Assembly (NCBI GenBank): GCA_029558735.1
Contig: JAKQDP010000047.1
Location: 209-64,208 of the forward strand
Direction: 5' to 3'
From: a bacterium
GTDB lineage: Bacteria > Patescibacteriota > Patescibacteriia > 2-01-FULL-39-33
Length of the DNA stretch: 64,000 nt
Below the pieces are notes generated by a model. The model was not told where the DNA came from, made no database searches, and saw nothing but the letters and a program-made list of their open reading frames with translations. Positions 1 to 64,000 of this stretch are shown one piece after another; position 1 is the stretch's first letter; the number at the start of each line of letters is the position of its first letter. A program made the translations under genes and the position numbers.

Positions 1-3000
1 AATTAACTATTTGTAAATTTGCAAAACCAATTCGCAAATTACCATAATTCCATTTATCACCGCAACTGGGATTGTCCCAAGCGCAGTCGACTTCCCGGGT
101 ATTTTCAGCTCTGGCTTTAATATTTGTCACTCCTTCAGCTTGAGCGAATGCTTTAATTTCCGAATCTGATAAACTAGCCAAATAATCACTCGGCAAACAT
201 TGACTGACATCTGATTTACAAATACTGGCCACCTTAATACCGCTACCACCGTCAGGGTTGTTCTCCGCAGTATCATCAGTTAAGGCAATTAAAGAGCGCC
301 AATTCCAATTATAGCTGTCCGGATTAAGCAGGTTGCAATTGCTGGCCTGAGGAAAAGCATTATAAGTTTGATTGCTATCGGTATAGCGCATAAACAAATT
401 CTTCGGCGCGACATTAACACTGTTAATAACGCACTTCTTCTGACCCGTTTTGAATTTCCAACAATAATCATCAAAAACATTATCATTATTGCCATCACAA
501 TTAGGCTTTTCCAGTTTTCCTTCAGCGCGCTCCTCGCCCCCATCTAATTTTGCCCCCTTAACGCCATTTTCGCCGCCAACAATAATTACTCGATACCAAG
601 TATTTGACGCAAATTCATCATTATTATCAAAAGGAGTAATAACAAAACCCTCGGCCAAATTGTCGCTTGAATTATTATCCCCCATAATAATATCTTCCTG
701 CGTAATCACTTCGAGGGTTTCATGACTATAATCAAAAATCCGTAAATCGTGATAACTAATATCACTACAACTGGTCAAATCAAATTTATCATTAACTCCC
801 GAATTGCATTGTTGGACTTTAATATTATCGGCACTAACAGAACTATCCAGCATATTGCGACTGAAGCGCGCGGCAATCATCGCGTTAACACAAGCATCTT
901 GCGACTCTTTCCAGGGGGTCGGGCTTTGAATATTGCCATTAGAGCAAGATGCATCTTCAACTACAATCGGATTGGTAAAGTCATTATAAGCCCGACAATA
1001 ATCCTCTTTATTGTCATAGCCGATCATCTTGGCAAATAATGAAGCATACGGATTGGGCCGGTCATAAATTGTCTCACCTAAGGCCTTGGCGGTGGCCGCG
1101 GCATTAGCCGGAGCAACTGATAATTTATCCGATTTATCAGTAAACCACTCCCAATTATATTTTTGCGGATCAAGCAACAAACAAACATTATCTTCGCTAT
1201 CCACATCAGCCAAATAGCCGGTTAAAGCTCCCGGCCAATACATCGTATGCGGATCAGGCGAACACTCGACACAACCCGGCTTACAATTATTATCCTCTCT
1301 GGTTTGAAAGTTCCAACAATAAACCGGGTCAGAAATACTATAACTGCCATTATTAATATCATTGACATTGCAGAAACGTTTGTTTATTTTGGCTCTGTCG
1401 CTTTCATTAATGCGAAAACCCTTACCGGTCTCAGTGGTGATTCCTTGACGCAACACCACTTTATACCAAGACTTGGGCTGCAAATCTTCCGTGCTAATAA
1501 AACGAAAATAATCACTTTCTTTATCACTGTTATCACTGGCTAAACTTAGAGTACCCCCGACTTCCACGCAATTTTCGCCTTCAATATTGTCACACTTTAA
1601 AACTTTAATATTCTCACTGTTAATAGTCGCCGGATCCATCTGAGTATTGAATCTAGCGGAAATCACCACATCCAAACAAGCCAGGGGGTTGTTAATCTGA
1701 TAATAAGGATAATTTTCCGTGTTCCAACCTTCGCTCCAAGGCGTCGGACTGGGCAATTTAGCTCCCTCGGTACAACTGCGACTGCGCGTACAATCTTCAA
1801 TGGCATAAGCCTCGGGTCCATCATCATCACCGGTTATAAATGCCCAAGTATAAATAGACTGGCTGGCCGGACTGGCTAACTCGCCGGAAAGTTCGCAAGC
1901 GGAAGTATCGAGCTGACAATCACTAGTACAGCCAACTTGACCTTCACCCAAATCATAATCCTGACAGAGCACCCTGCTGTCGTAAAAAGCATAGCTATTA
2001 GAGACAATGTCACAGGCTTCTTCCGGACCCAAAATACCATCGCCGCAGATATTGGGCGCCAATTGACAAGTACAACTATCGTTATCGCAAACTAAGCCTT
2101 CCTGACAAGTATTTGTATCCCTGGCGCATAAGGCCGTGTCATAACCGCAAGGATCACCCAATTCTCCGGGACTGACTAAAAATTTATAATAATTACTGTA
2201 TTGACTGTTACTAATATTATAAACTCTGCTACTACTCCGGCCTTTGCGATTGGTCGGCACATAATCTTTCAAATTTTCTTCCCTGTCCCAATTCCAAACC
2301 GTAGTGTTATTATTATGCTCAAGCAAAACCGTGTTCCAGCTGTCGGTGTCAGCATTAAACTCCTTAGTGCTGAAATACCAGAAAAAATCACCGGCCGCAT
2401 CATTGAGAGGATAATTATTGCCGACTGAGACCACCTCATCGCCAGCTTTACCAGAATTAATTTTAATCCCCGAAGCCTCGAATTTAGTCAAGTTATAAGC
2501 GCTGCAAATGCCCGGCCGTTCGATATTATTGATGGAAAATGTTTTTGTATTGCTACCTAAACCAGAATCATTAAATACTTGGACATTATAATCACCTTGA
2601 GGCAAATTCGGCACTTCCACAATAATCTGATAATAAGTCCAGGTATCATCACAACCGGACTTTAAACTTAAATTGGCAACTGTATCGTTAAATCTGATTT
2701 CCCCGGGTTCATTGCCGAAATACCGGCCCCAAATGGTAATATAATTGCCCGGCGCGCCATTGGGAATGTCATCATTCCAAGTAGCTGGCTCATCATAATT
2801 GGTGTCTTTGTTGGGATCGTCCGCCGGTGAAATGTAAATTATTTCCGGTACCCGAGCGCAGACACAACCGCCACCAATATCACAAACACCGGTCGCGCAC
2901 ATGGCATTATCGGCGTCGCAAATCGGCGTATCAGTGTCAGCATCACAAGGATCGCCGGCGCAAGCGCCACATTCGCCACCGCAGTCAACGCCAGTTTCTC

Positions 3001-3856
3001 CTTGACTGGCGTCCTGCACTCCATTAAAACAATGAATCGGTTTAATCTTGGTATTTAAAACATTGGATTGAAAACTGTCTCCCGGCGCTGTTACTGTAAT
3101 CCGAGCCAAAAACTGGTCGCCAATATTAGAAGCTGAGGTATTCCAAGGAGCGTAAACATTGCTCACTACCTCTTGGTCGGCAGAAATGGCAAAAGCGCTC
3201 ACTGGAGAAAAATTTGTCTCACTGGCCAATCGAGAATAAAAATCCATCGCGTTAATGACGCTGCCGCTATTTTTAGCATAACCCTTGGCGTGGAGAGTGG
3301 CGCTGGCCGGAATACCTAAGGTACCCGTATAATTCCAACCGACATTAACGACCCAGCCATCGTCGCCAACACTATCATCCTTAAATCCGCCAATATACGA
3401 ATACTGACTGCTCCAATTCCAGGGAGTCGGTGGTTTTGGTCCGGCGGGACTGGGCGGATTGGCATTGGTGGCGTTAGAAATCTGATTAATCACAAAAGAA
3501 GCAATGGCAAAAGCGGAAAAAATAATTACGAGGCCAATTACGGCAGCGATAATCACCTTTTTCGCTTTAATCACTTTATCGGGATCGCCGGCCGCCGTCA
3601 TCCACAAAAAACCGCCATAAGCAATCAGTAACACAGCCAAAATACCCAAAAAACCCAAAAATATTTTGACAATATTGCCGATTGTCTCCACCAACCCCCT
3701 TGAACCCAGGCCAAAACCGGAGGCGGCGTCCAAACCATAATTATCCAAAGCATCCGTCGCTAAAGCCGCTCCCGCTAAAAAAAATAAGCCAAAAATAATT
3801 CCCGCTACTAAGCCGACTATAAGCAACCAATTGTATTTATGGATAATTTGTTTCAT
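1..3856 (-). CDS. Giant secreted/surface protein, partial. The N-terminus and start are in the window; the C-terminus lies beyond position 1. It has a signal/TM segment, a TrbC/VirB2-like pilin module, then a very long Cys-rich extracellular region.
   Basis: Hand translation of the minus strand from the ATG at 3854-3856 (MKQIIHKYNWLLIVGLVAGIIFGL...LDNYGLDAASGFGLGS...IVKIFLGFLGILAVLLIAYGGFLWMTAAGDPDKVIKAKKVIIAAVIGLVIIFSAFAIASFVINQI...) stays open to position 1. That is more than 1280 codons, and contains Cys-rich repeats such as CGGECGACAGDPCDADTDTPICDADNAMCATGVCDIGGGCVC. The ORF is missing from the track because it has no stop inside the window. Its ATG overlaps the TGA of the upstream gene (ATGA at 3853-3856). 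The N-terminus is paralogous to the 3853..6843 protein. Confidence 0.75.
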   Translation of the reverse strand, partial: MKQIIHKYNWLLIVGLVAGIIFGLFFLAGAALATDALDNYGLDAASGFGLGSRGLVETIGNIVKIFLGFLGILAVLLIAYGGFLWMTAAGDPDKVIKAKKVIIAAVIGLVIIFSAFAIASFVINQISNATNANPPSPAGPKPPTPWNWSSQYSYIGGFKDDSVGDDGWVVNVGWNYTGTLGIPASATLHAKGYAKNSGSVINAMDFYSRLASETNFSPVSAFAISADQEVVSNVYAPWNTSASNIGDQFLARITVTAPGDSFQSNVLNTKIKPIHCFNGVQDASQGETGVDCGGECGACAGDPCDADTDTPICDADNAMCATGVCDIGGGCVCARVPEIIYISPADDPNKDTNYDEPATWNDDIPNGAPGNYITIWGRYFGNEPGEIRFNDTVANLSLKSGCDDTWTYYQIIVEVPNLPQGDYNVQVFNDSGLGSNTKTFSINNIERPGICSAYNLTKFEASGIKINSGKAGDEVVSVGNNYPLNDAAGDFFWYFSTKEFNADTDSWNTVLLEHNNNTTVWNWDREENLKDYVPTNRKGRSSSRVYNISNSQYSNYYKFLVSPGELGDPCGYDTALCARDTNTCQEGLVCDNDSCTCQLAPNICGDGILGPEEACDIVSNSYAFYDSRVLCQDYDLGEGQVGCTSDCQLDTSACELSGELASPASQSIYTWAFITGDDDGPEAYAIEDCTRSRSCTEGAKLPSPTPWSEGWNTENYPYYQINNPLACLDVVISARFNTQMDPATINSENIKVLKCDNIEGENCVEVGGTLSLASDNSDKESDYFRFISTEDLQPKSWYKVVLRQGITTETGKGFRINESDRAKINKRFCNVNDINNGSYSISDPVYCWNFQTREDNNCKPGCVECSPDPHTMYWPGALTGYLADVDSEDNVCLLLDPQKYNWEWFTDKSDKLSVAPANAAATAKALGETIYDRPNPYASLFAKMIGYDNKEDYCRAYNDFTNPIVVEDASCSNGNIQSPTPWKESQDACVNAMIAARFSRNMLDSSVSADNIKVQQCNSGVNDKFDLTSCSDISYHDLRIFDYSHETLEVITQEDIIMGDNNSSDNLAEGFVITPFDNNDEFASNTWYRVIIVGGENGVKGAKLDGGEERAEGKLEKPNCDGNNDNVFDDYCWKFKTGQKKCVINSVNVAPKNLFMRYTDSNQTYNAFPQASNCNLLNPDSYNWNWRSLIALTDDTAENNPDGGSGIKVASICKSDVSQCLPSDYLASLSDSEIKAFAQAEGVTNIKARAENTREVDCAWDNPSCGDKWNYGNLRIGFANLQIVN

Positions 3857-6843
3857 TGATTTGATTTACATTTGCCAAAACAACAACCGGTTCGACCGCT
3901 AGCCGGATCAACAGTTGGATAATCTTTAGTAATCACCCAGCTACCGGAAATATCATCAGACGCGTTTTCATAGAGTGGCTGACAAGAATAATTCTCGTCA
4001 AGACAAACTTCCGCATCAGTGATTTCCGAACATTTCAAATAACCATAAGAAGCCGGATTAGGCATCCTAACTTTTACACAACCGCTGGTAATACCCTCAC
4101 TGGTATATTGACATTGACCTGAGCCCGCTTCTATTGGCCCGGCGCTGGGCAAAAAACAATTCTGAGTAATTGATTCCGCGCCCGAGCCAACCAAGGGCGC
4201 ATAAGCGGCATACAAATCCAAAATATGATGCTGTAAGTTGGCTGAAGTATAATCGGGCCAGCCATCATTATCTTGGTCATAATTGACCTTAGTCACCCAA
4301 AAACCGACTGGATTAGCGTTAACCGTCAAAGTGTTCAAAGCCAAATAACGGGTAGTCCGACTTTTCTGGTCGCTGGTTGGGCCGTAATTCCAACCCGGCT
4401 TTAAGCTGGCGCTGCGCATTAAACGATCAAAAGAAAAATTTACCGGCTGATTAAGGTTGCTGGTCATTGCTCCGCCGGTCATATCCTCGGAAACAATGGC
4501 CATAATCAGAGGCGCCTGACGATCAATCTCCGTTGACACCCAAAAACTCCAGCGAAAATTATCACCAAAACCATTAACTTCCGGATTTGATTGACCAAAC
4601 GGCGGATTGGACAAATTAAGGTCGTAAAAACTTTTTGGGCCATTAGCCAAGCCATAGACTTGACCGTTTTCCTGATAATAATCAAAGCTGCCGTTTAAAG
4701 AATTGCCGGCCAAATCAATAATACCATTGACTTCATTCAAATTGGCACCAACCCCCGGATAAAAAACCATCTGATCGCCTACCCTTCTGGCGCAACGATT
4801 ATCGCTACCGCCAACACAAGCTCCCTGCCATTGGTCGCAGCGCGGATCCGAACAAACCATCAAGTCGCTGGCCTTAATTTCAACCTGATAATGAGTGGCG
4901 ACTCCCTGTTCCGGCGCCCCGTCATACATCGGCCAACAATACATCTGGTTGCCGCAAGTATTTAGTCCACATTCAATACTGCCCCGTAAACCAACTGTGG
5001 TATAATCAGCCGATATCTCGGTGATAAAATCAGCCAAAACATCCTCAGCATCATCAAAATCGCCATCATTATTTCTATCGTATTTAATCACTATATTATC
5101 AATAAAAATTGGATTAATCGGCTCATTAAATTGAAGCTCAAACAATTGATTACGGTAAACATCCGGCTGGTCATTGACGGTCTGATTTTGGCTGGCGTTT
5201 AAACCGTCAATCTTAGTAGAAGAAAAAATGACCGACTTATTCAAAACAAAATTCAATGAGTAGCGACTGCTATTTTCGCCGACTTCTTTAGTGACAATGG
5301 AACTATCGCTTTCTTTCTTGAAAATATCGCCACTGCCGCTAATAAGCGCCGAGGTAATATTGGCCGTGGTCTTAGCGGCGTCTTGACCAATAGCAATATC
5401 GCGACCAAAAACATATTTTTTAATCACCTGTGAATCAGATAACACCTCAACATAATCACCCGGCTGATAAGCCGTCACCGCAAATTTCCAGGAATTCCCC
5501 CCCACTGCCCAGGACCCACCCTGCTCATTCGCCGCCTCAGTCAAAGAAAAAGTTAAACCATAAGGACCGATATTAATTGTCTGGCCCTGACTATAAGAAC
5601 CAGAATAATTATCCATTATTCCCGGCCAATCAACCGCAACAGTTTTACCGTCAGGTTGAATAGTGACTGTCACCTCACCACTGGCAGTACCGCCATAACT
5701 GCCGGAAATTGTGGCGCTGGGCGAGCTCGGAGCGCTAACCGGCGAAGTATAGGCTGAATTAATTTCTGGAGTTAAATTGGCTTGATTAAAAATAGTATAA
5801 GAAAATTTAGTTGCGGTCGGCGCGATCGCCGGGCTGTAACCATCCGCCTCCTCATCCGGCGCCGGTGATACACCGCTGATACTGGGCATTCCCGAGGGAT
5901 TAAGAATGGTATTAGTACTTAATATTTCCGGCGGATCAAGGTCCAATTCGCCATTAGTGACAAACGACCAGGAAAATTGGCGACCAATCAACCGCTCTAA
6001 TACTGACTCGCCATCAGCGGCCCGGCTGATTCCTTCTTTTAGGGTCACCATAAACTCCCGATTCTGCAAATCCTCAAGACCCAGATAAATTTTAGGGGTA
6101 ATAACAAAAGTCCTAGCATCAGCTGTCTGCCAAACAGTAGAGCCGACAAATTTATCAACCGAAAAATCAGTCTCGGTCTCACATAAATTATTATCCCCTA
6201 ATTTACAAACATCAATATTAAGCATGGTGTCGCCATCGCATTTGTCGCTATCATTAACATCGGCGACATTACAAATAGTCGCGGGCATAATCGGTTCTTT
6301 AAAGGTAACCGCCAGCCAAGTGTTAATCGGCACGTCGCGCTGGTTGGGAGCGGGATAAACGCTTTGAATTGGGCCGGCGCCGATGCCCCAACGGGACAAA
6401 TCATTGCCACTTCCCGGCCTCGGCCCCCAACTGCCATCACGACCGCCCCACAGCTGGTTGATAATAAACGAGACAATCGCAAAGGCGGAAAAAATAATAA
6501 TTAAGCCAATAACCGCATTAATAATTATCTTCTTGGCTTTGTCAATTTTTGCCGGATCACCAGCGGCGGTCATCCAAATAAACCCGGCATAAAGAATCAA
6601 TAACACGGCCAAAATACCCAAAAAACCCAAAATCACCTGAACAATACGAGCAATGGTTTCAATTAAATTATTAGTGCCCAGACCAAAATCGCGGGCTGTT
6701 GTTAAACCGTAATTCTCCAGTGGTCCGGAACTGGCCAAAGTGACTGTCGGCGCAAATAAAAAAACCACCACTGCCAGACCTAGTATAAGCAGGGTGGTTT
6801 TTTTATTAAATATCTTTCCGGTTAAGAAAGGATAAAAAGGCAT
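3853..6843 (-). CDS. Giant (996 aa) secreted/surface protein with an N-terminal TrbC/VirB2-like pilin module and a Cys-rich C-terminal region
   Basis: ORF track. The N-terminus has a signal peptide, then LENYGLTTARDFGLGTNNLIETIARIVQVILGFLGILAVLLILYAGFIWMTAAGDPAKIDKAKKIIINAVIGLIIIFSAFAIVSF. This two-helix hydrophobic pilin-like module is typical of TrbC/VirB2-like domains fused to large extracellular proteins. The C-terminus is Cys-rich (…CCFGKCKSNQ). Confidence 0.8.
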   Translation of the reverse strand: MPFYPFLTGKIFNKKTTLLILGLAVVVFLFAPTVTLASSGPLENYGLTTARDFGLGTNNLIETIARIVQVILGFLGILAVLLILYAGFIWMTAAGDPAKIDKAKKIIINAVIGLIIIFSAFAIVSFIINQLWGGRDGSWGPRPGSGNDLSRWGIGAGPIQSVYPAPNQRDVPINTWLAVTFKEPIMPATICNVADVNDSDKCDGDTMLNIDVCKLGDNNLCETETDFSVDKFVGSTVWQTADARTFVITPKIYLGLEDLQNREFMVTLKEGISRAADGESVLERLIGRQFSWSFVTNGELDLDPPEILSTNTILNPSGMPSISGVSPAPDEEADGYSPAIAPTATKFSYTIFNQANLTPEINSAYTSPVSAPSSPSATISGSYGGTASGEVTVTIQPDGKTVAVDWPGIMDNYSGSYSQGQTINIGPYGLTFSLTEAANEQGGSWAVGGNSWKFAVTAYQPGDYVEVLSDSQVIKKYVFGRDIAIGQDAAKTTANITSALISGSGDIFKKESDSSIVTKEVGENSSRYSLNFVLNKSVIFSSTKIDGLNASQNQTVNDQPDVYRNQLFELQFNEPINPIFIDNIVIKYDRNNDGDFDDAEDVLADFITEISADYTTVGLRGSIECGLNTCGNQMYCWPMYDGAPEQGVATHYQVEIKASDLMVCSDPRCDQWQGACVGGSDNRCARRVGDQMVFYPGVGANLNEVNGIIDLAGNSLNGSFDYYQENGQVYGLANGPKSFYDLNLSNPPFGQSNPEVNGFGDNFRWSFWVSTEIDRQAPLIMAIVSEDMTGGAMTSNLNQPVNFSFDRLMRSASLKPGWNYGPTSDQKSRTTRYLALNTLTVNANPVGFWVTKVNYDQDNDGWPDYTSANLQHHILDLYAAYAPLVGSGAESITQNCFLPSAGPIEAGSGQCQYTSEGITSGCVKVRMPNPASYGYLKCSEITDAEVCLDENYSCQPLYENASDDISGSWVITKDYPTVDPASGRTGCCFGKCKSNQ

Positions 6844-6860
6844 GGGAATTAAAATTTATA

Positions 6861-7319
6861 CTACTGATTGAGGAACTTTTTAACCAAGGGCGACACAATT
6901 TGTCCGTCCGAACGAGAACCGACTTCGGCCATGACTGCACCCATTAATTTTCCAAAATCAGCCGGCGAATGGGCGCCTACAATTTCGGCCTGACGATTAA
7001 TAATGTCAATAATTGCCTCCGGCGACAGCTGATCGGGCAGATATTGTTCCAATATTGCCATTTCTTCAGCCTCTTGCTGGGACAAATCTGACCGACCGCC
7101 TTGGTTGTAGGCTTCAATAGAATCTCTTCTTTTTTTGATTTCTGATTTTATTAAACCAACAACTTCACTATCCTCTAACTCATTTTCTTTGGCCATTCTG
7201 GCCGCTATTTTTTTATTGGCAATAGCGGTTTTAAGCATCCTCAGGGTCGATAATTTAAGCGCCGCTTTGGTTTTATATGCTTCAATAAAATCTTTCTCGA
7301 TAGTCTGCTGTAAAGACAT
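6861..7319 (-). CDS. GatB/YqeY domain-containing protein
   Basis: 152 aa, with the characteristic YqeY-like sequence (…KAALKLSTLRMLKTAI…). It is adjacent to rpsU, which is a conserved arrangement. Confidence 0.8.
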   Translation of the reverse strand: MSLQQTIEKDFIEAYKTKAALKLSTLRMLKTAIANKKIAARMAKENELEDSEVVGLIKSEIKKRRDSIEAYNQGGRSDLSQQEAEEMAILEQYLPDQLSPEAIIDIINRQAEIVGAHSPADFGKLMGAVMAEVGSRSDGQIVSPLVKKFLNQ

Positions 7320-7335
7320 TGTTCTTAATTATTTA

Positions 7336-7569
7336 TTATCTTCTGGTTGGTTCGTCAATTAATTTGCCGATTTTTTTCAAATATTCGCGTTTCTTATTAA
7401 TTTCTTCTCTTCTAGCGGCGGCTGACCTAATGGCGGTTTTATTTTTTTTCGGCTCATAATAACGAATTTTCCGGGATTGAAGCAACCGGCCACTTTGTTG
7501 CACCTTCTTGCTAAATCTCCTGGCTAACGCTTCAAAAGTCTCTCCTTTCTTTCTTTTTACCTCTGCCAC
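7336..7569 (-). CDS. rpsU: 30S ribosomal protein S21
   Basis: 77 aa basic protein; MAEVKRKKGETFEALARRFSKKVQQSGRLLQSRKIRYYEPK matches the S21 signature. Confidence 0.9.
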   Translation of the reverse strand: MAEVKRKKGETFEALARRFSKKVQQSGRLLQSRKIRYYEPKKNKTAIRSAAARREEINKKREYLKKIGKLIDEPTRR

Positions 7570-7603
7570 TTAAATTCACCTCACTTTCTAATTGATTATT
7601 TTA

Positions 7604-9031
7604 TTAATTATTATCAATCTTCAACTTATTAGTTTCTGGGGGAACATTCGCGCCATTTTCCTTATATTTCAATAAACGTTTACGAATTTCCTGTTCTGCT
7701 CGACTAAAATTAATCTCCTCTTGAATACCGCCCTCCATGTCTCGAATCAAAATAGTACCATCGCCAAATTCTTTCTGACCAAGAATTAAAGTTAATTTTA
7801 CTTTCAATTTATTGGCTAAATCCAACTGATTTTTAAGACTATCCTTATAAAAGGCTTGGGCCACCCGAAAATCCTCGCATTGTCTTAATTTTTCATATAA
7901 AACCATCACTTTCTTTTTGGCGGCTTCGCCGATTTGAGCAATAAACACATCCGGCTGAAATTCGTCTTTAATCTCCAAATCAATCTCCCTCATTTTAGCC
8001 ACAATTCTGTCTAATCCCATGGCTAAACCGCAAGCTGGCGTTTCTTCTCGCCCGCCCAGCAACTTAACTAAGCCATCATAACGACCGCCGCCGCCCAAAG
8101 CATTTTTACCTTCTTGATCATCAGTCGACCAATACTCAAAAATAGTTTTAGTATAATAATCTAGACCCCTAACAATAAACGGGTTAAGCACATAAGGTAA
8201 ATCCAGCTCATCCAGATATTCAATCACCTTCATAAAGTGTTTTTTGCAATCGTCATCAAGATAGTCTAAAACCTGAGGCGACTCGTCCTTTAATTTCTGA
8301 CATTCCTCCTCTTTGCAATCCAAAATCCGCAATGGATTAGTAGTTAATCGTTTACGGCAATTTTCGCAAAGCAATTTTGACTTGCTGCGATAATATTTAA
8401 CCAATTCTTTGCGATAATTATCCCGACAATTGGGGCAACCAATACTGTTGACCTGAATCACCGATTCAATACCCAATTCATTCAGACTATTCCAGCCCAT
8501 CAAAATCAATTGAGCGTCCAAAGCCGGATTAGCTTCACCAATCGCCTCAAAACCAAACTGAAAAAATTGGCGATGACGGCCGGATTGAGGTTTCTCATGG
8601 CGAAACATTGGCCCCTGATAGAAGAACTTTACCGGCTGACTCTGATTCAGCATCCCGTGTTGCACATAGGCGCGGACAACTGAAGCGGTTGCTTCAGGCC
8701 GAAGGGCCAACTCGTCGCCAGCCTGATCTTTAAAGGCAAACATTTCTTTTTCCACCACCTCGGTCTGCTTACCCACTCCGCGAACAAACAAATCAACCGG
8801 TTCCAAGACTGGAGTGTCAATCAAGCCATACCCATAATCAGCGGCAATTTTTTCCGCCACTTTTTTTACGGCGTGCCAATACCGTTGGTCTTGAGGCAAA
8901 ATATCTCTCATGCCGGTTACTGTGACTATCTCTCTAGTCGAGCGGCGACCACGCTTATTGATTTTATCTTCTTCGGTTTTAATTAAACCGGATTTAGCGC
9001 TATTATTTTTTGGTGTTACTTTCTTAACCAT
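7604..9031 (-). CDS. hisS: Histidine--tRNA ligase
   Basis: Class II aaRS motifs (GMRDILP…, FKDQAGDELALRPE, GGGRYDGL). There is an N-terminal extension of about 40 aa before the canonical start. Confidence 0.9.
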   Translation of the reverse strand: MVKKVTPKNNSAKSGLIKTEEDKINKRGRRSTREIVTVTGMRDILPQDQRYWHAVKKVAEKIAADYGYGLIDTPVLEPVDLFVRGVGKQTEVVEKEMFAFKDQAGDELALRPEATASVVRAYVQHGMLNQSQPVKFFYQGPMFRHEKPQSGRHRQFFQFGFEAIGEANPALDAQLILMGWNSLNELGIESVIQVNSIGCPNCRDNYRKELVKYYRSKSKLLCENCRKRLTTNPLRILDCKEEECQKLKDESPQVLDYLDDDCKKHFMKVIEYLDELDLPYVLNPFIVRGLDYYTKTIFEYWSTDDQEGKNALGGGGRYDGLVKLLGGREETPACGLAMGLDRIVAKMREIDLEIKDEFQPDVFIAQIGEAAKKKVMVLYEKLRQCEDFRVAQAFYKDSLKNQLDLANKLKVKLTLILGQKEFGDGTILIRDMEGGIQEEINFSRAEQEIRKRLLKYKENGANVPPETNKLKIDNN

Positions 9032-9040
9032 TATCGTAAT

Positions 9041-9661
9041 TTAAAAATTATAAGTTGGGGCATTAAAAACAGTCAATCGATGAAACGGCCAGCCCCTTAA
9101 CCAGGTCCGACCAATAATGAAATCCCTGGCTACCGGACCAAATGTCCGCGAATCCAAACTCTGACTCCGATTATCGCCCAATAAAAAGTATTCCCCTTCG
9201 GCCAAAACCACCTCGCCATACCCCCCCAGGGGTAATTGAGTTAAAATATCGTCAGTCAAATAATCCTCCCGAAGAGTTTGACCGTCAATAAAAACCAGAC
9301 CCTCTTTAATTTCAATTTTCTCACCAGGCAAACCAACTACTCGTTTAATAAAATACTGGCTGGGATCTTTGGGATATTTAAATACTACAATATCGCCCCG
9401 ACCCGGATCACTGAAGCGATAGCTAATTTCATCAATAATTAAATACTCATGGTCATAAAAATTCGGTTCCATGGAAGCCCCTTTGACATAGAACGGCTGA
9501 ATTAAAAAATATCTAATCGGGAGAATAATAGCCAAAGAGATTATCGTCACTTTGACCATTTCCCAAATAAAATCAACCACGGCTCTAATTTTGGACCGCT
9601 TATTGGGAGAATAATTAAAATCACCTAAATTGAGTCCCTTGTCGTTTAAAATATTATCCAC
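9041..9661 (-). CDS. lepB: Signal peptidase I
   Basis: N-terminal TM; catalytic Ser box GASMEPN, GDIVVFKYP, KRVVGLPGE, GDNRSQSLDSR. Confidence 0.88.
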   Translation of the reverse strand: MDNILNDKGLNLGDFNYSPNKRSKIRAVVDFIWEMVKVTIISLAIILPIRYFLIQPFYVKGASMEPNFYDHEYLIIDEISYRFSDPGRGDIVVFKYPKDPSQYFIKRVVGLPGEKIEIKEGLVFIDGQTLREDYLTDDILTQLPLGGYGEVVLAEGEYFLLGDNRSQSLDSRTFGPVARDFIIGRTWLRGWPFHRLTVFNAPTYNF

Positions 9662-9809
9662 ACGCTTAAAATTTATTCATAATTATATAAATTATAACAT
9701 AAAAGCAATATTTTGCAAGTTATTGTTATAACACATTTGATTGGCAAATTTCAAGTAATGGTTTATAATAAATAATGACTTAAATAATAAAGAAGAAAAC
9801 AATATACCC

Positions 9810-11321
9810 ATGGAAAAAATCGGCGTAGATTTTTTGCCGCCAGAAGAAAAAGGGTCGGCAGATAAGAAAATTATCAGCGGCTGGAAAAAAATTATTCTCA
9901 GCCTAATTATTGTGATTATCATTGTTTTGGCGGTCTTTTCCTCTTCCGTGGTTTTTTCCGATGAAAATTTAGCCAAAGAATTGTCTAAATTCAATTTAAT
10001 TGGTCAACTGGGCAAGCTGATTGGCGGCGGCGACAAAGAGTTGATCGGCGAAGATAGGGATCGCCTTAATGTTCTGCTGATTGGTATGGGCGGTCGAGGC
10101 CATGACGGTGGCACACTGGCTGATACAATTATTTTGGGTAGCTTCAAACCCAGCACCAATGAAGTGGCCATGATGTCAATCCCCCGAGATTTGAGTATTT
10201 TTACCACCAAATACGGCTGGATAAAAGTCAATGCCGTTCATGCTTATGGAGAAAAAGAAAATCCGGGTAGCGGCGGTAAAGATCTGGCTGAGGCGCTCAG
10301 TTCGCTATTAGGCGATGAAATCCATTATTATGCCACTGTGGATTTTGATGGATTTGAAAAAATTATTGACGAATTTGGCGGCGTCGATATCGAGGTAGAA
10401 AGAAATTTAATCGATTATCAATATCCAATTCGCGGCAAAGAAAATATTTTTCCCATTGAGAACCGCTTTGAAACTCTGTCAATTAAAAAGGGTCTCCAGC
10501 ACATGGACGGAGAACTGGCCCTTAAATACGCTCGTTCCCGTCACGCCCTGGGCATCGAGGGATCGGATTTCGCCCGCAGTCGACGGCAACAAAAAATTTT
10601 AGTCGCCCTAAAAGAAAAAATATTTGAAACCAAAACTTTTTTTAGCCCCCGACGCATCAATAGTTTATTAAGCGCCTATCAGGATCACATTATTACCAAC
10701 TTGCAAGTTTGGGAAATAATTCGCTTGGCTCAAATCGGCAAAGACATTGATATAACCAAAATTATTAATCAGACCCTAACCGATGGTCCAACCGGTTTTT
10801 TATATGCCGATAAAGTTAATGGCGCCTATGTTTTACTACCTAAAGACGGTAATTTTGAAACTATTAAAAAAATTTGGCAGAATATTTTTTATATTCAAGG
10901 CGAGCCAGCTTTAGCGACCGGCGACAATCTCAATCAAACTGAAAATATTCAAACGGCTACCGAGACTCCAATATTGTCCGCACCGCCTGAAACCGAAACT
11001 CCAACGCCAGTGGTCGCCGAGACTCCACCGACTAATGACTATCAAAAGGAAAACGCCACTATTGAAATCCAAAATGGCACCTGGGTAACCGGCTGGGCCG
11101 GCCAAGAAAAGGACCGACTGAAAAAATTGGGATTTAATATCACCAAGGCAATTAATGCCGTCAATCATGATTTTGCCGCTACCATTATTTATGATTTGTC
11201 CGGTCAAACCAAGCCGGCAACGGCCGCCGAACTGGAAAAACTTTACCAAACTAAACTAACTGCCGAGCGACCAATATCTTTTGACAGTCAGGCTGACTTC
11301 GTGATCATCCTTGGTAAATAA
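9810..11321 (+). CDS. LytR-CpsA-Psr (LCP) family cell-envelope glycopolymer transferase
   Basis: N-terminal TM, then an LCP core (LNVLLIGMGGRGHDGGTLADTIILGSF…MMSIPRDL…YGW…) plus a C-terminal LytR_C-like region. Confidence 0.85.
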   Translation: MEKIGVDFLPPEEKGSADKKIISGWKKIILSLIIVIIIVLAVFSSSVVFSDENLAKELSKFNLIGQLGKLIGGGDKELIGEDRDRLNVLLIGMGGRGHDGGTLADTIILGSFKPSTNEVAMMSIPRDLSIFTTKYGWIKVNAVHAYGEKENPGSGGKDLAEALSSLLGDEIHYYATVDFDGFEKIIDEFGGVDIEVERNLIDYQYPIRGKENIFPIENRFETLSIKKGLQHMDGELALKYARSRHALGIEGSDFARSRRQQKILVALKEKIFETKTFFSPRRINSLLSAYQDHIITNLQVWEIIRLAQIGKDIDITKIINQTLTDGPTGFLYADKVNGAYVLLPKDGNFETIKKIWQNIFYIQGEPALATGDNLNQTENIQTATETPILSAPPETETPTPVVAETPPTNDYQKENATIEIQNGTWVTGWAGQEKDRLKKLGFNITKAINAVNHDFAATIIYDLSGQTKPATAAELEKLYQTKLTAERPISFDSQADFVIILGK

Positions 11322-11342
11322 GCCGCTTTCCGCTCACCAAAT

Positions 11343-11378
11343 AAAAAGGCGAGACCCACTGGGGTCGCGCCTTTTTTG
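11343..11378. terminator. Bidirectional rho-independent terminator
   Basis: A-run, GGCGAGACCC / GGGTCGCGCC stem, T-run. It lies between the convergent LCP gene and the 86-aa minus-strand gene. Confidence 0.8.
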
Positions 11379-11379
11379 A

Positions 11380-11640
11380 TTACTGATCAAAAATAAAAGG
11401 TCGAGCCGGACAATGACTGCCGCCTTCACGGACAAAAACTTCAAACTTAAGCCTGAGTTTTGTCCGACTTCTTTTGAGGCTGGCAATAATCTCCCTTGGG
11501 CATAGCCACATCCCTCGCCGGCCGCCATCTTGGCACAACACTCCATCTTCAAAGATGGCCTCCGCTAAATTAGCTATCACCTCATTTGTATAGCTGTCCA
11601 ACGGTTTCAAATACCAATAATAATCTCTCTCACCCGACAT
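11380..11640 (-). CDS. Hypothetical small protein (86 aa)
   Basis: ORF track. On the minus strand there is a strong SD (AGGAGGG, 8 nt upstream) and a TTGATT-17-TATACT promoter just upstream. Confidence 0.6.
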   Translation of the reverse strand: MSGERDYYWYLKPLDSYTNEVIANLAEAIFEDGVLCQDGGRRGMWLCPREIIASLKRSRTKLRLKFEVFVREGGSHCPARPFIFDQ

Positions 11641-11732
11641 AATATTACCCTCCTAACTTTGTACTGATAAAAGTATAAGAAAAATGAGCTTCAAAATCAA
11701 GTCAATGGTAAAACAAGCCCGATTAACCGCTA

Positions 11733-11761
11733 TTGACAATAATTCTTTTATTTGTTACAAT
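11733..11761 (+). promoter_or_regulatory. Consensus sigma70 promoter (TTGACA-17-TACAAT) for the 58-aa small gene
   Basis: TTGACA at 11733-11738, an exact 17-nt spacer, TACAAT at 11756-11761. Confidence 0.7.
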
Positions 11762-11823
11762 AATAATCCATTATTGATAATGGCATCTCAAACAAGAGAT
11801 AAAAACAAAAAAGGCGTTATAAC

Positions 11824-12000
11824 ATGGCACAAAAGAAAAAAATGTCTGGGCGTAAATTAAAAACAACAGACATTGAATCTGTATTTAAAGCCCGGGGATT
11901 TAAAGTGACCTTAATTAAGGACCAAGTGATTTTGGAAAAAAATGGAATAATCAAAAAAATTCCCCTTAACCAATTGGAAAGGTTTCTCGGGTACGATTAA
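11824..12000 (+). CDS. Hypothetical small basic protein (58 aa; below the ORF-track cutoff)
   Basis: ATG at 11824, stop TAA at 11998-12000: MAQKKKMSGRKLKTTDIESVFKARGFKVTLIKDQVILEKNGIIKKIPLNQLERFLGYD. A consensus promoter lies upstream and a perfect 10-bp terminator hairpin downstream. Confidence 0.5.
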   Translation: MAQKKKMSGRKLKTTDIESVFKARGFKVTLIKDQVILEKNGIIKKIPLNQLERFLGYD

Positions 12001-12017
12001 TAACCCTAAAAACAAAA

Positions 12018-12057
12018 ATGCCAAGATTTAAGCCGAACCGCTTAAATCTTTTTTTAT
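12018..12057. terminator. Bidirectional rho-independent terminator
   Basis: AGATTTAAGC / GCTTAAATCT 10-bp stem, T7 run, with an A-run upstream. Confidence 0.8.
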
Positions 12058-13481
12058 TGCAGATACTCCAGCAGCCCTCGATAAAGCATCCTTTGATTAC
12101 TATCCTCAATTGTTAATAGTTCATTGTTGCAAAAATCGATAACCTCATCGGCTCGACCCTGCCGGGCAATCTCAAGCAAAACTGCTACCGCCAAAGAAAA
12201 TCGACTTTCTTCTTGTCCTTTCCCTCTAATTTCTTCAAATTCCTTAATAATTTCTTGAATGGTCTTGCCCAGTCTGATTCCTTCATCCAAATTATCAATC
12301 GCTTTTTTTGATATTTCCTGATACCTATTCAACGGATACCTAGTCAACGGTTCACCGGCTAATAACCTTCTCCTAATACTTTCCCTCGGTTCATCAATAT
12401 ATTGCCCCAAAGCCTGGGCTTTATCCATTCTTTCGATAAATATTTTTTGCTCCGGGCCCTTGCTAATTGGCCTAAGTAATTCTATTGAGACATTATCCGG
12501 ATAACAATTATCGGACTGATAAACCCTCCTTAAATCCAAGTCATTGTTCGGATCAATTTTAATGGCCGAGCCAAAATCAACAATTTTTAATTTGCCCTCT
12601 TGATCCAGCATAATATTTCTTAAATGCAGATCCCGATGATAAATTCCAGCCCGATGAAAAACACTGATTGCCGCTATTAATTCGCTGATTAATTTTTTAT
12701 CAAAAAGATTCCTATATACCAAATCCGGCTTTATTTTATTCATAAACGCCATTCGCTCTTTATGCGCCTCAGGAGAATCATCATTGTGCCGATATTTATG
12801 TTTAAAACCAATAAACCGGCAAATTATCTCCATTAATTCATCGGCCCCCTTCTGCTCTAGGGTGACAATAAAATTTTCATAACCAATATCTGGATAGGCT
12901 AATTCAATTTCATTTTTCCTGGTAATCAGGTACTGGCGATAAACCCAGGCCGCTAAATCGCAGCCATCCACAAAATCCATAGCCAAAATTTCTATTCGCG
13001 GCTCCTTATCATCAATATCCACGGCACATTGCTGCAATAAATCAATTGTTTCCTGATCCTTGATTTCCAAATCGCGATAAAAAAACGGCTGAGGCACTGA
13101 AACCTCCGACACTTCTGACTCTGTCAACAGCTGATAGGCTTCCGCCTGAAGATTATACTCAACCAATCCCTTGCCATTGGTATAAAGCTTGAGAATTTTA
13201 AAAGCCGATTCCTGACCGTTTTCAATAAAATCCGGTAGCGCTTGTAAAAATACCTCTTTTAAATCCTCCGGCAAATCTTCCGGACTTAATTTAAAAATTA
13301 CGCCATTATTGCCATAATTAACCATTTCTGCCGCCTCACTTCTAATGGCCAACTCCAAACAACCATCAATAATTTCTTGACTAATTTCACTGATTTCCTG
13401 ATTATTATTCTGCTCTTCATTATTCCCGATGGTATCCCCGATTGCCGATAACCCAACTTCAGAAAGTTTTTTTACCGCCAT
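12054..13481 (-). CDS. Eukaryotic-like Ser/Thr protein-kinase-domain protein
   Basis: Catalytic loop HRDLHLRNIML and IVDFGSA (DFG) motifs, with an N-terminal acidic region and a C-terminal extension. Confidence 0.7.
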   Translation of the reverse strand: MAVKKLSEVGLSAIGDTIGNNEEQNNNQEISEISQEIIDGCLELAIRSEAAEMVNYGNNGVIFKLSPEDLPEDLKEVFLQALPDFIENGQESAFKILKLYTNGKGLVEYNLQAEAYQLLTESEVSEVSVPQPFFYRDLEIKDQETIDLLQQCAVDIDDKEPRIEILAMDFVDGCDLAAWVYRQYLITRKNEIELAYPDIGYENFIVTLEQKGADELMEIICRFIGFKHKYRHNDDSPEAHKERMAFMNKIKPDLVYRNLFDKKLISELIAAISVFHRAGIYHRDLHLRNIMLDQEGKLKIVDFGSAIKIDPNNDLDLRRVYQSDNCYPDNVSIELLRPISKGPEQKIFIERMDKAQALGQYIDEPRESIRRRLLAGEPLTRYPLNRYQEISKKAIDNLDEGIRLGKTIQEIIKEFEEIRGKGQEESRFSLAVAVLLEIARQGRADEVIDFCNNELLTIEDSNQRMLYRGLLEYLQ

Positions 13482-13567
13482 AAATATTAATTCATTAATA
13501 ATAATATTATTATTATTTATTTATTTTATCTGATTATTTGAAAAATATAAAGTAAATTGCCAACCAC

Positions 13568-13596
13568 TTGAAATTAGGTTAAAATTATATTATAAT
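13568..13596 (+). promoter_or_regulatory. Sigma70-like promoter (TTGAAA-17-TATAAT) for der
   Basis: TTGAAA at 13568-13573, a 17-nt spacer, TATAAT at 13591-13596. Confidence 0.6.
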
Positions 13597-13621
13597 AAAA
13601 TTTTTTATAGTCCCCCCTAAA

Positions 13622-14974
13622 ATGACTCACTTATTGCCCCAAATAGCGATTATCGGCCGCGCCAATGTCGGCAAGTCCACCCTATTTAACCGCCTGATTG
13701 AACAAAATAAAGCGCTCGTTTCCAAGATCGCCGGCACCACCCGCGACCGCAATATTGCCACTGCCGAGTGGCGCGGCCGCCGCTTCCAGGTAATTGATAC
13801 CGGTGGCTTGGATATTAATAAAAAAAATCCCGACCAAATCAGCCAGGAAATAATCAAACAAAGCCAACAGGCCATTAATAAAGCCAACCTGATACTGTTT
13901 GTGGTTGATGCCAAATCCGGCATTATTGCCTCAGACAGCGAATTGGCCAAGGCGCTCGTCAAAAATAAACAAAAAGATAAAACTATTTTAGTCGTCAACA
14001 AGGCCGACTCTCTAAGGTGGCGTCAGCCCAGCGCGGAAATGTATAAATTAAATTTAGGTCAGCCCAACATGCTTTCTGCTGCCAATGGTTCTGGAGTCGG
14101 TGATTTACTGGATTTAATTGTTTCCCGTTTGCCGGCGGATAAAAAAATAAAAACCGAACAACCAAATAATGAAATCAAAGTGGCTATTGTCGGCAAGCCC
14201 AATGTCGGCAAGTCTTCACTGTTAAATTCCATTCTGGGCGAAGAGCGAGTGATGGTTACTGATATTGCTCACACTACTCGGGAATCGCACGATACCGAAT
14301 TTATCTATAAAAAAAATAAATTCACCTTAATTGATACCGCCGGCATCAGCCGTGACAATAAACTAAAAAATAAAAGTTTGGAAAAAAAATCAATTGATCG
14401 CTCCCTAGAAACAATCGCTAAGGCCGACATTGTTTTGTTGGTGACGGAAGTTCAGAAAAACATTTCCACTCAAGACAAAAACATCACCCAAGCAATCCTA
14501 GAAAATTCCAAGTCAGTAATTATTGTAGCGAATAAATGGGATTTAATTCCCGACAAAGATGAAAAAACAATTAATCGTTACATCGATTATTATCAGGCCA
14601 ACTTCCCTTATCTATGGTGGGCGCCGATAATTTTCGTCTCCGCCAAAGAAAATTTAAGAACTAAAAAAATATTGGACTTGATTTTAGATATCCAAGCGGC
14701 CCGATCTATCCAGTTGACAGATAAACAGCTGGAACGCTTCTTAAAATCAAAAATCAAACAACATCGCCCGGCTCGCGGTCGCGGTTTAAAAAACCCTTAT
14801 ATCTATAAATTAGAACAAGCCGCCATCAATCCGCCACGGATAATTATCTATGTTAATGACCCCAAAATCCTGCATTTTTCCTATATTCGGTTCCTACAAA
14901 ATAATTTACACCAACAGTTTAATATTATCGGCACCCCCATTCAAATTGAAGTTAAAAAATGGAAATCTAAATAA
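13622..14974 (+). CDS. der: Ribosome-biogenesis GTPase Der (EngA)
   Basis: Two tandem G domains (GRANVGKSTLFN… and GKPNVGKSSLLN…) plus a KH-like C-terminus. Confidence 0.92.
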   Translation: MTHLLPQIAIIGRANVGKSTLFNRLIEQNKALVSKIAGTTRDRNIATAEWRGRRFQVIDTGGLDINKKNPDQISQEIIKQSQQAINKANLILFVVDAKSGIIASDSELAKALVKNKQKDKTILVVNKADSLRWRQPSAEMYKLNLGQPNMLSAANGSGVGDLLDLIVSRLPADKKIKTEQPNNEIKVAIVGKPNVGKSSLLNSILGEERVMVTDIAHTTRESHDTEFIYKKNKFTLIDTAGISRDNKLKNKSLEKKSIDRSLETIAKADIVLLVTEVQKNISTQDKNITQAILENSKSVIIVANKWDLIPDKDEKTINRYIDYYQANFPYLWWAPIIFVSAKENLRTKKILDLILDIQAARSIQLTDKQLERFLKSKIKQHRPARGRGLKNPYIYKLEQAAINPPRIIIYVNDPKILHFSYIRFLQNNLHQQFNIIGTPIQIEVKKWKSK

Positions 14975-14982
14975 TCGCCATT

Positions 14983-15549
14983 ATGAAACTAATCGTCGGC
15001 CTGGGCAATCCCGGCTCCCAATATTCCCATACCTGGCACAATTTGGGCTTTAAGACGCTAGACTGTCTGCAAAACAGGCTAGCCGCTGGACCATTTAAAA
15101 TGGCAAATAAATTTCAAGCGCAAATTGCCACTAGTCGCATCGGCCAAGAAAAAATAATCTTAGCTAAGCCGCAAACCTTTATGAACAACTCCGGCCAAGC
15201 CATAGCGGCCATTGCCAACTACTACAAAATACCAATCTCCGATATTATTGTCATCCATGATGACCTAGACCTGCCGCTAGGCGCTATTCGAGTTGCCCAA
15301 AACTCTTCGGCCGGCGGCCATAATGGAGTCAAATCAGTGATTAATCACTTATCCAGCCAAAAATTCAGCCGAATCAAAATCGGGGTACAAACCACTAAGA
15401 CCAAACAAATCGCCGCCAATAATTATGTCTTAAAAAAAATCGGTTTTTGGGATGGCAAAAAAGCTAAAGCTGCCGTTGAAATTGCGGCGGCGGCGGCTCA
15501 GGAATTAGTATCCCAACCGATTGAAAAAGTAATGAATCTTTACAATTAA
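14983..15549 (+). CDS. pth: Peptidyl-tRNA hydrolase
   Basis: MKLIVGLGNPG…HNLGF…IIVIHDDLDLPLG…GGHNG. Confidence 0.92.
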   Translation: MKLIVGLGNPGSQYSHTWHNLGFKTLDCLQNRLAAGPFKMANKFQAQIATSRIGQEKIILAKPQTFMNNSGQAIAAIANYYKIPISDIIVIHDDLDLPLGAIRVAQNSSAGGHNGVKSVINHLSSQKFSRIKIGVQTTKTKQIAANNYVLKKIGFWDGKKAKAAVEIAAAAAQELVSQPIEKVMNLYN

Positions 15550-16074
15550 AAAGGCACGCCAGCAACCTCGCGGATGCCTAAGCCTTGTTCCCTTGAGCCA
15601 AGGAAACGACAAGGACTGGCGCGCCAAAACAATTACCGACTCTCCTTAAGAAAGCCGGAACAGAATATCTGGCGGGACGCTCCAGCTTAACTGGAAAAGA
15701 TTTTGCCAAAGCTTAACAAGCGTTAACAAAATCGCGCCCCAAAATGGTCGGGGTGTCTCCGGACTGGTTACCGGCGGACTCAACCTGATTGGGCCTAATC
15801 CCCCCAAGGTGGATAGGTAATCCCAATCGGGAATCGGACACCCCGATGATTGCTATCGACTACTATACTGTCGGCTAGTATATGATCTCAATCAAAAGAC
15901 TGAAATCATAATTTAGGACAAGAAAAACTGTCAGGAGGGAAACAATTTCTCTCGTCAACTAGCAGACAGAATAATAGCCGATAACAATTTCAAAGAACTA
16001 CATTGATATGATATCTTATCATAGCAAAAACCAAAAGTCAAGCCTTAAGACAAGTTGTTTAAATTAAGCAAAAA

Positions 16075-17184
16075 ATGACCACCAGCGACCCTCAGCTAGA
16101 GGACCAATATTGGTTGGCTCTCTCGCAAATAAAAAAAATCGGCCCGATTAGTTGGCAAAAAATCATTAATTATTTTCCTTCAATAGAAGCGGCCTGGCAA
16201 GCATCCGCCGAAGATTTTAAACGAGCTGGATTGGAAGAAAAATTAATTTCCTATCTGATTAGTCAGCGACCCACCTTAAACCCTGAGGCCGAATTAAGTA
16301 AACTACTGGAAGAAAAAATCAACCTTATTAAAATAACTGACCCGAATTATCCCCGACTGCTCAAAGAAATTTATAATCCCCCAGCAATCTTATATTATCG
16401 CGGCAGCTTGGATTCACTAACCAAGCCGACGATCGCCATTGTCGGCACTAGAAAAAATTCTTCTTATGGTCGCCAAGTCGCTAAAGAAATTGGCGGTCAA
16501 TTGGCCCGAGCCGGCCTCACTATTGTTTCTGGCTTAGCCTTAGGCATTGACGCTTTAGCTCACTTAACGGCCATTAATCACCAAGAGCCGACCGCCGCCG
16601 TATTGGGCTCTGGCCTAGACTGGCAAAACATTTATCCCGCCACTAATCGGCAATTGGCCCAAAAAATAATTGACGGCCAAGGCATTGTTTTATCGGAGCT
16701 CCCCCTTGGCACAATGCCAACCAAATTTACCTTTCCCCTGCGCAATCGGATTATTTCTGGTCTATCCCTGGGAACAATAGTGATTGAAGCACCCGAAAGT
16801 TCTGGCGCCTTAATCACTGCCAAATACGCCCTGGAACAAAACCGAGAAGTTTTTGCTATTCCCGGATCGATTTATAGTCGCCTCTCGGTGGGTGCTAATA
16901 ATTTAATTAAGGCTGGAGCCAAATTGGTCAATTGCCATCAGGATATTTTAGAAGAATTAAATATTAAAAGTATTGACGAAAAAATTTCCCCCCTAGCCGA
17001 CCAACCCCATGATTCAACGGAACTGATAATTCTAAATCTCCTTAGTAAGGAACCGCTTCACATTGACAAAATAGCTATTTTTAGTAAACTTAAAATTAAT
17101 TCCTTGATGAGCGCTTTGACCTTATTGGAAATGAAAGGCCTGATCAAAGATCTTGGCGGTAAAAATTACATCAAGCTAATTTAA
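16075..17184 (+). CDS. dprA: DNA-processing protein DprA (Smf)
   Basis: IVGTRKNSSYGRQVAKEIGGQLARAGLTIVSGLALGIDALAH Rossmann-like DprA core, plus a C-terminal winged-helix region. Confidence 0.88.
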   Translation: MTTSDPQLEDQYWLALSQIKKIGPISWQKIINYFPSIEAAWQASAEDFKRAGLEEKLISYLISQRPTLNPEAELSKLLEEKINLIKITDPNYPRLLKEIYNPPAILYYRGSLDSLTKPTIAIVGTRKNSSYGRQVAKEIGGQLARAGLTIVSGLALGIDALAHLTAINHQEPTAAVLGSGLDWQNIYPATNRQLAQKIIDGQGIVLSELPLGTMPTKFTFPLRNRIISGLSLGTIVIEAPESSGALITAKYALEQNREVFAIPGSIYSRLSVGANNLIKAGAKLVNCHQDILEELNIKSIDEKISPLADQPHDSTELIILNLLSKEPLHIDKIAIFSKLKINSLMSALTLLEMKGLIKDLGGKNYIKLI

Positions 17185-17193
17185 TCAACAACT

Positions 17194-19389
17194 ATGTCTA
17201 AACTACTAATCGTCGAATCACCCACTAAGGCCAAAACTATTTCTAAATTTTTGTCTAAAGATTTTAAAGTCCGATCTTCTTTTGGCCATATCCGCGATCT
17301 GCCAAAAAGTAAAATTGGCATTGATGTGGATAATAATTTTCAACCAACTTATGTAATACCGGCCAAAAGTCGAAAAACAGCCAATGAATTAAAAAAATTA
17401 GCTCAACAGGCCGAAAAAATATATTTCGCCACTGACGAAGACCGTGAAGGAGAGGCGATCTCTTGGCACTTGGCCCAAATTTTTAATACCCCCTTAGACC
17501 AGAGCCAACGAATTACTTTTCATGAAATCACCGAAGAAGCGATCAAAGAAGCCCTCAAAAATCCCCGACCGATCGACTTAAATTTAGTCGACGCCCAACA
17601 AGCCAGACGGATTTTAGATCGACTGGTCGGTTATAATCTTTCGCCTTTATTGTGGAAAAAGGTGGCCAAAGGACTTTCCGCCGGACGGGTTCAATCAGTA
17701 GCGGTCAGATTAATTGTTGAAAAAGAAAGAGAGATAGAAAACTTCAAACAACAGGAATATTGGGAAATATTCGCTGATTTTGAAACTGTTGACCAGCAAA
17801 ATATCCGGGCCAAACTGCATAAAATTGACCAAAAAAATTTGGACAAATTTGCCATCACCACCGACACTGCGGCCCAAGAAATAAACCAGCAATTAACCAG
17901 CCTAACTTATCAAATCAGCGAAATAATCAGCAAGGAGAATATTAAAAATCCTCTCCCTCCTTTTACCACCGCCTCGCTTCAGCAAGAAGCCAATCGCCGC
18001 CTAGGTTTCTCTGCCAAACAGACGATGATGCTCGCCCAACAGCTTTATGAAGGAATAGAAATCGATGGTGATTCGGTCGGCTTAATCACTTATATGAGAA
18101 CCGACTCGACTAACCTGGCGGAAAAATTTTCCCACGAAGCCGGTCACTATCTCAAAGCAGAGCTGGGTGAGAAATATCACCGCCAAAGAAATTACAAAAC
18201 AAAAAGTAAGGGCGCCCAAGAAGCCCATGAGGCAATCCGACCAACCTCAGCCACCAGAACTCCGGACCAACTAAACGGTAAGCTCAACCGCAATCAATTC
18301 CGCTTATACCAATTGATTTGGCAACGCGCCATCGCCAGCCAAATGGCGCCGGCGATTCTAGAAGCAACCACTATTGATATCGACGATAAAGACAGCCACT
18401 ACAGTTTTCGCGCCACTGGTCAAGTGATTAAATTTGACGGTTTCCTAAAGATTTACCCCAGCCAAACCAAAAACGAACTGCTGCCGGCTAGTCAAAAACA
18501 TGACCCGGTTAGTTGTTTAAAAATCGAACCAATTCAAAAATTCACTCAGCCGCCAGCTCGATATTCTGACGCCACATTAGTTAAAGCCTTGGAAGAAAAA
18601 GGCATTGGTCGGCCTTCCACTTATGCCCCTACGATCGCCACTATCATTGATCGAGGCTATGTTGACCGACTGACAGACAAACGACTCAAGCCGACCGATA
18701 TAGCGAAAATAGTCAACGATCTGCTGGTGGAACACTTTGATAATATTGTTGATTATGATTTTACCGCCGCCATTGAGGAAGATTTTGATAAAATAGCCGC
18801 TGGCAAAAAAAAGTGGCAACCCTTTATTAAAAGCTTTTATCTGCCGTTTGCAAAAAATATCAAAGAAAAAGAAACCGCCATCAATAAAAAAGAGATCACT
18901 GAAGAAAAAACCGACGAAAAATGCGAACAATGCGGCTCGCCCATGGTAATTAAAATCGGTCGCTTTGGTAAATTCTTGGCCTGCTCGAATTTTCCCGAAT
19001 GTAAAAACACTAAAAATATCAATCCCCAGGGAGAAATTGAAGACAACCAACCTAAATTACTCGAAGAAAAATGTCCCGATTGCGGCGCCAATTTGATTTT
19101 ACGCCAAGGTCGTTATGGACAATTTAAGGGTTGTAGCGCCTATCCTAAGTGTAAATTTATCAAAAAAGAAGCGACGCCCGATTTAAACATCAACTGCCCC
19201 AAGTGTCAAAACGGTAAAATCATTTCTAAAAGAAGTCGGCGGGGAATATTTTATGGTTGCGACAAATACCCTGACTGCGATTTTGCGTTTTGGGGAAAAC
19301 CCACTAAAGACCAATGCCCCAAATGCGGTTACCCGCTAACCGAAGACAAAAAAGGCACAGTTAAATGTAGTAATAAAGAATGTCAATAG
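17194..19389 (+). CDS. topA: DNA topoisomerase I
   Basis: TOPRIM N-terminus (LLIVESPTKAKTISKFL), the topoisomerase IA core, and four C-terminal C4 zinc ribbons. Confidence 0.93.
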   Translation: MSKLLIVESPTKAKTISKFLSKDFKVRSSFGHIRDLPKSKIGIDVDNNFQPTYVIPAKSRKTANELKKLAQQAEKIYFATDEDREGEAISWHLAQIFNTPLDQSQRITFHEITEEAIKEALKNPRPIDLNLVDAQQARRILDRLVGYNLSPLLWKKVAKGLSAGRVQSVAVRLIVEKEREIENFKQQEYWEIFADFETVDQQNIRAKLHKIDQKNLDKFAITTDTAAQEINQQLTSLTYQISEIISKENIKNPLPPFTTASLQQEANRRLGFSAKQTMMLAQQLYEGIEIDGDSVGLITYMRTDSTNLAEKFSHEAGHYLKAELGEKYHRQRNYKTKSKGAQEAHEAIRPTSATRTPDQLNGKLNRNQFRLYQLIWQRAIASQMAPAILEATTIDIDDKDSHYSFRATGQVIKFDGFLKIYPSQTKNELLPASQKHDPVSCLKIEPIQKFTQPPARYSDATLVKALEEKGIGRPSTYAPTIATIIDRGYVDRLTDKRLKPTDIAKIVNDLLVEHFDNIVDYDFTAAIEEDFDKIAAGKKKWQPFIKSFYLPFAKNIKEKETAINKKEITEEKTDEKCEQCGSPMVIKIGRFGKFLACSNFPECKNTKNINPQGEIEDNQPKLLEEKCPDCGANLILRQGRYGQFKGCSAYPKCKFIKKEATPDLNINCPKCQNGKIISKRSRRGIFYGCDKYPDCDFAFWGKPTKDQCPKCGYPLTEDKKGTVKCSNKECQ

Positions 19390-19482
19390 CCTAACCAGCG
19401 TCCCGAATTATCGGGGCGTTTTAAGTAACTGACCCATTTGCCAGTCTGATTAAAATATCTTACAATATTATATCAAAAGACA

Positions 19483-20967
19483 ATGAAAAAAGAGCACCTG
19501 GATAAAAAAAGAGAGAGATTTTTTAATCTAGTCGGAGAAAATTATTACCCCGATGATTTAGAACTGGTTAAATTGGCTTATGATTTCGCGGCAACGGCCC
19601 ACCAGAGTCAAACCCGAATGTCCGGTGAACCCTACATCGTTCATCCTTTAGCCACCGCTCAAAAACTGGCAGAATTAAATCTGGATGTTCCCACTATTAT
19701 CGCCGGACTGCTTCATGACATACCGGAAGAAACTGAAATTACGGTGGAACAGATAGAAAAAGACTTCGGCAAAGAAATCGCTCACTTGGTTGATGGCATC
19801 ACTAAATTAGGAAAAATCAAATATCGCGGCATTGAACGCTACGCAGAAAATCTCAGAAAAATGTTTGTGGCAATGAGCGATGATATTAGAGTAATTTTCA
19901 TCAAATTTGCTGATCGAATTCATAACTTAAAAACCCTTGCTGCCCTGCCTCCGGTCAAACAGCAACGAATTGCAACCGAATCGCTGGAAATTTACGCGCC
20001 GATTGCTGACCGCCTCGGCATGGGCCAAATTAAGGGAGAAATGGAAGACTTGGCCTTTCCTTATGTTTATCCGCAGGCTTATAATTGGCTATTAAAAATA
20101 ATTCCCCGCGAATACCGCACCAGAGAAAAATATCTGGCACAAGTCAAAAAACTGCTTGAACAAGAATTAAAGAATAATCACATCACCTCGGAAACGGTCT
20201 CCATCCATGGCCGAACCAAACATTTATACAGCTTATACAAAAAACTGCTTCGACCGGATATTAATAAAGATATTTCCAAAATATATGACCTAGTCGCCCT
20301 CAGAATTGTTCTGCCGACCATTGGCGATTGCTACTCAACTTTGGGTATAATCCATAAACTTTACAAGCCCTTTCCGGGACGAATCAAAGATTATATTGCC
20401 CAGCCCAAACCCAACGGTTACCAGTCGCTCCACACTACTGTTTTTGCCGATAATGGGCAAATCATTGAATTCCAAATCAGAACCACCAAAATGCACGAGG
20501 AGGCCGAATTCGGCATTGCCGCCCACTGGCATTATAAGGAATACCAGGGCAATATTGACAAAAAAAATACCAACTGGATCAAAGAATTAGTTAAATGGCA
20601 GCAAGAAATCAGGGACAATGAACAATTTATCAGTAGCATCAAACTTGATGTTTTTCAAAACCGAATATTTGTTTTCACTCCCAAGGGCGACGTGATTGAT
20701 CTGCCGGAAAAATCAACACCTATTGATTTTGCTTATCATGTTCACTCTTGGGTCGGCGACAAATGTGTTGGCGCAAAAATTAATAACCAAATGGTCAATT
20801 TGGGAGCAGAATTAAAAAACGGTGATATTGTTGAAATTATCACCGATAAAAATAGGCCGGGACCAAGCGAAGACTGGTTAGAGTTAACCAAAACTTCGAT
20901 GGCCAAAACTAAAATTAAATCCGCTATCAATAAAAAGAAAAAAATAACAAACCTGCTGACACGCTAA
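19483..20967 (+). CDS. Short RelA/SpoT-family (p)ppGpp synthetase/hydrolase (HD + synthetase + TGS; no ACT domain)
   Basis: HD motif HDIPEET, synthetase motif YQSLHTTV…EFQIRT, a TGS-like C-terminus. It is only 494 aa long. Confidence 0.85.
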   Translation: MKKEHLDKKRERFFNLVGENYYPDDLELVKLAYDFAATAHQSQTRMSGEPYIVHPLATAQKLAELNLDVPTIIAGLLHDIPEETEITVEQIEKDFGKEIAHLVDGITKLGKIKYRGIERYAENLRKMFVAMSDDIRVIFIKFADRIHNLKTLAALPPVKQQRIATESLEIYAPIADRLGMGQIKGEMEDLAFPYVYPQAYNWLLKIIPREYRTREKYLAQVKKLLEQELKNNHITSETVSIHGRTKHLYSLYKKLLRPDINKDISKIYDLVALRIVLPTIGDCYSTLGIIHKLYKPFPGRIKDYIAQPKPNGYQSLHTTVFADNGQIIEFQIRTTKMHEEAEFGIAAHWHYKEYQGNIDKKNTNWIKELVKWQQEIRDNEQFISSIKLDVFQNRIFVFTPKGDVIDLPEKSTPIDFAYHVHSWVGDKCVGAKINNQMVNLGAELKNGDIVEIITDKNRPGPSEDWLELTKTSMAKTKIKSAINKKKKITNLLTR

Positions 20968-20980
20968 TCGGCTAGACGTC

Positions 20981-21865
20981 TTATTCAATCCGACTGATTA
21001 GTTTAAAAATTTTTTCCAACTCTTCCTCGGAAAAAAACCTAATCACAATTTGCCCGGAAGAGCCGAATTTTTTTATTTCCACTTTAGTGCCCAGTGCCTG
21101 TTCCAATTTATCTTGCTTATCCTTCAAATCCGGGTCAAAAGAAATCTTCCGAAGATGTTTTTTGACGACAATCTCCTTGCCGGCCTGTTCTGTTTCCCGG
21201 ACATTAAGGTCTTCTAATAATATCTGCTTAAGCACTGACGCCTGATCTTGAGCTGGCAAGCCAGCCAATACCCGAGCGTGACCCTCTGACACCTTGCCTT
21301 GCTTAACTGCCTCCTGAACCGCCGAAATGGTGTTCAAAATTCTCAAGGTGTTGGCAATCGCTGATTGGCTTTTACCGACTTTTTGCGACAATTCCCGCTG
21401 ATCCAAATTAAACTCAGTCATTAATTTTTGATAAGCAATCGCTGTTTCAATCGCATTAAGATCCCGGCGTTGAATATTTTCTATCAACGCCAATTCCAAC
21501 TTTTTTTGCTCATTAAAGTCTCTGACAATTGCCGGTACGGTTTCCATTTTCAGCATTTTCGCCGCCCGCCAACGCCGTTCCCCGGCGATTAACTGATAAT
21601 GGTTGGGTTTAACTTTGGTGACGATTAGCGGCTGAATAATACCATGCTCCTTAATCGACTCTGCTAAGTCATTCAAAGCAACCTCATCAAAATCAATCCT
21701 TGGCTGATGGGGGTTGGGTGAAAGCTGCTCTACTGGCAACTCCAAAATTTCTTCCCGTTTACCGGAAAAAACCTCCCGAACCAATTCTGCCTCAAATTCA
21801 TCCTTAATTTTTTTATTGGGAATCAACGAACTTAAGCCGCGACCCAAGCCACTGGTTTTATTCAT
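20981..21865 (-). CDS. parB: Chromosome-partitioning protein ParB
   Basis: ParB box IQPLIVTKVKPNHYQLIAGERRWRAAKM. Confidence 0.9.
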   Translation of the reverse strand: MNKTSGLGRGLSSLIPNKKIKDEFEAELVREVFSGKREEILELPVEQLSPNPHQPRIDFDEVALNDLAESIKEHGIIQPLIVTKVKPNHYQLIAGERRWRAAKMLKMETVPAIVRDFNEQKKLELALIENIQRRDLNAIETAIAYQKLMTEFNLDQRELSQKVGKSQSAIANTLRILNTISAVQEAVKQGKVSEGHARVLAGLPAQDQASVLKQILLEDLNVRETEQAGKEIVVKKHLRKISFDPDLKDKQDKLEQALGTKVEIKKFGSSGQIVIRFFSEEELEKIFKLISRIE

Positions 21866-21870
21866 AAAAA

Positions 21871-22638
21871 TTAATAAGAATTAGTGTAATATAAAAATTC
21901 CCGAGCCAATCGCTCATAAGCCTTGGCGCCTTTAGATTTTGGGTCATAACTCAAAATCGTCTGACCATAACTTGGCGCTTCCGATAATCGAACGTTCCTA
22001 GGAATAACTGAGCGAAATATTTTATTGGGAAAATGATGATAAAGCTCATGTAAAACATCATTGGCTAATTTGTATCTCTTCTCATACATAGTTAAAACCG
22101 CTCCCAAAATATCCAATTCAGGCTTGATATTTTCCCTAATTAAATTAATAGTGGACATCAATTGCCCCAACCCCTCCAATGAATAATACTCCGCTTGGAC
22201 GGGAATTAATACTTGATCAGACGCCACTAAGCCATTGATAGTCAATAAACCCAAAGACGGCGGACAATCAATAATGATATAATCAAAGTCATTTCTAATG
22301 CTTAATAAATTATCATAAAGCCTGAATTCCCGCCGGTCTAAATTAACTAACTCCACATTCGCTCCCGCCAACGACATGGTCGAAGGAGCCAATTTGTAAT
22401 AATTGTGTTGAGTATCAACCAAAATATCCTTAAAATCATATGGTCCGGCTAACACCTCGTACACTCCCCGATCCAGTTCCTTGGAAACACCCAAGCCTGA
22501 GGTGGCATTGCTTTGCGGATCCAGATCCACCAAAAGCACAAACTTGCCCAGCTGACTGAGATAGGCAGATAAGTTGATTGAGGTAGTGGTTTTGCCCACT
22601 CCCCCTTTTTGATTAACAACCGAAATTATTTGTCCCAT
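21871..22638 (-). CDS. parA: Chromosome-partitioning ATPase ParA/Soj
   Basis: Deviant Walker A NQKGGVGKTTTSINLS. Confidence 0.92.
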   Translation of the reverse strand: MGQIISVVNQKGGVGKTTTSINLSAYLSQLGKFVLLVDLDPQSNATSGLGVSKELDRGVYEVLAGPYDFKDILVDTQHNYYKLAPSTMSLAGANVELVNLDRREFRLYDNLLSIRNDFDYIIIDCPPSLGLLTINGLVASDQVLIPVQAEYYSLEGLGQLMSTINLIRENIKPELDILGAVLTMYEKRYKLANDVLHELYHHFPNKIFRSVIPRNVRLSEAPSYGQTILSYDPKSKGAKAYERLAREFLYYTNSY

Positions 22639-22652
22639 ATTTTTACTTTTAT

Positions 22653-22680
22653 ATTATAACATAAAAAAAATAATTAATAA
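22653..22680 (-). promoter_or_regulatory. Putative extended -10 promoter (TGnTATAAT on the minus strand) for parAB
   Basis: Minus-strand TGTTATAAT immediately upstream of the parA start, with a weak -35. Confidence 0.4.
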
Positions 22681-22708
22681 AAATATTCCTCCTACCATCT
22701 CCACCGGC

Positions 22709-22737
22709 TTGCCAAAAATAAAAATATTTGCTAAAAT
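22709..22737 (+). promoter_or_regulatory. Sigma70-like promoter (TTGCCA-17-TAAAAT) for the tRNA cluster
   Basis: TTGCCA at 22709-22714, a 17-nt spacer, TAAAAT at 22732-22737. The tRNA cluster starts about 12 nt downstream. Confidence 0.6.
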
Positions 22738-22749
22738 AATAAACAATGA

Positions 22750-22822
22750 CGCGGGGTAGAGCAGTTGGCAGCTCGGCGGGCCCATAACCCGCAGGTCGCC
22801 GGTTCGAGTCCGGCCCCCGCAA
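22750..22822 (+). tRNA. Initiator tRNA-fMet (anticodon CAT)
   Basis: Cloverleaf with a C1xA72 mismatch and three consecutive G:C pairs closing the anticodon stem (GGG/CCC). T-loop TTCGAGT. No encoded CCA. Confidence 0.85.
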
Positions 22823-22832
22823 CAAAATAGGA

Positions 22833-22904
22833 GCCAGGGTAGCTCAGTGGTAGAGCAGTGGACTCATAAGCCATTGGTCGTGGGTTCAATTCCCACCCCT
22901 GGTA
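22833..22904 (+). tRNA. tRNA with anticodon CAT (elongator Met, or Ile2 if lysidinylated)
   Basis: Acceptor GCCAGGG/CCCTGGT, D-arm GCTCAGTGGTAGAGC, anticodon loop CTCATAA, T-arm GTGGGTTCAATTCCCAC. Confidence 0.8.
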
Positions 22905-22913
22905 CATCCAGAT

Positions 22914-22999
22914 GCCGAAGTGGCGGAATTGGTAGACGCGCACGACTCAAAATCGTGTGGACTCTGTCCATGAGGGTTCGATTCCCTCCTTCGGCACCA
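22914..22999 (+). tRNA. tRNA-Leu (CAA), class II with a long variable arm; CCA encoded
   Basis: Acceptor GCCGAAG/CTTCGGC, anticodon loop CTCAAAA, long variable arm, T-arm GAGGGTTCGATTCCCTC, 3' ACCA. Confidence 0.85.
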
Positions 23000-23006
23000 A
23001 AAAGCC

Positions 23007-23030
23007 AAAACGAGTAAATCTCGTTTTTAT
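23007..23030 (+). terminator. Rho-independent terminator after the tRNA cluster
   Basis: AAAACGAG-TAAAT-CTCGTTTT hairpin with a T-run. Confidence 0.75.
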
Positions 23031-23059
23031 TTTGACTCACATTTCTAAAAGCGACCCAA

Positions 23060-23149
23060 GGAATCGAACGGGCAGAAGCGATCCCGAGTTCTCTGGAGAG
23101 CGTCGACAGATGCAAGCTGGCGCAGCATCCGGCGCTGCCCCGGACAACG
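23060..23149 (+). repeat. Conserved tRNA-adjacent structured element, copy A (paralogue of 41381..41477)
   Basis: Shares GGA..CGA.ACGGGCAGAAGCGA, then hairpin, AGCGTCG, hairpin, CGCTGCCC(C)GG.A.C.ACG with copy B. The hairpins differ in sequence but keep their pairing. Confidence 0.6.
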
Positions 23150-23185
23150 AGACTATTTTGTCTTTAGACAAAATAGCGAGGCGTA

Positions 23186-23262
23186 ATTCCCTCCTTCGGC
23201 ACCAAACTACAATTTTCTGAAAATCCCCCAACGAGTTGACCTCGTTTTTATTGTCCATCCTT
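23186..23262 (+). repeat. Diverged direct duplicate of the tRNA-Leu 3' end (ATTCCCTCCTTCGGCACCAAA, 21/21 identical to 22981-23001) plus a terminator-like hairpin
   Basis: Exact 21-nt repeat. The following hairpin, AACGAGTTGACCTCGTTTTT, resembles the hairpin after the intact tRNA. The T-arm is degenerate (GAGG-CGTAATT-CCTC). Confidence 0.7.
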
Positions 23263-23323
23263 GTTGATTTAAATTGATTTAATTGTTAAAATATTAATAA
23301 TACCTAATTAAATAACTACTCCT

Positions 23324-23812
23324 ATGTTTGTTACCGTTCATGCCGCTGCCGCAACTATTATCGGCAAAAAAATTAGTAATTCAGCCTTGGCATTTGTCTT
23401 AAGTCTTATTTCCCATTTTATTTTGGACCTTATTCCTCATGGTGATGAAAGCTTAGGTAAAAAATTTTTAGGCATTAAAATTAAAAACAAGGAAGATTTT
23501 AGAATCCTGGCTCTATATGGCAGTATTGATACCTGTCTGTTAGCCATTTTTCTAATATTCTTGTTTAAAAACTTCAGTTTCGCCACCAATGATCACGTCG
23601 TTTGGGCGATTATCGGCGGCATCCTGCCCGATGTTTTAGTCGCTTTTTATAAAATCACCAACCTAAAATTATTAAAACCAATTGCTGATATTCACGGTCG
23701 GAATCACAGCTGGTTAATTCGTAAATTTAAGACTGATATTCCTCTAAACTATGGAGTGATACTTCAAATAATTCTTATGAGCTTGATCGTGTGGCTAATT
23801 TATATCGTATAA
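23324..23812 (+). CDS. Hypothetical membrane protein
   Basis: ORF track; several predicted TM helices. Confidence 0.55.
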   Translation: MFVTVHAAAATIIGKKISNSALAFVLSLISHFILDLIPHGDESLGKKFLGIKIKNKEDFRILALYGSIDTCLLAIFLIFLFKNFSFATNDHVVWAIIGGILPDVLVAFYKITNLKLLKPIADIHGRNHSWLIRKFKTDIPLNYGVILQIILMSLIVWLIYIV

Positions 23813-23859
23813 AAAATCTCCGCCCGACAATCGATTAACTACTGGGCGGAGATTTTTTA
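23811..23859. terminator. Bidirectional terminator
   Basis: ATCTCCGCCC … GGGCGGAGAT stem flanked by an A-run and a T-run, between convergent genes. Confidence 0.75.
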
Positions 23860-23862
23860 TTA

Positions 23863-25149
23863 TTATTTTTTTAATGATTGATAAACCTCCAGAGTTTTCT
23901 GGGCACAATTATTCCAATTAAACTCCTGGGCTCGTTCATGACCACTGATTGACAATGACTCGCGTAAACCCTCGTCAGTTAAAATGTGTTGCATTGCATC
24001 GATTAATTCCGCTTCTTTGGTGGGATCAATCAAGAGACCAGATTTAGACCCGACAATCTCCGGCAACGACGATAAATTTGAGGTAATAACTGGAGTGCCG
24101 ATACTCATCGCTTCCAATACTGGCAAGCCAAAACCTTCGTATAAAGTGGGAAAAACAAAGCAAACTGCTCGGCACAATAAAGCCAACTTATCAGCATGAG
24201 GAACATAGCCAATATACTTAATCGGATCTTGCTTCCGACGATCATCGAGTGAGCGCCGTTCACCCATTTTCTTCTTTTGTGAATCAGTCCTGACATCAAA
24301 ACCCCGCCGCCGTTCCAAACCGCTGCGCCGCCTCTTGATTCCCAGAATACTGGCGTTGGCATCGGCGATTGCCTCGTAAACCGGCTGATCCTTCCAGCCC
24401 TTGGCGCCAGCAATAATTAATTGATAATCTTCGGCTGGAGAATCATAAATCAATTTTAAATTCCGAAACGCCTTAATTAAAGAAATAATGTTTTTCCGAG
24501 GCTCAATGGTGCCCAAAAACAAAAAATAATTATCTGAAATTCCATACCGCTTTTTAACTCCGGCAAAATCAGCCTGATTAGGACAGCTCTTGCCATGGCT
24601 GATAACCCCCTCATAAACGACGGAAATTTTATCTTCTGGCACGCTGAATTCTTCAATAATATCAGTCTTGGTATTTTTGGAAACGGCAATAATCCGATCA
24701 GCTTTTTGGAGCGACCGCGGCACCAAAACCCGAGTAGAGAATATTTGTCGATTAAGAAATTTTCCCGGAAAAAATTCAGGATATTTATAGATTGCTAAAT
24801 CATGAACGGTAACCACAGATTTACCATCATAAGGTAAGGGCAAGGTATTGGCCGGCGAATGAAAAACATCCAACTTCTCCCGACTCAATAAGGCGCTCAC
24901 CAACATCTGAGAATAAGTAACCGGCAAATATTTTTTATACTGATAAAAAGGAAAGGTTCTGATAATGACATTGTTATAAGCGGAAAATTCTTTCTTATTT
25001 TTAAAGCGATCATCAAAAAACAGCACATAAATATTATCCTGATTAAGTGCTAATAGGCTTTTGACCAAATAATAAGTATAATGACCCACACCAGCCTGTT
25101 CGCCGGCCCCGGGATTTAAAATTGTTCGACAATCAATACCAATTTTCAT
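23863..25149 (-). CDS. Glycosyltransferase family 4 (GT-B), carrying an Arg/Lys-rich insertion of about 45 aa
   Basis: GT4 C-terminal motif EGFGLPVLEAMSIGTPVITSN. The insertion reads RRRSGLERRRGFDVRTDSQKKKMGERRSLDDRRKQD. Confidence 0.8.
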   Translation of the reverse strand: MKIGIDCRTILNPGAGEQAGVGHYTYYLVKSLLALNQDNIYVLFFDDRFKNKKEFSAYNNVIIRTFPFYQYKKYLPVTYSQMLVSALLSREKLDVFHSPANTLPLPYDGKSVVTVHDLAIYKYPEFFPGKFLNRQIFSTRVLVPRSLQKADRIIAVSKNTKTDIIEEFSVPEDKISVVYEGVISHGKSCPNQADFAGVKKRYGISDNYFLFLGTIEPRKNIISLIKAFRNLKLIYDSPAEDYQLIIAGAKGWKDQPVYEAIADANASILGIKRRRSGLERRRGFDVRTDSQKKKMGERRSLDDRRKQDPIKYIGYVPHADKLALLCRAVCFVFPTLYEGFGLPVLEAMSIGTPVITSNLSSLPEIVGSKSGLLIDPTKEAELIDAMQHILTDEGLRESLSISGHERAQEFNWNNCAQKTLEVYQSLKK

Positions 25150-25292
25150 ATTTGAGGGAAGATTTATAATTATTGATATTGTATCTCAACCAAGGTAAAT
25201 AATCAAATCAGTCGAATTGTTCCGCGATCCCGCTGCTCCCGCGGCTAAAAATTGCTAAAATTAGAAAATTAATATAAAATTACTCCAGATTA

Positions 25293-26420
25293 TTGCTGAC
25301 TTGTTTAACTATTACTAAACCCATGAGCGGTAAAACTAAAATTGCTATCTTCCATAATTCTTTTGACAATCTTGGCGGCGCAGAATTGGTCAATTTAACC
25401 CTGGCTGAAAAACTGGGGGCTGATATTTATACCACCAACATTAATAAAGACAAAATTGCTAAAGCGGGCTTCTGCACTGAAAATATTTTTAGTATCGGCC
25501 GAGTGCCTATTAATAGCCCATGGAAACAAGAAATGATCCACTGGCGTTTTGGGCGACTAAATCTGAAAACCAAATACGCTTTATACCTGATCGCCGGCGA
25601 TTGGGCCTTATCAGCGGCAATCAATAATAAGCCAAATTTGTGGTACGCCTACTCACCCGCCCGAGAAATCTGGGACCTGGCCGACTACACCAAGCACCAT
25701 CTTCGAAAATTGGGCCAGAAGACGATTTTTGATTGGTGGATTGGTTTAAGGCGACATTCCGATTTGCAAAATATTAAACAAATCCAAAAAATTATCGCCG
25801 TTTCAGAAAACGTTCGCCAACGAATAAAAAATTATTTCCAACGCGATTCATTGGTAATAAATCCGCCGGTCGACATTAAAAAATTTTTTTATCGGAAAAA
25901 TGGCCCTTTCTGGCTTAGTGTTAACCGTTTGGTCGCCCAGAAAAGAATCGATCTTCAACTCAAAGCCTTCCGTCAGATGCCCCAGGAGAAATTAATTATA
26001 GTCGGTAATCAGGAAAATAGTAAACTATTTAAACAAAATTTCCAACGGCTTATGAAAATAAAACCTGCTAATGTGGAAATTTTAAGCTGGGTGAGCAACC
26101 AAAAATTAGCCGCACTCTACGCTGATTGTCGAGGTTTTATCACGACCGCAAAAAATGAAGATTTCGGGCTAGCGGCCGTTGAGGCAATGGCCTCGGGTAA
26201 GCCGGTTATTGCCCCCAATGAGGGCGGTTTCCAAGAGACAATTATTGATGGCCAGACCGGAAAATTAATTGACGCCCTTGATGATGCTAACCTAATAAAA
26301 GGCATCCGCCTTATTGGTCGCAATCCGGCCGATTATAAAACCGCCTGTCTGTCTCAGGCGGCTAAATTCAATTTGGAAAATTTTATTAATAAAATAAAAA
26401 ATGCCCTCTCCTGCTACTAA
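25293..26420 (+). CDS. Glycosyltransferase family 4
   Basis: EDFGLAAVEAMASGKPVIAPNEGGFQETI. The true start is probably the internal Met at about 25323. Confidence 0.8.
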   Translation: MLTCLTITKPMSGKTKIAIFHNSFDNLGGAELVNLTLAEKLGADIYTTNINKDKIAKAGFCTENIFSIGRVPINSPWKQEMIHWRFGRLNLKTKYALYLIAGDWALSAAINNKPNLWYAYSPAREIWDLADYTKHHLRKLGQKTIFDWWIGLRRHSDLQNIKQIQKIIAVSENVRQRIKNYFQRDSLVINPPVDIKKFFYRKNGPFWLSVNRLVAQKRIDLQLKAFRQMPQEKLIIVGNQENSKLFKQNFQRLMKIKPANVEILSWVSNQKLAALYADCRGFITTAKNEDFGLAAVEAMASGKPVIAPNEGGFQETIIDGQTGKLIDALDDANLIKGIRLIGRNPADYKTACLSQAAKFNLENFINKIKNALSCY

Positions 26421-27267
26421 CGCCGCTCCGTTAGTTTCAATTATCATCAGAACTTACAATGAAGAGCGGCGACTGGCCCAATGTTTGGAGTCAATTTTTA
26501 ATCAATCGGTTAATTTTAATTTCGAAATCATTATCATTGATTCCGGAAGCAGCGACAACACTCTAAAAATTGCCGCTCGCTTTAAAACCAAAATAATAAC
26601 CATAAGCAAAGAAAGCTTTACTTATGGTCGATCTCTCAACCTTGGCTTTAATGAGGCGGGCGGTGAATTTTTGGTCTCTTTGTCAGCCCACGCTATCCCC
26701 CAACATAATTGGCTAAATCATTTAATCGCCGGTTTTGCCGATCCGTTTTTTGCTGGAGTTTACAGTCAACAAATTGCTACCGATAGCGATTGTCCTTTAA
26801 TCACCAGAATGTTAACCGCCCACCACCAAAAAATATGCCGCTCAAGCAAACCGCAGCTATATTTTTCCAATGCCGGCTCAATGATTAAAAAAAGCGTCTG
26901 GAAAAAATTTCCCTTTATTGAAAATCTGGCCGCCTCGGAAGATTATGATTGGGCAATAAGAGTCAGCCGAGCCGGTTATAAAATCGGCTATCAACCCCAG
27001 GCGATTATTAATCATTGGCACAAACCGCAGTTTAAATCAATTTACCAAAGAAATTTGCGGGAATTCGCTTCATTACTGGCTATCAACCGCAAACGATTAA
27101 TGCCTAATTTATTAATTTTGCCTGGTTATAATCTTATTCAGGATTTTATTTATATTATCGCCAATCGCCTTAGACCCGGTTGGTTGTTAAAATCAATTTC
27201 CGCCAACAGCGCTTTAATGGCGGCAGCGACTATGGCAATTATAAAACAAAATGTTTACAAATATTAA
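26401..27267 (+). CDS. Glycosyltransferase family 2
   Basis: VSIIIRTYNEE…EIIIIDSGSSDNT (GT-A fold, DxD). Confidence 0.8.
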   Translation: MPSPATNAAPLVSIIIRTYNEERRLAQCLESIFNQSVNFNFEIIIIDSGSSDNTLKIAARFKTKIITISKESFTYGRSLNLGFNEAGGEFLVSLSAHAIPQHNWLNHLIAGFADPFFAGVYSQQIATDSDCPLITRMLTAHHQKICRSSKPQLYFSNAGSMIKKSVWKKFPFIENLAASEDYDWAIRVSRAGYKIGYQPQAIINHWHKPQFKSIYQRNLREFASLLAINRKRLMPNLLILPGYNLIQDFIYIIANRLRPGWLLKSISANSALMAAATMAIIKQNVYKY

Positions 27268-28249
27268 AAAAAAAATAGAAAGCAAAAGAGAAGCCAGCTC
27301 CCTTTTTTGGTTGATACTGGTTCGACTAAAAGACGGCCTGTGGCGATTAAGTCAAGTGACTGAAAAATTTTTTAGAAAAATTGAAGCTTGCCCCTTAATT
27401 AAATTCCCTCGCTCTTCCGGCGAATTTAGCGCCGACCCGGGGGGCCGAGCGGAAATACATTCTTTGGTTTGCCATAAACATTTGGGTTTATATTTGCTCG
27501 CCGTCAAATCCTTCTTAAGATTCTATCAGCGAGTAGCGGTTGTCGCCCACGATGATGGCAGTCTGACAAACTTTGATAAAAAAATATTGACTAAGCAAAT
27601 AAAAAATGTCACCATTATCGATCTCTGCCAAGCTGACCAAATTATTATCCCTCAAATCGCCGAATTTAAAAAAATATCCAATTACCGACAGCACCACCTG
27701 ATCGCCAAGCAACTACTAGACTACCTTATGCTAGCCAAAACCGATAAAATAATATCATTGGATTCCGACACTTTATTTCTGAAACGACCCCAGCAAATAA
27801 TCGACTGGATAGAAAATAATAGTCGCGAAATCCTTTACTCTTATGAGGCGTCCCCCCGGGGACAAGAAGCATTTCTATCAACATTAAACTGCGACCTGCC
27901 ACCTAATTTTTGTGCCGGTTTTTTCTGTTTAAATCGACAAATTTTAAATTTAGAATTAATAGAACTATTGCTAAGTCGTGCCGAACCATTTGATTGGTGG
28001 ACAACGCAAAATATTTACCCGGCCCTAATCAGTCGGGCCGGTTGGGCCAATTCAACCCGGCCACTGGACCCCAATCAATATCAAAGTTGGTGCAACTTTG
28101 ATAATCCCGAACCAATTTTTCGCCACTATTGGACCAGTAATGGACTAACCTCGGAATATCTGAGAGATCTTCATCAAATCAACCGAGAATTAAAATCTTT
28201 CCAAAAAAATCCTCCGCTCCAAGCACAAATAAAAAATATCCAACATTAA
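27251..28249 (+). CDS. Hypothetical protein, possibly a GT-A-like nucleotide-sugar transferase
   Basis: ORF track; DSD motif (ISLDSDTLF). The assignment is weak. Confidence 0.45.
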   Translation: MFTNIKKKIESKREASSLFWLILVRLKDGLWRLSQVTEKFFRKIEACPLIKFPRSSGEFSADPGGRAEIHSLVCHKHLGLYLLAVKSFLRFYQRVAVVAHDDGSLTNFDKKILTKQIKNVTIIDLCQADQIIIPQIAEFKKISNYRQHHLIAKQLLDYLMLAKTDKIISLDSDTLFLKRPQQIIDWIENNSREILYSYEASPRGQEAFLSTLNCDLPPNFCAGFFCLNRQILNLELIELLLSRAEPFDWWTTQNIYPALISRAGWANSTRPLDPNQYQSWCNFDNPEPIFRHYWTSNGLTSEYLRDLHQINRELKSFQKNPPLQAQIKNIQH

Positions 28250-28272
28250 AATCAAGACTCCCTTAAAACCTG

Positions 28273-29802
28273 ATGAATTATAACTTACCCAATAAAAAAC
28301 ATCTTGTCTTCGTCGATTTAGCTATTGATAGTTTTTACTATGCAGTTAATTTGGGCGTGGCCGCCTTAATACCGATAGCCAAAAACTGTGGCTTTAAGGT
28401 TTCTTTGATTTACTTGAATAAAAAAATCAGCGCCAAAAAATTTAAAGACCGAATCAAAAGGCTTAATCCGGACCTGGTTGGTTTTTCCTTGATGTGGCCG
28501 CAGATTAACCACCTGATCAATTATTCTCAGGCAATCGCCGATTTGCCCGGCATCTTAAAAATTTGTGGCGGTCCAGGCGCCTCTTTGGCCCCGGAAACCG
28601 TCCTCAACAAAGCCGCTATTGATGGCGTGACGATTGGCGAAGGGGAAATTCCCCTAACCAACCTGCTAAAAAAAATTAACCAACATCAAGACATCTCCGA
28701 CCTTGCCGGATTTTATTGGAAAATTAACGGTCAAATTAAAAAAAATCCACCGTCAGCTTTTATTACCGACCTGTCAACCTTACCCTTCCCCGATTACAGT
28801 CTTTATCCACGTTCGTTGATTATTCAATATGAGGGTAAAAATATTTCTGCCAAGCTTACCCGCGGTTGCCCCTTTGCCTGCACTTATTGTTCCAATAAAG
28901 AGTTGTCCCAATTATATCCTCCTGGCCAACATTTTTTTCGTCTGCCACCGATTGATTACGCCATTAATCTGCTTAAAAATTTAATCCGCCAATATCCCCA
29001 AGCCGGCCAAATTAATTTCGCTGATGAAACTTTAACTGCCAATAAAGAATGGTTCAAAAATTTTTTACGGGCTTACGCCCAAAACATTAAACTACCCTAT
29101 ACCCTAATGACCCGCATGGATACTCTTGATAGTGAAACAATTAAACTAATGAAAACTACCGGCTGTTTTTATATTTGGGTGGGACTGGAAAGCGGCAACG
29201 AGTCATTCAGAAAACAATTACTCGGCCGACATTACAGTAATCAACAATTTATTGCCAATGCCAAATTAGTCAAACAAGCCGGAATTCAAATTTACACTTT
29301 CAATATGTTCGCCCTGCCCTTTGAAACGGCCGAGCAAATGGCCCAAACTGTCCAATTAAACAAAGACATCCGAGCAGACCGCGGACAATGTTCCTTCTAT
29401 TATCCCTTTCCTGGCACGCAAATGTATGAACTATGCAAAAAAAATAATCTACTGCTGGAACAGGACTCCATTCTCAACTTGACCAACTATAATAGCCAGC
29501 CCGCCATCAAGCTAGTTAATACCACTAAAGAACAATGCCTTCATTATCAAGGCCAATTGGTTAACTATTTTGCCAACCAGGAAGCCAACCCCTACTTTCG
29601 AATGGACTGGTATCGCGCTTATGAGGAAGATGGTAGCCTAAAAACCAGTCTCAGATTATCCCTTTTTTATGGCTGGGCCAAAATAAAATACGCCGTCAAA
29701 ATGACCGCGCTGATTATCGACCGGCAAATCGGCAAAGTCGGCATCTTCCTGAAAAAAAATTACCCAACAATTTATCAACGGCTCAAGAAAACTAATGATT
29801 AG
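28273..29802 (+). CDS. B12-binding-domain radical SAM protein
   Basis: CPFACTYC (CxxxCxxC) preceded by a cobalamin-binding-like N-terminal domain. Confidence 0.8.
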   Translation: MNYNLPNKKHLVFVDLAIDSFYYAVNLGVAALIPIAKNCGFKVSLIYLNKKISAKKFKDRIKRLNPDLVGFSLMWPQINHLINYSQAIADLPGILKICGGPGASLAPETVLNKAAIDGVTIGEGEIPLTNLLKKINQHQDISDLAGFYWKINGQIKKNPPSAFITDLSTLPFPDYSLYPRSLIIQYEGKNISAKLTRGCPFACTYCSNKELSQLYPPGQHFFRLPPIDYAINLLKNLIRQYPQAGQINFADETLTANKEWFKNFLRAYAQNIKLPYTLMTRMDTLDSETIKLMKTTGCFYIWVGLESGNESFRKQLLGRHYSNQQFIANAKLVKQAGIQIYTFNMFALPFETAEQMAQTVQLNKDIRADRGQCSFYYPFPGTQMYELCKKNNLLLEQDSILNLTNYNSQPAIKLVNTTKEQCLHYQGQLVNYFANQEANPYFRMDWYRAYEEDGSLKTSLRLSLFYGWAKIKYAVKMTALIIDRQIGKVGIFLKKNYPTIYQRLKKTND

Positions 29803-31153
29803 ATTGCTTCAATAATTGACGACGCCAAGTTTGAAAAAAATACCTCTTGATACGGATTGCCAAAATCAACCAATAAATTTTTAAATCAAACCAATAATAA
29901 TCAAGCCAACTAATTCCGGCGGCATAAAAGCGGCCGTTATTTTTTTCTAATTTTATTTTTCTGTCTGCCAAAAAGGGGTGAATTAAATTTCTAATCCCGC
30001 CGGGAATAATAATATAATCAAAGCGCCCAATTAGAGTCAAATAAGCAATCAGCCGATAAAAAAATCCGGCCGGCAAAATAATATTATTTTGCTTGGCTGA
30101 CAATTTGACCACTGGTTGACCGGCCGGAAAAATTACAGTTAAACTGCAATCCGAAGCGCGTTGTTTGAGCCACCGACCAATCATCGCCAATTCAGCTGTC
30201 TGACCAAAATAAGGGAAAATCACTCGCTGATCGTCTAAACCATCGACCAACTCAAAGCCGGCCTGACCATAAAAATCAATTTGTCCCAATCGTGATCGAA
30301 AAAAATCAACCACTGACCAATAAAAAGTGGCTGCCTCCAAAGAATATTCCTGATGATATAATTTTCTGGCCTTCGCTAACCAGTGAAACACCGCTGTTTG
30401 CTGTTTAGACTTAAACTGGTTGAACTTTAGACAAAAATAACAATTATTTCTCAAATTATAATATTGTTTGTCAGCCGGATCATTGATAAAATTTGGGTGA
30501 TAAACCGGAGCGGTTTTAACGGCAATAATCTGGTAGCCGTATTTTTTTAACCGGAAATAAAAATCAATGTCATAACTGCGTATAAAATAAGCCGAATCAA
30601 ACCTCAAGCCGGTTTTTTTTAAAACCGCCACCTTGACTAAATCCGAGCAAGTACTGACATAATCAACCGATTGACTGGAGAAATTAATCCTCGGCATTAA
30701 TTTGTCAAAATCAAAAAAATATCCGGCACTGATTAAATGGCTCGGATAATCAACATCATAAACAGCCGAACCGGCCACCGCTACCATCTCTGATTCAGTC
30801 AGAACAGAAAGCAATTTCTCTAAGGTGCCCCCAGCCACCACTGAATCGTCATTTAACCACCACAAATAATCATAATCTTTATTAACGGCATAATCAATGC
30901 TTAAATTTAAAGAAAAAATCGGGCCACTTTGATGATGGTTCCTAATATAATCCAAAGAAAAACCATATTGCCGATCAGCAACCAACGATTGATAATCGTC
31001 ATCAGAGCAGTCATCAATTATTAAGACGTCAAATTTCGGCCCACTAATAAGACTCAGGCTCATCAGCAACCTTTTGATAAAAGCAACTCGATTGTAGGTG
31101 GTAATAACCGCTAAAATTTTATTGCCTCTGGCCATGGTTGATATTATCTTCAA
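29792..31153 (-). CDS. Glycosyltransferase family 2 with a C-terminal extension
   Basis: VITTYNRVAFIKRLL…VLIIDDCSDDD. Confidence 0.75.
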   Translation of the reverse strand: MKIISTMARGNKILAVITTYNRVAFIKRLLMSLSLISGPKFDVLIIDDCSDDDYQSLVADRQYGFSLDYIRNHHQSGPIFSLNLSIDYAVNKDYDYLWWLNDDSVVAGGTLEKLLSVLTESEMVAVAGSAVYDVDYPSHLISAGYFFDFDKLMPRINFSSQSVDYVSTCSDLVKVAVLKKTGLRFDSAYFIRSYDIDFYFRLKKYGYQIIAVKTAPVYHPNFINDPADKQYYNLRNNCYFCLKFNQFKSKQQTAVFHWLAKARKLYHQEYSLEAATFYWSVVDFFRSRLGQIDFYGQAGFELVDGLDDQRVIFPYFGQTAELAMIGRWLKQRASDCSLTVIFPAGQPVVKLSAKQNNIILPAGFFYRLIAYLTLIGRFDYIIIPGGIRNLIHPFLADRKIKLEKNNGRFYAAGISWLDYYWFDLKIYWLILAIRIKRYFFQTWRRQLLKQSNH

Positions 31154-31889
31154 GAAATTTTTGATAATGAGTCACCACCACTGAGGGTTCGCCCAACTCC
31201 CTGACTTGGCCCCGGTCGAGCCAAAGCACCCGATCGCTATGATCTTTAATGAATTCTAAATCATGAGCAACAAATAAAATAGTCACATTATTTTTTTTCA
31301 ATTTTTTCATTTCCGAGATACTCTTCTGCTTGAAAATACCGTCGCCGACCGCAAAAATTTCATCAATTAACAATATTTCCGGCTGGCTGATTTTGACGCT
31401 GTTAATCACGATGGAAAAAACCAAACGAGTCCTCATACCGCTGGAAAATTGACATAATTTGCAATCAATAAAGCCACCCAATTCAGCCAGGTCAACTATC
31501 TGATCAAAGCATTGGCTGATCTGATTGCGCGATAAGCCCAGTAGTGACCCGGCCAAATAAATATTATCCCGCATCGTTAACCGCTCCACCAAACCAATAT
31601 CCAGGCTGATTAACGGCATCACCGACCGGCTGACCAGTAATGAACCACCATCGATTTCATAAATTCCGGCGATAACTTTAAGTAAAGTGGTTTTGCCGGC
31701 TCCATTAAGGCCGATGATTCCGATTGCTTCGCCCGGATAAGCTGACAAAGAAAAATTTTTTAGCGCCCAAAAAATCTCTCTTGGCCTTTGTCTGGAAACG
31801 GTTGCCAATAATTCAAACAATAGGGTGCCGTTACTGTGCCCTATTTTAAATTTCTTGGATACATTTTCCAATTTAATATAGTCGCTCAT
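31119..31889 (-). CDS. ABC transporter ATP-binding protein (Wzt/TagH-like glycopolymer export)
   Basis: Walker A GLNGAGKTT, signature FSSGM, Walker B LLIDE. Confidence 0.85.
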   Translation of the reverse strand: MSDYIKLENVSKKFKIGHSNGTLLFELLATVSRQRPREIFWALKNFSLSAYPGEAIGIIGLNGAGKTTLLKVIAGIYEIDGGSLLVSRSVMPLISLDIGLVERLTMRDNIYLAGSLLGLSRNQISQCFDQIVDLAELGGFIDCKLCQFSSGMRTRLVFSIVINSVKISQPEILLIDEIFAVGDGIFKQKSISEMKKLKKNNVTILFVAHDLEFIKDHSDRVLWLDRGQVRELGEPSVVVTHYQKFLEDNINHGQRQ

Positions 31890-32659
31890 ATTCTTTCGGC
31901 AAATTTGCGTTTCAAGCGATTAAAAAGGAACCAGCCGATCATCAGACAAACCAATGAATAAAAAATCGCTGCTACTCCATAACCAATTTCCAGTCGCAGT
32001 GGCATTAAAATTTGCCTGGCCAAAGAAACAAAATAATACATTGGATTAAAACGATTGACCATTATTAATCTTGGCTGATCAACAACCGTATAAAATATCG
32101 GTGTCCCCAACCAAAGCAGCCGGCAAAAAAAATTCCAAATATTAGCTAGGTCCAAGCAGTAAATTGTTAAGGATGATAGGATAAAACAAACACCCAAAGT
32201 AAAAATAGCCAACAAAAGCAAAACCGGCAAATAATAAATAATCCCGACAAACGGCAAACCCATAGCCATAACCAAAACAATCAGAATCACTAGTTCCAAT
32301 AAGTGGGAAAAAATGTTCTTAAAAATAATGGAAATGATCAGCGCTTCACGAGGAAAATTCACCGAACGAATCAATGCGGCATTATCAATAACCGCCAGAG
32401 AGGATTCTGTGGTGGCCTGCTGAAAAAAGTTAAAAATAATTACCCCTACCAACAAATAGACGGGGTAATAATCAATTTGACTTCCCAGATTATCGAAAAA
32501 CAGAAATAACAACAAACCAAAAGCCGCCAGTGGATTGAGTAGATACCACGCTAGACCCAAAAAACTGCCTTCATTTCTAATTTTGAAGGAAATTCTGGCC
32601 AACTCAAAACTCAAATTGAGACATTTTTTAATTTTATTAAAAAAAGACAACATCATCAA
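31886..32659 (-). CDS. ABC-2 type transporter permease (Wzm/TagG-like)
   Basis: Six-TM ABC-2 permease, co-transcribed with the ATPase above (the two genes overlap by 4 nt). Confidence 0.8.
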   Translation of the reverse strand: MMMLSFFNKIKKCLNLSFELARISFKIRNEGSFLGLAWYLLNPLAAFGLLLFLFFDNLGSQIDYYPVYLLVGVIIFNFFQQATTESSLAVIDNAALIRSVNFPREALIISIIFKNIFSHLLELVILIVLVMAMGLPFVGIIYYLPVLLLLAIFTLGVCFILSSLTIYCLDLANIWNFFCRLLWLGTPIFYTVVDQPRLIMVNRFNPMYYFVSLARQILMPLRLEIGYGVAAIFYSLVCLMIGWFLFNRLKRKFAERI

Positions 32660-32685
32660 TCAATGGCTTACCTCCCTTTAGCCAT

Positions 32686-33945
32686 TCACATCATAATTAA
32701 TCGTTCAAATTTTTTCTTGTCCCGATAAGGGCCAATCACCGCTAAATTTAAACGGGAAAAATCAATAATTTTTTTAGCCAGGCATTTTAAATCAGCAACA
32801 GATACGGCTTGAATTTTGGCAATCTGTTCGGTCGGCGATAAAATCCGATCAGTCATTAATTGTTGTATTGCAAACCATTGAGCCAGATTGGCCGTATCCT
32901 CCAATTCCAATGACAACTTACCAGCCAAATAATCCTTGCCCCGCTGTAACTCTTCAGAATTAATCCCTTGTTTAAGCCGTTTTAATTCTTGTAAAATAAT
33001 TTTAATCGCCTGATCAATGCGCCCTTTATCTAGCCCCGCCTGGATAATTAAATTACCGCTATCCAAATAATTTCCCAAATAAGACTTAATAAAATAAGCT
33101 AAGCCATTTTTTTCCCGAACCGACAAAAACAACCGAGAACTCATATTGCCACCCAAAATGGCGGATAATAATTTCAAAGAAGGCAAATCATCGTCGCTGT
33201 AAGAACAACCATAAAAACCTAAAGCTAATTGCACCTGCTGAGTCGGCTTAAACATTAATGCCACTCGCGGCTTGTTTTGGTTAATTTTAAATTCAACAAA
33301 AGAACCGGCTGCTGATCCGCCGGTAAAAGAAAATTTTTCCTCCAATAATGAAGGGGCCGAAGATTTATAGTTGCCCGCTAAAGCCAACACCATATTTTGG
33401 GACTGATAAAACCCCTTATAGTAATCCAAAAAATCCTGGCGTTTAATGGCTTTGATATTTTTTTTATGACCAGCAATCGAATAACCCAAAGCATTGCCCT
33501 TAAACATTAACTGCTCTAATAAATCATCAACATACATTAAGGGATTATCCTTATACATATTGATTTCCTCGATGATTACCCCCTTTTCTTTTGCAATTTC
33601 TCTGGCGTCAAATTTAGAATGTAACAACATGTCCGACAAAACTTCAACCGCCAATGGCAAATAGCTGGCATCCGCTTTGATATAATAGCCGGTATATTCT
33701 TTATTAGTAAAAGCATTGAATTCGGCGCCAATGCCGTCCAGTTCCTTAGAAATATCCAAGGCAGTCGGCCGCCGCTTCGTACCCTTAAACATCATGTGCT
33801 CGATAAAATGACACAATCCGTTATTATCGCTGTTTTCAAAACGCGAACCTACCTTAACCAATAACAAAATGGCAATTGTCGGCGCGTCAGCCAGAGGAAT
33901 GCCAACAAATTTCAAACCATTTTTAAATTCCTTTAATTGATACAT
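32686..33945 (-). CDS. M16 family (pitrilysin/insulinase-like) zinc peptidase
   Basis: Inverted zinc-binding motif HFIEH…E. Confidence 0.8.
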   Translation of the reverse strand: MYQLKEFKNGLKFVGIPLADAPTIAILLLVKVGSRFENSDNNGLCHFIEHMMFKGTKRRPTALDISKELDGIGAEFNAFTNKEYTGYYIKADASYLPLAVEVLSDMLLHSKFDAREIAKEKGVIIEEINMYKDNPLMYVDDLLEQLMFKGNALGYSIAGHKKNIKAIKRQDFLDYYKGFYQSQNMVLALAGNYKSSAPSLLEEKFSFTGGSAAGSFVEFKINQNKPRVALMFKPTQQVQLALGFYGCSYSDDDLPSLKLLSAILGGNMSSRLFLSVREKNGLAYFIKSYLGNYLDSGNLIIQAGLDKGRIDQAIKIILQELKRLKQGINSEELQRGKDYLAGKLSLELEDTANLAQWFAIQQLMTDRILSPTEQIAKIQAVSVADLKCLAKKIIDFSRLNLAVIGPYRDKKKFERLIMM

Positions 33946-35321
33946 TAATTTGAAAATTTATTATTAAAATAATTAACTAACTCCGCAACTGCCACTCGCT
34001 CTTGCTTCATGCTGTCGCGATCTCTGACTGTGACCATTTTGTCTTCTAAAGTATCAAAATCAATCGTGACACAATAAGGTGTACCGATTTCATCCTGGCG
34101 GCGATAACGCTTACCAACATTGCCATTATCGTCAAATTCACAAAAATATTTGTCTTTTAACAAATCAAAAATTTCTTTAGCCTTAACGACCAACTCAGCC
34201 TTATTTTTTAATAATGGAAACACGGCAATTTTAACCGGCGCAAGCGCTGGAGGAAATTTAAGAACAGTTCTAATTTCTCCCTCAACTTCCTCCTCGTGAT
34301 AAGCGGTGCACAAAGCCACCAAAATGCTCCGATCAACCCCGAAAGTCGGTTCCAAGACATGCGGCAAATATTTACGATTATTAATTTGATCAAAATAAGA
34401 CAAATCCTGACCGGACGCCTTGGCGTGCTGAGATAAATCAAAATCACCTCGATGCGCCAAACCATATAATTCGCTAAAGCCAAAGGGAAAATTATATTCA
34501 ATATCAACAGTCTTGCGCGAATAATGGGATAATTTTTCTTTCGGGTGCTCGAACCGCCGCAAATCTTTCTTGTCAGCCCCCAAGGCCAAGGCAAATTCCT
34601 CTTCTTCTTTAAGCCACCAATCAAATAATTTCTCCCATTTGGCCTCCGGGTCGATAAAATATTCTATTTCCATCTGTTCAAATTCTCGCAACCGAAAAAT
34701 AAAATTACCCGCCACAATTTCATTACGAAAAGCTTTGCCGATTTGAGCGATGCCAAAAGGAATTTTCACCCGCATCGAATCAATGACATTTTTAAAATCA
34801 ACAAATATTGCTCCGGCGGTTTCCGGTCGCAAATATACTGGCCCCTCAACGCCATTCATTGTGGTGGTAAACATCAAATTCAAATTCCGGGGTTCGGTCC
34901 AATTAGTTTGGCCACATTCGGGACAATTGATTTTTTTTTCTTTTAATGCCTTAGCCATTCTTGCTATATCTCCCTCTAAATCTAGGCTGGTTGCCGCTTC
35001 AATAAGATGATCTGCTCGAAACCTTTTCTTGCACCCTTTGCAATCAACCATGGTATCATTAAACCCACTAGTGTGACCGGAGGCCTCCCACAACCGGGGG
35101 TTGAGCAAAATCGGCCCGTCAATGCCCACCATATCCACCCGGTCTTGAACAAATTTCTTCCACCACAGCCGCTTGAGATTGTTCTTAAGTTCGGTGCCGT
35201 AAGGACCATAACTGTAAGAATTGGCAAAACCGCCATAAATTTCCGACGAAGGATAAATAAAACCCCGCCGCTTGCAAAAAGAAACAATTTTTTGCATCAA
35301 GTCTTCTTGTTTTTTAGCCAT
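33945..35321 (-). CDS. glyQS: Glycine--tRNA ligase (dimeric GlyQS type)
   Basis: YGGFANSYSYGPYG…, the class II core, and an anticodon-binding C-terminus. Confidence 0.9.
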   Translation of the reverse strand: MAKKQEDLMQKIVSFCKRRGFIYPSSEIYGGFANSYSYGPYGTELKNNLKRLWWKKFVQDRVDMVGIDGPILLNPRLWEASGHTSGFNDTMVDCKGCKKRFRADHLIEAATSLDLEGDIARMAKALKEKKINCPECGQTNWTEPRNLNLMFTTTMNGVEGPVYLRPETAGAIFVDFKNVIDSMRVKIPFGIAQIGKAFRNEIVAGNFIFRLREFEQMEIEYFIDPEAKWEKLFDWWLKEEEEFALALGADKKDLRRFEHPKEKLSHYSRKTVDIEYNFPFGFSELYGLAHRGDFDLSQHAKASGQDLSYFDQINNRKYLPHVLEPTFGVDRSILVALCTAYHEEEVEGEIRTVLKFPPALAPVKIAVFPLLKNKAELVVKAKEIFDLLKDKYFCEFDDNGNVGKRYRRQDEIGTPYCVTIDFDTLEDKMVTVRDRDSMKQERVAVAELVNYFNNKFSN

Positions 35322-35422
35322 AAAAAAATAAAGGATTAATTTCCTTTATTTTAGCTCAAAACCAAGGCCTTGGCAACTGGGAAAAACCACCCCGAATCAA
35401 CAACGTTCCCTTGATCGTTTAA

Positions 35423-36568
35423 TTAACTTTGAATTATTTTTTTATATTGTTCTTCTAATTGGCCGGCTAATTTGTTCCAATCAAATCGCCGCGCTGAAAT
35501 CTTTGCTTTACTGGCTAATTTTCGCCTAAGATTATCATCAGCTAAGAGACTATCGATTGCCCGAGCCAATTGCGTGCTATCATTCTTTACAATTAAGCCA
35601 TTATAATTATCAATTACTATTTCTGACGAAGCATTCCAAGGACACTCCACGATAACCGCCGGCAAGCCGCTGCCATTGGCTTCAGCCACTGCAATGCCGA
35701 ACCCCTCCAGTAAAGATGGGGAGACAAAAATTTTTGCTTGTTTCATTAAATGATAAACATCATTTAATTGAGGCAAAAAACCAAGAAAAAAAATATTCTT
35801 CTTTAGATCAAGCTCTTCAACCAATTCCATCAGCTCTTGTTTGGCTGGACCGTCACCGATTAGAATAATTTTTATTTCCGGCCGACGGACAACTAAAATT
35901 TTAATCGCCTCAATCAGCCGGGAAAGATTTTTTTGTTGGGTCAAACGACCAGCAAAAACTACATCATATTGACCTGATTGTCTAGTATCGTCATTAATAA
36001 CCGCTTCGTCAATGCCGTTGTAAATAACGGCTATATCACGAGGCCTAACTCCGACTGCCAATAATTGCCGCCGAGTTGTTTCGGAAACAGCCAAGTGCCA
36101 ATGACTTAGTTTTAAAACCATTTTTTCAATCAACCGACCGATTGTTCCTTTTAATTTTCCGGCATAAGAATACCAATACTCCCCCCAATACTGATGCCAG
36201 GTCAACACTAAAGGCGTTCGTCTAAATAAGGCTACCGCCTTGCAAGTAAAACAGTGGAAATAAACAAAAGTAGAGGCATCAATAATATCAAACCTTTCTC
36301 TTAAAAGAGGAAAAAACAACTTGAGAGAAAATTTAATCGGCCCAACTACCGTCCTAATGCCGGCACTATTATAAATATTATTATATCGACAAACGCCATG
36401 AATAATCAGTTTTTCCCGATAAATAATATCCGGACCATCCCAAAATTTAACCCCAAATAAATGGACTTCATGGTGTCGAGCTAAACGTCGAGCTAACTGA
36501 TAATTTCTGATTTCCGCTCCGCCGATGTGAAACGGATAAATCATGTCATAAACCAAAGCGATTTTCAT
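35423..36568 (-). CDS. Glycosyltransferase family 4
   Basis: EGFGIAVAEANGSGLPAVIVE. Confidence 0.8.
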   Translation of the reverse strand: MKIALVYDMIYPFHIGGAEIRNYQLARRLARHHEVHLFGVKFWDGPDIIYREKLIIHGVCRYNNIYNSAGIRTVVGPIKFSLKLFFPLLRERFDIIDASTFVYFHCFTCKAVALFRRTPLVLTWHQYWGEYWYSYAGKLKGTIGRLIEKMVLKLSHWHLAVSETTRRQLLAVGVRPRDIAVIYNGIDEAVINDDTRQSGQYDVVFAGRLTQQKNLSRLIEAIKILVVRRPEIKIILIGDGPAKQELMELVEELDLKKNIFFLGFLPQLNDVYHLMKQAKIFVSPSLLEGFGIAVAEANGSGLPAVIVECPWNASSEIVIDNYNGLIVKNDSTQLARAIDSLLADDNLRRKLASKAKISARRFDWNKLAGQLEEQYKKIIQS

Positions 36569-37200
36569 CTGAGCGGTTTAATTTGCTGATCGCTATCGCC
36601 GGCCACTTGACCGGAAGACTGCCAAAGACCAGTTAGCCAATCAGTCAACCGCTCATCGTTGAGGGGATAGTCGGACCGAACGACCCGGGTCGCCAGTTTT
36701 AGCGATTCGGCATAAACCTTGCCACTTGCCGATAAAACGAGCCGGGGAACCAAATCAGACCCAACTGACACTCGACGACCAAAATTAATCACCCGACCGT
36801 CAGTGGAAATTAATCCGGTTGCTGACCAAAAAAATAACTGCCCGGCCGAAAAAAACAATAATAGCGTCCAAAAAACCGCCGTCCAAACATAATAATTAAA
36901 CTGGCCAGACGATTCTGGCCGAGCCATTGGCCTGAGCCATTTTGGCTCAAACTGATCGCTATCGTTAGTCGTTTCCAACTCTTCCTCCACCAACCGACGA
37001 ATTGTTTCTTGCCAATCCTGATACCAAGCCTCACTAGTCAACCAGCTATCACCAACCTTAAAAGCCTTCAATTTTCCTTTTCTGACTTCCGTCAATAAGA
37101 AGGCCTCGCTGTATTTGCCGCGCCGGGCAAGGTCATTAATAGTCAAATAAGGCCGCTCGCCATCAGTAAACATCGATTCAATTGAAGAAAAATCCAACAT
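36565..37200 (-). CDS. Membrane protein with an N-terminal excisionase-type HTH (HTH_17-like)
   Basis: LTINDLARRGKYSEAFLLTEVRKGKLKAFKVGDSWL, followed by a TM segment. Confidence 0.55.
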   Translation of the reverse strand: MLDFSSIESMFTDGERPYLTINDLARRGKYSEAFLLTEVRKGKLKAFKVGDSWLTSEAWYQDWQETIRRLVEEELETTNDSDQFEPKWLRPMARPESSGQFNYYVWTAVFWTLLLFFSAGQLFFWSATGLISTDGRVINFGRRVSVGSDLVPRLVLSASGKVYAESLKLATRVVRSDYPLNDERLTDWLTGLWQSSGQVAGDSDQQIKPLR

Positions 37201-37289
37201 AAAATCGGATATTTTTTATACTCTCATTATAACAAATAATTCCGCCCTAAGTGAAGGGCGGAATTATTTATTTTTAGACAATGAATTTA

Positions 37290-37841
37290 TTATTTTTGGA
37301 AAGAGGCGTCAATCGCTTTGACTACCTGAGAATCGTTCTTCAACGCTTCCGTCAACAAAATATAGTCACGATTGATAACCATTTTATCAGTTGGCCCATG
37401 AAGTTCGTTGCCCAGCTTAATCAATGTCAATTCCTGCTGAGTTTGCTGATTCTGCTCCACTTGTTCGGCAGAACCTTCCTGAGTGGCCTGAAGCGGTCTA
37501 GTAATAACCTGCAAATAATAGATATTGGTCAACACTAATTCGCGACTGGTCACATTTTTAATTTTGCCGAAATAAACCTGACCATTATTCAAAAAAATCG
37601 CCTGCCAATCATTACTGGGCCGCATCTTGCTAAACCCGGGCAACGCCAGGCCGGTATAAGCGCCTAATACATACCATAATAACGCTACCACCAATATTAC
37701 CAATAATAACCCTCCTTTTTTTCTAGGAGCGCATTTTTTTCTCGCCAGCGTGGCTTGTTCCAGCCCCGCCGCTTCATCATTGACAATTGGTTCTTCGTCA
37801 ACTAATTCAGACATCCGTTTGTTGGTCTTTTTGTAAATCAT
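37290..37841 (-). CDS. Hypothetical membrane-anchored protein
   Basis: ORF track; a single N-terminal TM helix. Confidence 0.5.
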   Translation of the reverse strand: MIYKKTNKRMSELVDEEPIVNDEAAGLEQATLARKKCAPRKKGGLLLVILVVALLWYVLGAYTGLALPGFSKMRPSNDWQAIFLNNGQVYFGKIKNVTSRELVLTNIYYLQVITRPLQATQEGSAEQVEQNQQTQQELTLIKLGNELHGPTDKMVINRDYILLTEALKNDSQVVKAIDASFQK

Positions 37842-37903
37842 CTTTATTCTCCTTATTTTCGGACAAATCGTGCCGAAATTAATTATTTATTAATATTTAT
37901 AAT

Positions 37904-38944
37904 TTAATCTTTCGCTTCTACAATATCATTAACGACTACACTAATTGCTGTAGCAACTGGCACAGCCAGCACCACCCCGATAATACCGGCTACTCGCGCA
38001 CCGATCAAAATAGCAACCAGGGTAATAATCGGATTGAGACCCACCGCCCGTTGCATCACTTTGGGCACAATTACATTATTTTCCAAAAATTGAATTAATA
38101 AATAAAGAATCACTACGCCTAAAGCAATTAATGGCGAATGAGTCAGGCCGATAAAAACCGCTGGAATCGCTCCCAGAAACGGACCCAAATAAGGTATCAA
38201 TTCAGTCACGCCGGCAAACAAGGCCAAGACCAGTGCGTAACGAATGCCCAACAAACTCAGGCCCAACCAAACTAAAATGAAAATAATCAATGACAGCAAC
38301 AGCTGCCCCCGTAACCATCGACCGATCTTATCCTGAATCCGATTTAATAAATAAGTAAAATAAGGCTGATATTTAACCGGCAAAATTAAGCGCATCATTC
38401 TCTTCATTGCCTGCTCCTCGACAGTCATATAAAAAGTAATCACCATAATAATAAAAAAAGAAAAAATTCCTCCGAAAAAGGAAAAAATAGTATTAAACAC
38501 TCCGCCGGCGGCTACGCCAACATTAGCCTGCAGGCCGGTCAAATAACCCTGAATATTTTCACTCCAACCTTGGGTGTTGGAATAATTGCGCAAACTCTCA
38601 AAACTGCTAATGATCCGGCTCGAATAAACCGGAAAATCCTTTGACAGTTGATTGACCTCAGTTACAATCGGCGGGATAATCAAATAAACCGCGCCCGCTA
38701 GCACCAAAATTACCGCCGCATAAATCACCAATAATCCCAAGGCCCGAGGAATTTTGTTTTTTTGAAACCAATCAACCCAGGGGTCAAAAGCGGAGGCCAA
38801 AATCAAAGCGATAAAAACAGTCAGGATAATATCGCGGATATAAAAAAGAAACATCAAAACAATGATGATCACCAAAACTTTTATCAGCGTCAAAGAAGAG
38901 ATATCTACTGTCAATTTTTCCCGAATATTATTTTTGGCGCTCAT
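37904..38944 (-). CDS. AI-2E family transporter (UPF0118/PerM-like)
   Basis: Eight-TM topology and sequence pattern typical of the AI-2E family. Confidence 0.7.
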   Translation of the reverse strand: MSAKNNIREKLTVDISSLTLIKVLVIIIVLMFLFYIRDIILTVFIALILASAFDPWVDWFQKNKIPRALGLLVIYAAVILVLAGAVYLIIPPIVTEVNQLSKDFPVYSSRIISSFESLRNYSNTQGWSENIQGYLTGLQANVGVAAGGVFNTIFSFFGGIFSFFIIMVITFYMTVEEQAMKRMMRLILPVKYQPYFTYLLNRIQDKIGRWLRGQLLLSLIIFILVWLGLSLLGIRYALVLALFAGVTELIPYLGPFLGAIPAVFIGLTHSPLIALGVVILYLLIQFLENNVIVPKVMQRAVGLNPIITLVAILIGARVAGIIGVVLAVPVATAISVVVNDIVEAKD

Positions 38945-39017
38945 TGGACAAAATTACTAAAGTTGATTAAGATTAATTAAATTATACCTAATCAAGTCAA
39001 AGGCTGTCAACAAAAAA

Positions 39018-39482
39018 ATGGGAATAATTGCTAAAAATAAAAATGCCCTGTTTAACTACGAAGTTTTGGAGACCTATCAGGCCGGCATTGTCTTGAGCGG
39101 CCCAGAGGTCAAATCAGTTAAAACCGGCCACATCCAACTCAAGGGTAGTTATGTCACCATTGACGCTAACCAGGAAGTCTGGCTTATTGGCGCCTATATT
39201 TCTCCCTACAAACCGGCGGCTCATTCCCAGACGAGCTACCACCCCAATCAGCGACGGAAGCTGTTATTGAACAAAAAAGAAATTAATTCCTTAATGGGGA
39301 AAACCAAACAAAAAGGCTTGACAATTATCCCAATTTCAGTATATACTAACAAAAGATTAATCAAAATTGATTTGGCGCTGGCGCGGGGCAAAACCCGAGT
39401 CGATAAACGAGAAACCATCAAAAAACGAGAAACCGCCAGAGAGATTAATCGCGCCCTACGGTCAAAAAATAATGGCCGCTAA
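39018..39482 (+). CDS. smpB: SsrA-binding protein SmpB
   Basis: ALFNYEVLETYQAGIVLSGPEVKS…GLTIIPISVY. Confidence 0.92.
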   Translation: MGIIAKNKNALFNYEVLETYQAGIVLSGPEVKSVKTGHIQLKGSYVTIDANQEVWLIGAYISPYKPAAHSQTSYHPNQRRKLLLNKKEINSLMGKTKQKGLTIIPISVYTNKRLIKIDLALARGKTRVDKRETIKKRETAREINRALRSKNNGR

Positions 39483-39486
39483 AACT

Positions 39487-39872
39487 GGGGATGTATCGCT
39501 TCGATAGGAATAATTTAAAAATTAACAAGCCGAGGTCGGTGTTACCTCGCTAAACCTGCCGACTAAGATAAGTGCAAACAACTTATTTGCCAAATTAAAA
39601 TCTGCTTTCAGCGGATTGGCTTTGGCTCCTGCCGTTGCTTAATTTAGCTTAACGGCCATCGCCTTGCCTTAGGCCCGACGGGCAACTAGCGGTGTTATAT
39701 TATCGGGCTCGGTGATAATCCCGCCTTGAGATTATCACTTAAAACTCCAAGGCCAAGCTGTTGCCGTTTTGCTCCTTTTTACAGGCAACAGACTAAAATA
39801 AAAAGGAGCTAAGCTTGTAGTTTAATTTTTAATCCTTATTCTTAGACAGGGGCTCATTACCCCTCATCTCCA
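39487..39872 (+). ncRNA. ssrA: tmRNA (ssrA), about 386 nt
   Basis: Immediately downstream of smpB. 5' GGGGAUG pairs with 3' CAUCUCC, including the G3:U70 alanine identity pair; the discriminator is A. There is an internal ORF ending …GCUUAA that gives the tag (A)NNLFAKLKSAFSGLALAPAVA*. Confidence 0.8.
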
Positions 39873-39891
39873 CTGATAAATAAATAAAATA

Positions 39892-40455
39892 ATGCGCAGA
39901 TCCTTTAGGGGAAGAAAAAAAACCACCGCCGCCGTCAATGCTAAAATGTTGCGGGCAAACGAAAAAATCTTTGCCAGACGGCTGATGCTGATTGACGAAA
40001 CCGGCAATAATCTGGGAGAGATGTCCAAAGAAGAGGCGCTCCGCCGGGCAACTGAGGCCGACTTAGACTTGGTAGAAGTATCGCCGAAAGCCAACCCGCC
40101 CATCTGCCGGCTAATGAACTATGGCAGTTACAAATATCAACAAGAAAAAAAAGAGAAGAAACAAAAAGCCCAAAACAAAGGCGGCGAAGTTAAGACGGTC
40201 AAAATGTCTTTCCGTATTAGTCAACATGACAAAGAAATCAGAGCCAAAAGAGTCTTGAAATTTCTTGGAGAAAACAACAAAGTCCGAATAGAGATGCAAC
40301 TCCGAGGTCGAGAAAACCAACACACCGACCTGGCCAAAGAAAATATCAAAAATATGATTGACGAAATAAATAACCAACTAATAAACAAGGAAATAAAAAT
40401 CGAGCAAGAGATAAAAAAGCAAGGTAATAAATTATCAGCCGTTATAACCTTATAA
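39892..40455 (+). CDS. infC: Translation initiation factor IF-3
   Basis: …RLIDETGNNLGEMSKEEALRRATEADLDLVEVSPKANPPICRLMNYGSYKYQ…. The true start is uncertain; IF-3 genes often use AUU. Confidence 0.88.
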   Translation: MRRSFRGRKKTTAAVNAKMLRANEKIFARRLMLIDETGNNLGEMSKEEALRRATEADLDLVEVSPKANPPICRLMNYGSYKYQQEKKEKKQKAQNKGGEVKTVKMSFRISQHDKEIRAKRVLKFLGENNKVRIEMQLRGRENQHTDLAKENIKNMIDEINNQLINKEIKIEQEIKKQGNKLSAVITL

Positions 40456-40475
40456 ACATCAATAACCGTAAGACT

Positions 40476-40673
40476 ATGCCCAAGATAAAAACCAGAAAAG
40501 CCGTAACTAAAAGATTTACTGTCACCAAAAAGAAAAAGGTCATCAAAAGAACTGGCGGCCAGGATCATTTTAATGCCCGCGAATCCGGCAACACCAAGAG
40601 AAACAAACGGCGGGACAGCCAAATTGCCAAGGCCGACCAAAAGAACATCAAAAAGTTCATACCCTACGCCTAA
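40476..40673 (+). CDS. rpmI: 50S ribosomal protein L35
   Basis: MPKIKTRKAVTKRF…. Confidence 0.92.
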   Translation: MPKIKTRKAVTKRFTVTKKKKVIKRTGGQDHFNARESGNTKRNKRRDSQIAKADQKNIKKFIPYA

Positions 40674-40698
40674 TTTATTATTTTTTAAATCTTAAACA

Positions 40699-41043
40699 AT
40701 GCCCAGAGTAAAACGAGGAGTCATCCACACCAAGAGCCGAAAAAATATCCTCAAGAAAGCCAAAGGCTATAAATGGGGACGAAAAAAATTAATCAAACTG
40801 GCCACAACCGCGGTCACCAAAGCCGGCGCCTATTCTTATCGCGACCGTAAAGTCAAAAAGAGAGTCAATCGCCAATTGTGGCAGGTTCAGCTCAATGCCG
40901 CCGCCAGAGAATATGGACTGAGCTACAGTCAATTTATTGCCGGCCTTAGAAAAGCCAAAATAGAATTGGACCGCAAAGTACTAGCGGAAATCGCTAAAAA
41001 AGAGCCAAAAATATTTGCCAAGATTATAGAAAAAATCAAATAA
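40699..41043 (+). CDS. rplT: 50S ribosomal protein L20
   Basis: MPRVKRGVIHTKSRKNILKKAKGY…. Confidence 0.93.
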   Translation: MPRVKRGVIHTKSRKNILKKAKGYKWGRKKLIKLATTAVTKAGAYSYRDRKVKKRVNRQLWQVQLNAAAREYGLSYSQFIAGLRKAKIELDRKVLAEIAKKEPKIFAKIIEKIK

Positions 41044-41053
41044 CCTATCAATA

Positions 41054-41090
41054 TAAAAATCCCGGCTCAGTTGTTGAATCGGGATTTTTA
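41054..41090 (+). terminator. Rho-independent terminator of the infC-rpmI-rplT operon
   Basis: AAAATCCCG…CGGGATTTT stem with a T-run. Confidence 0.8.
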
Positions 41091-41296
41091 TATTGACTTT
41101 CCATAAAATTACTGCTAAAATAACTTCTGACGCATTAGTTGGAATACCGAATATAATCCAAATGCAGAAAAGAAATAATTAGAAAATAGAAACTATTTCG
41201 CCTTCTCGCTCAACTCGGGTAGAAAAATGGTTCCCTCGACCGAATGTGACAATTTATAATTTAAAAACGCTTGGGGGGCGTACCTGCCCGCCTTGG

Positions 41297-41376
41297 GTGG
41301 GGCTCACAGTTTGGTTACCTGTCCGCCTTTGGTGGAGAGCGCTGCCCTGTCACGGCAGAGGGTCGAAGTCCGCCCC
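41297..41376 (+). pseudogene. Degenerate tRNA-Asp-like fragment
   Basis: 41336-41360 is identical (25/25) to the tRNA-Asp D-stem plus anticodon arm (AGAGCGCTGCCCTGTCACGGCAGAG). D-loop CAGTTTGGTTA is present but interrupted by an insertion. The acceptor and T-arm are not conserved. Confidence 0.55.
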
Positions 41377-41380
41377 AGGC

Positions 41381-41477
41381 GGACGAGACGGGCAGAAGCG
41401 AAACAATTCGCCGATAGGCGAATGAGCTGAGCGTCGCTGAATGCGACCCCTGGGAGCATTCAGCGCTGCCCGGGAAC
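41381..41477 (+). repeat. Conserved tRNA-adjacent structured element, copy B (paralogue of 23060..23149)
   Basis: GGACGAGACGGGCAGAAGCGA, hairpin (ATTCGCC-GATA-GGCGAAT), AGCGTCG, hairpin (CTGAATGC…GCATTCAG), CGCTGCCCGGGAACG. This is the same skeleton as copy A with compensatory hairpins. Confidence 0.6.
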
Positions 41478-41529
41478 GTCGGGTGTAACCCGCGACCGAA
41501 ACAATTTTAACAATCAATTATCAATTTAT

Positions 41530-41607
41530 GGACCGGTAGCTCAGTTTGGTTAGAGCGCTGCCCTGTCACGGCAGAGGTCGCGGGTTCAAGTCCCGTCCGG
41601 TCCGCCA
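41530..41607 (+). tRNA. tRNA-Asp (GTC), CCA encoded
   Basis: Acceptor GGACCGG/CCGGTCC, anticodon loop CTGTCAC, T-arm CGGGTTCAAGTCCCG, then a terminator hairpin (41620-41652). Confidence 0.88.
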
Positions 41608-43098
41608 ATCGCAACAGAGAGCCCTTTGATACACTCTATCAAAGGGTTTTTTATATGCTATACTTATGTTTTTGTCTTTAAGTGTAGAGTTCAAAAGTAA
41701 AAAATTAAGTAGTTCTTGTTTTTCCTCTGATTTGGCATTTTCATAAAGTAAACTCGCCATATTTGAGAGTTCCAAAATATTTATGCCTGTTCGGTAATAA
41801 TCAATGTTAGCTTTTGTTAGCTTGCTTAATTTATCATTTAAGTCCTCAATCTTTTTCTCATATTCGCCAGCTTTTTTATTGTAATAATCTTTTGTAATTG
41901 TCCTGTCCAACCTATCCTCGTATAGTGTGTCTAAACTGCTCTCTAAACGCCGTTTTTCGTCCTCTAACGCCTCTCTGGTCTTGTCTTCGGTATTCCTCTT
42001 AAACTGCAAAGAGCCCTTTAATCCCTCTGCCACATACAATATAGTATCTTGGGAGGGCAGTTTTATGCCCTCCAAATATTTAGCTATTTGTCCGTCTAAT
42101 TCCTCCTCTTTTGCTGGCTGTTGGGAGCAATCTGTTTTGTATTTAGTGCAACTATAATAAACATATTCTCTCCCAGACGGCTTGGTTTTGCGTATAGCGG
42201 TAATATTCCTCCCACACTCCCCGCATTTCATTAAGCCCTTAAAAGTAAAATCCAAAGTGTTGTATTTAGAAAGCATTTTTTTATTCTGAAATCTATCTAA
42301 AACATTTTGGACTTTATTCCAAAGCTCTTTGGTTATAAGCGGTTCGTGTGTGCCTTTATATAACTTATCTTTCCAAATAAAATCTCCATAATAAAACGGA
42401 TTGCGTAAAATCCTTTGTGCCGTGCTTTTTGTTATATTTTTTAATTTAGTATTTTGGGGAAAATTAGCGGGTATTAACAAGCCCTCGTCTTTTACTTTTT
42501 TAATTAAACTATCAAGAGAATATAAACCAGTAGAATAATACTCAAACATCTTAATTGCCAATGTCTTATTTTTCTCATCAATCACTGGCACGCTTTTATT
42601 ATTCTGCTTTTCCAGTTTATAGCCCAGTGGCGGAGTGCTACAAGGATAAACTCCGCTTTCCGCTTTTTGAGCCAATCCTTTTTTAACTTCCTCGCTTAAA
42701 TTATCAATATAATTCTTAGCCATTAAAACCTTTATCCCGTGCATAAATTTTTGGTGGGAGTTTGCGTCTTTTCCTATCCTTTCGTTTTCCTTAACTAAAA
42801 CAACCGTTATACCGAGTTCGTCTATAATTACGTAGTCCTTAAAATTTCGGTATAAGCGGTCTGTTTTTTCTACTAATAAATTATCTACTTTTTTGTTCTG
42901 CTCTAAATACTCAACCATTTGCGAAAAGCCAGTCCTGCCAGCTTGCTTGGCGGTTTCGTCATCTTCAAACTCCTTAACAACCTTAAAACCATTTACTCTG
43001 GCATACTCCCAAAGCAGTTTTTTCTGAGCTGGTATTGAGTAGCCCTCGTCTTTCTGCTCTTTTGAGGATACTCGGACATAGATGACTGCTTGTTTCAT
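41566..43098 (-). CDS. Large serine recombinase (integrase)
   Basis: N-terminal resolvase catalytic domain (AVIYVRVSSKEQ…), a recombinase domain, a zinc ribbon (CGECGRN…YYSCTKY) and a coiled coil. The last ~30 codons are antisense to the tRNA-Asp 3' end and terminator (…GRDLNPRPLP). Confidence 0.85.
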   Translation of the reverse strand: MKQAVIYVRVSSKEQKDEGYSIPAQKKLLWEYARVNGFKVVKEFEDDETAKQAGRTGFSQMVEYLEQNKKVDNLLVEKTDRLYRNFKDYVIIDELGITVVLVKENERIGKDANSHQKFMHGIKVLMAKNYIDNLSEEVKKGLAQKAESGVYPCSTPPLGYKLEKQNNKSVPVIDEKNKTLAIKMFEYYSTGLYSLDSLIKKVKDEGLLIPANFPQNTKLKNITKSTAQRILRNPFYYGDFIWKDKLYKGTHEPLITKELWNKVQNVLDRFQNKKMLSKYNTLDFTFKGLMKCGECGRNITAIRKTKPSGREYVYYSCTKYKTDCSQQPAKEEELDGQIAKYLEGIKLPSQDTILYVAEGLKGSLQFKRNTEDKTREALEDEKRRLESSLDTLYEDRLDRTITKDYYNKKAGEYEKKIEDLNDKLSKLTKANIDYYRTGINILELSNMASLLYENAKSEEKQELLNFLLLNSTLKDKNISIAYKKPFDRVYQRALCCDWRTGRDLNPRPLP

Positions 43099-43101
43099 AA
43101 G

Positions 43102-44493
43102 CTATTTACTTTTCTCAATCAAACCCTCAACAAATTGTTTAGCTTCTTCCAACTTTTCTTTTGACTCTCTTTTTTCTTTCAAAGATAATTTGATTAACTT
43201 TTCAATCTCTTTGCTTTTATCACTCTTAGACAATTTCAATAAATCTTTTGGAATTTTTATTTTTTTAACATCTTTGGGATATAAGTGAGAGGTTTGTCCT
43301 TTAACCTGCCTTTGTATAAGCTCATAGCCAACCTGCGAACGCATAAACAAAAGTAATACATAAGGGTTAATATCCGTCTTGGCTTTTATTGTTATTATTT
43401 CCGCCACTGTAAAAACTTTTTTAAATTCATCTGGTATATAATCAACAATATCAATCTTACTGCCGATATAACTGGCTTGGTGAGCGGCACAACCCAAAAC
43501 AATATTATCTTGCTCCAATGAGTTTTTATATTTATTGGAAATTTCCTCTTTAACAAAACCTCGCTCCTCATTCTCCCAATCAATGCCATTGCCTCTTATA
43601 GCTCTAAACTTCATAATTCTATTGCCACTCTCAACATAATCATCAAAGGCGGGAGTTTTACCAATTAAAACATCTGCCACATCACCCAATAAAATAAACT
43701 CATTTGGATTTTTTTCGTATTCATTTTCAAAATAGAAAAACGGGTCAATCCTATCTAATATATTTATTTCATTATTCCACTTAACAAATGATTTTTCCTT
43801 TTTGGAAATGTCTAAATATTTATTCAGCTCTTTATTAAAAATATCAACTGTTTTTTGATAATTATCTTTTGACTTTTCTAATAAACTCCAATAAATTTCT
43901 ATTATTTCTTTTACCTTTTCTTTTTCACTTGATTTTAATTCTGGCAATGTAATATTTCTAAAAAAATTCAAATCTAAAAATGGTCTTGTGCCAGCGTGAG
44001 CCATTATCTCAATTTTTTCTTTAAATAGGTTAGTTTTCAAAAAGGCATATAAAAAATAAACATTTAATTCATTTTTTGTTCTTAAAATCATTGCATTCTG
44101 GTTCATCAGTATTTTAGGGATAACTCTTGGCATTAAAAAACATTTCCCAACAGTATTGCCTGTAACAGTTATAACTATATCAAGAGGTTTAATTCTAAAA
44201 TTGGAATATTTATCCCAAAAACCATTATCAACCATTGCCAATCCATTAAAATCAATAACATCATCTATGTCTGATACTCTAAAAATACCAATCTCTCCAT
44301 TTGGTAAATAATCGGTGCTTTTAAACGCAAAACCCTTTATATAATCAGCAAAATCAAAAACATTATTATTTGAATATTTACTGGTATTTTGTTTTTCTGG
44401 GTCGTAAAAAGAAGTATCGCCTCTTTTAGTAAAATCAATCTGATAATTCCAAAGAATAAAACAATTATTTGTTTTTACATTTTCCTTTACCAT
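43102..44493 (-). CDS. HsdS-like specificity subunit (two target-recognition domains); candidate B subunit of a BcgI-like type IIB system
   Basis: 463 aa with duplicated TRD architecture. It overlaps the A-subunit gene by 7 nt. Confidence 0.7.
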   Translation of the reverse strand: MVKENVKTNNCFILWNYQIDFTKRGDTSFYDPEKQNTSKYSNNNVFDFADYIKGFAFKSTDYLPNGEIGIFRVSDIDDVIDFNGLAMVDNGFWDKYSNFRIKPLDIVITVTGNTVGKCFLMPRVIPKILMNQNAMILRTKNELNVYFLYAFLKTNLFKEKIEIMAHAGTRPFLDLNFFRNITLPELKSSEKEKVKEIIEIYWSLLEKSKDNYQKTVDIFNKELNKYLDISKKEKSFVKWNNEINILDRIDPFFYFENEYEKNPNEFILLGDVADVLIGKTPAFDDYVESGNRIMKFRAIRGNGIDWENEERGFVKEEISNKYKNSLEQDNIVLGCAAHQASYIGSKIDIVDYIPDEFKKVFTVAEIITIKAKTDINPYVLLLFMRSQVGYELIQRQVKGQTSHLYPKDVKKIKIPKDLLKLSKSDKSKEIEKLIKLSLKEKRESKEKLEEAKQFVEGLIEKSK

Positions 44494-46430
44494 AAATAAC
44501 TCTTATATTGTTTTTTAAACTTATCCCATTCCTTCAAAATCTCTGGGACATCAGTGTCCAAAGCTCCTTGCATTTCAACCAAAAGCGGGTCTTGTTTTGT
44601 TTTCTTACCTTTCTTATCGGTTAAATATTCAATCGGTCTATCCTCCCAATCAACCACTTCGCCCTTATTGTTTCGCTTATAGGTTTTTCTGCCTCTAATG
44701 TCATATCCTATTCTTTCTATATTGGCAAAAAATATCGGGTATTTTTCTGGGAGCTTGCCGTCTTTCGGCTTTTTAATAAATAGCACACTTGATTTTACTC
44801 CCGCTCCAAACGGGACAAAAGTTTCCTGAGGCAAACTAACAACTGAAATAATCTGCACTTTATCTTTTAGCCAAGCCCTTACAAACTCGGTATTCTGATT
44901 AGTTAAATCGCCGTCTGGCAAAACTATCGCCATTCTGCCACCCTCTTTAAGCAGTCCAATACACCGCTCAATAAACAAAATATCTGGCACTTGTCCGCCC
45001 CCTTTCTTGCCTGCCAATAATTTGCCTTTCTCAAATTCACCAGTCGCTTTATCTTTTTTCCAAGTATAGCCAAAATCATAATCAGCTAAAATATTTTGGT
45101 CTGACACTTTTCCTTTTGAGCCAAAAGGCGGGTTGGTCATTATAATATCAATGCTTTCTCTGGTAATTGTTTGATTAGTATTTTTACCCAGCTCGGAATA
45201 AGGAATAAGAGCATTGGAAGTCCAAATCCCAGTGTGTCCGTCATCAATCATTACCATATACATCTTGGCGACCTTAGTTAAATCATTATCAAAATCAATG
45301 CCTTTTATATGAGTAGTCGCATATTCTTTGATATTTCCTCTTAAAATTTCCCTTTGGTCTTTTGTTAGTTCACTGTCTTTAATTGGATTGCCATTTTCAT
45401 CAAGCCAGCCACGCTGTTTTTTAACCAAGTCCCTAAAATAATTAACCGCAAACACCAAAAAGCCAGATGACCCACAAGCTGGGTCAAGCACAACCTCGTC
45501 TGGTTCTGGCTCTAACATTTCAACAACAAGTTTTTTAATCGGGTCGGGAGTAAAAAATTGCCCAGCGTCTCCCCGAAAATATGCTCCCAAGAAAGATTGA
45601 AATGCCTCACCCTTAATATCGGTATCTAAGATTGTTATATTTTCAAACTCACGGACAACATTAGCAATCTGCCTTGTTGGTATTTCTATTTTTTCACTGC
45701 CGTCAAATATGTCTTTAAATTCTTGTCGGCTTTTTGCCTCATTAAATAAATCAAAAACTCTATTTTCAAATGCTTTACTTTTTCCAGTAGCTAAAATATC
45801 GTCCCATTCTCTATCATAAATAACAAATTTACATTCTTTATCAAAACTTTTTTCATCTTGTATTTTGGCAAACAAAAGATAAATTACTTGATAAAAAACC
45901 TTTGCCTTATTGCCTGCTTTATAATTGGCGTAAATATCGTTGTGTATGCGGTCAAATTTGGCTTGTAGATTGCTTGACGGTCGCAAATCTTTTTTCATTA
46001 TCTTTTTATCGCCGTATTGCTCACCATAGCGGGGGAGATTGGCTTTTTCTTCATATCGGTCTGGCTCTTTTAGTCTTTTCCAATATTTAATTTCCAAGCC
46101 GTTTGTCCAAACTCCAATTTGAGCGGTAGTAGAATTTACATAACCCTTTAATTGTGGCTCGCCGTCTGGGAGTTTAGCGTCTGGCTCTTTGCACTCAACT
46201 ATAATATAGTGATTTTCTCGTCTGTCCTTATCTTGTGGAGACGGATAAATAACAATATCAGCTCTTTTTTTATCGTCTCTGCCCATTTGGATTGGCACTT
46301 CCAAATCAATATTTTCTTTTGGATAGCCATACTCCTCAACAAGCTGACGAGCATATTCCTGCCTGACTTTTTCTTCTGGCGTTTCGGTTATTTCCAAGCC
46401 CCTTATATAACAAGTAATTTTATTTGCCAT
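44487..46430 (-). CDS. Fused PD-(D/E)xK nuclease-like N-domain and N6-adenine gamma-class methyltransferase (BcgI A-subunit-like)
   Basis: N-terminus has D…IVECK (PD-D/ExK). MTase motif I VVLDPACGSSGFL; motif IV TNPPFG. Confidence 0.75.
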   Translation of the reverse strand: MANKITCYIRGLEITETPEEKVRQEYARQLVEEYGYPKENIDLEVPIQMGRDDKKRADIVIYPSPQDKDRRENHYIIVECKEPDAKLPDGEPQLKGYVNSTTAQIGVWTNGLEIKYWKRLKEPDRYEEKANLPRYGEQYGDKKIMKKDLRPSSNLQAKFDRIHNDIYANYKAGNKAKVFYQVIYLLFAKIQDEKSFDKECKFVIYDREWDDILATGKSKAFENRVFDLFNEAKSRQEFKDIFDGSEKIEIPTRQIANVVREFENITILDTDIKGEAFQSFLGAYFRGDAGQFFTPDPIKKLVVEMLEPEPDEVVLDPACGSSGFLVFAVNYFRDLVKKQRGWLDENGNPIKDSELTKDQREILRGNIKEYATTHIKGIDFDNDLTKVAKMYMVMIDDGHTGIWTSNALIPYSELGKNTNQTITRESIDIIMTNPPFGSKGKVSDQNILADYDFGYTWKKDKATGEFEKGKLLAGKKGGGQVPDILFIERCIGLLKEGGRMAIVLPDGDLTNQNTEFVRAWLKDKVQIISVVSLPQETFVPFGAGVKSSVLFIKKPKDGKLPEKYPIFFANIERIGYDIRGRKTYKRNNKGEVVDWEDRPIEYLTDKKGKKTKQDPLLVEMQGALDTDVPEILKEWDKFKKQYKSYLW

Positions 46431-46437
46431 AGTTTTA

Positions 46438-46623
46438 TTATTTAGTTTCTACTTTATTTAAAAAATTATTAAATTCATTCTCATCAATCCTAAACTCTTT
46501 GCCAATTTTATATGCCCTAACCTTACCCGCCTTTATATAGCGGTATATAGTCATATTTGATACTCGCAGTTTTTCTGCTAATTCTTCAACGAGATAAAAA
46601 TCTTTTTTATTTTTTTGTGTCAT
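46438..46623 (-). CDS. Excisionase-family HTH DNA-binding protein (Xis-like, or a controller protein)
   Basis: 61 aa, FYLVEELAEKLRVSNMTIYRYIKAGKVRAYKIGKEFRI (HTH_17-type). Confidence 0.7.
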   Translation of the reverse strand: MTQKNKKDFYLVEELAEKLRVSNMTIYRYIKAGKVRAYKIGKEFRIDENEFNNFLNKVETK

Positions 46624-47003
46624 AGTATAGTTCCCTCTGTTTTAGCTTTTTTAATTAACTTATCAAAATCAGCTTTTGGTATAAGCGGACAAAACTGTCC
46701 CCATCTCCATTTACCGTCAGCTCCGTTAATTTTCCCAACTATGTAATAACCAATTCTATATTCAATATCACCCTTTTTCCAACCTTTATAAGCTATTTTG
46801 CCCTCAATTTTTTCCTTTCTTAATCTTTCAATAATAAAAACTTTTTTATCAAGATTATGCTGAGGCATAAGAGTTATTGCTTCTTTTACAAAATAAAATC
46901 TGCCTTCCCTGCCAATATCTTTCATTCCAATCAGTTTATCTTTTTGCTTTTCAAATTGCTCTTTTTTCCTTTTGATAAATTGTTGAGCCGTTTCCGTTTT
47001 CAT
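46620..47003 (-). CDS. Hypothetical protein (127 aa), cargo gene
   Basis: ORF track; ATGA overlap with the downstream HTH gene. No recognisable motif. Confidence 0.55.
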   Translation of the reverse strand: MKTETAQQFIKRKKEQFEKQKDKLIGMKDIGREGRFYFVKEAITLMPQHNLDKKVFIIERLRKEKIEGKIAYKGWKKGDIEYRIGYYIVGKINGADGKWRWGQFCPLIPKADFDKLIKKAKTEGTIL

Positions 47004-47005
47004 TT

Positions 47006-47539
47006 TTAATATTTATATAAATTTTTGAAATTATCTTTGTTTAACATCTCTCTATGCATTGCAAAAAACACCTTGTCCATTTCTCTGGGAGTAATATTAT
47101 ATTTTTTTGCTAACCCTCTCATTGTCTTTAAATATTCAATCCAATTATTAACCGACATATTATTTGATAATTTAAAACCAAGTTTTTTTAACATTTCAAC
47201 ACATCTTATATCAATTATTGCATATCGCTCTGGAAAAACAACAGTTAATATCGCAGAGGCAGTCGGTATACCAACGCCAGACAAGGAACATAACAATTCT
47301 ATTTTTTTACTCTCATCATTCTCCCTAAAAGCCAATTTTGAAATTGATTTTATACTATCTTTATTTTTTAAATAATTCGGCTTTTGCCTGTTTGACTTCC
47401 ACATCGCAATAGCAAAAAAATCATCAAAATCTAAATAACCCTTTCTTTTTACTTGCTTGCCAATATTATTAAATAAAAAATATTCCAAATCATAAAACTC
47501 CAAATATTTTTTAATTTCTTGTTTTGTGAGCTTTTTCAT
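47006..47539 (-). CDS. HhH-GPD superfamily (DNA glycosylase-like) small protein, cargo gene
   Basis: LSGVGIPTASAILTVVFPERYAIIDIRCVEML parallels endonuclease III LPGVGRKTANVVL…IAVDTHIFRV (helix-hairpin-helix plus Asp). No Lys is present at the lyase position. Confidence 0.5.
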   Translation of the reverse strand: MKKLTKQEIKKYLEFYDLEYFLFNNIGKQVKRKGYLDFDDFFAIAMWKSNRQKPNYLKNKDSIKSISKLAFRENDESKKIELLCSLSGVGIPTASAILTVVFPERYAIIDIRCVEMLKKLGFKLSNNMSVNNWIEYLKTMRGLAKKYNITPREMDKVFFAMHREMLNKDNFKNLYKY

Positions 47540-47597
47540 TTTTAGTATTTATACTGAGGTAATGCTATGTTAGCATTATACCTCATTTAACAATAGT

Positions 47598-48764
47598 TTA
47601 CAACTGGATTTGGCTTTGTCTTGGTTTTATGATATTAAATTGCTCGTGTTCTGCCTTTAAAAAAGCGACTAAATTCGGTAATTTACCGTCTATATTGGGT
47701 AATTCTGCCAGTGCCAAAGCTATCTCATTTTTAATCCTCGCTATGCTCCCACCTTTGTAGTTTTCTTTTATCATTTCCCATACAGATTTTATACCAAATT
47801 TGGTAGTCATACCCACCCAATAATACAGTTCAATTTGCTTTTTATGGCTTAAACCCGACTTATCCAAATAAACTAACAACTCATTATCTTTCATTTCCGA
47901 TAATCCCACCAATCCAATAGCAGTATTATCAAAAACACTATTGAAATTATCCAGTAAAATTTGCTTAGCTAAATTACTATTTAATACATCTTTAAGTATT
48001 AAATCTTTCTTCATTTTTCCCTCCAATCTCTTACCGACTACCGACTCTAAACTTCTTTTATTTTGAATAGCCAACTCAAATTTTACCGCACTTCTTTTTT
48101 GATTTTTATTAAACTGCTCTATCAGATTTTTTTCATAATCAGTATATCCTCGCTGTAAAAGCTCGCCAATTTTATCGTATATAACATAGCCCTGAGTGGT
48201 ATTCCAAAACTTTACCCCAACACCATTATCACCTCTATCAAAATATCTATTTAAGTTAAAATCAGAGCTGGGCTTATAGTTAAATTGAGATAACTTTATT
48301 ATTACCTGTGGGGCTTTACCAAGATAAGGCGGTAATATAATAATTTTAGAAAAATCCACCCTTTTTAATATTGCCCCCTCAATACTACTAATGTCTGTAT
48401 TTATGCCCGCCTCTTGTAAATAAGCCACTGTTGTCTTATTTATCTTGTTATAATCAGACTCATCTATCTCTAATAAACTTGTTCCATAAACCGCCTTTGG
48501 AAGTGAGATTTGGATTTCCAGTGTTTCCTTTTCTTCTTGATTGCCAGATTTTCTTATTGGTCTTTTTATATAAGGAAAGTATCTTCCATTTTTATGCTGG
48601 CTTTGTGAATACTCCCAACTGTCCGCCGTGCCAACAAAAAATCCCTTTCCGCCACTGCTTCGCTTACTATATAGCTTATGGCTATCTTGTATTTTATACT
48701 GCCCAGCTTTAAGCTCCCAAACAATACTATCAATCATAACTTGCCCTCCTCCTCTAATCGCCAT
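47598..48764 (-). CDS. Hypothetical protein (388 aa), first gene of the cargo operon
   Basis: ORF track. Low-GC codon usage matching the element. No motif recognised. Confidence 0.55.
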   Translation of the reverse strand: MAIRGGGQVMIDSIVWELKAGQYKIQDSHKLYSKRSSGGKGFFVGTADSWEYSQSQHKNGRYFPYIKRPIRKSGNQEEKETLEIQISLPKAVYGTSLLEIDESDYNKINKTTVAYLQEAGINTDISSIEGAILKRVDFSKIIILPPYLGKAPQVIIKLSQFNYKPSSDFNLNRYFDRGDNGVGVKFWNTTQGYVIYDKIGELLQRGYTDYEKNLIEQFNKNQKRSAVKFELAIQNKRSLESVVGKRLEGKMKKDLILKDVLNSNLAKQILLDNFNSVFDNTAIGLVGLSEMKDNELLVYLDKSGLSHKKQIELYYWVGMTTKFGIKSVWEMIKENYKGGSIARIKNEIALALAELPNIDGKLPNLVAFLKAEHEQFNIIKPRQSQIQL

Positions 48765-49049
48765 TTTATTTTTTGTAATGTGCTATAAAATCCCAACAAG
48801 TTATATCTCGCCTCAAACACCTCCTCCTCTTTTAAATCAAACGCCTCAACGAGTCCTTTTCGTTCAAGCTCATCTATTTTATTGTCCATAAACCATAAAA
48901 TCTCCGCAAATACGCAGAGACTTTATGAGACAATACCATTTATTGTCATTTGGACAATTTTATGATATAATAAACTTGCAGTTAGTTTACGCATAAATCT
49001 TGCGTGAATTTGCACAAAAACCCCTGTTTCCGCAGGCGGTTTTTGCTTT

Positions 49050-49688
49050 TTATATTGTTATTGTTATTCCACATTCTTTTAATCGGTAGCTGGCGGATTG
49101 CTCGGATACTTGAAATTCATCAGCCAAAACCGAAATACTTTTTACTTCCTTAAATTTTTTAATAAAATAATCCTGTGGCATTAAATACATAGCCGTTGCC
49201 TTATCTGTTGATTTTTCAAATAATTTTAAAACAACTTCTGGGGGCAATGTTGAATTGCACAACAATTCGTCAAAATAATTCTGAAATCCAACATCAAGCG
49301 ACTGAATAAAATGCATTGTCTCGTGTATCTTAGTAAATCTTTGTCTTTTGAGCGGAGTCGCTATATCATAAAATATTGTTATCTCACCAGTTTCCTCATC
49401 TAACTCCCAATAACCATCTCTTGTCTCTAAAAAACCATTAAAACCTTGATAACTTATTGTATAACCAGATAAATAATTAACGATTAAATCCGTGTCCATT
49501 GGCAAGGAAATGCCATTTGGGGCGGTTTTTATTATATCGTTAATCAATCTTTTACTATAAGCAACTAATTTATTTAACTCCTGATAATATATACCTTTGC
49601 AATCCGCTGGTATTCCGTCATTATAAGACTGCCTAAGCCAATACAGATTGTCTATTACATTAGAGCTCTTTCTTGATATACTTAGCAT
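49050..49688 (-). CDS. ImmA/IrrE-family metallopeptidase
   Basis: HEXXH motif HETMHF. Overlaps the upstream XRE gene, an ImmR/ImmA-like arrangement. Confidence 0.7.
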   Translation of the reverse strand: MLSISRKSSNVIDNLYWLRQSYNDGIPADCKGIYYQELNKLVAYSKRLINDIIKTAPNGISLPMDTDLIVNYLSGYTISYQGFNGFLETRDGYWELDEETGEITIFYDIATPLKRQRFTKIHETMHFIQSLDVGFQNYFDELLCNSTLPPEVVLKLFEKSTDKATAMYLMPQDYFIKKFKEVKSISVLADEFQVSEQSASYRLKECGITITI

Positions 49689-50061
49689 ATTTCAAAACAT
49701 TATTTATCTGTTCTGGCGTATAGCCGTTGCTCCTTAATGCCTGACTTATCATCTGAAAACTTGGCTTGGCTTTATTATCTAATATTCCAAGCTCCTCCAA
49801 AAAATCTTTTAAAGTCATATCAAAGGCGTCTGCCAGTTTCTTACAAGTCATCAAAGAAAGAGATTTGAAATCACCCTCCTTTAATTTAAAGATAAAAGCA
49901 GGGGAAAGTTCCGACCTTTCTGCTAAATCACTCCAAGAGAGATTTGATTGTTGCCTTAGTTTTTCAATTGTGTTTACTATGTTTTTCATAGGTTTTTGTT
50001 TATATGGTAGATATATCACCCACCTACTATCCATTATATACCTTATTTTCACTTTTGTCAA
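49660..50061 (-). CDS. XRE-family HTH transcriptional regulator (ImmR-like)
   Basis: IEKLRQQSNLSWSDLAERSELSPAFIFKLKEG HTH_3 pattern. The start is probably the internal Met (MKNIV…). Confidence 0.7.
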   Translation of the reverse strand: MTKVKIRYIMDSRWVIYLPYKQKPMKNIVNTIEKLRQQSNLSWSDLAERSELSPAFIFKLKEGDFKSLSLMTCKKLADAFDMTLKDFLEELGILDNKAKPSFQMISQALRSNGYTPEQINNVLKYAKYIKKEL

Positions 50062-50189
50062 TAGTATTTTTCACGATAGTGAAATATTACCGCATAGCCA
50101 AAAAATAGTCAAGTTTTTTTAATTCAACGCCAAAACTACCGACTATCTCTACCCAGTTTAGAGTTCTAAAATCGTCCCGTAGCCCCCGC

Positions 50190-50232
50190 TTAAACAAAAT
50201 AGCCCGAATTTATTCCGGGCTATTTTGTTTAT
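50190..50232. terminator. Strong 15-bp perfect hairpin at the AT-rich / GC-rich boundary
   Basis: AAACAAAATAGCCCG-aatttattc-CGGGCTATTTTGTTT. Confidence 0.7.
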
Positions 50233-50348
50233 AGATGATTAAAACAAAGGGACTTGAACTTGCCTGCTGGAAAGCAGGCGGGTGGCTGATTTTGCAAATA
50301 AAAAACGGTATACCAATTTATCAAAAATTGATATACCGTGTACTCATA

Positions 50349-51163
50349 CTAGTTCATCAGCCGATCCAGCGCCCAGCACCAATCCTTGACGCCGCCGGTG
50401 GTGAGTTGGGCATGCAATAATAGCGCCTTCTTGCCATTGATAATCATCGCCTCATTGGCATAATAATCAAAGGCAGCGCTAAAGGGATCTTGATGATGAT
50501 TAAGATCAGTCACCACCGCGGCATGAGCCCCGTGCTGGCAAGCTTCCAAAAGCAAGAACAGCCCATAGGGTATGTCCAGGCCGATATGCTTGGCGATCCC
50601 AGCTTCGCCCAGAGCGCCATCAGTGGCGACCGGCAAATGCAAATCAAGCAGGGCGTAAGCAAACTGACGCTCCCTTAACGCCAGCCGCGCCTGATCAAAC
50701 CCTTCGGCCACGACCAGATTGAAATTGCCCAGTTGATTCTTGGCCGCTTGCTGATTCTCTGGCTTGTCATCGACCACAAGGATCCAGGGCAGGCCCGGCT
50801 TTTCCGCTGAGACGGCCGATTCCACCACCGAAATCGCAACCTCAGTCTCTTCCTCCAGTTTGATTCCGGAAGAAATCCGCAACAATTCCACCAGACAATC
50901 ACTGATATCCACCTTAACAAAATTCGGCAAATCCGGCAGACTTGTTTCTGCCGGCTGGCCATAATCCAAAAGAACATACTGTTTGTCTTCGCGGTATTTT
51001 TCCGCTAATTTTTGACCTTATCAATAATAATCAAATCAGCTTCCTGAAAATCCGCCACCACTTCCGCTTCCGCCAACAAAACGGTCAGTACTGTCTGGAG
51101 TGCCACATTCACCGGCTGATTTGGTTTTTCGCCGCAATCAGTATAGATTCGCAATTTTCTCAT
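50349..51163 (-). pseudogene. Response-regulator receiver (REC) domain protein apparently split by a 1-nt frameshift in a T-run (50997-51001). Parts: 51005..51163 (N-terminal, REC-like) and 50349..50969 (REC plus C-terminal domain).
   Basis: The upstream part (MRKLRIY…AEAEVVADFQEADLIIIDKVKN*, SD AAAGGAG 8 nt before the ATG) stops at 51005. The downstream frame is open from 51017 and continues …KLAEKYREDKQYVLLDYGQPAE…LPWILVVDDKPENQ…ALLDLHLP. The two frames are offset by 1 at the T5 run. Confidence 0.45.
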
Positions 51164-51325
51164 TTTAAAGAGCTCCTTTTGTTGTTTAACCAATCTTCTA
51201 AATAAAAACCATAGCAAAAAACAATTATTTTGTCAATAATTTTATCCAAATAAAAAACCGCCCCAAAGCTTAATTCGCTCTGGGGCGTCAGTCAATATTT
51301 TGGGCAATTAGTCCCGAAGTGCCGG

Positions 51326-52177
51326 CTAAGCGACGGCTTCTTTAGAAGAGACGCTGTCAGTAATGTTAAGTGCCGACTGAATCATCTTGACGCCCTGTTC
51401 AAACAAGGCGCTGTCAATAAACGGCTGGTCATCATCAACCAATTCTTCCTGACGTCTGACCACCAAATCATCAGCGACCGTTTTCGGCCGAAGCGCCAAG
51501 TCCTTGATTAACTGACAGACATTTTTGGAACCGATAATCGTCTCGATCTCCTGTTCAATCGATTCTACTGCCTGCTCCTGCCGAGCCAATTCAGCCAGTC
51601 GGCTGATTAGTTCAGCCAGGCGCTGGTCGATGAACTGGCGATAATCAATGCCGCTACCCGACATCATCACTGCCAAGGCAACATGGATATCGCCAACATT
51701 AAGCCGCTTCTCCACTTCTTCCGGATTCTCCGAGCCTCGCAGCAGTAAATTGTGCTTGCGAAAAGCGCGATCAGCAATAACCGCCGCCGCATGAACTCGG
51801 CCACTAAACCGCTCCTTCAATTGAGCAACCTGATAAATGCTGGCATCCGCCACCAATAGATCCGCATCGGCCACATCAAAGGCATTGGCGGTGTAGCCGT
51901 AGCGACTGCCATTGCTCTCCAATACATAATGGGCAAAAATATCGCCACTAGCCAACCCTTGATCAAATTCCTCGGGGCTGATGCATTTCTTGGTGACTTC
52001 CACCACCCCTGGCCGACCGGGTCGGTCAGTGGTCTTGACCACGATTTTCACATTCAGATTGTCACGGCCAAGGCGCCGGCACACTTCGCGAAGCGCCTGC
52101 TCCTCCAAAATTTTGTCCAAGAGATAATCTCGGCCGGTGGCCGAAGCGCCGGGAATCAGAAGAATTGGTTTTTCCAT
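51326..52177 (-). CDS. Guanylate-kinase-like protein with a degenerate P-loop (GASATGRD) and a C-terminal coiled coil
   Basis: Alignable to Gmk: TTDRPGRPG ~ TTRQPRPGE; CISPEEF ~ FVNHDEF; GSRYGYT ~ GNYYGT; LLLRGSENPEEVEKRL ~ RLRGRGQDSEEVIAKRM. The Walker A Lys/Ser is replaced (GxSxTGRD). Confidence 0.6.
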   Translation of the reverse strand: MEKPILLIPGASATGRDYLLDKILEEQALREVCRRLGRDNLNVKIVVKTTDRPGRPGVVEVTKKCISPEEFDQGLASGDIFAHYVLESNGSRYGYTANAFDVADADLLVADASIYQVAQLKERFSGRVHAAAVIADRAFRKHNLLLRGSENPEEVEKRLNVGDIHVALAVMMSGSGIDYRQFIDQRLAELISRLAELARQEQAVESIEQEIETIIGSKNVCQLIKDLALRPKTVADDLVVRRQEELVDDDQPFIDSALFEQGVKMIQSALNITDSVSSKEAVA

Positions 52178-52327
52178 GATACTTGTTCCTTATTGTTTAT
52201 TCCGCCACCCACCTTGATTGGCAGATTAAATGATTGTAACAAAATAATTACTGAAGGTCAACCAAATAACTTGTTAATTTTAAAAGCCGCGAAAAAATAA
52301 CTTCTCGCGGCTAAGTCACCTTGCTCC

Positions 52328-52639
52328 TTAATCTATTGGCAGATCATTATTATCAGCCAATTTAACAACCAACAGATCAGTCAGCAACTCCAAAACGGCC
52401 CAAACCTGTTCCGCCACTGGAGTGGCCGTGATCGGCTTACCGGTTTTTTTGTCGGTAATCCAAATGGCCTGTCGACTGTTTTTATGAAAAATATTCTTGG
52501 CCGAACCCACCGCCTCAAATCCATTCTGATTAATCAAAAACAGCCAGGCGATGTCATAGGTAACCGGCCCAATCAATTGATTAAACACCTCTCGACCGCC
52601 AGTCTCCCCCCACATTCGAATCATATAAAAGTCGCTCAT
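52328..52639 (-). CDS. Roadblock/LC7-like small protein (about 103 aa from the Met at 52639)
   Basis: SD AGGAGG precedes the ATG at 52637-52639. AWLFLINQNGFEAVGSAKN resembles the roadblock core (cf. MglB VFLVDKNGQLISSAGQT). Confidence 0.5.
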   Translation of the reverse strand: MSDFYMIRMWGETGGREVFNQLIGPVTYDIAWLFLINQNGFEAVGSAKNIFHKNSRQAIWITDKKTGKPITATPVAEQVWAVLELLTDLLVVKLADNNDLPID

Positions 52640-52852
52640 TTTTCTCCTCCTATCGGCCCCATTGCCGATATCATAATTTAACAGATAAAAGGTCACCGGT
52701 CAATCCTTCCCGTCGCCTCTGCAAAAAATCGCTTTTTTTGTTATAATCAAGAAAGCCCAAACCAAGCAATGCCAGCCGACCAAAACCGCCTTAAATATTA
52801 ATTAGCGAATTGGCGGCTCTCAGTCAAAACCTAACAACTTAAATAATTAGCT

Positions 52853-53695
52853 ATGAAAAAAAATTATCTCTGGCTGGGACCAATCATAGTTTTAGCCCTC
52901 GCGCTCGCAATTATTATTTTCCTGCGTCTTACCTCACCCGAAGATACTTGGCTGTGCCAAGACGGCCAATGGGTCAAGCACGGCCAACCGACCGAAGCAG
53001 CACCGGCAACCGGCTGCGGTGATATCGCCGATCGCGACCTGACTAATGACGACTCAGCTGAACGCTGTCTTAACGGCGGCGGCGACTGGCTGGCTGATTA
53101 CCAGGAATGCGAAAATATTTCCCGAGATTTATGCGAAGAATTGGACGGCCGCTTTAATGATTGCGCCTCGGCCTGCCGCCACAACCCCGAAGCTGAATTC
53201 TGCACTATGCAATGCGTAGCGATTTGCCAGCTTAGCTCCACCAACACAAATATTAATAGCTTCGCTGCTTGCGTCCAGGCCGGTAATCCGGTTCAAGAAA
53301 GTTACCCGCGTCAATGCCAGGCCGGCAACCAGACTTTTATCGAGAATATTGGCAATGAATTGGATAAATCAGATCTTATCCGGTTGGACTCGCCCCGTCC
53401 CAACCAAATGATCAATAGCCCGCTTACCATCACCGGTCAAGCGCGCGGGTCATGGTTTTTTGAAGCGTCATTCCCAGTCATTCTGACCGACTGGGATGGT
53501 AAAATCATCGCTCAAACCATAGCCACCGCCCAAGGCGACTGGATGACTGAAGATTTTGTCCCTTTTAGCGCCACTGTGGAATTTGACCGGCCGGCTGCTG
53601 GTCAAAACGGCAGTCTAATTCTCCAAAAAGACAATCCCTCCGGCCTGTCCGAATATGACGACGCCCTGGAAGTCCCGGTCTTATTTGCGGAATAA
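52853..53695 (+). CDS. Secreted Cys-rich protein with a C-terminal Gmad2-like immunoglobulin-like domain
   Basis: N-terminal signal/TM, many Cys residues, and a C-terminus (SPLTITGQARGSWFFEASFPVILTDWDGKIIAQ…DWMTEDFVPFSATVEF) that is Gmad2-like. Confidence 0.6.
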   Translation: MKKNYLWLGPIIVLALALAIIIFLRLTSPEDTWLCQDGQWVKHGQPTEAAPATGCGDIADRDLTNDDSAERCLNGGGDWLADYQECENISRDLCEELDGRFNDCASACRHNPEAEFCTMQCVAICQLSSTNTNINSFAACVQAGNPVQESYPRQCQAGNQTFIENIGNELDKSDLIRLDSPRPNQMINSPLTITGQARGSWFFEASFPVILTDWDGKIIAQTIATAQGDWMTEDFVPFSATVEFDRPAAGQNGSLILQKDNPSGLSEYDDALEVPVLFAE

Positions 53696-53734
53696 AAATA
53701 ATCCGCTTGAAAATAAATAAAAAACCGCGGCAAC

Positions 53735-53768
53735 AAAAAAATAAAAAAGGCTCGACCGCTGTCGAGCC
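53735..53768 (-). terminator. Minus-strand rho-independent terminator
   Basis: GGCTCGAC-cgct-GTCGAGCC stem with the T-run on the minus strand (the A-run at 53735-53748 on the plus strand). Confidence 0.6.
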
Positions 53769-53786
53769 CAAACGATAATGAGAATA

Positions 53787-53996
53787 CTAGTTGCCCCGAT
53801 AGGTGGGGCGATGACCAGAGCGCCTTCTGGTTATTCCCGGAGAACTTTCCTCATCCCCTTCGTCCACTGCCATCGGCCGACCAATTTCTTCGACGCCACG
53901 ACGCCGCAACGCTCGACAGAATTTGAAGGCCGAATCTTTGTCCGCCAAATGCTTGACCCGCTGTTCTCCGTTCTCACAGAAGGGTACTGCTACCAT
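53787..53996 (-). CDS. Hypothetical small protein (69 aa) in a GC-rich spacer
   Basis: ATG at 53994-53996 preceded by SD AAGGAG (8-nt spacer): MVAVPFCENGEQRVKHLADKDSAFKFCRALRRRGVEEIGRPMAVDEGDEESSPGITRRRSGHRPTYRGN. A minus-strand terminator lies just downstream. Confidence 0.4.
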   Translation of the reverse strand: MVAVPFCENGEQRVKHLADKDSAFKFCRALRRRGVEEIGRPMAVDEGDEESSPGITRRRSGHRPTYRGN

Positions 53997-54153
53997 AGTC
54001 CCTGCTCCTTCGCTTGTTTTTTCCCACCAACCTCTTAATCTTCCCAGTTGATCGGAATTCCAAACGGCGGAGCGCGTTCCCCTAATGGTTTCAATGAACC
54101 TCCTCCCTAAGTACAACACCTAAAAATAAGTCTAACACAAAAACCGTCAAAAG

Positions 54154-54190
54154 TCAAAAAAACCGTCCCGAATACTCGGGCCGGGTTTTT
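54154..54190. terminator. Bidirectional terminator (serves ppsA on the minus strand)
   Basis: A7 run, CCGTCCCGA-atac-TCGGGCCGG hairpin, T5 run. Confidence 0.75.
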
Positions 54191-54212
54191 AACTTTATAG
54201 ACTTTTGACTTA

Positions 54213-56603
54213 TTATTTATATTTTCTCCTTCCCTTCACCTTCTTCTCCTGAGTCAAAACCGCCAAAGTGGTTTTAACCACCGTATCAGGCACAAGAGAC
54301 ATGCTGTCTATACCCTCGCGCACCAAAAACTGGGCAAAATCAGGAAAGTCCGACGGCGCTTGACCACAAATGCCGATTTTGCGTTTTTTCTTTTTGGCCA
54401 CCTTGATGACTTGGGCGATTAAATTTTTGACCGCCTGATTTTTTTCATTATAAATATGAGCGACCAATTCCGAATCCCTGTCCACCCCCAACGCCAACTG
54501 GGTCAGATCGTTAGAGCCGATGGAAAAGCCGTCAAAAATTTCAGCAAACTGCTCGGCCAGAATGACATTGGCTGGAATTTCGCACATCACATACACTTCC
54601 AACCCCTCTTTGCCCCGTTTCAAGCCATGTTGTTCCATTATTTTTATCACTCGCTTGCCTTCTTCAATAGTTCGGCAAAAGGGAATCATAATTTTAATAT
54701 TCTTCAAGCCGAATTCCTCGCGCGCCTTTTTGAGCGCCTGGCACTCCAATTCAAACGCCGCTTTGTATTTATCGGCATAATAACGCGAAGCACCGCGCCA
54801 GCCGATCATCGGATTGGGCTCTAATGGCTCAAACTCATCGCCGCCGATCAAATTAGCGTATTCATTAGACTTAAAATCAGACAAGCGAATAATAACCTCC
54901 TTGGGATAAAAAGCGGCGGCAATCATGCCCACCCCCTCAGCCAATTTATCAACGAAAAAATCCGGCTTATTCTGGTGATTAACTGTCAGCCATTCTATTT
55001 TTCTCTTGGTTGTCGCTTTCTTGATTTTGGCAAAATTAATCAATGATAATGGATGGACTTGGATATAATTGGAAATAATAAATTCTTCGCGAGCCAGCCC
55101 CACGCCGTCATTAGGAATAAAAGTAAAGGACAAGGCGGCATAGGGATTGCCAACATTCATCATAATCTTAGTTTTCGGTCGGGGCAATTTTTTCAGATTG
55201 GTTTTCTTGATGCTGTATTTTAATAGCCCGCCATACACTTTGCCGATTTCACCTTCGGCGCAAGACACCGTCAGCTCTTTGCCGTTTTTTAGTTCCTTAC
55301 TGGCCCGACCGGTGCCGACCACGCAAGGTACGCCCAGTTCGCGTGACACTATGGCGGCATGACACGTTCTCCCTCCGCTGTCGGTAATAATGGCCGCCGC
55401 TTTTTTCATCACCGGCTCCCAATCCGGATCAGTCATTGGCGCCACCAATACCTCACCCTCTTTAAAAGTCTTGAGCTGATTGACATTTTTGATTACTCGC
55501 GCCTTGCCTTGGCCGATTTTCATCCCGACACTATCGCCAACAAACAACACCTTGCCGCCGGCAGCAATTTTGTACTCCTCCAGTACATTCAGATTTCTCT
55601 GCGAGCCGACTGTCTCCGGCCGCGCCTGAACAATGAACAATTTGTTTGTTCGGCCATCTTTAGCCCATTCAATATCCATCGGCCGTTTATAATGCTTTTC
55701 AATAATCATCGCCCACTTGGCCAATTGGAGTATTTCTTTATCGGACAGAGCATACCGACGCCGCAATTTTTTATCCACCAGCACCGATTTGGTCGGCTCC
55801 CCGGCCTTGTTGTTGTAAATTAGCTTCTTAATTTTGTCCCCGGCTTGACGAGAAATAATCGGCCGGTAACCGGTGGCCAAAGTTTTTTTGAAAACATAAT
55901 ATTCATCCGGGTTGACTACTCCCTTGACCACATATTCGCCTAGACCATAAGCGGCGTTAATCAGTATCACATTGTCATTGCCGCTTTCCGTATCAATAGT
56001 AAACATCACCCCCGAAGTGGCCAAATCCGACCGAATCATTTTTTGGACGCAAACCGACAGATAAACTTTCTTATGATTGAACCCCTGATCCATCCGATAC
56101 GATATCGCCCGATCAGTAAACAGCGAAGCAAAACATTTCTTAACCGCCGCTAACAGCTCCTCTCCCCCGACAACATTAAGATAAGATTCCTGTTGGCCGG
56201 CAAATGAAGCGTTGGGCAAATCCTCAGCCGTCGCCGAAGATCGCACCGCCACGTCAGTATTTTGGGTTTTATAATTGACAGATAATTTCTTATAGGCAGT
56301 GATAATCTGTTCTTGAAGATCGTCTGGCAACTCAGCCGCTAAAATAAGCTGGCGAATTTTGGAGCCGCGGTCACTCAAGTTATCCTTATTAATCCCCTTT
56401 AGTAAAGCAAAAATCGCCGGCCGAATTTTTGCCCGGTCCAAAAAATAATTGTAAGCGCCGGCGGTAATGGCAAAGCCATTGGGCAAGGCTACGCCCTTAA
56501 TCGTCAACCGGCGATACATTTCGCCCAAAGAAGCGTTCTTGCCGCCGACCCTAGGGACATCCTGAATGCCAATTTCTTTGAACCAAAGAATATTTTTGGA
56601 CAT
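54213..56603 (-). CDS. ppsA: Phosphoenolpyruvate synthase (pyruvate, water dikinase)
   Basis: N-terminus IQDVPRVGGKNASLGEM, a phospho-His domain and a PEP-utilising C-terminus; 796 aa. Confidence 0.92.
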   Translation of the reverse strand: MSKNILWFKEIGIQDVPRVGGKNASLGEMYRRLTIKGVALPNGFAITAGAYNYFLDRAKIRPAIFALLKGINKDNLSDRGSKIRQLILAAELPDDLQEQIITAYKKLSVNYKTQNTDVAVRSSATAEDLPNASFAGQQESYLNVVGGEELLAAVKKCFASLFTDRAISYRMDQGFNHKKVYLSVCVQKMIRSDLATSGVMFTIDTESGNDNVILINAAYGLGEYVVKGVVNPDEYYVFKKTLATGYRPIISRQAGDKIKKLIYNNKAGEPTKSVLVDKKLRRRYALSDKEILQLAKWAMIIEKHYKRPMDIEWAKDGRTNKLFIVQARPETVGSQRNLNVLEEYKIAAGGKVLFVGDSVGMKIGQGKARVIKNVNQLKTFKEGEVLVAPMTDPDWEPVMKKAAAIITDSGGRTCHAAIVSRELGVPCVVGTGRASKELKNGKELTVSCAEGEIGKVYGGLLKYSIKKTNLKKLPRPKTKIMMNVGNPYAALSFTFIPNDGVGLAREEFIISNYIQVHPLSLINFAKIKKATTKRKIEWLTVNHQNKPDFFVDKLAEGVGMIAAAFYPKEVIIRLSDFKSNEYANLIGGDEFEPLEPNPMIGWRGASRYYADKYKAAFELECQALKKAREEFGLKNIKIMIPFCRTIEEGKRVIKIMEQHGLKRGKEGLEVYVMCEIPANVILAEQFAEIFDGFSIGSNDLTQLALGVDRDSELVAHIYNEKNQAVKNLIAQVIKVAKKKKRKIGICGQAPSDFPDFAQFLVREGIDSMSLVPDTVVKTTLAVLTQEKKVKGRRKYK

Positions 56604-56654
56604 ATTTTTGATGATTAGCTTTTTGGTTATTTAGCTGCTTAGCTTATTAGAGAA

Positions 56655-57017
56655 TTACAAAGTGTTAATTATTTTATTTAACAACCTCATTACCTCATTT
56701 AATAAATCGTCAACAATTTTAAAATCCAAATCAACACTAAACTGCAAACGCCTGATAATTTCAATCTGTGTTTCCAGCTCTGCTCCGGATGAATAAGCGA
56801 TAAATAAAAAATGACGAAATTCGTTTTTACCGCATCTTCTCCTACCTTCGGCTATATTGGAAGGAATCGATACAGCCGAGCGCCGCATTTGAGAAGTCAA
56901 GTTATAAGTTTCCGATGAAGGAAATTTTTCGGTTATATTATAAATAGCAATCACTAAGTCCATGGCTTTCTGCCAAACAATCAAATCTTTGTAGCTATTA
57001 ATCATATTCCTATACAA
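56655..57017 (-). CDS. Four-helix-bundle protein (23S rRNA intervening-sequence protein family)
   Basis: DLIVWQKAMDLV…SQMRRSAVSIPSNIAEG… is the characteristic sequence. Confidence 0.75.
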   Translation of the reverse strand: MYRNMINSYKDLIVWQKAMDLVIAIYNITEKFPSSETYNLTSQMRRSAVSIPSNIAEGRRRCGKNEFRHFLFIAYSSGAELETQIEIIRRLQFSVDLDFKIVDDLLNEVMRLLNKIINTL

Positions 57018-57056
57018 ACAAACTAAGTAGCTAACAAACTAAGTAGCTAACAAGCT
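57018..57056. repeat. Short tandem repeat (AAACTAAGTAGCTAACA x2 plus a partial copy)
   Basis: Visible direct repetition in the ppsA-pyk spacer region. Confidence 0.6.
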
Positions 57057-57060
57057 AACT

Positions 57061-58563
57061 TCACACCTCCTCCACTTTAATTAGATTAGTTTGGCCCTTA
57101 AAGCCAAAGGGATGACCGGCCACTACGATCACTGTGTCGCCCTTAACTGCCAACTTCTTATCCAATAATAATTTTTTTATTTTCGCCAACAATGAATTAA
57201 AGGAGGCGGTAAATTTGATCAGGTGAGCTTCCACGCCCCAACTCAAACTGAGCTGATTGACAGTCATCATGGCCGGAGCAATGGCGATAATCGGCACCTC
57301 CGAACGAAAACGAGAAATATTTCTGGCAGTAAACCCCGAGGTGGTCGCGCAGACAATCAGCTTAGCATGAGCGACATCCTCGGCCAAGTCTTGGGCGACA
57401 AAACTCATTATTTGAGTAATGGAACTTAAATTCTTAAATTCGCCCTCTTTGACTTCTTGTTCATCGATTAAGCGACCCTCTACTTCCCGAGCAATCCGAC
57501 TCATTACCCGGACCGCCTTGAGCGGATATTTGCCGGTGGCAGTTTCCCCGGAAAGCATAATCGCGTCAGTGCCATCCAAAATAGCATTGGCCACATCCGA
57601 TACCTCGGCCCGAGTCGGGAGCGGATTCCTAATCATCGAATCCAGCATTTGGGTGGCGACAATCACTTGTTTGCCGGCTTTGCGGCACTTATCAATAATA
57701 TTTTTCTGAATTAGCGGCAAATCCTCAAACGGCACCTCAATGCCCAAATCGCCGCGCGCGACCATAATGCCATCAGCCGCTTCCAAAATTGAGTCAATAT
57801 TTTTGACCGCTTCCCGCCGTTCAATCTTGGCGATAATGCGCGTGTGGATACCGCCGATCTTGCCCTTGGCCGCCGGCTTCTCCAACTTAAAACCATAACT
57901 GGCGCTGTTTTTCCAATATTTTTTTTCCAAAGCAAAAATCCGCCGCCGCAATTTGATAACGTCTTCCGCCGCCTTAACAAATGACAAAGCCACAAAATCC
58001 ACCTTATTTTTAATACCAAATTCCAAATCTTGCCAATCTTTAGCGGTAATCGGCGGACACTTGATGGTTGATTGGGGAAAATTCATTCCCTTATGCGTTT
58101 TAATGACCCCGCCAGTGACCACCCGGCAACAGATCGCCCGATTCTTGATTCGCTCTATTTTCAATTCAATGACAGCATCATCAATCAATATTGACTGACC
58201 GACTTTGACCTCTTTGTACAAATTCGGATATTGAATGGGGATATACAAACTCAGCGCCTTGATTGGCACCACATAATTTTCCGGCACCAAAAACAGCTCC
58301 GCCCCTTTTTCTACAGTAATCCCCTCCGGCGCCACATCGCCGATGCGAATCCGCGGTCCCTGCAAGTCTTGCAAAACTGCAATGCTCCGATTACCTTTTT
58401 TAGCCACGGCCCGCAAGTTGTTGATGAGCAATTGATGGTGGTCATAACTGCCATGGGAAAAATTAAGCCGGGCCACATTCATTCCCGCGGTAATCATTTT
58501 TTCCATCATGGTTTTGGTTTCCGATACCGGACCAATCGTCGCGACAATTTTTGTCTTTTTCAT
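57061..58563 (-). CDS. pyk: Pyruvate kinase
   Basis: MKKTKIVATIGPVSE…NVARLNFSHG…; 500 aa. Confidence 0.92.
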   Translation of the reverse strand: MKKTKIVATIGPVSETKTMMEKMITAGMNVARLNFSHGSYDHHQLLINNLRAVAKKGNRSIAVLQDLQGPRIRIGDVAPEGITVEKGAELFLVPENYVVPIKALSLYIPIQYPNLYKEVKVGQSILIDDAVIELKIERIKNRAICCRVVTGGVIKTHKGMNFPQSTIKCPPITAKDWQDLEFGIKNKVDFVALSFVKAAEDVIKLRRRIFALEKKYWKNSASYGFKLEKPAAKGKIGGIHTRIIAKIERREAVKNIDSILEAADGIMVARGDLGIEVPFEDLPLIQKNIIDKCRKAGKQVIVATQMLDSMIRNPLPTRAEVSDVANAILDGTDAIMLSGETATGKYPLKAVRVMSRIAREVEGRLIDEQEVKEGEFKNLSSITQIMSFVAQDLAEDVAHAKLIVCATTSGFTARNISRFRSEVPIIAIAPAMMTVNQLSLSWGVEAHLIKFTASFNSLLAKIKKLLLDKKLAVKGDTVIVVAGHPFGFKGQTNLIKVEEV

Positions 58564-58584
58564 TAAATTTGTTTATGGGCTTAA

Positions 58585-58908
58585 TTACAACTTGATTGTT
58601 TTGGCCACCCAATTGCCAAAGGTCTTAGCCGTCTCCGCCAAAAGCGGCAGCTCCCATTTCTCGCCTTGCAATGATTTGATAATACCGGCAATGCAAGCAA
58701 CGGCGATTAAAAGATTTACAAACCAACCAACCAGCGGAATGAAAATAAACGGGATGGAAAGCGCAAACAGCAATAAGCCCTGATTGGCATGAAAGCGGAC
58801 AAAATTATTATTTTTCCGCGCCGCCAAAACGACCAGGCTCAACACCCATAAATAGCTGCTCGCTCCCCAAATTTTTTCTTCGACCGAAGGTTTTTTTGTC
58901 TCCGCCAT
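58585..58908 (-). CDS. Small membrane protein (DUF4870-like)
   Basis: 107 aa, two or three TM helices (…WGASSYLWVLSLVVLAARKNNNFVRFHANQGLLLF…). Confidence 0.55.
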   Translation of the reverse strand: MAETKKPSVEEKIWGASSYLWVLSLVVLAARKNNNFVRFHANQGLLLFALSIPFIFIPLVGWFVNLLIAVACIAGIIKSLQGEKWELPLLAETAKTFGNWVAKTIKL

Positions 58909-59045
58909 AAAATTTTAAGTTATTTTTATTTTTTAAAACTCAAAATATTTTTTATCACTAGAGTCTTCATACCTGCCCTCCTCATGAAAGAGCCCTCTCT
59001 ATTTTCCCCCTCCTTTAGAAGGAGGGGGGTAGGGGGAGGTTATCC

Positions 59046-59567
59046 TCACCGCTTAAAACTCAAAATATAAACCGTCAAAATCGCCACCAACGAACCAACC
59101 ACTGCCACCAGTATTGTCTCGGCAATCAAATTAAAAAATTTCCAGACCGCCACTCCCTCAAAAAACCGATAAACGGCAATTATTAATCCGGCGGCAAAGC
59201 CGGCCAAAAAACCGGCCATCGCTCCGACAGCCGCGCTGGGGCCGAATTTTCTCACCAATCTGACGCCCAACCAGAAAAAAATCGCCAACCGAAGAAGCCA
59301 GGCCACCAGCTCTTTTTGTTCAAAAAATAAACTATTGGGATAATTGATAATCAACGCCCGAAAACCGATTTCCAACACCGCTATTAATAAAACATACCTC
59401 TTGATAAATTTGAAATAAATCGTAAAATCAATCGGCTCCCAGGTTTTGGCTGTTTTGTAATCTTCCATAAATATATTATACCATAGAAACCCAAAATTAA
59501 AAAAATCAATCAGTCTCAAAGCTCCAAAGTTAACAGCCAAATTTTCTCCTGACCGACTGGCGACCAA
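59046..59567 (-). CDS. Hypothetical membrane protein
   Basis: ORF track; four predicted TM helices. The start is uncertain. Confidence 0.5.
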   Translation of the reverse strand: MVASRSGENLAVNFGALRLIDFFNFGFLWYNIFMEDYKTAKTWEPIDFTIYFKFIKRYVLLIAVLEIGFRALIINYPNSLFFEQKELVAWLLRLAIFFWLGVRLVRKFGPSAAVGAMAGFLAGFAAGLIIAVYRFFEGVAVWKFFNLIAETILVAVVGSLVAILTVYILSFKR

Positions 59568-59744
59568 TCGCTAAAACCTCAAGCGCCGCTTTTTTTAGTT
59601 AGTTTGGCAAACAAAAAAACAACCAGCCCGACTGCCCAAAAAACCAGGCCTGTCTCTCTCGCCTATTTTTACTATTAATAGCTATAGAGAGCGCCAACTC
59701 TAATGGCCTTCTTTTCGCTTGATTAAAAACCAGGCCAACCTAAA

Positions 59745-59777
59745 ATCTCCCTCCCGATTACTCGGAAGGGAGGTTTT
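59745..59777 (-). terminator. Terminator of the RRM gene (also A-run/T-run bidirectional)
   Basis: CTCCCTCCCGA-ttac-TCGGAAGGGAG stem flanked by A/T runs. Confidence 0.7.
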
Positions 59778-59790
59778 TAGTTGTCAGATA

Positions 59791-60048
59791 TTATCGGCGT
59801 TCCATAGGACGAGCTTCATTGACCTTCAATGTCCGGCCGTCAAATTCTTTGCCGTCGAACATTTCGATCGCTTTGGCCGCTTCATCGTCCGAAGACATTT
59901 CCACGAAGCCAAAACCTTTGGAGCGTCCAGTCATCTTATCAGTGATAATCGCTGTAGAGACAACTTCGCCGGCTTGAGAGAAATAATCCTTCAAACCGTC
60001 TTCGGTGGAACTATAAGAGATACCACCGACATACAATTTCTTTGCCAT
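59791..60048 (-). CDS. RRM-type RNA-binding protein
   Basis: RNP2 LYVGGI and RNP1 KGFGFVEM. Confidence 0.88.
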   Translation of the reverse strand: MAKKLYVGGISYSSTEDGLKDYFSQAGEVVSTAIITDKMTGRSKGFGFVEMSSDDEAAKAIEMFDGKEFDGRTLKVNEARPMERR

Positions 60049-60293
60049 ACTTTACGTTTTCCTTAAACAAAATAAATTAATACAAGCCGACCTTTCCTCT
60101 TTCCTAGTCCTAACGTTATTTTGTTGAGGAAATAGAAAGCGAAACTTGATGCTGTTAGTATAGCATATTCGGATAAAAGCGTCAATGGCAAAAATCCAAG
60201 CCTATTTATCAAGCGCCGACCGGCCAACACCTAAAATCGCCAAAACAAAAACCCCTCCGGTGTTAGCCGAAGGGGCGTCAAGTAAATATTAAG

Positions 60294-60731
60294 TTAAGGC
60301 GTCGGCGTGGTCTGGCCCATCAGCGCTTCAAAGACAAATTTTATCAAGGCGTAAGAGCTAAAAATAATTACAATGCCAAACACCGCCCAAATCATCATGG
60401 TTTTGCCCTTTTGAATCATGCCGGTGTCCCCCCGCGATACCATCCATAATACTCCGCCATAGATAAAGGCAATCAAAGCCAACACGCCGGTCAGTCCCAA
60501 AACTGCTTGGACGACCCGGTTGACTACTTCTTCAAAAGTAACATTTCCACCATCTCTACTAATAGGATTGGGTAATTTGGTGGAGCCCTCAGGATGGGCT
60601 GTGGCGTCTGGAACTTTCTCAGGTAATTCAGCAAATAAATCGGGTGGAGTGGCTAAAGTATTAGCAACACAAAAATTAAATAAAAAAACTAAGGAAAAAA
60701 TTAAAACAAACAAACCACGGTATTTAGTCAT
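60294..60731 (-). CDS. Stand-alone TrbC/VirB2-like pilin-like protein (145 aa)
   Basis: Signal peptide plus AVLGLTGVLALIAFIYGGVLWMVSRGDTGMIQKGKTMMIWAVFGIVIIFSSYALIKFV. This is the same module as the N-termini of the two giant proteins at 1-6843. Confidence 0.7.
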   Translation of the reverse strand: MTKYRGLFVLIFSLVFLFNFCVANTLATPPDLFAELPEKVPDATAHPEGSTKLPNPISRDGGNVTFEEVVNRVVQAVLGLTGVLALIAFIYGGVLWMVSRGDTGMIQKGKTMMIWAVFGIVIIFSSYALIKFVFEALMGQTTPTP

Positions 60732-60786
60732 AAAATAATTTTAATATTTAATTTAATATAATTATACCAAAAATAAAAACGGGCAG

Positions 60787-61881
60787 TCAATTGACTGCCC
60801 GAACATAAACCTGTCCGGCTCGGTCCAAACCGTAGATTGTGACCTGACCGTACTGGTCTACTTTAAATTTTTCCGAACCCCTTACTTGGTGTCCGGAAAA
60901 CGTAAATGGCGCCGTAGCACCATAAAATATTACTGTGCAACCGGGATAAACGATCACCCCGGTTTCTACCCGCTGACCCGGCTCAAAAGAAATGAGCTTG
61001 TCAGCGGGTTGGGTGGTATTTGAGGCCTTTTGCGGTCGCGCCGGAACTATCTTGCCGTCTTGATACTCAACGGCGTCAAGTGGCTCGATGGCCTCGGCCT
61101 CGGCCCAGAGCTCTTCTGAGTCTTTGATACCGGTTAGGGCATCCCAGACTCGAAAAGCCACAAACCCCTGGTCTTGATAGACGACCGGGGGTGTTGAGGA
61201 CAACTTGACCACTTCTTGGTCGGTCAAGCTGAGACCTTTGACAATCTCCGGCGGCTGGGGCTCGCCTTTTTCATCCAAGGTAATCCGATAAACTCTCGGC
61301 ACCTTGGACGTGGCTATTCCCCACGACTTTTTGGTCGTGGTTTTGGCCGCGGCCTGATTATTGGCTCGCGTCGTCCAATTAATAAACGACTGCGAGCGCA
61401 ACCCGGCCGACTGAGCATTCTGCGGCTGTTTGACTTGCCACAGTACCAGGAAAAATCCCAGCACTGCCAGCCCGATGGCGAGGTTTCTGGCCTTACCGCC
61501 ATAAGCGACGGCATAAGCCAGACCAGCGCCGGGTAGCAAGAATAACAGTTCCAGCACTGCGGCCTGGAACTCGCCGGGTTTTACCTTGTCGCCAAAAAAC
61601 GAGGCGACCCCGGCCGTGACAGGCATGCCGAACAACTGTCCGGCCGCCACGCGAAAGGCGATAAATGCGCCAATCGCCACGGCTACTAGCGCCAGCCGCT
61701 TGGCCATTCGCTTCGTGGCACTGTCCTTCTCATACTGTTCGCAGATTATCTCTGCGACAGCTCCGAAAAGGACCAACGCGAACAGAAACCGCATTGGGAA
61801 CGGAAGCAGGATGCGAATAATAATCGCAAACGCCAGCCCCAGTCCCAAACCAATTCCGATTTTTTTCAAAAAAGCACTCAT
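60787..61881 (-). CDS. Hypothetical membrane protein with a C-terminal soluble domain (GC-rich operon)
   Basis: ORF track; four to five TM helices followed by an extracytoplasmic domain of about 200 aa. GC is about 60%. Confidence 0.55.
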   Translation of the reverse strand: MSAFLKKIGIGLGLGLAFAIIIRILLPFPMRFLFALVLFGAVAEIICEQYEKDSATKRMAKRLALVAVAIGAFIAFRVAAGQLFGMPVTAGVASFFGDKVKPGEFQAAVLELLFLLPGAGLAYAVAYGGKARNLAIGLAVLGFFLVLWQVKQPQNAQSAGLRSQSFINWTTRANNQAAAKTTTKKSWGIATSKVPRVYRITLDEKGEPQPPEIVKGLSLTDQEVVKLSSTPPVVYQDQGFVAFRVWDALTGIKDSEELWAEAEAIEPLDAVEYQDGKIVPARPQKASNTTQPADKLISFEPGQRVETGVIVYPGCTVIFYGATAPFTFSGHQVRGSEKFKVDQYGQVTIYGLDRAGQVYVRAVN

Positions 61882-61946
61882 CTATCATCCCTCCAAGTTT
61901 GAGGCGAGTGGGGCAGTAGCATTACCACCCCACTCGCCGGACAATT

Positions 61947-62714
61947 TTACCGGAACATACCTCCAAGACCGGAGGTTAGGTTGGACAAAATATTCCCCCC
62001 CCACTCTCCGATGATATCAGTGAGGAGATCTTTATTAAACGACCAGCCACCCTGTGGCTTGGTCGCAGCCGCGCCTTCAGTCTCAGCTGTGCCAGCCGAG
62101 ACCGCTGCCCGCTTTTGCCGGGCTTTGGCGATCGCCTCCTTCAACTCGTCGAAGAAAGCGACTGGCGTATACGCCAGAGCGGCCAGAATGGACAGGAAGA
62201 AAATCGGCCAGTGCCACCACGACGGATACCACTGTACCGCCTTATCTTCCTCCTTCACTTCCGTGAAGGAGAAGCTGTCTTTCTGGCCATTGCTGACCAG
62301 AATTGCCACTCCCTTCCAGAAGTTGAAGCCTTCTTTGGCCTCATCTGGCACCGCCGCCTTGGCCTCGGCTTTGGCGTTTTTGTAAGTAGCGCTTTCACGC
62401 GCCTCACGCCAAGACGAGACTAAAATCGGCTCGCCAAACCCGGCCAAGATGGCCGAGACCAGCAGGACAATCGTGGTTGCCCAAGCGAGCAACCAACGAA
62501 TGTTGTTGTCCGACAGCGCTTTCAAAGCAAGCACTGCCTTGTCAACAACTGGCCGGTAGTCACGCCTAATAGCGACGACCACGACCGTGACCGCGACGGC
62601 GATGAGCCCGATAATGGACAGCCAATAGACCATCCACCACGAACCAACCCCGCCAAACACGCCCACAAACAGGGTAGCAACAATAAGCAGAAACAAAATA
62701 GAAAGAATAATCAT
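61947..62714 (-). CDS. Hypothetical polytopic membrane protein (GC-rich operon)
   Basis: ORF track; TM-rich, with a Trp-rich motif YPSWWHWPIFF. Confidence 0.55.
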   Translation of the reverse strand: MIILSILFLLIVATLFVGVFGGVGSWWMVYWLSIIGLIAVAVTVVVVAIRRDYRPVVDKAVLALKALSDNNIRWLLAWATTIVLLVSAILAGFGEPILVSSWREARESATYKNAKAEAKAAVPDEAKEGFNFWKGVAILVSNGQKDSFSFTEVKEEDKAVQWYPSWWHWPIFFLSILAALAYTPVAFFDELKEAIAKARQKRAAVSAGTAETEGAAATKPQGGWSFNKDLLTDIIGEWGGNILSNLTSGLGGMFR

Positions 62715-62734
62715 GGTATTTCTCCCTGCGTCGG

Positions 62735-63337
62735 CTACTTGCCGCCGCGGTTGTATTTGAAGCCGGCGGACACATTATCCCAAAATCCCTTCCACCCCTT
62801 TCTTCGACTGCTCACCTTGAATTTAGGCGGCGCCAGGGGTATGGGGTCGGCCGAGGTATCGGCCTGATTCCCACTGGCGCGGCAGAACAGCTGCCGCTTG
62901 GTCCGGCCCATTGCCTCGCTGACCTGAACGGCCAACAGCAACAGGCCCTCACTATTGGTGGCTACCGGCGCCGACCAGTCAACTGGCGCGCCGGTTTGGT
63001 CTGTCACCCTGTCAGTCGGGTGCAGACCCATGAGGACGATATTGGTCTGCTTGGCCTTGCCGTCCTCAGTAAACTGTACGGCCAGGCGATACAACGCCTC
63101 GCCCAAGGGCGAGACATTGACTTCGAGGCCGAACTTTTTCTTCTGTTCGGCCGCCGGCTTCTGTTGTCCGGGCTGTTGGCCCGGAGCCGGCTGCCCGCCT
63201 TGCGGGGCGGGGTTTCCGGCCGGTGCCGGATTGGGCTTTCCACCCGCCGGTTGAGCCGGACGGGCAATTCCACAAGCAAGACAATTCTTTGCCTTGCCGT
63301 GGTTTGTGTTCCCGCAATTACACTTCCAATTAGCCAT
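62735..63337 (-). CDS. Zinc-ribbon (CxC…CxxC) protein with a Pro/Gln/Gly-rich linker and a C-terminal domain of unknown function (GC-rich operon)
   Basis: MANWKCNCGNTNHGKAKNCLACG, then PAQPAGGKPNPAPAGNPAPQGGQPAPGQQPGQQKP, then a globular C-terminus. Confidence 0.6.
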   Translation of the reverse strand: MANWKCNCGNTNHGKAKNCLACGIARPAQPAGGKPNPAPAGNPAPQGGQPAPGQQPGQQKPAAEQKKKFGLEVNVSPLGEALYRLAVQFTEDGKAKQTNIVLMGLHPTDRVTDQTGAPVDWSAPVATNSEGLLLLAVQVSEAMGRTKRQLFCRASGNQADTSADPIPLAPPKFKVSSRRKGWKGFWDNVSAGFKYNRGGK

Positions 63338-63484
63338 TTTATGGCCCTCCTTTCTTATTTGTAAACCCGAATTGTAACGAACATTTCGGGATTTTTTCCC
63401 TCTTTCTACCCTCTTTTATCACACAAAAAAGGGTAAAATTAGAGTAAAATCACCTTTCCATTAGTTTTTTACTTGTAATATATA

Positions 63485-63513
63485 ATTATAGCACGCTTTG
63501 AATATTTTGTCAA
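63485..63513 (-). promoter_or_regulatory. Consensus sigma70 promoter on the minus strand (TTGACA-17-TATAAT) driving the GC-rich operon
   Basis: Minus-strand TTGACA (plus 63508-63513), an exact 17-nt spacer, TATAAT (plus 63485-63490). This is about 140 nt upstream of the ATG at 63337. Confidence 0.7.
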
Positions 63514-63595
63514 TAGAAGTAAAAAAATATCAAAAATAAAAAATTGGCTATAAAAACCAATAAAAAAATATAAATTTGCTGTTTAAATTGTTTTT

Positions 63596-63811
63596 GCCGC
63601 CTTTGGAAATTCAGTGACAAAATCAAGCTTTTTTGAATTTTAGTATCAAAAAACCAGCACTGAAAAATTTGGATTAAGCGAGAGGCAAAGTAGCAATGCG
63701 AACAAATCTGCCGCCTTTGGAAATTCAGTGACAAAATCAAGCTTTTTTGAATTTTAGTATCAAAAAACCAGCACTGAAAAATTTGGATTAAGCGAGAGGC
63801 AAAATGAGTTA
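63596..63811. repeat. Perfect tandem duplication of about 100 bp (two copies separated by a 17-bp spacer)
   Basis: TGCCGCCTTTGGAAATTCAGTGACAAAATCAAGCTTTTTTGAATTTTAGTATCAAAAAACCAGCACTGAAAAATTTGGATTAAGCGAGAGGCAAA occurs twice, identically. Confidence 0.85.
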
Positions 63812-64000
63812 CAAAATTTTTATTGTTTGAGACCGTCCCGAGTACTCGGGACGGGCGAGTTTAAAAATTTTGTTGGAATTTTGCCTGAAGCGCCAAATTT
63901 TTCAAAAGCTGGGAGTTTTGGCGCCACCTTTTACGGCTAAAAGGTGGCAAAAAAATAGTATAAAAACAATATCTTATTAAACAAAATTTACTTCATCTTC

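Follow-up and report, generated by a model that had tools for sequence, protein, structure and literature searches.

A conserved Patescibacteria gene cluster of three unannotated genes with a probably structured 5′ leader and a neighbouring VirB2-like pilin gene

In a 64-kb stretch of DNA assigned to Patescibacteria (CPR) by its homologues and gene content, the whole of which is hereafter denoted the window, three GC-rich genes (g1–g3) and an adjacent pilin gene (g4) form a vertically inherited cluster, so far seen in Patescibacteria only, which most likely builds an envelope complex with the VirB2-like pilin; we regard this account, taken as a whole, as evenly balanced between right and wrong. 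We have high confidence in the anatomy of the cluster, its vertical inheritance and its restriction to CPR taxa, and put forward its proposed role as a pilin-associated surface complex tentatively.

The four genes are ORFs on the minus strand, as a sequence-only reading of this DNA had described them: g1 (62735–63337; 200 aa), g2 (61947–62714; 255 aa), g3 (60787–61881; 364 aa) and g4 (60294–60731; 145 aa). The single four-gene operon proposed in that reading does not hold. At the stop codon of g3, scanning located a strong intrinsic terminator (60780..60801, minus strand), consisting of the hairpin CGGGCAGTCAATTGACTGCCCG followed by the T-run TTTTTATTTTT; downstream of g3 in loci L007, L015, L019, L025, L020 and L024 there is a comparable hairpin, long, GC-rich and ending in a T-run. 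A promoter of the form TTGACT-18-TGgTATAAT (60761..60790, minus strand; score 11/12 plus the TG extension) precedes g4, with its −35 element lying within the terminator stem, and the g3–g4 intergenic region is identical at 55 of 55 positions between the window and L010. A second intrinsic terminator, also found by scanning, lies after g4 (GCCCCTTCGG...CCGGAGGGGT, then TTTTTGTTTTG; 60251..60276, minus strand). With the first terminator and the g4 promoter standing between g3 and g4, the four genes do not constitute one simple operon; judged from these signals, the predicted transcription units are a three-gene operon, g1–g3, and a separately transcribed pilin gene, g4.

The promoter of g1–g3 (63485..63513, minus strand) could be read directly, with TTGACA at 63513–63508, a 17-nt spacer and an extended −10 element, TGcTATAAT, whose hexamer occupies 63490–63485 (scan score 12/12 plus the TG extension). 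Its end lies 147 nt from the g1 ATG, in agreement with the perfect sigma70 promoter that had been placed about 140 nt upstream. Exact TTGACA-17-TATAAT matches occur only twice in the 64 kb, this promoter among them, and seven matches with at most one mismatch are present where shuffled sequences give an expectation of 0.76. A promoter of the type TTGAC(A/C)-17-TGnTATA(A/T/G)T stands at the equivalent position in eight orthologous loci.

Between this promoter and g1 lies a conserved and probably structured 5′ leader of about 140 nt (63353..63478, minus strand), as indicated by conservation, folding and compensatory changes. It contains a first hairpin, HP1, with a 16-bp core stem and two outer pairs (63400–63442), a second hairpin, HP2 (CCCGAA...UUCGGG, then UUU; 63366–63390), and a UUACAAUU box (63370–63377), all on the minus strand; the g1 ribosome-binding site, AAGGAGGG, was read from the sequence at 63345..63352 (minus strand). 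Promoter and leader together are 87% identical between the window and L007, against 61–65% for the coding sequences, and 96% identical between the window and L010, against 73–84%; these 87–96% identities are between alleles with saturated synonymous sites. The leader folds stably, with a minimum free energy of −40.4 kcal/mol (z −4.62). In HP1, 89.6% of alignment cells are paired, a value reached by none of 500 shuffles, and six of 17 pairs have changed on both sides compared with none or one in slid controls, both figures being drawn from four distinct sequences only. Comparison of the window leader and of eight orthologous loci with 4227 Rfam families gave no match.

The leader could instead be an independent small RNA gene which lies upstream of g1 by chance, with the promoter driving an RNA of about 110 nt and HP2 acting as its terminator. 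The form of HP2, a CCCGAA...UUCGGG stem followed by UUU, is in keeping with this, as is conservation well above that of the coding sequence behind it; but the U-tract after HP2 has just three residues, and no other g1 promoter is evident from HP2 to the ATG. Moreover, the leader is single-copy and occurs solely upstream of g1, and in more distant loci, where leaders range from 68 to 250 nt and their hairpin sequences differ, it always lies between the same type of promoter and g1. We therefore consider an independent small RNA very unlikely and treat the element as the leader of g1–g3.

The zinc ribbon WKCNCGNTNHGKAKNCLACG, P/Q/G-rich linker and C-terminal domain previously ascribed to g1 are all present. 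From the family alignment and an AF2 model (mean pLDDT 76; about 90 in the sandwich), its product is predicted to comprise a four-Cys zinc ribbon (residues 4–23), a disordered P/Q/G linker (30–65), an Ig-like β-sandwich (68–170) and a conserved amphipathic C-terminal helix (181–197) bearing the motif GFWxN...NRG. Neither a TM segment nor a signal peptide was found in g1, which is predicted to be a soluble cytoplasmic protein. The N-terminal pattern, W-x-C-x1-C-x3-N-x6-C-x2-C, differs by one spacing from the RanBP2 consensus (W-x-C-x(2,4)-C-x3-N-x6-C-x2-C), and the four Cys are kept in eight of nine orthologues. Against PDB profiles the ribbon resembles eL40 and the RBM10 zinc finger weakly (E 0.02–0.3); PF13240 is weakly annotated on the g1 homologues of L015 and L020, and g1 itself has no match above threshold in Pfam, NCBIfam, PHROG or PADLOC, zinc-finger models included. 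The closest PDB fold match is 4lba, a Bacteroides conjugative-transposon lipoprotein (E 4e-4), which shares a generic Ig-like resemblance only.

The products of g2 and g3 are both membrane proteins. That of g2 is polytopic, with four hydrophobic segments and an amphipathic C-terminal tail; its family motifs are NNxRW, SAIxAGFGEPIL, YPSWWHW and Y.P.AF.DE, and the Trp-rich motif noted earlier is present as YPSWWHWPIFF. About 35 remote homologues were found, with no Pfam match and no PDB sequence match for g2, and hhalign comparisons of g2 with g3 and with the pilin gave no relationship. The AF2 model of g3, built from 31 sequences (mean pLDDT 81; above 90 in the β domains), has five TM helices (residues 2–151), a long polar stalk helix (153–185) and two β domains (187–280 and 295–364), of which the second is a small barrel of cupin-like form. 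The topology of both g1 (inside) and g3 (ectodomain outside) is predicted from AF2, hydropathy and the positive-inside rule, which place the β domains outside the cell; the 200-aa ectodomain reported before accordingly corresponds to about 210 aa that are predicted to be external. Family motifs of g3 are LE..EKDSAxKR and VLWQVKQP. It has about 30 remote homologues, and its fold gave no match at E<1e-3 against PDB and BFVD; none of g1–g3 could be matched to a Pfam family or to a solved fold. Selection is purifying overall (dN/dS 0.17–0.23), with the last β domain of g3 being the fastest-evolving part of that protein (pN 0.42).

The fourth gene, named 'pilin' by NCBI, passes the Pfam cut-offs for both PF18895 T4SS_pilin (39.5 bits against 26.6; 5.9e-10) and PF04956 TrbC/VirB2 (32.9 bits against 27.9; 7.8e-8). 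Hydropathy reveals hydrophobic segments at residues 6–24, 77–95 and 112–130, consistent with a signal peptide followed by two TM helices that form a hairpin. Two giant proteins encoded at 1–6843 carry a PF18895 module at the N-terminus; that of the 996-aa protein (3853–6843), which itself matches PF18895, is 36% identical to g4 with both helices kept, which bears out the suggestion that g4 is VirB2-like and represents the same module as the giants. Neither VirB4 nor T4CP is annotated in the window or in the locus flanks, and the cluster and window hold no ATPase and no recognisable T4SS or T4P assembly gene, so that a true pilus made by the cluster alone is unlikely. A survey of CPR genomes (PMC12102498) describes VirB2-like pilins as widespread and variable, with the pilin gene lying away from virB4 in around 40% of virB4-carrying assemblies; according to the same survey these genes are among the most expanded Patescibacteria surface gene families, and are essential in the sole cultivated member tested.

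When 1.84 billion representative proteins were searched exhaustively, only 72 relatives came to light, which lie on low-GC contigs where inspected and in CPR taxa where named; the named homologues all belong to the Patescibacteria group, the Parcubacteria group or Candidatus Falkowbacteria. The order zinc-ribbon gene, g2, g3, an optional secreted TPR gene and pilin recurs in the window clade, L007/L008, L010, L015, L019, L020/L022, L021, L024 and L025, and g1-g2-g3-(TPR)-PF18895 pilin is found in all eight independent loci for which downstream DNA is available. The gene lgt lies directly upstream in four lineages (L002, L007, L019 and L025), PPDK lies close upstream in L007 and L025, and an RRM gene is downstream in L007 and L010. 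Identity of g3 to the window protein is 48% in L007, 35% in L019 and 34% in L025.

The composition of g1–g3 is unusual for the window. Overall GC is 0.609 in g1, 0.549 in g2 and 0.544 in g3, with GC3 of 0.60–0.70 and local peaks of at most 0.65 in 200-nt windows, whilst g4 (GC 0.429, GC3 0.425) is close to the remainder of the window (0.414). The 60–67% GC originally given for all four genes thus applies in part: g1–g3 are GC-rich though not at that level throughout, and g4 is host-like. Relative to 39 other window genes, GC3 z-scores are +4.2, +3.5, +2.6 and −0.3 for g1 to g4, respectively, and the deviant third positions of g1–g3 therefore do not in themselves refute an import. The amino-acid content of g1–g3 would, with host codon usage, give a GC of 0.48–0.53, compared with 0.55–0.61 observed; about half of the excess comes from Ala/Gly/Pro/Arg-rich proteins and about half from G/C-ending codons. 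Elsewhere in the window, a low-GC island at 41.5–50 kb has a tRNA-Asp and a serine recombinase, unlike the g1–g4 cluster.

The sequence-only reading had explained this composition by horizontal acquisition of a foreign operon, here considered as a recent arrival that brought its own strong promoter from a high-GC donor. GC and GC3 values of g1–g3 that are outliers in the window, together with codon choice that departs from host usage, fit such an origin, and when the window is compared with L010, the adjacent RRM gene is almost unchanged (dS 0.018) and g1–g4 have a dS of 0.55–1.2. The latter contrast implies that some recombinational exchange of alleles occurs, but what it records is alleles of one locus and not the arrival of a new one. 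Synteny does exist elsewhere, so that this second check does not refute an import either; being orthologous and found in relatives of low GC, however, it speaks against one: the same neighbours (lgt in L007/L019/L025, PPDK in L007/L025 and RRM in L007/L010) accompany the cluster in relatives down to 34% identity, every named relative being from the CPR. Orthologous clusters in lower-GC genomes have an equal positive GC offset or none; the offset is positive, as in the window, in L007, L015, L019 and L025, and is therefore older than their divergence. A high-GC donor homologue was not found, nor was a donor lineage of matching composition among the 72 relatives; tblastn gave no plasmid or phage homologues of g3, no integrase, tRNA, repeat boundary or mobility gene surrounds the cluster, and g4 is not GC-rich. 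Recent import is thus largely refuted, and we leave it very little probability; the GC excess of g1–g3 has long belonged to the locus and is not a trace of recent import.

As regards function, the earlier suggestion of a pilin, secretion or surface module is reasonable when separated from its foreign origin, given the pilin adjacency in all eight loci and the predicted ectodomain of g3. Because g4 is served by a promoter of its own and differs in composition, its link to g1–g3 is by conserved adjacency only. Instead, g1–g3 might be an envelope or membrane-homeostasis system apart from the pilin, for example in lipoprotein maturation via lgt, with the pilin merely a conserved neighbour. The terminator and separate promoter that part g3 from g4 in every locus, the differing composition of g4, the position of lgt immediately upstream in four lineages and the TPR gene that can intervene between g3 and g4 are all compatible with such a system. 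Nonetheless, the g3–pilin adjacency outlasts the lgt linkage (L015, L020, L021, L024) and persists down to some 25% identity. Unrelated genes seldom stay together so far when genomes are streamlined and flanks rearranged, and we consider it unlikely that the pilin is a bystander.

Alternatively, g1–g3 could be highly diverged inner-membrane parts of a CPR T4SS (analogues of VirB3/PrgI, VirB6/PrgH and VirB8/PrgL), that serve the VirB2-like pilin jointly with a VirB4 ATPase encoded elsewhere in the genome. The constant adjacency of a VirB2-like pilin is in line with this, as is the architecture of g3, a polytopic protein which, like some VirB6 proteins, has a domain outside the cytoplasm; in CPR the T4SS genes frequently lie scattered, as with the pilin genes off virB4 noted above (PMC12102498), and 4lba, the top fold match of the g1 sandwich, comes from a conjugative transposon. 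That match is, however, to a generic Ig-like sandwich; g1–g3 have no Pfam or NCBIfam match to the VirB3, VirB6, VirB8, TrbL or Prg families, PDB comparisons by sequence and by fold gave no T4SS component, and VirB4/T4CP are missing from the window and from the flanks of every locus. A diverged T4SS is, in our view, distinctly unlikely.

The pilin-associated surface complex that we tentatively prefer would operate as follows. Transcription, as sequence and conservation indicate, starts at the near-perfect extended −10, sigma-70-type promoter and runs through the leader, which forms at least one long hairpin and would set output; the transcript covers g1-g2-g3 and ends at the strong intrinsic terminator, with g4 being expressed from its own promoter. 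The products of g2 and g3 may together make up a platform in the membrane, to whose cytoplasmic side g1 would dock as an adaptor, its amphipathic helix binding the membrane or a partner. The stalk helix of g3 would hold the two β domains off the membrane, the outermost evolving fastest, such that the platform displays a variable ectodomain and may act together with the pilin-like protein inserted in the membrane, which could serve as partner, anchor or fibre subunit, to contact other cells or host surfaces. A bolder version, which we think improbable, is that g1–g3 and the pilin constitute an undescribed Patescibacteria surface apparatus lacking an ATPase of its own, with a fast-evolving ectodomain and a pilin-like contact subunit; its expression would be under the control of a structured leader of a new class, either a riboswitch or the site at which an RNA-binding protein, perhaps g1, acts.

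Attachment to other microbes is the way of life of Patescibacteria, and little is known of how the contact is made. Here, three unannotated partner genes travel as a fixed set with one pilin gene across deep divergence, under a leader RNA conserved well past synonymous sites; together they provide a concrete, testable module for Patescibacteria surface biology and gene regulation. Additionally, the cluster shows how an old locus, inherited vertically, can keep a lasting local excess of GC, and composition taken by itself is hence a weak guide to horizontal transfer in such genomes.

Of the known systems, bacterial N-terminal zinc-ribbon proteins (PF13240 zinc_ribbon_2 / DZR) and RanBP2 fingers share with g1 the four Cys in a C-x-C...C-x2-C arrangement, although the C-x1-C spacing of g1 lies outside the x2–4 of RanBP2-type fingers. 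Many bacterial zinc-ribbon proteins have a TM helix after the ribbon, whereas g1 has none. Monoderm-type (MPF_FATA) T4SS clusters, which are likewise surface-related and occur in CPR, similarly pair a pilin-like protein inserted in the membrane with small polytopic membrane proteins; they differ in their defining VirB4 ATPase, which is missing from the g1–g4 cluster and the window, and in VirB3/PrgI, VirB6/PrgH and VirB8/PrgL, to which g1–g3 have no sequence or fold similarity, and a cytoplasmic zinc-ribbon/Ig-like protein such as g1 is not a known T4SS component. The VirB2/TrbC-like pilins of CPR (PMC12102498) resemble g4, which passes both Pfam models, has a signal peptide and two-TM hairpin and is one of several PF18895 modules in its genome; g4 differs in that no virB4, virB3, virB6 or T4CP lies nearby, and in its constant pairing with g1–g3, which the survey, as consulted here, leaves undescribed. 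Finally, although the g1 leader matches no Rfam family and offers no convincing terminator/antiterminator alternative, it is reminiscent of cis-regulatory 5′ leaders (riboswitches, protein-binding leaders and attenuators) in being a long 5′ UTR that is far better conserved than the coding sequence, with a stable hairpin showing compensatory changes and a conserved, unpaired-looking box close to the ribosome-binding site.

Four co-oriented ORFs lie on the minus strand: g1 (62735-63337, 200 aa), g2 (61947-62714, 255 aa), g3 (60787-61881, 364 aa) and the VirB2-like pilin gene g4 (60294-60731, 145 aa; PF18895/PF04956). The perfect promoter reported by the sequence-only reading is present at 63513-63485 (minus strand) as TTGACA-17-TATAAT with a TG extension, 147 nt short of the g1 ATG; the exact pattern occurs twice in the 64-kb window, and with up to one mismatch seven times, compared with 0.76 expected from shuffles. 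That reading took all four genes as one operon. The shared orientation is as described, but g3 and g4 are separated by a strong intrinsic terminator at the g3 stop (CGGGCAGTCAATTGACTGCCCG followed by a T-run; 60801-60780, minus strand) and a promoter ahead of g4 (TTGACT-18-TATAAT; 60790-60761, minus strand), which together point to g1-g2-g3 being transcribed as one unit and g4 as another. A further intrinsic terminator follows g4 (60276-60251, minus strand), and each orthologous locus examined has an equivalent terminator after g3. Just upstream of the g1 promoter is a perfect 114-bp tandem duplication (63595-63803; 1.8 copies, 100% identical), past which lie terminator-like hairpins (approximately 63850-63950).

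Perhaps the most interesting part of the region is the 5′ leader between promoter and g1, which had gone unnoticed. From the -35 box to approximately 15 nt before the RBS, the window is 87% identical to the homologous locus L007 and 96% identical to L010, with conservation beginning exactly at TATTGACA; for the coding sequences the corresponding identities are 61-65% and 73-84%, and synonymous sites are saturated. The 149-nt leader RNA has a folding energy of -40.4 kcal/mol (z -4.6) and forms two predicted hairpins, HP1 (63400-63442, minus strand; a 16-bp core stem with two outer pairs) and HP2 (63366-63390, minus strand). HP1 appears to be retained through compensatory changes in the distant leaders of L015, L019 and L025; among only four distinct sequences, six of 17 pairs are changed on both sides (0-1 in slid controls) and 89.6% of cells are paired, a value reached in none of 500 shuffles. 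An extended -10 promoter of this type, followed by a leader of 68-250 nt with a stable hairpin, is present in all eight other loci with complete upstream DNA, and a UUGACAAUUU-like box is found 25-110 nt before the start codon in nine of nine orthologous leaders (that of L021 being a partial one). No Rfam family matches the window or eight orthologous loci. The element is single-copy, occurring only upstream of g1, and we regard it (63353-63513 with the promoter, minus strand) as a candidate new cis-regulatory RNA; that it is instead an independent sRNA seems to us very improbable.

Several other readings of the leader were considered. A leader peptide was rejected, since the sole ATG opens an ORF of three codons that L007 lacks, and so was a second promoter at the TTGACAATTT box, there being no -10 element 16-18 nt away in any locus. 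As a putative regulon motif, this box is about twice as frequent in the window as in shuffles (29 matches with up to one mismatch versus 14.4 expected) but has no positional pattern. Binding of the g1 zinc finger to GGU in its own leader is speculation; L015 does not conserve the GGU motifs. In L019 the 3′ part of the leader is tandemly duplicated (3450-3640; 2 × ~77 nt), each unit holding AAGAGGGU, a GGGAA/UUCCC hairpin and a UUAACAAUUU box.

The species of the window recurs on many contigs from anaerobic digesters and activated sludge. A word-indexed search with g1 and g3 returned only three or four clusters, and a metagenome collection scan with a narrower g3 alignment only six loci; when g1+g2+g3 were concatenated and compared by exhaustive phmmer with 1.84 billion representatives, 72 proteins were returned (~30 g3-like, ~35 g2-like and a handful g1-like). 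Loci with homologues down to ~25% identity were compared (L007/L008, L010, L015, L019, L020/L022, L021, L023, L024, L025 and L026), the ORFs of the fetched loci being scored by family HMMs. The order zinc-ribbon protein-g2-g3 is kept wherever upstream sequence suffices, and a PF18895 pilin gene lies downstream in eight of eight independent loci having downstream DNA, with a secreted TPR protein inserted ahead of it in one subgroup. The gene lgt is directly upstream of the cluster in L002, L007, L019 and L025, and the PPDK gene close upstream in L007 and L025. L019 also encodes, between lgt and g1, a membrane protein of 429 aa (1969-3258) that weakly resembles the g3 family (hmmsearch E 5e-11) and may be a paralogue. 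Named homologues belong to the Patescibacteria group, the Parcubacteria group and Candidatus Falkowbacteria. Selection is purifying (dN/dS ~0.2). As judged from sequence comparison, the cluster appears to be a small gene module that had no annotation before, is restricted to Patescibacteria and has a conserved, putatively regulatory leader. A phage or defence origin was rejected, as g3 gave no tblastn match in plasmid and phage collections and there were no PHROG or PADLOC matches.

The GC content of 60-67% attributed to the whole cluster applies to g1 (0.61) and a few 200-nt windows, but not to g2 (0.55), g3 (0.54) or g4, which at 0.43 (GC3 0.43) is on a par with the window average of 0.41. 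GC3 is 0.70, 0.66 and 0.60 in g1, g2 and g3, with z-scores against 39 other window genes of +4.2, +3.5 and +2.6 (-0.3 for g4). About half of the g1-g3 deviation is at the codon level: the amino acids with host codon usage predict GC of 0.48-0.53 and GC3 of ~0.47, compared with 0.55-0.61 and 0.60-0.70 observed. The earlier observation is largely real, but it overstates the GC content and the extent of the operon. The orthologues share the offset: GC of g1-g3 versus flanking genes is 0.56 versus 0.46-0.49 in L007, 0.51-0.52 versus ~0.38-0.47 in L015, 0.46-0.51 versus 0.39-0.43 in L019, and 0.44-0.46 versus 0.35-0.39 in L025; it is lacking in a low-GC subgroup (L020, L021 and L024). This shared offset, the conserved neighbours, the CPR-only distribution and the absence of mobility genes speak for a locus that is old and has been inherited vertically, and leave the proposed acquisition from a high-GC donor unsupported.

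The comparison of 59791-63337 with L010 is mosaic: the adjacent RRM gene (dS 0.018), the g3-g4 intergenic region (55 of 55 positions identical) and the leader (96%) are near-identical, and dS for g1-g4 is 0.55-1.19. The pattern suggests that the cassette was exchanged for a divergent allele of this locus, as occurs at other surface-antigen loci, or, alternatively, that the non-coding parts are under extreme constraint. Allele exchange would be the sole sign of exchange at this locus. We conjecture that the GC3 excess may reflect either selection for expression or, the locus being a recombining one, GC-biased gene conversion.

The window's real horizontally acquired island is a low-GC (0.27-0.37) integrated element at 41530-50100, adjoining tRNA-Asp and carrying a serine recombinase, an N6-methylase/Eco57I-type restriction-modification gene, HTH regulators and a Peptidase_M78-like protein; the second exact TTGACA-17-TATAAT promoter lies at its edge (50061-50033, minus strand). 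Beyond it, three genes at 50349-53695 (206 aa, 283 aa and a Gmad2-domain protein) have raised GC (0.52-0.54; GC3 0.54-0.61), and the nearby PK and PPDK genes have a GC3 of ~0.53; GC is therefore shifted throughout the 50-63 kb segment when compared with 1-40 kb. The tmRNA next to smpB (39487-39875), a tRNA-Met/Met/Leu cluster (22750-22999) and a 23S rRNA intervening-sequence protein gene (56655-57017) are what one would expect of an ordinary stretch of chromosome in a bacterium with a small genome.

Searches with g1-g3 gave no match in Pfam, NCBIfam, PHROGs or PADLOC, and profile searches none among PDB sequences. The four-Cys ribbon WKCNCGNTNHGKAKNCLACG and P/Q/G-rich linker of g1, the Trp-rich YPSWWHWPIFF of g2 and the long C-terminal non-membrane part of g3 are all present as originally described. 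The AlphaFold2 model of g1 (10 sequences, pLDDT 76) predicts a small ribbon, a disordered linker (30-65), an Ig-like sandwich (68-170, pLDDT ~90) and a conserved amphipathic C-terminal helix; neither signal peptide nor TM segment was found. Its best fold match, the Bacteroides conjugative-transposon lipoprotein 4lba (E 4e-4, TM 0.6), is a generic Ig-like resemblance. The low-complexity residues 27-52 (PAQPAGGxPNPAPAGNPAPQGGQPAP) differ at one position between the window and L007 (Lys for Asn), which is unusual for a disordered linker in a protein only 55% identical overall. In g2, four hydrophobic segments are accompanied by sharply conserved helix-end motifs (NNxR, GFGEP, YPSWWHW and AF.DE).

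For g3, the model (31 sequences, mean pLDDT 81) predicts five TM helices (2-151), a 33-residue polar helix (153-185) and two beta domains (187-280 and 295-364, pLDDT >90), which would lie outside the cell by the positive-inside rule. At E<1e-3, Foldseek retrieved no counterpart of it among PDB or viral structures, the last domain having only a predicted resemblance to small cupin barrels; this domain is the most divergent part of g3 (pN 0.42, window versus L010). Strain variants of the same species (P0001, P0022-P0033) vary chiefly within the first ~50 residues (TM1-2) and at a few positions near the C-terminus, with 51-336 invariant except for a single substitution at residue 218 in one variant. 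The variation does not fall in an adenine-specific variable region, and g3 was rejected as a diversity-generating retroelement target; paralogy among g2, g3 and the pilin was likewise rejected (hhalign probabilities <1%).

The identification of g4 as a pilin (T4SS_pilin/TrbC) is borne out by scores above the Pfam cut-offs. It had been described as a copy of the pilin module of the giant proteins, and it aligns at 36% identity with the PF18895 module at the N-terminus of the one of 996 aa (3853-6843). Two adjacent giants (917 and 996 aa; window 1-6843, L012 1-7034) carry this module ahead of Ig-like/TIG domains and adjoin a 1511-aa Laminin_G_3/DUF4215 protein; here the pilin-like hairpin seems to be an N-terminal membrane anchor of large surface proteins.

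We propose that g2 and g3 form a membrane platform, on the cytoplasmic face of which g1 would dock via its amphipathic helix, with the g3 ectodomain displayed on the surface, and that this complex may act together with the VirB2-like protein, itself inserted in the membrane, when the cell contacts other cells or a host. The recurrence of lgt upstream could instead mark g1-g3 as a pilin-independent envelope system linked to that gene, which we think unlikely, a pilin gene following the cluster at every locus with downstream DNA. That g1-g3 are a diverged T4SS inner-membrane set, as the neighbouring pilin might suggest, is a distinctly doubtful reading; neither VirB4, T4CP nor other T4SS or T4P assembly genes were found in the window or any locus flank. 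The module is of moderate interest at present, and would be of higher interest were the complex or the RNA confirmed. VirB2-like pilins of CPR are abundant and variable, their gene lies away from virB4 in roughly 40% of virB4-carrying assemblies, and the pilin array was essential in the one strain tested (PMC12102498); the proposed surface complex is consistent with this background.
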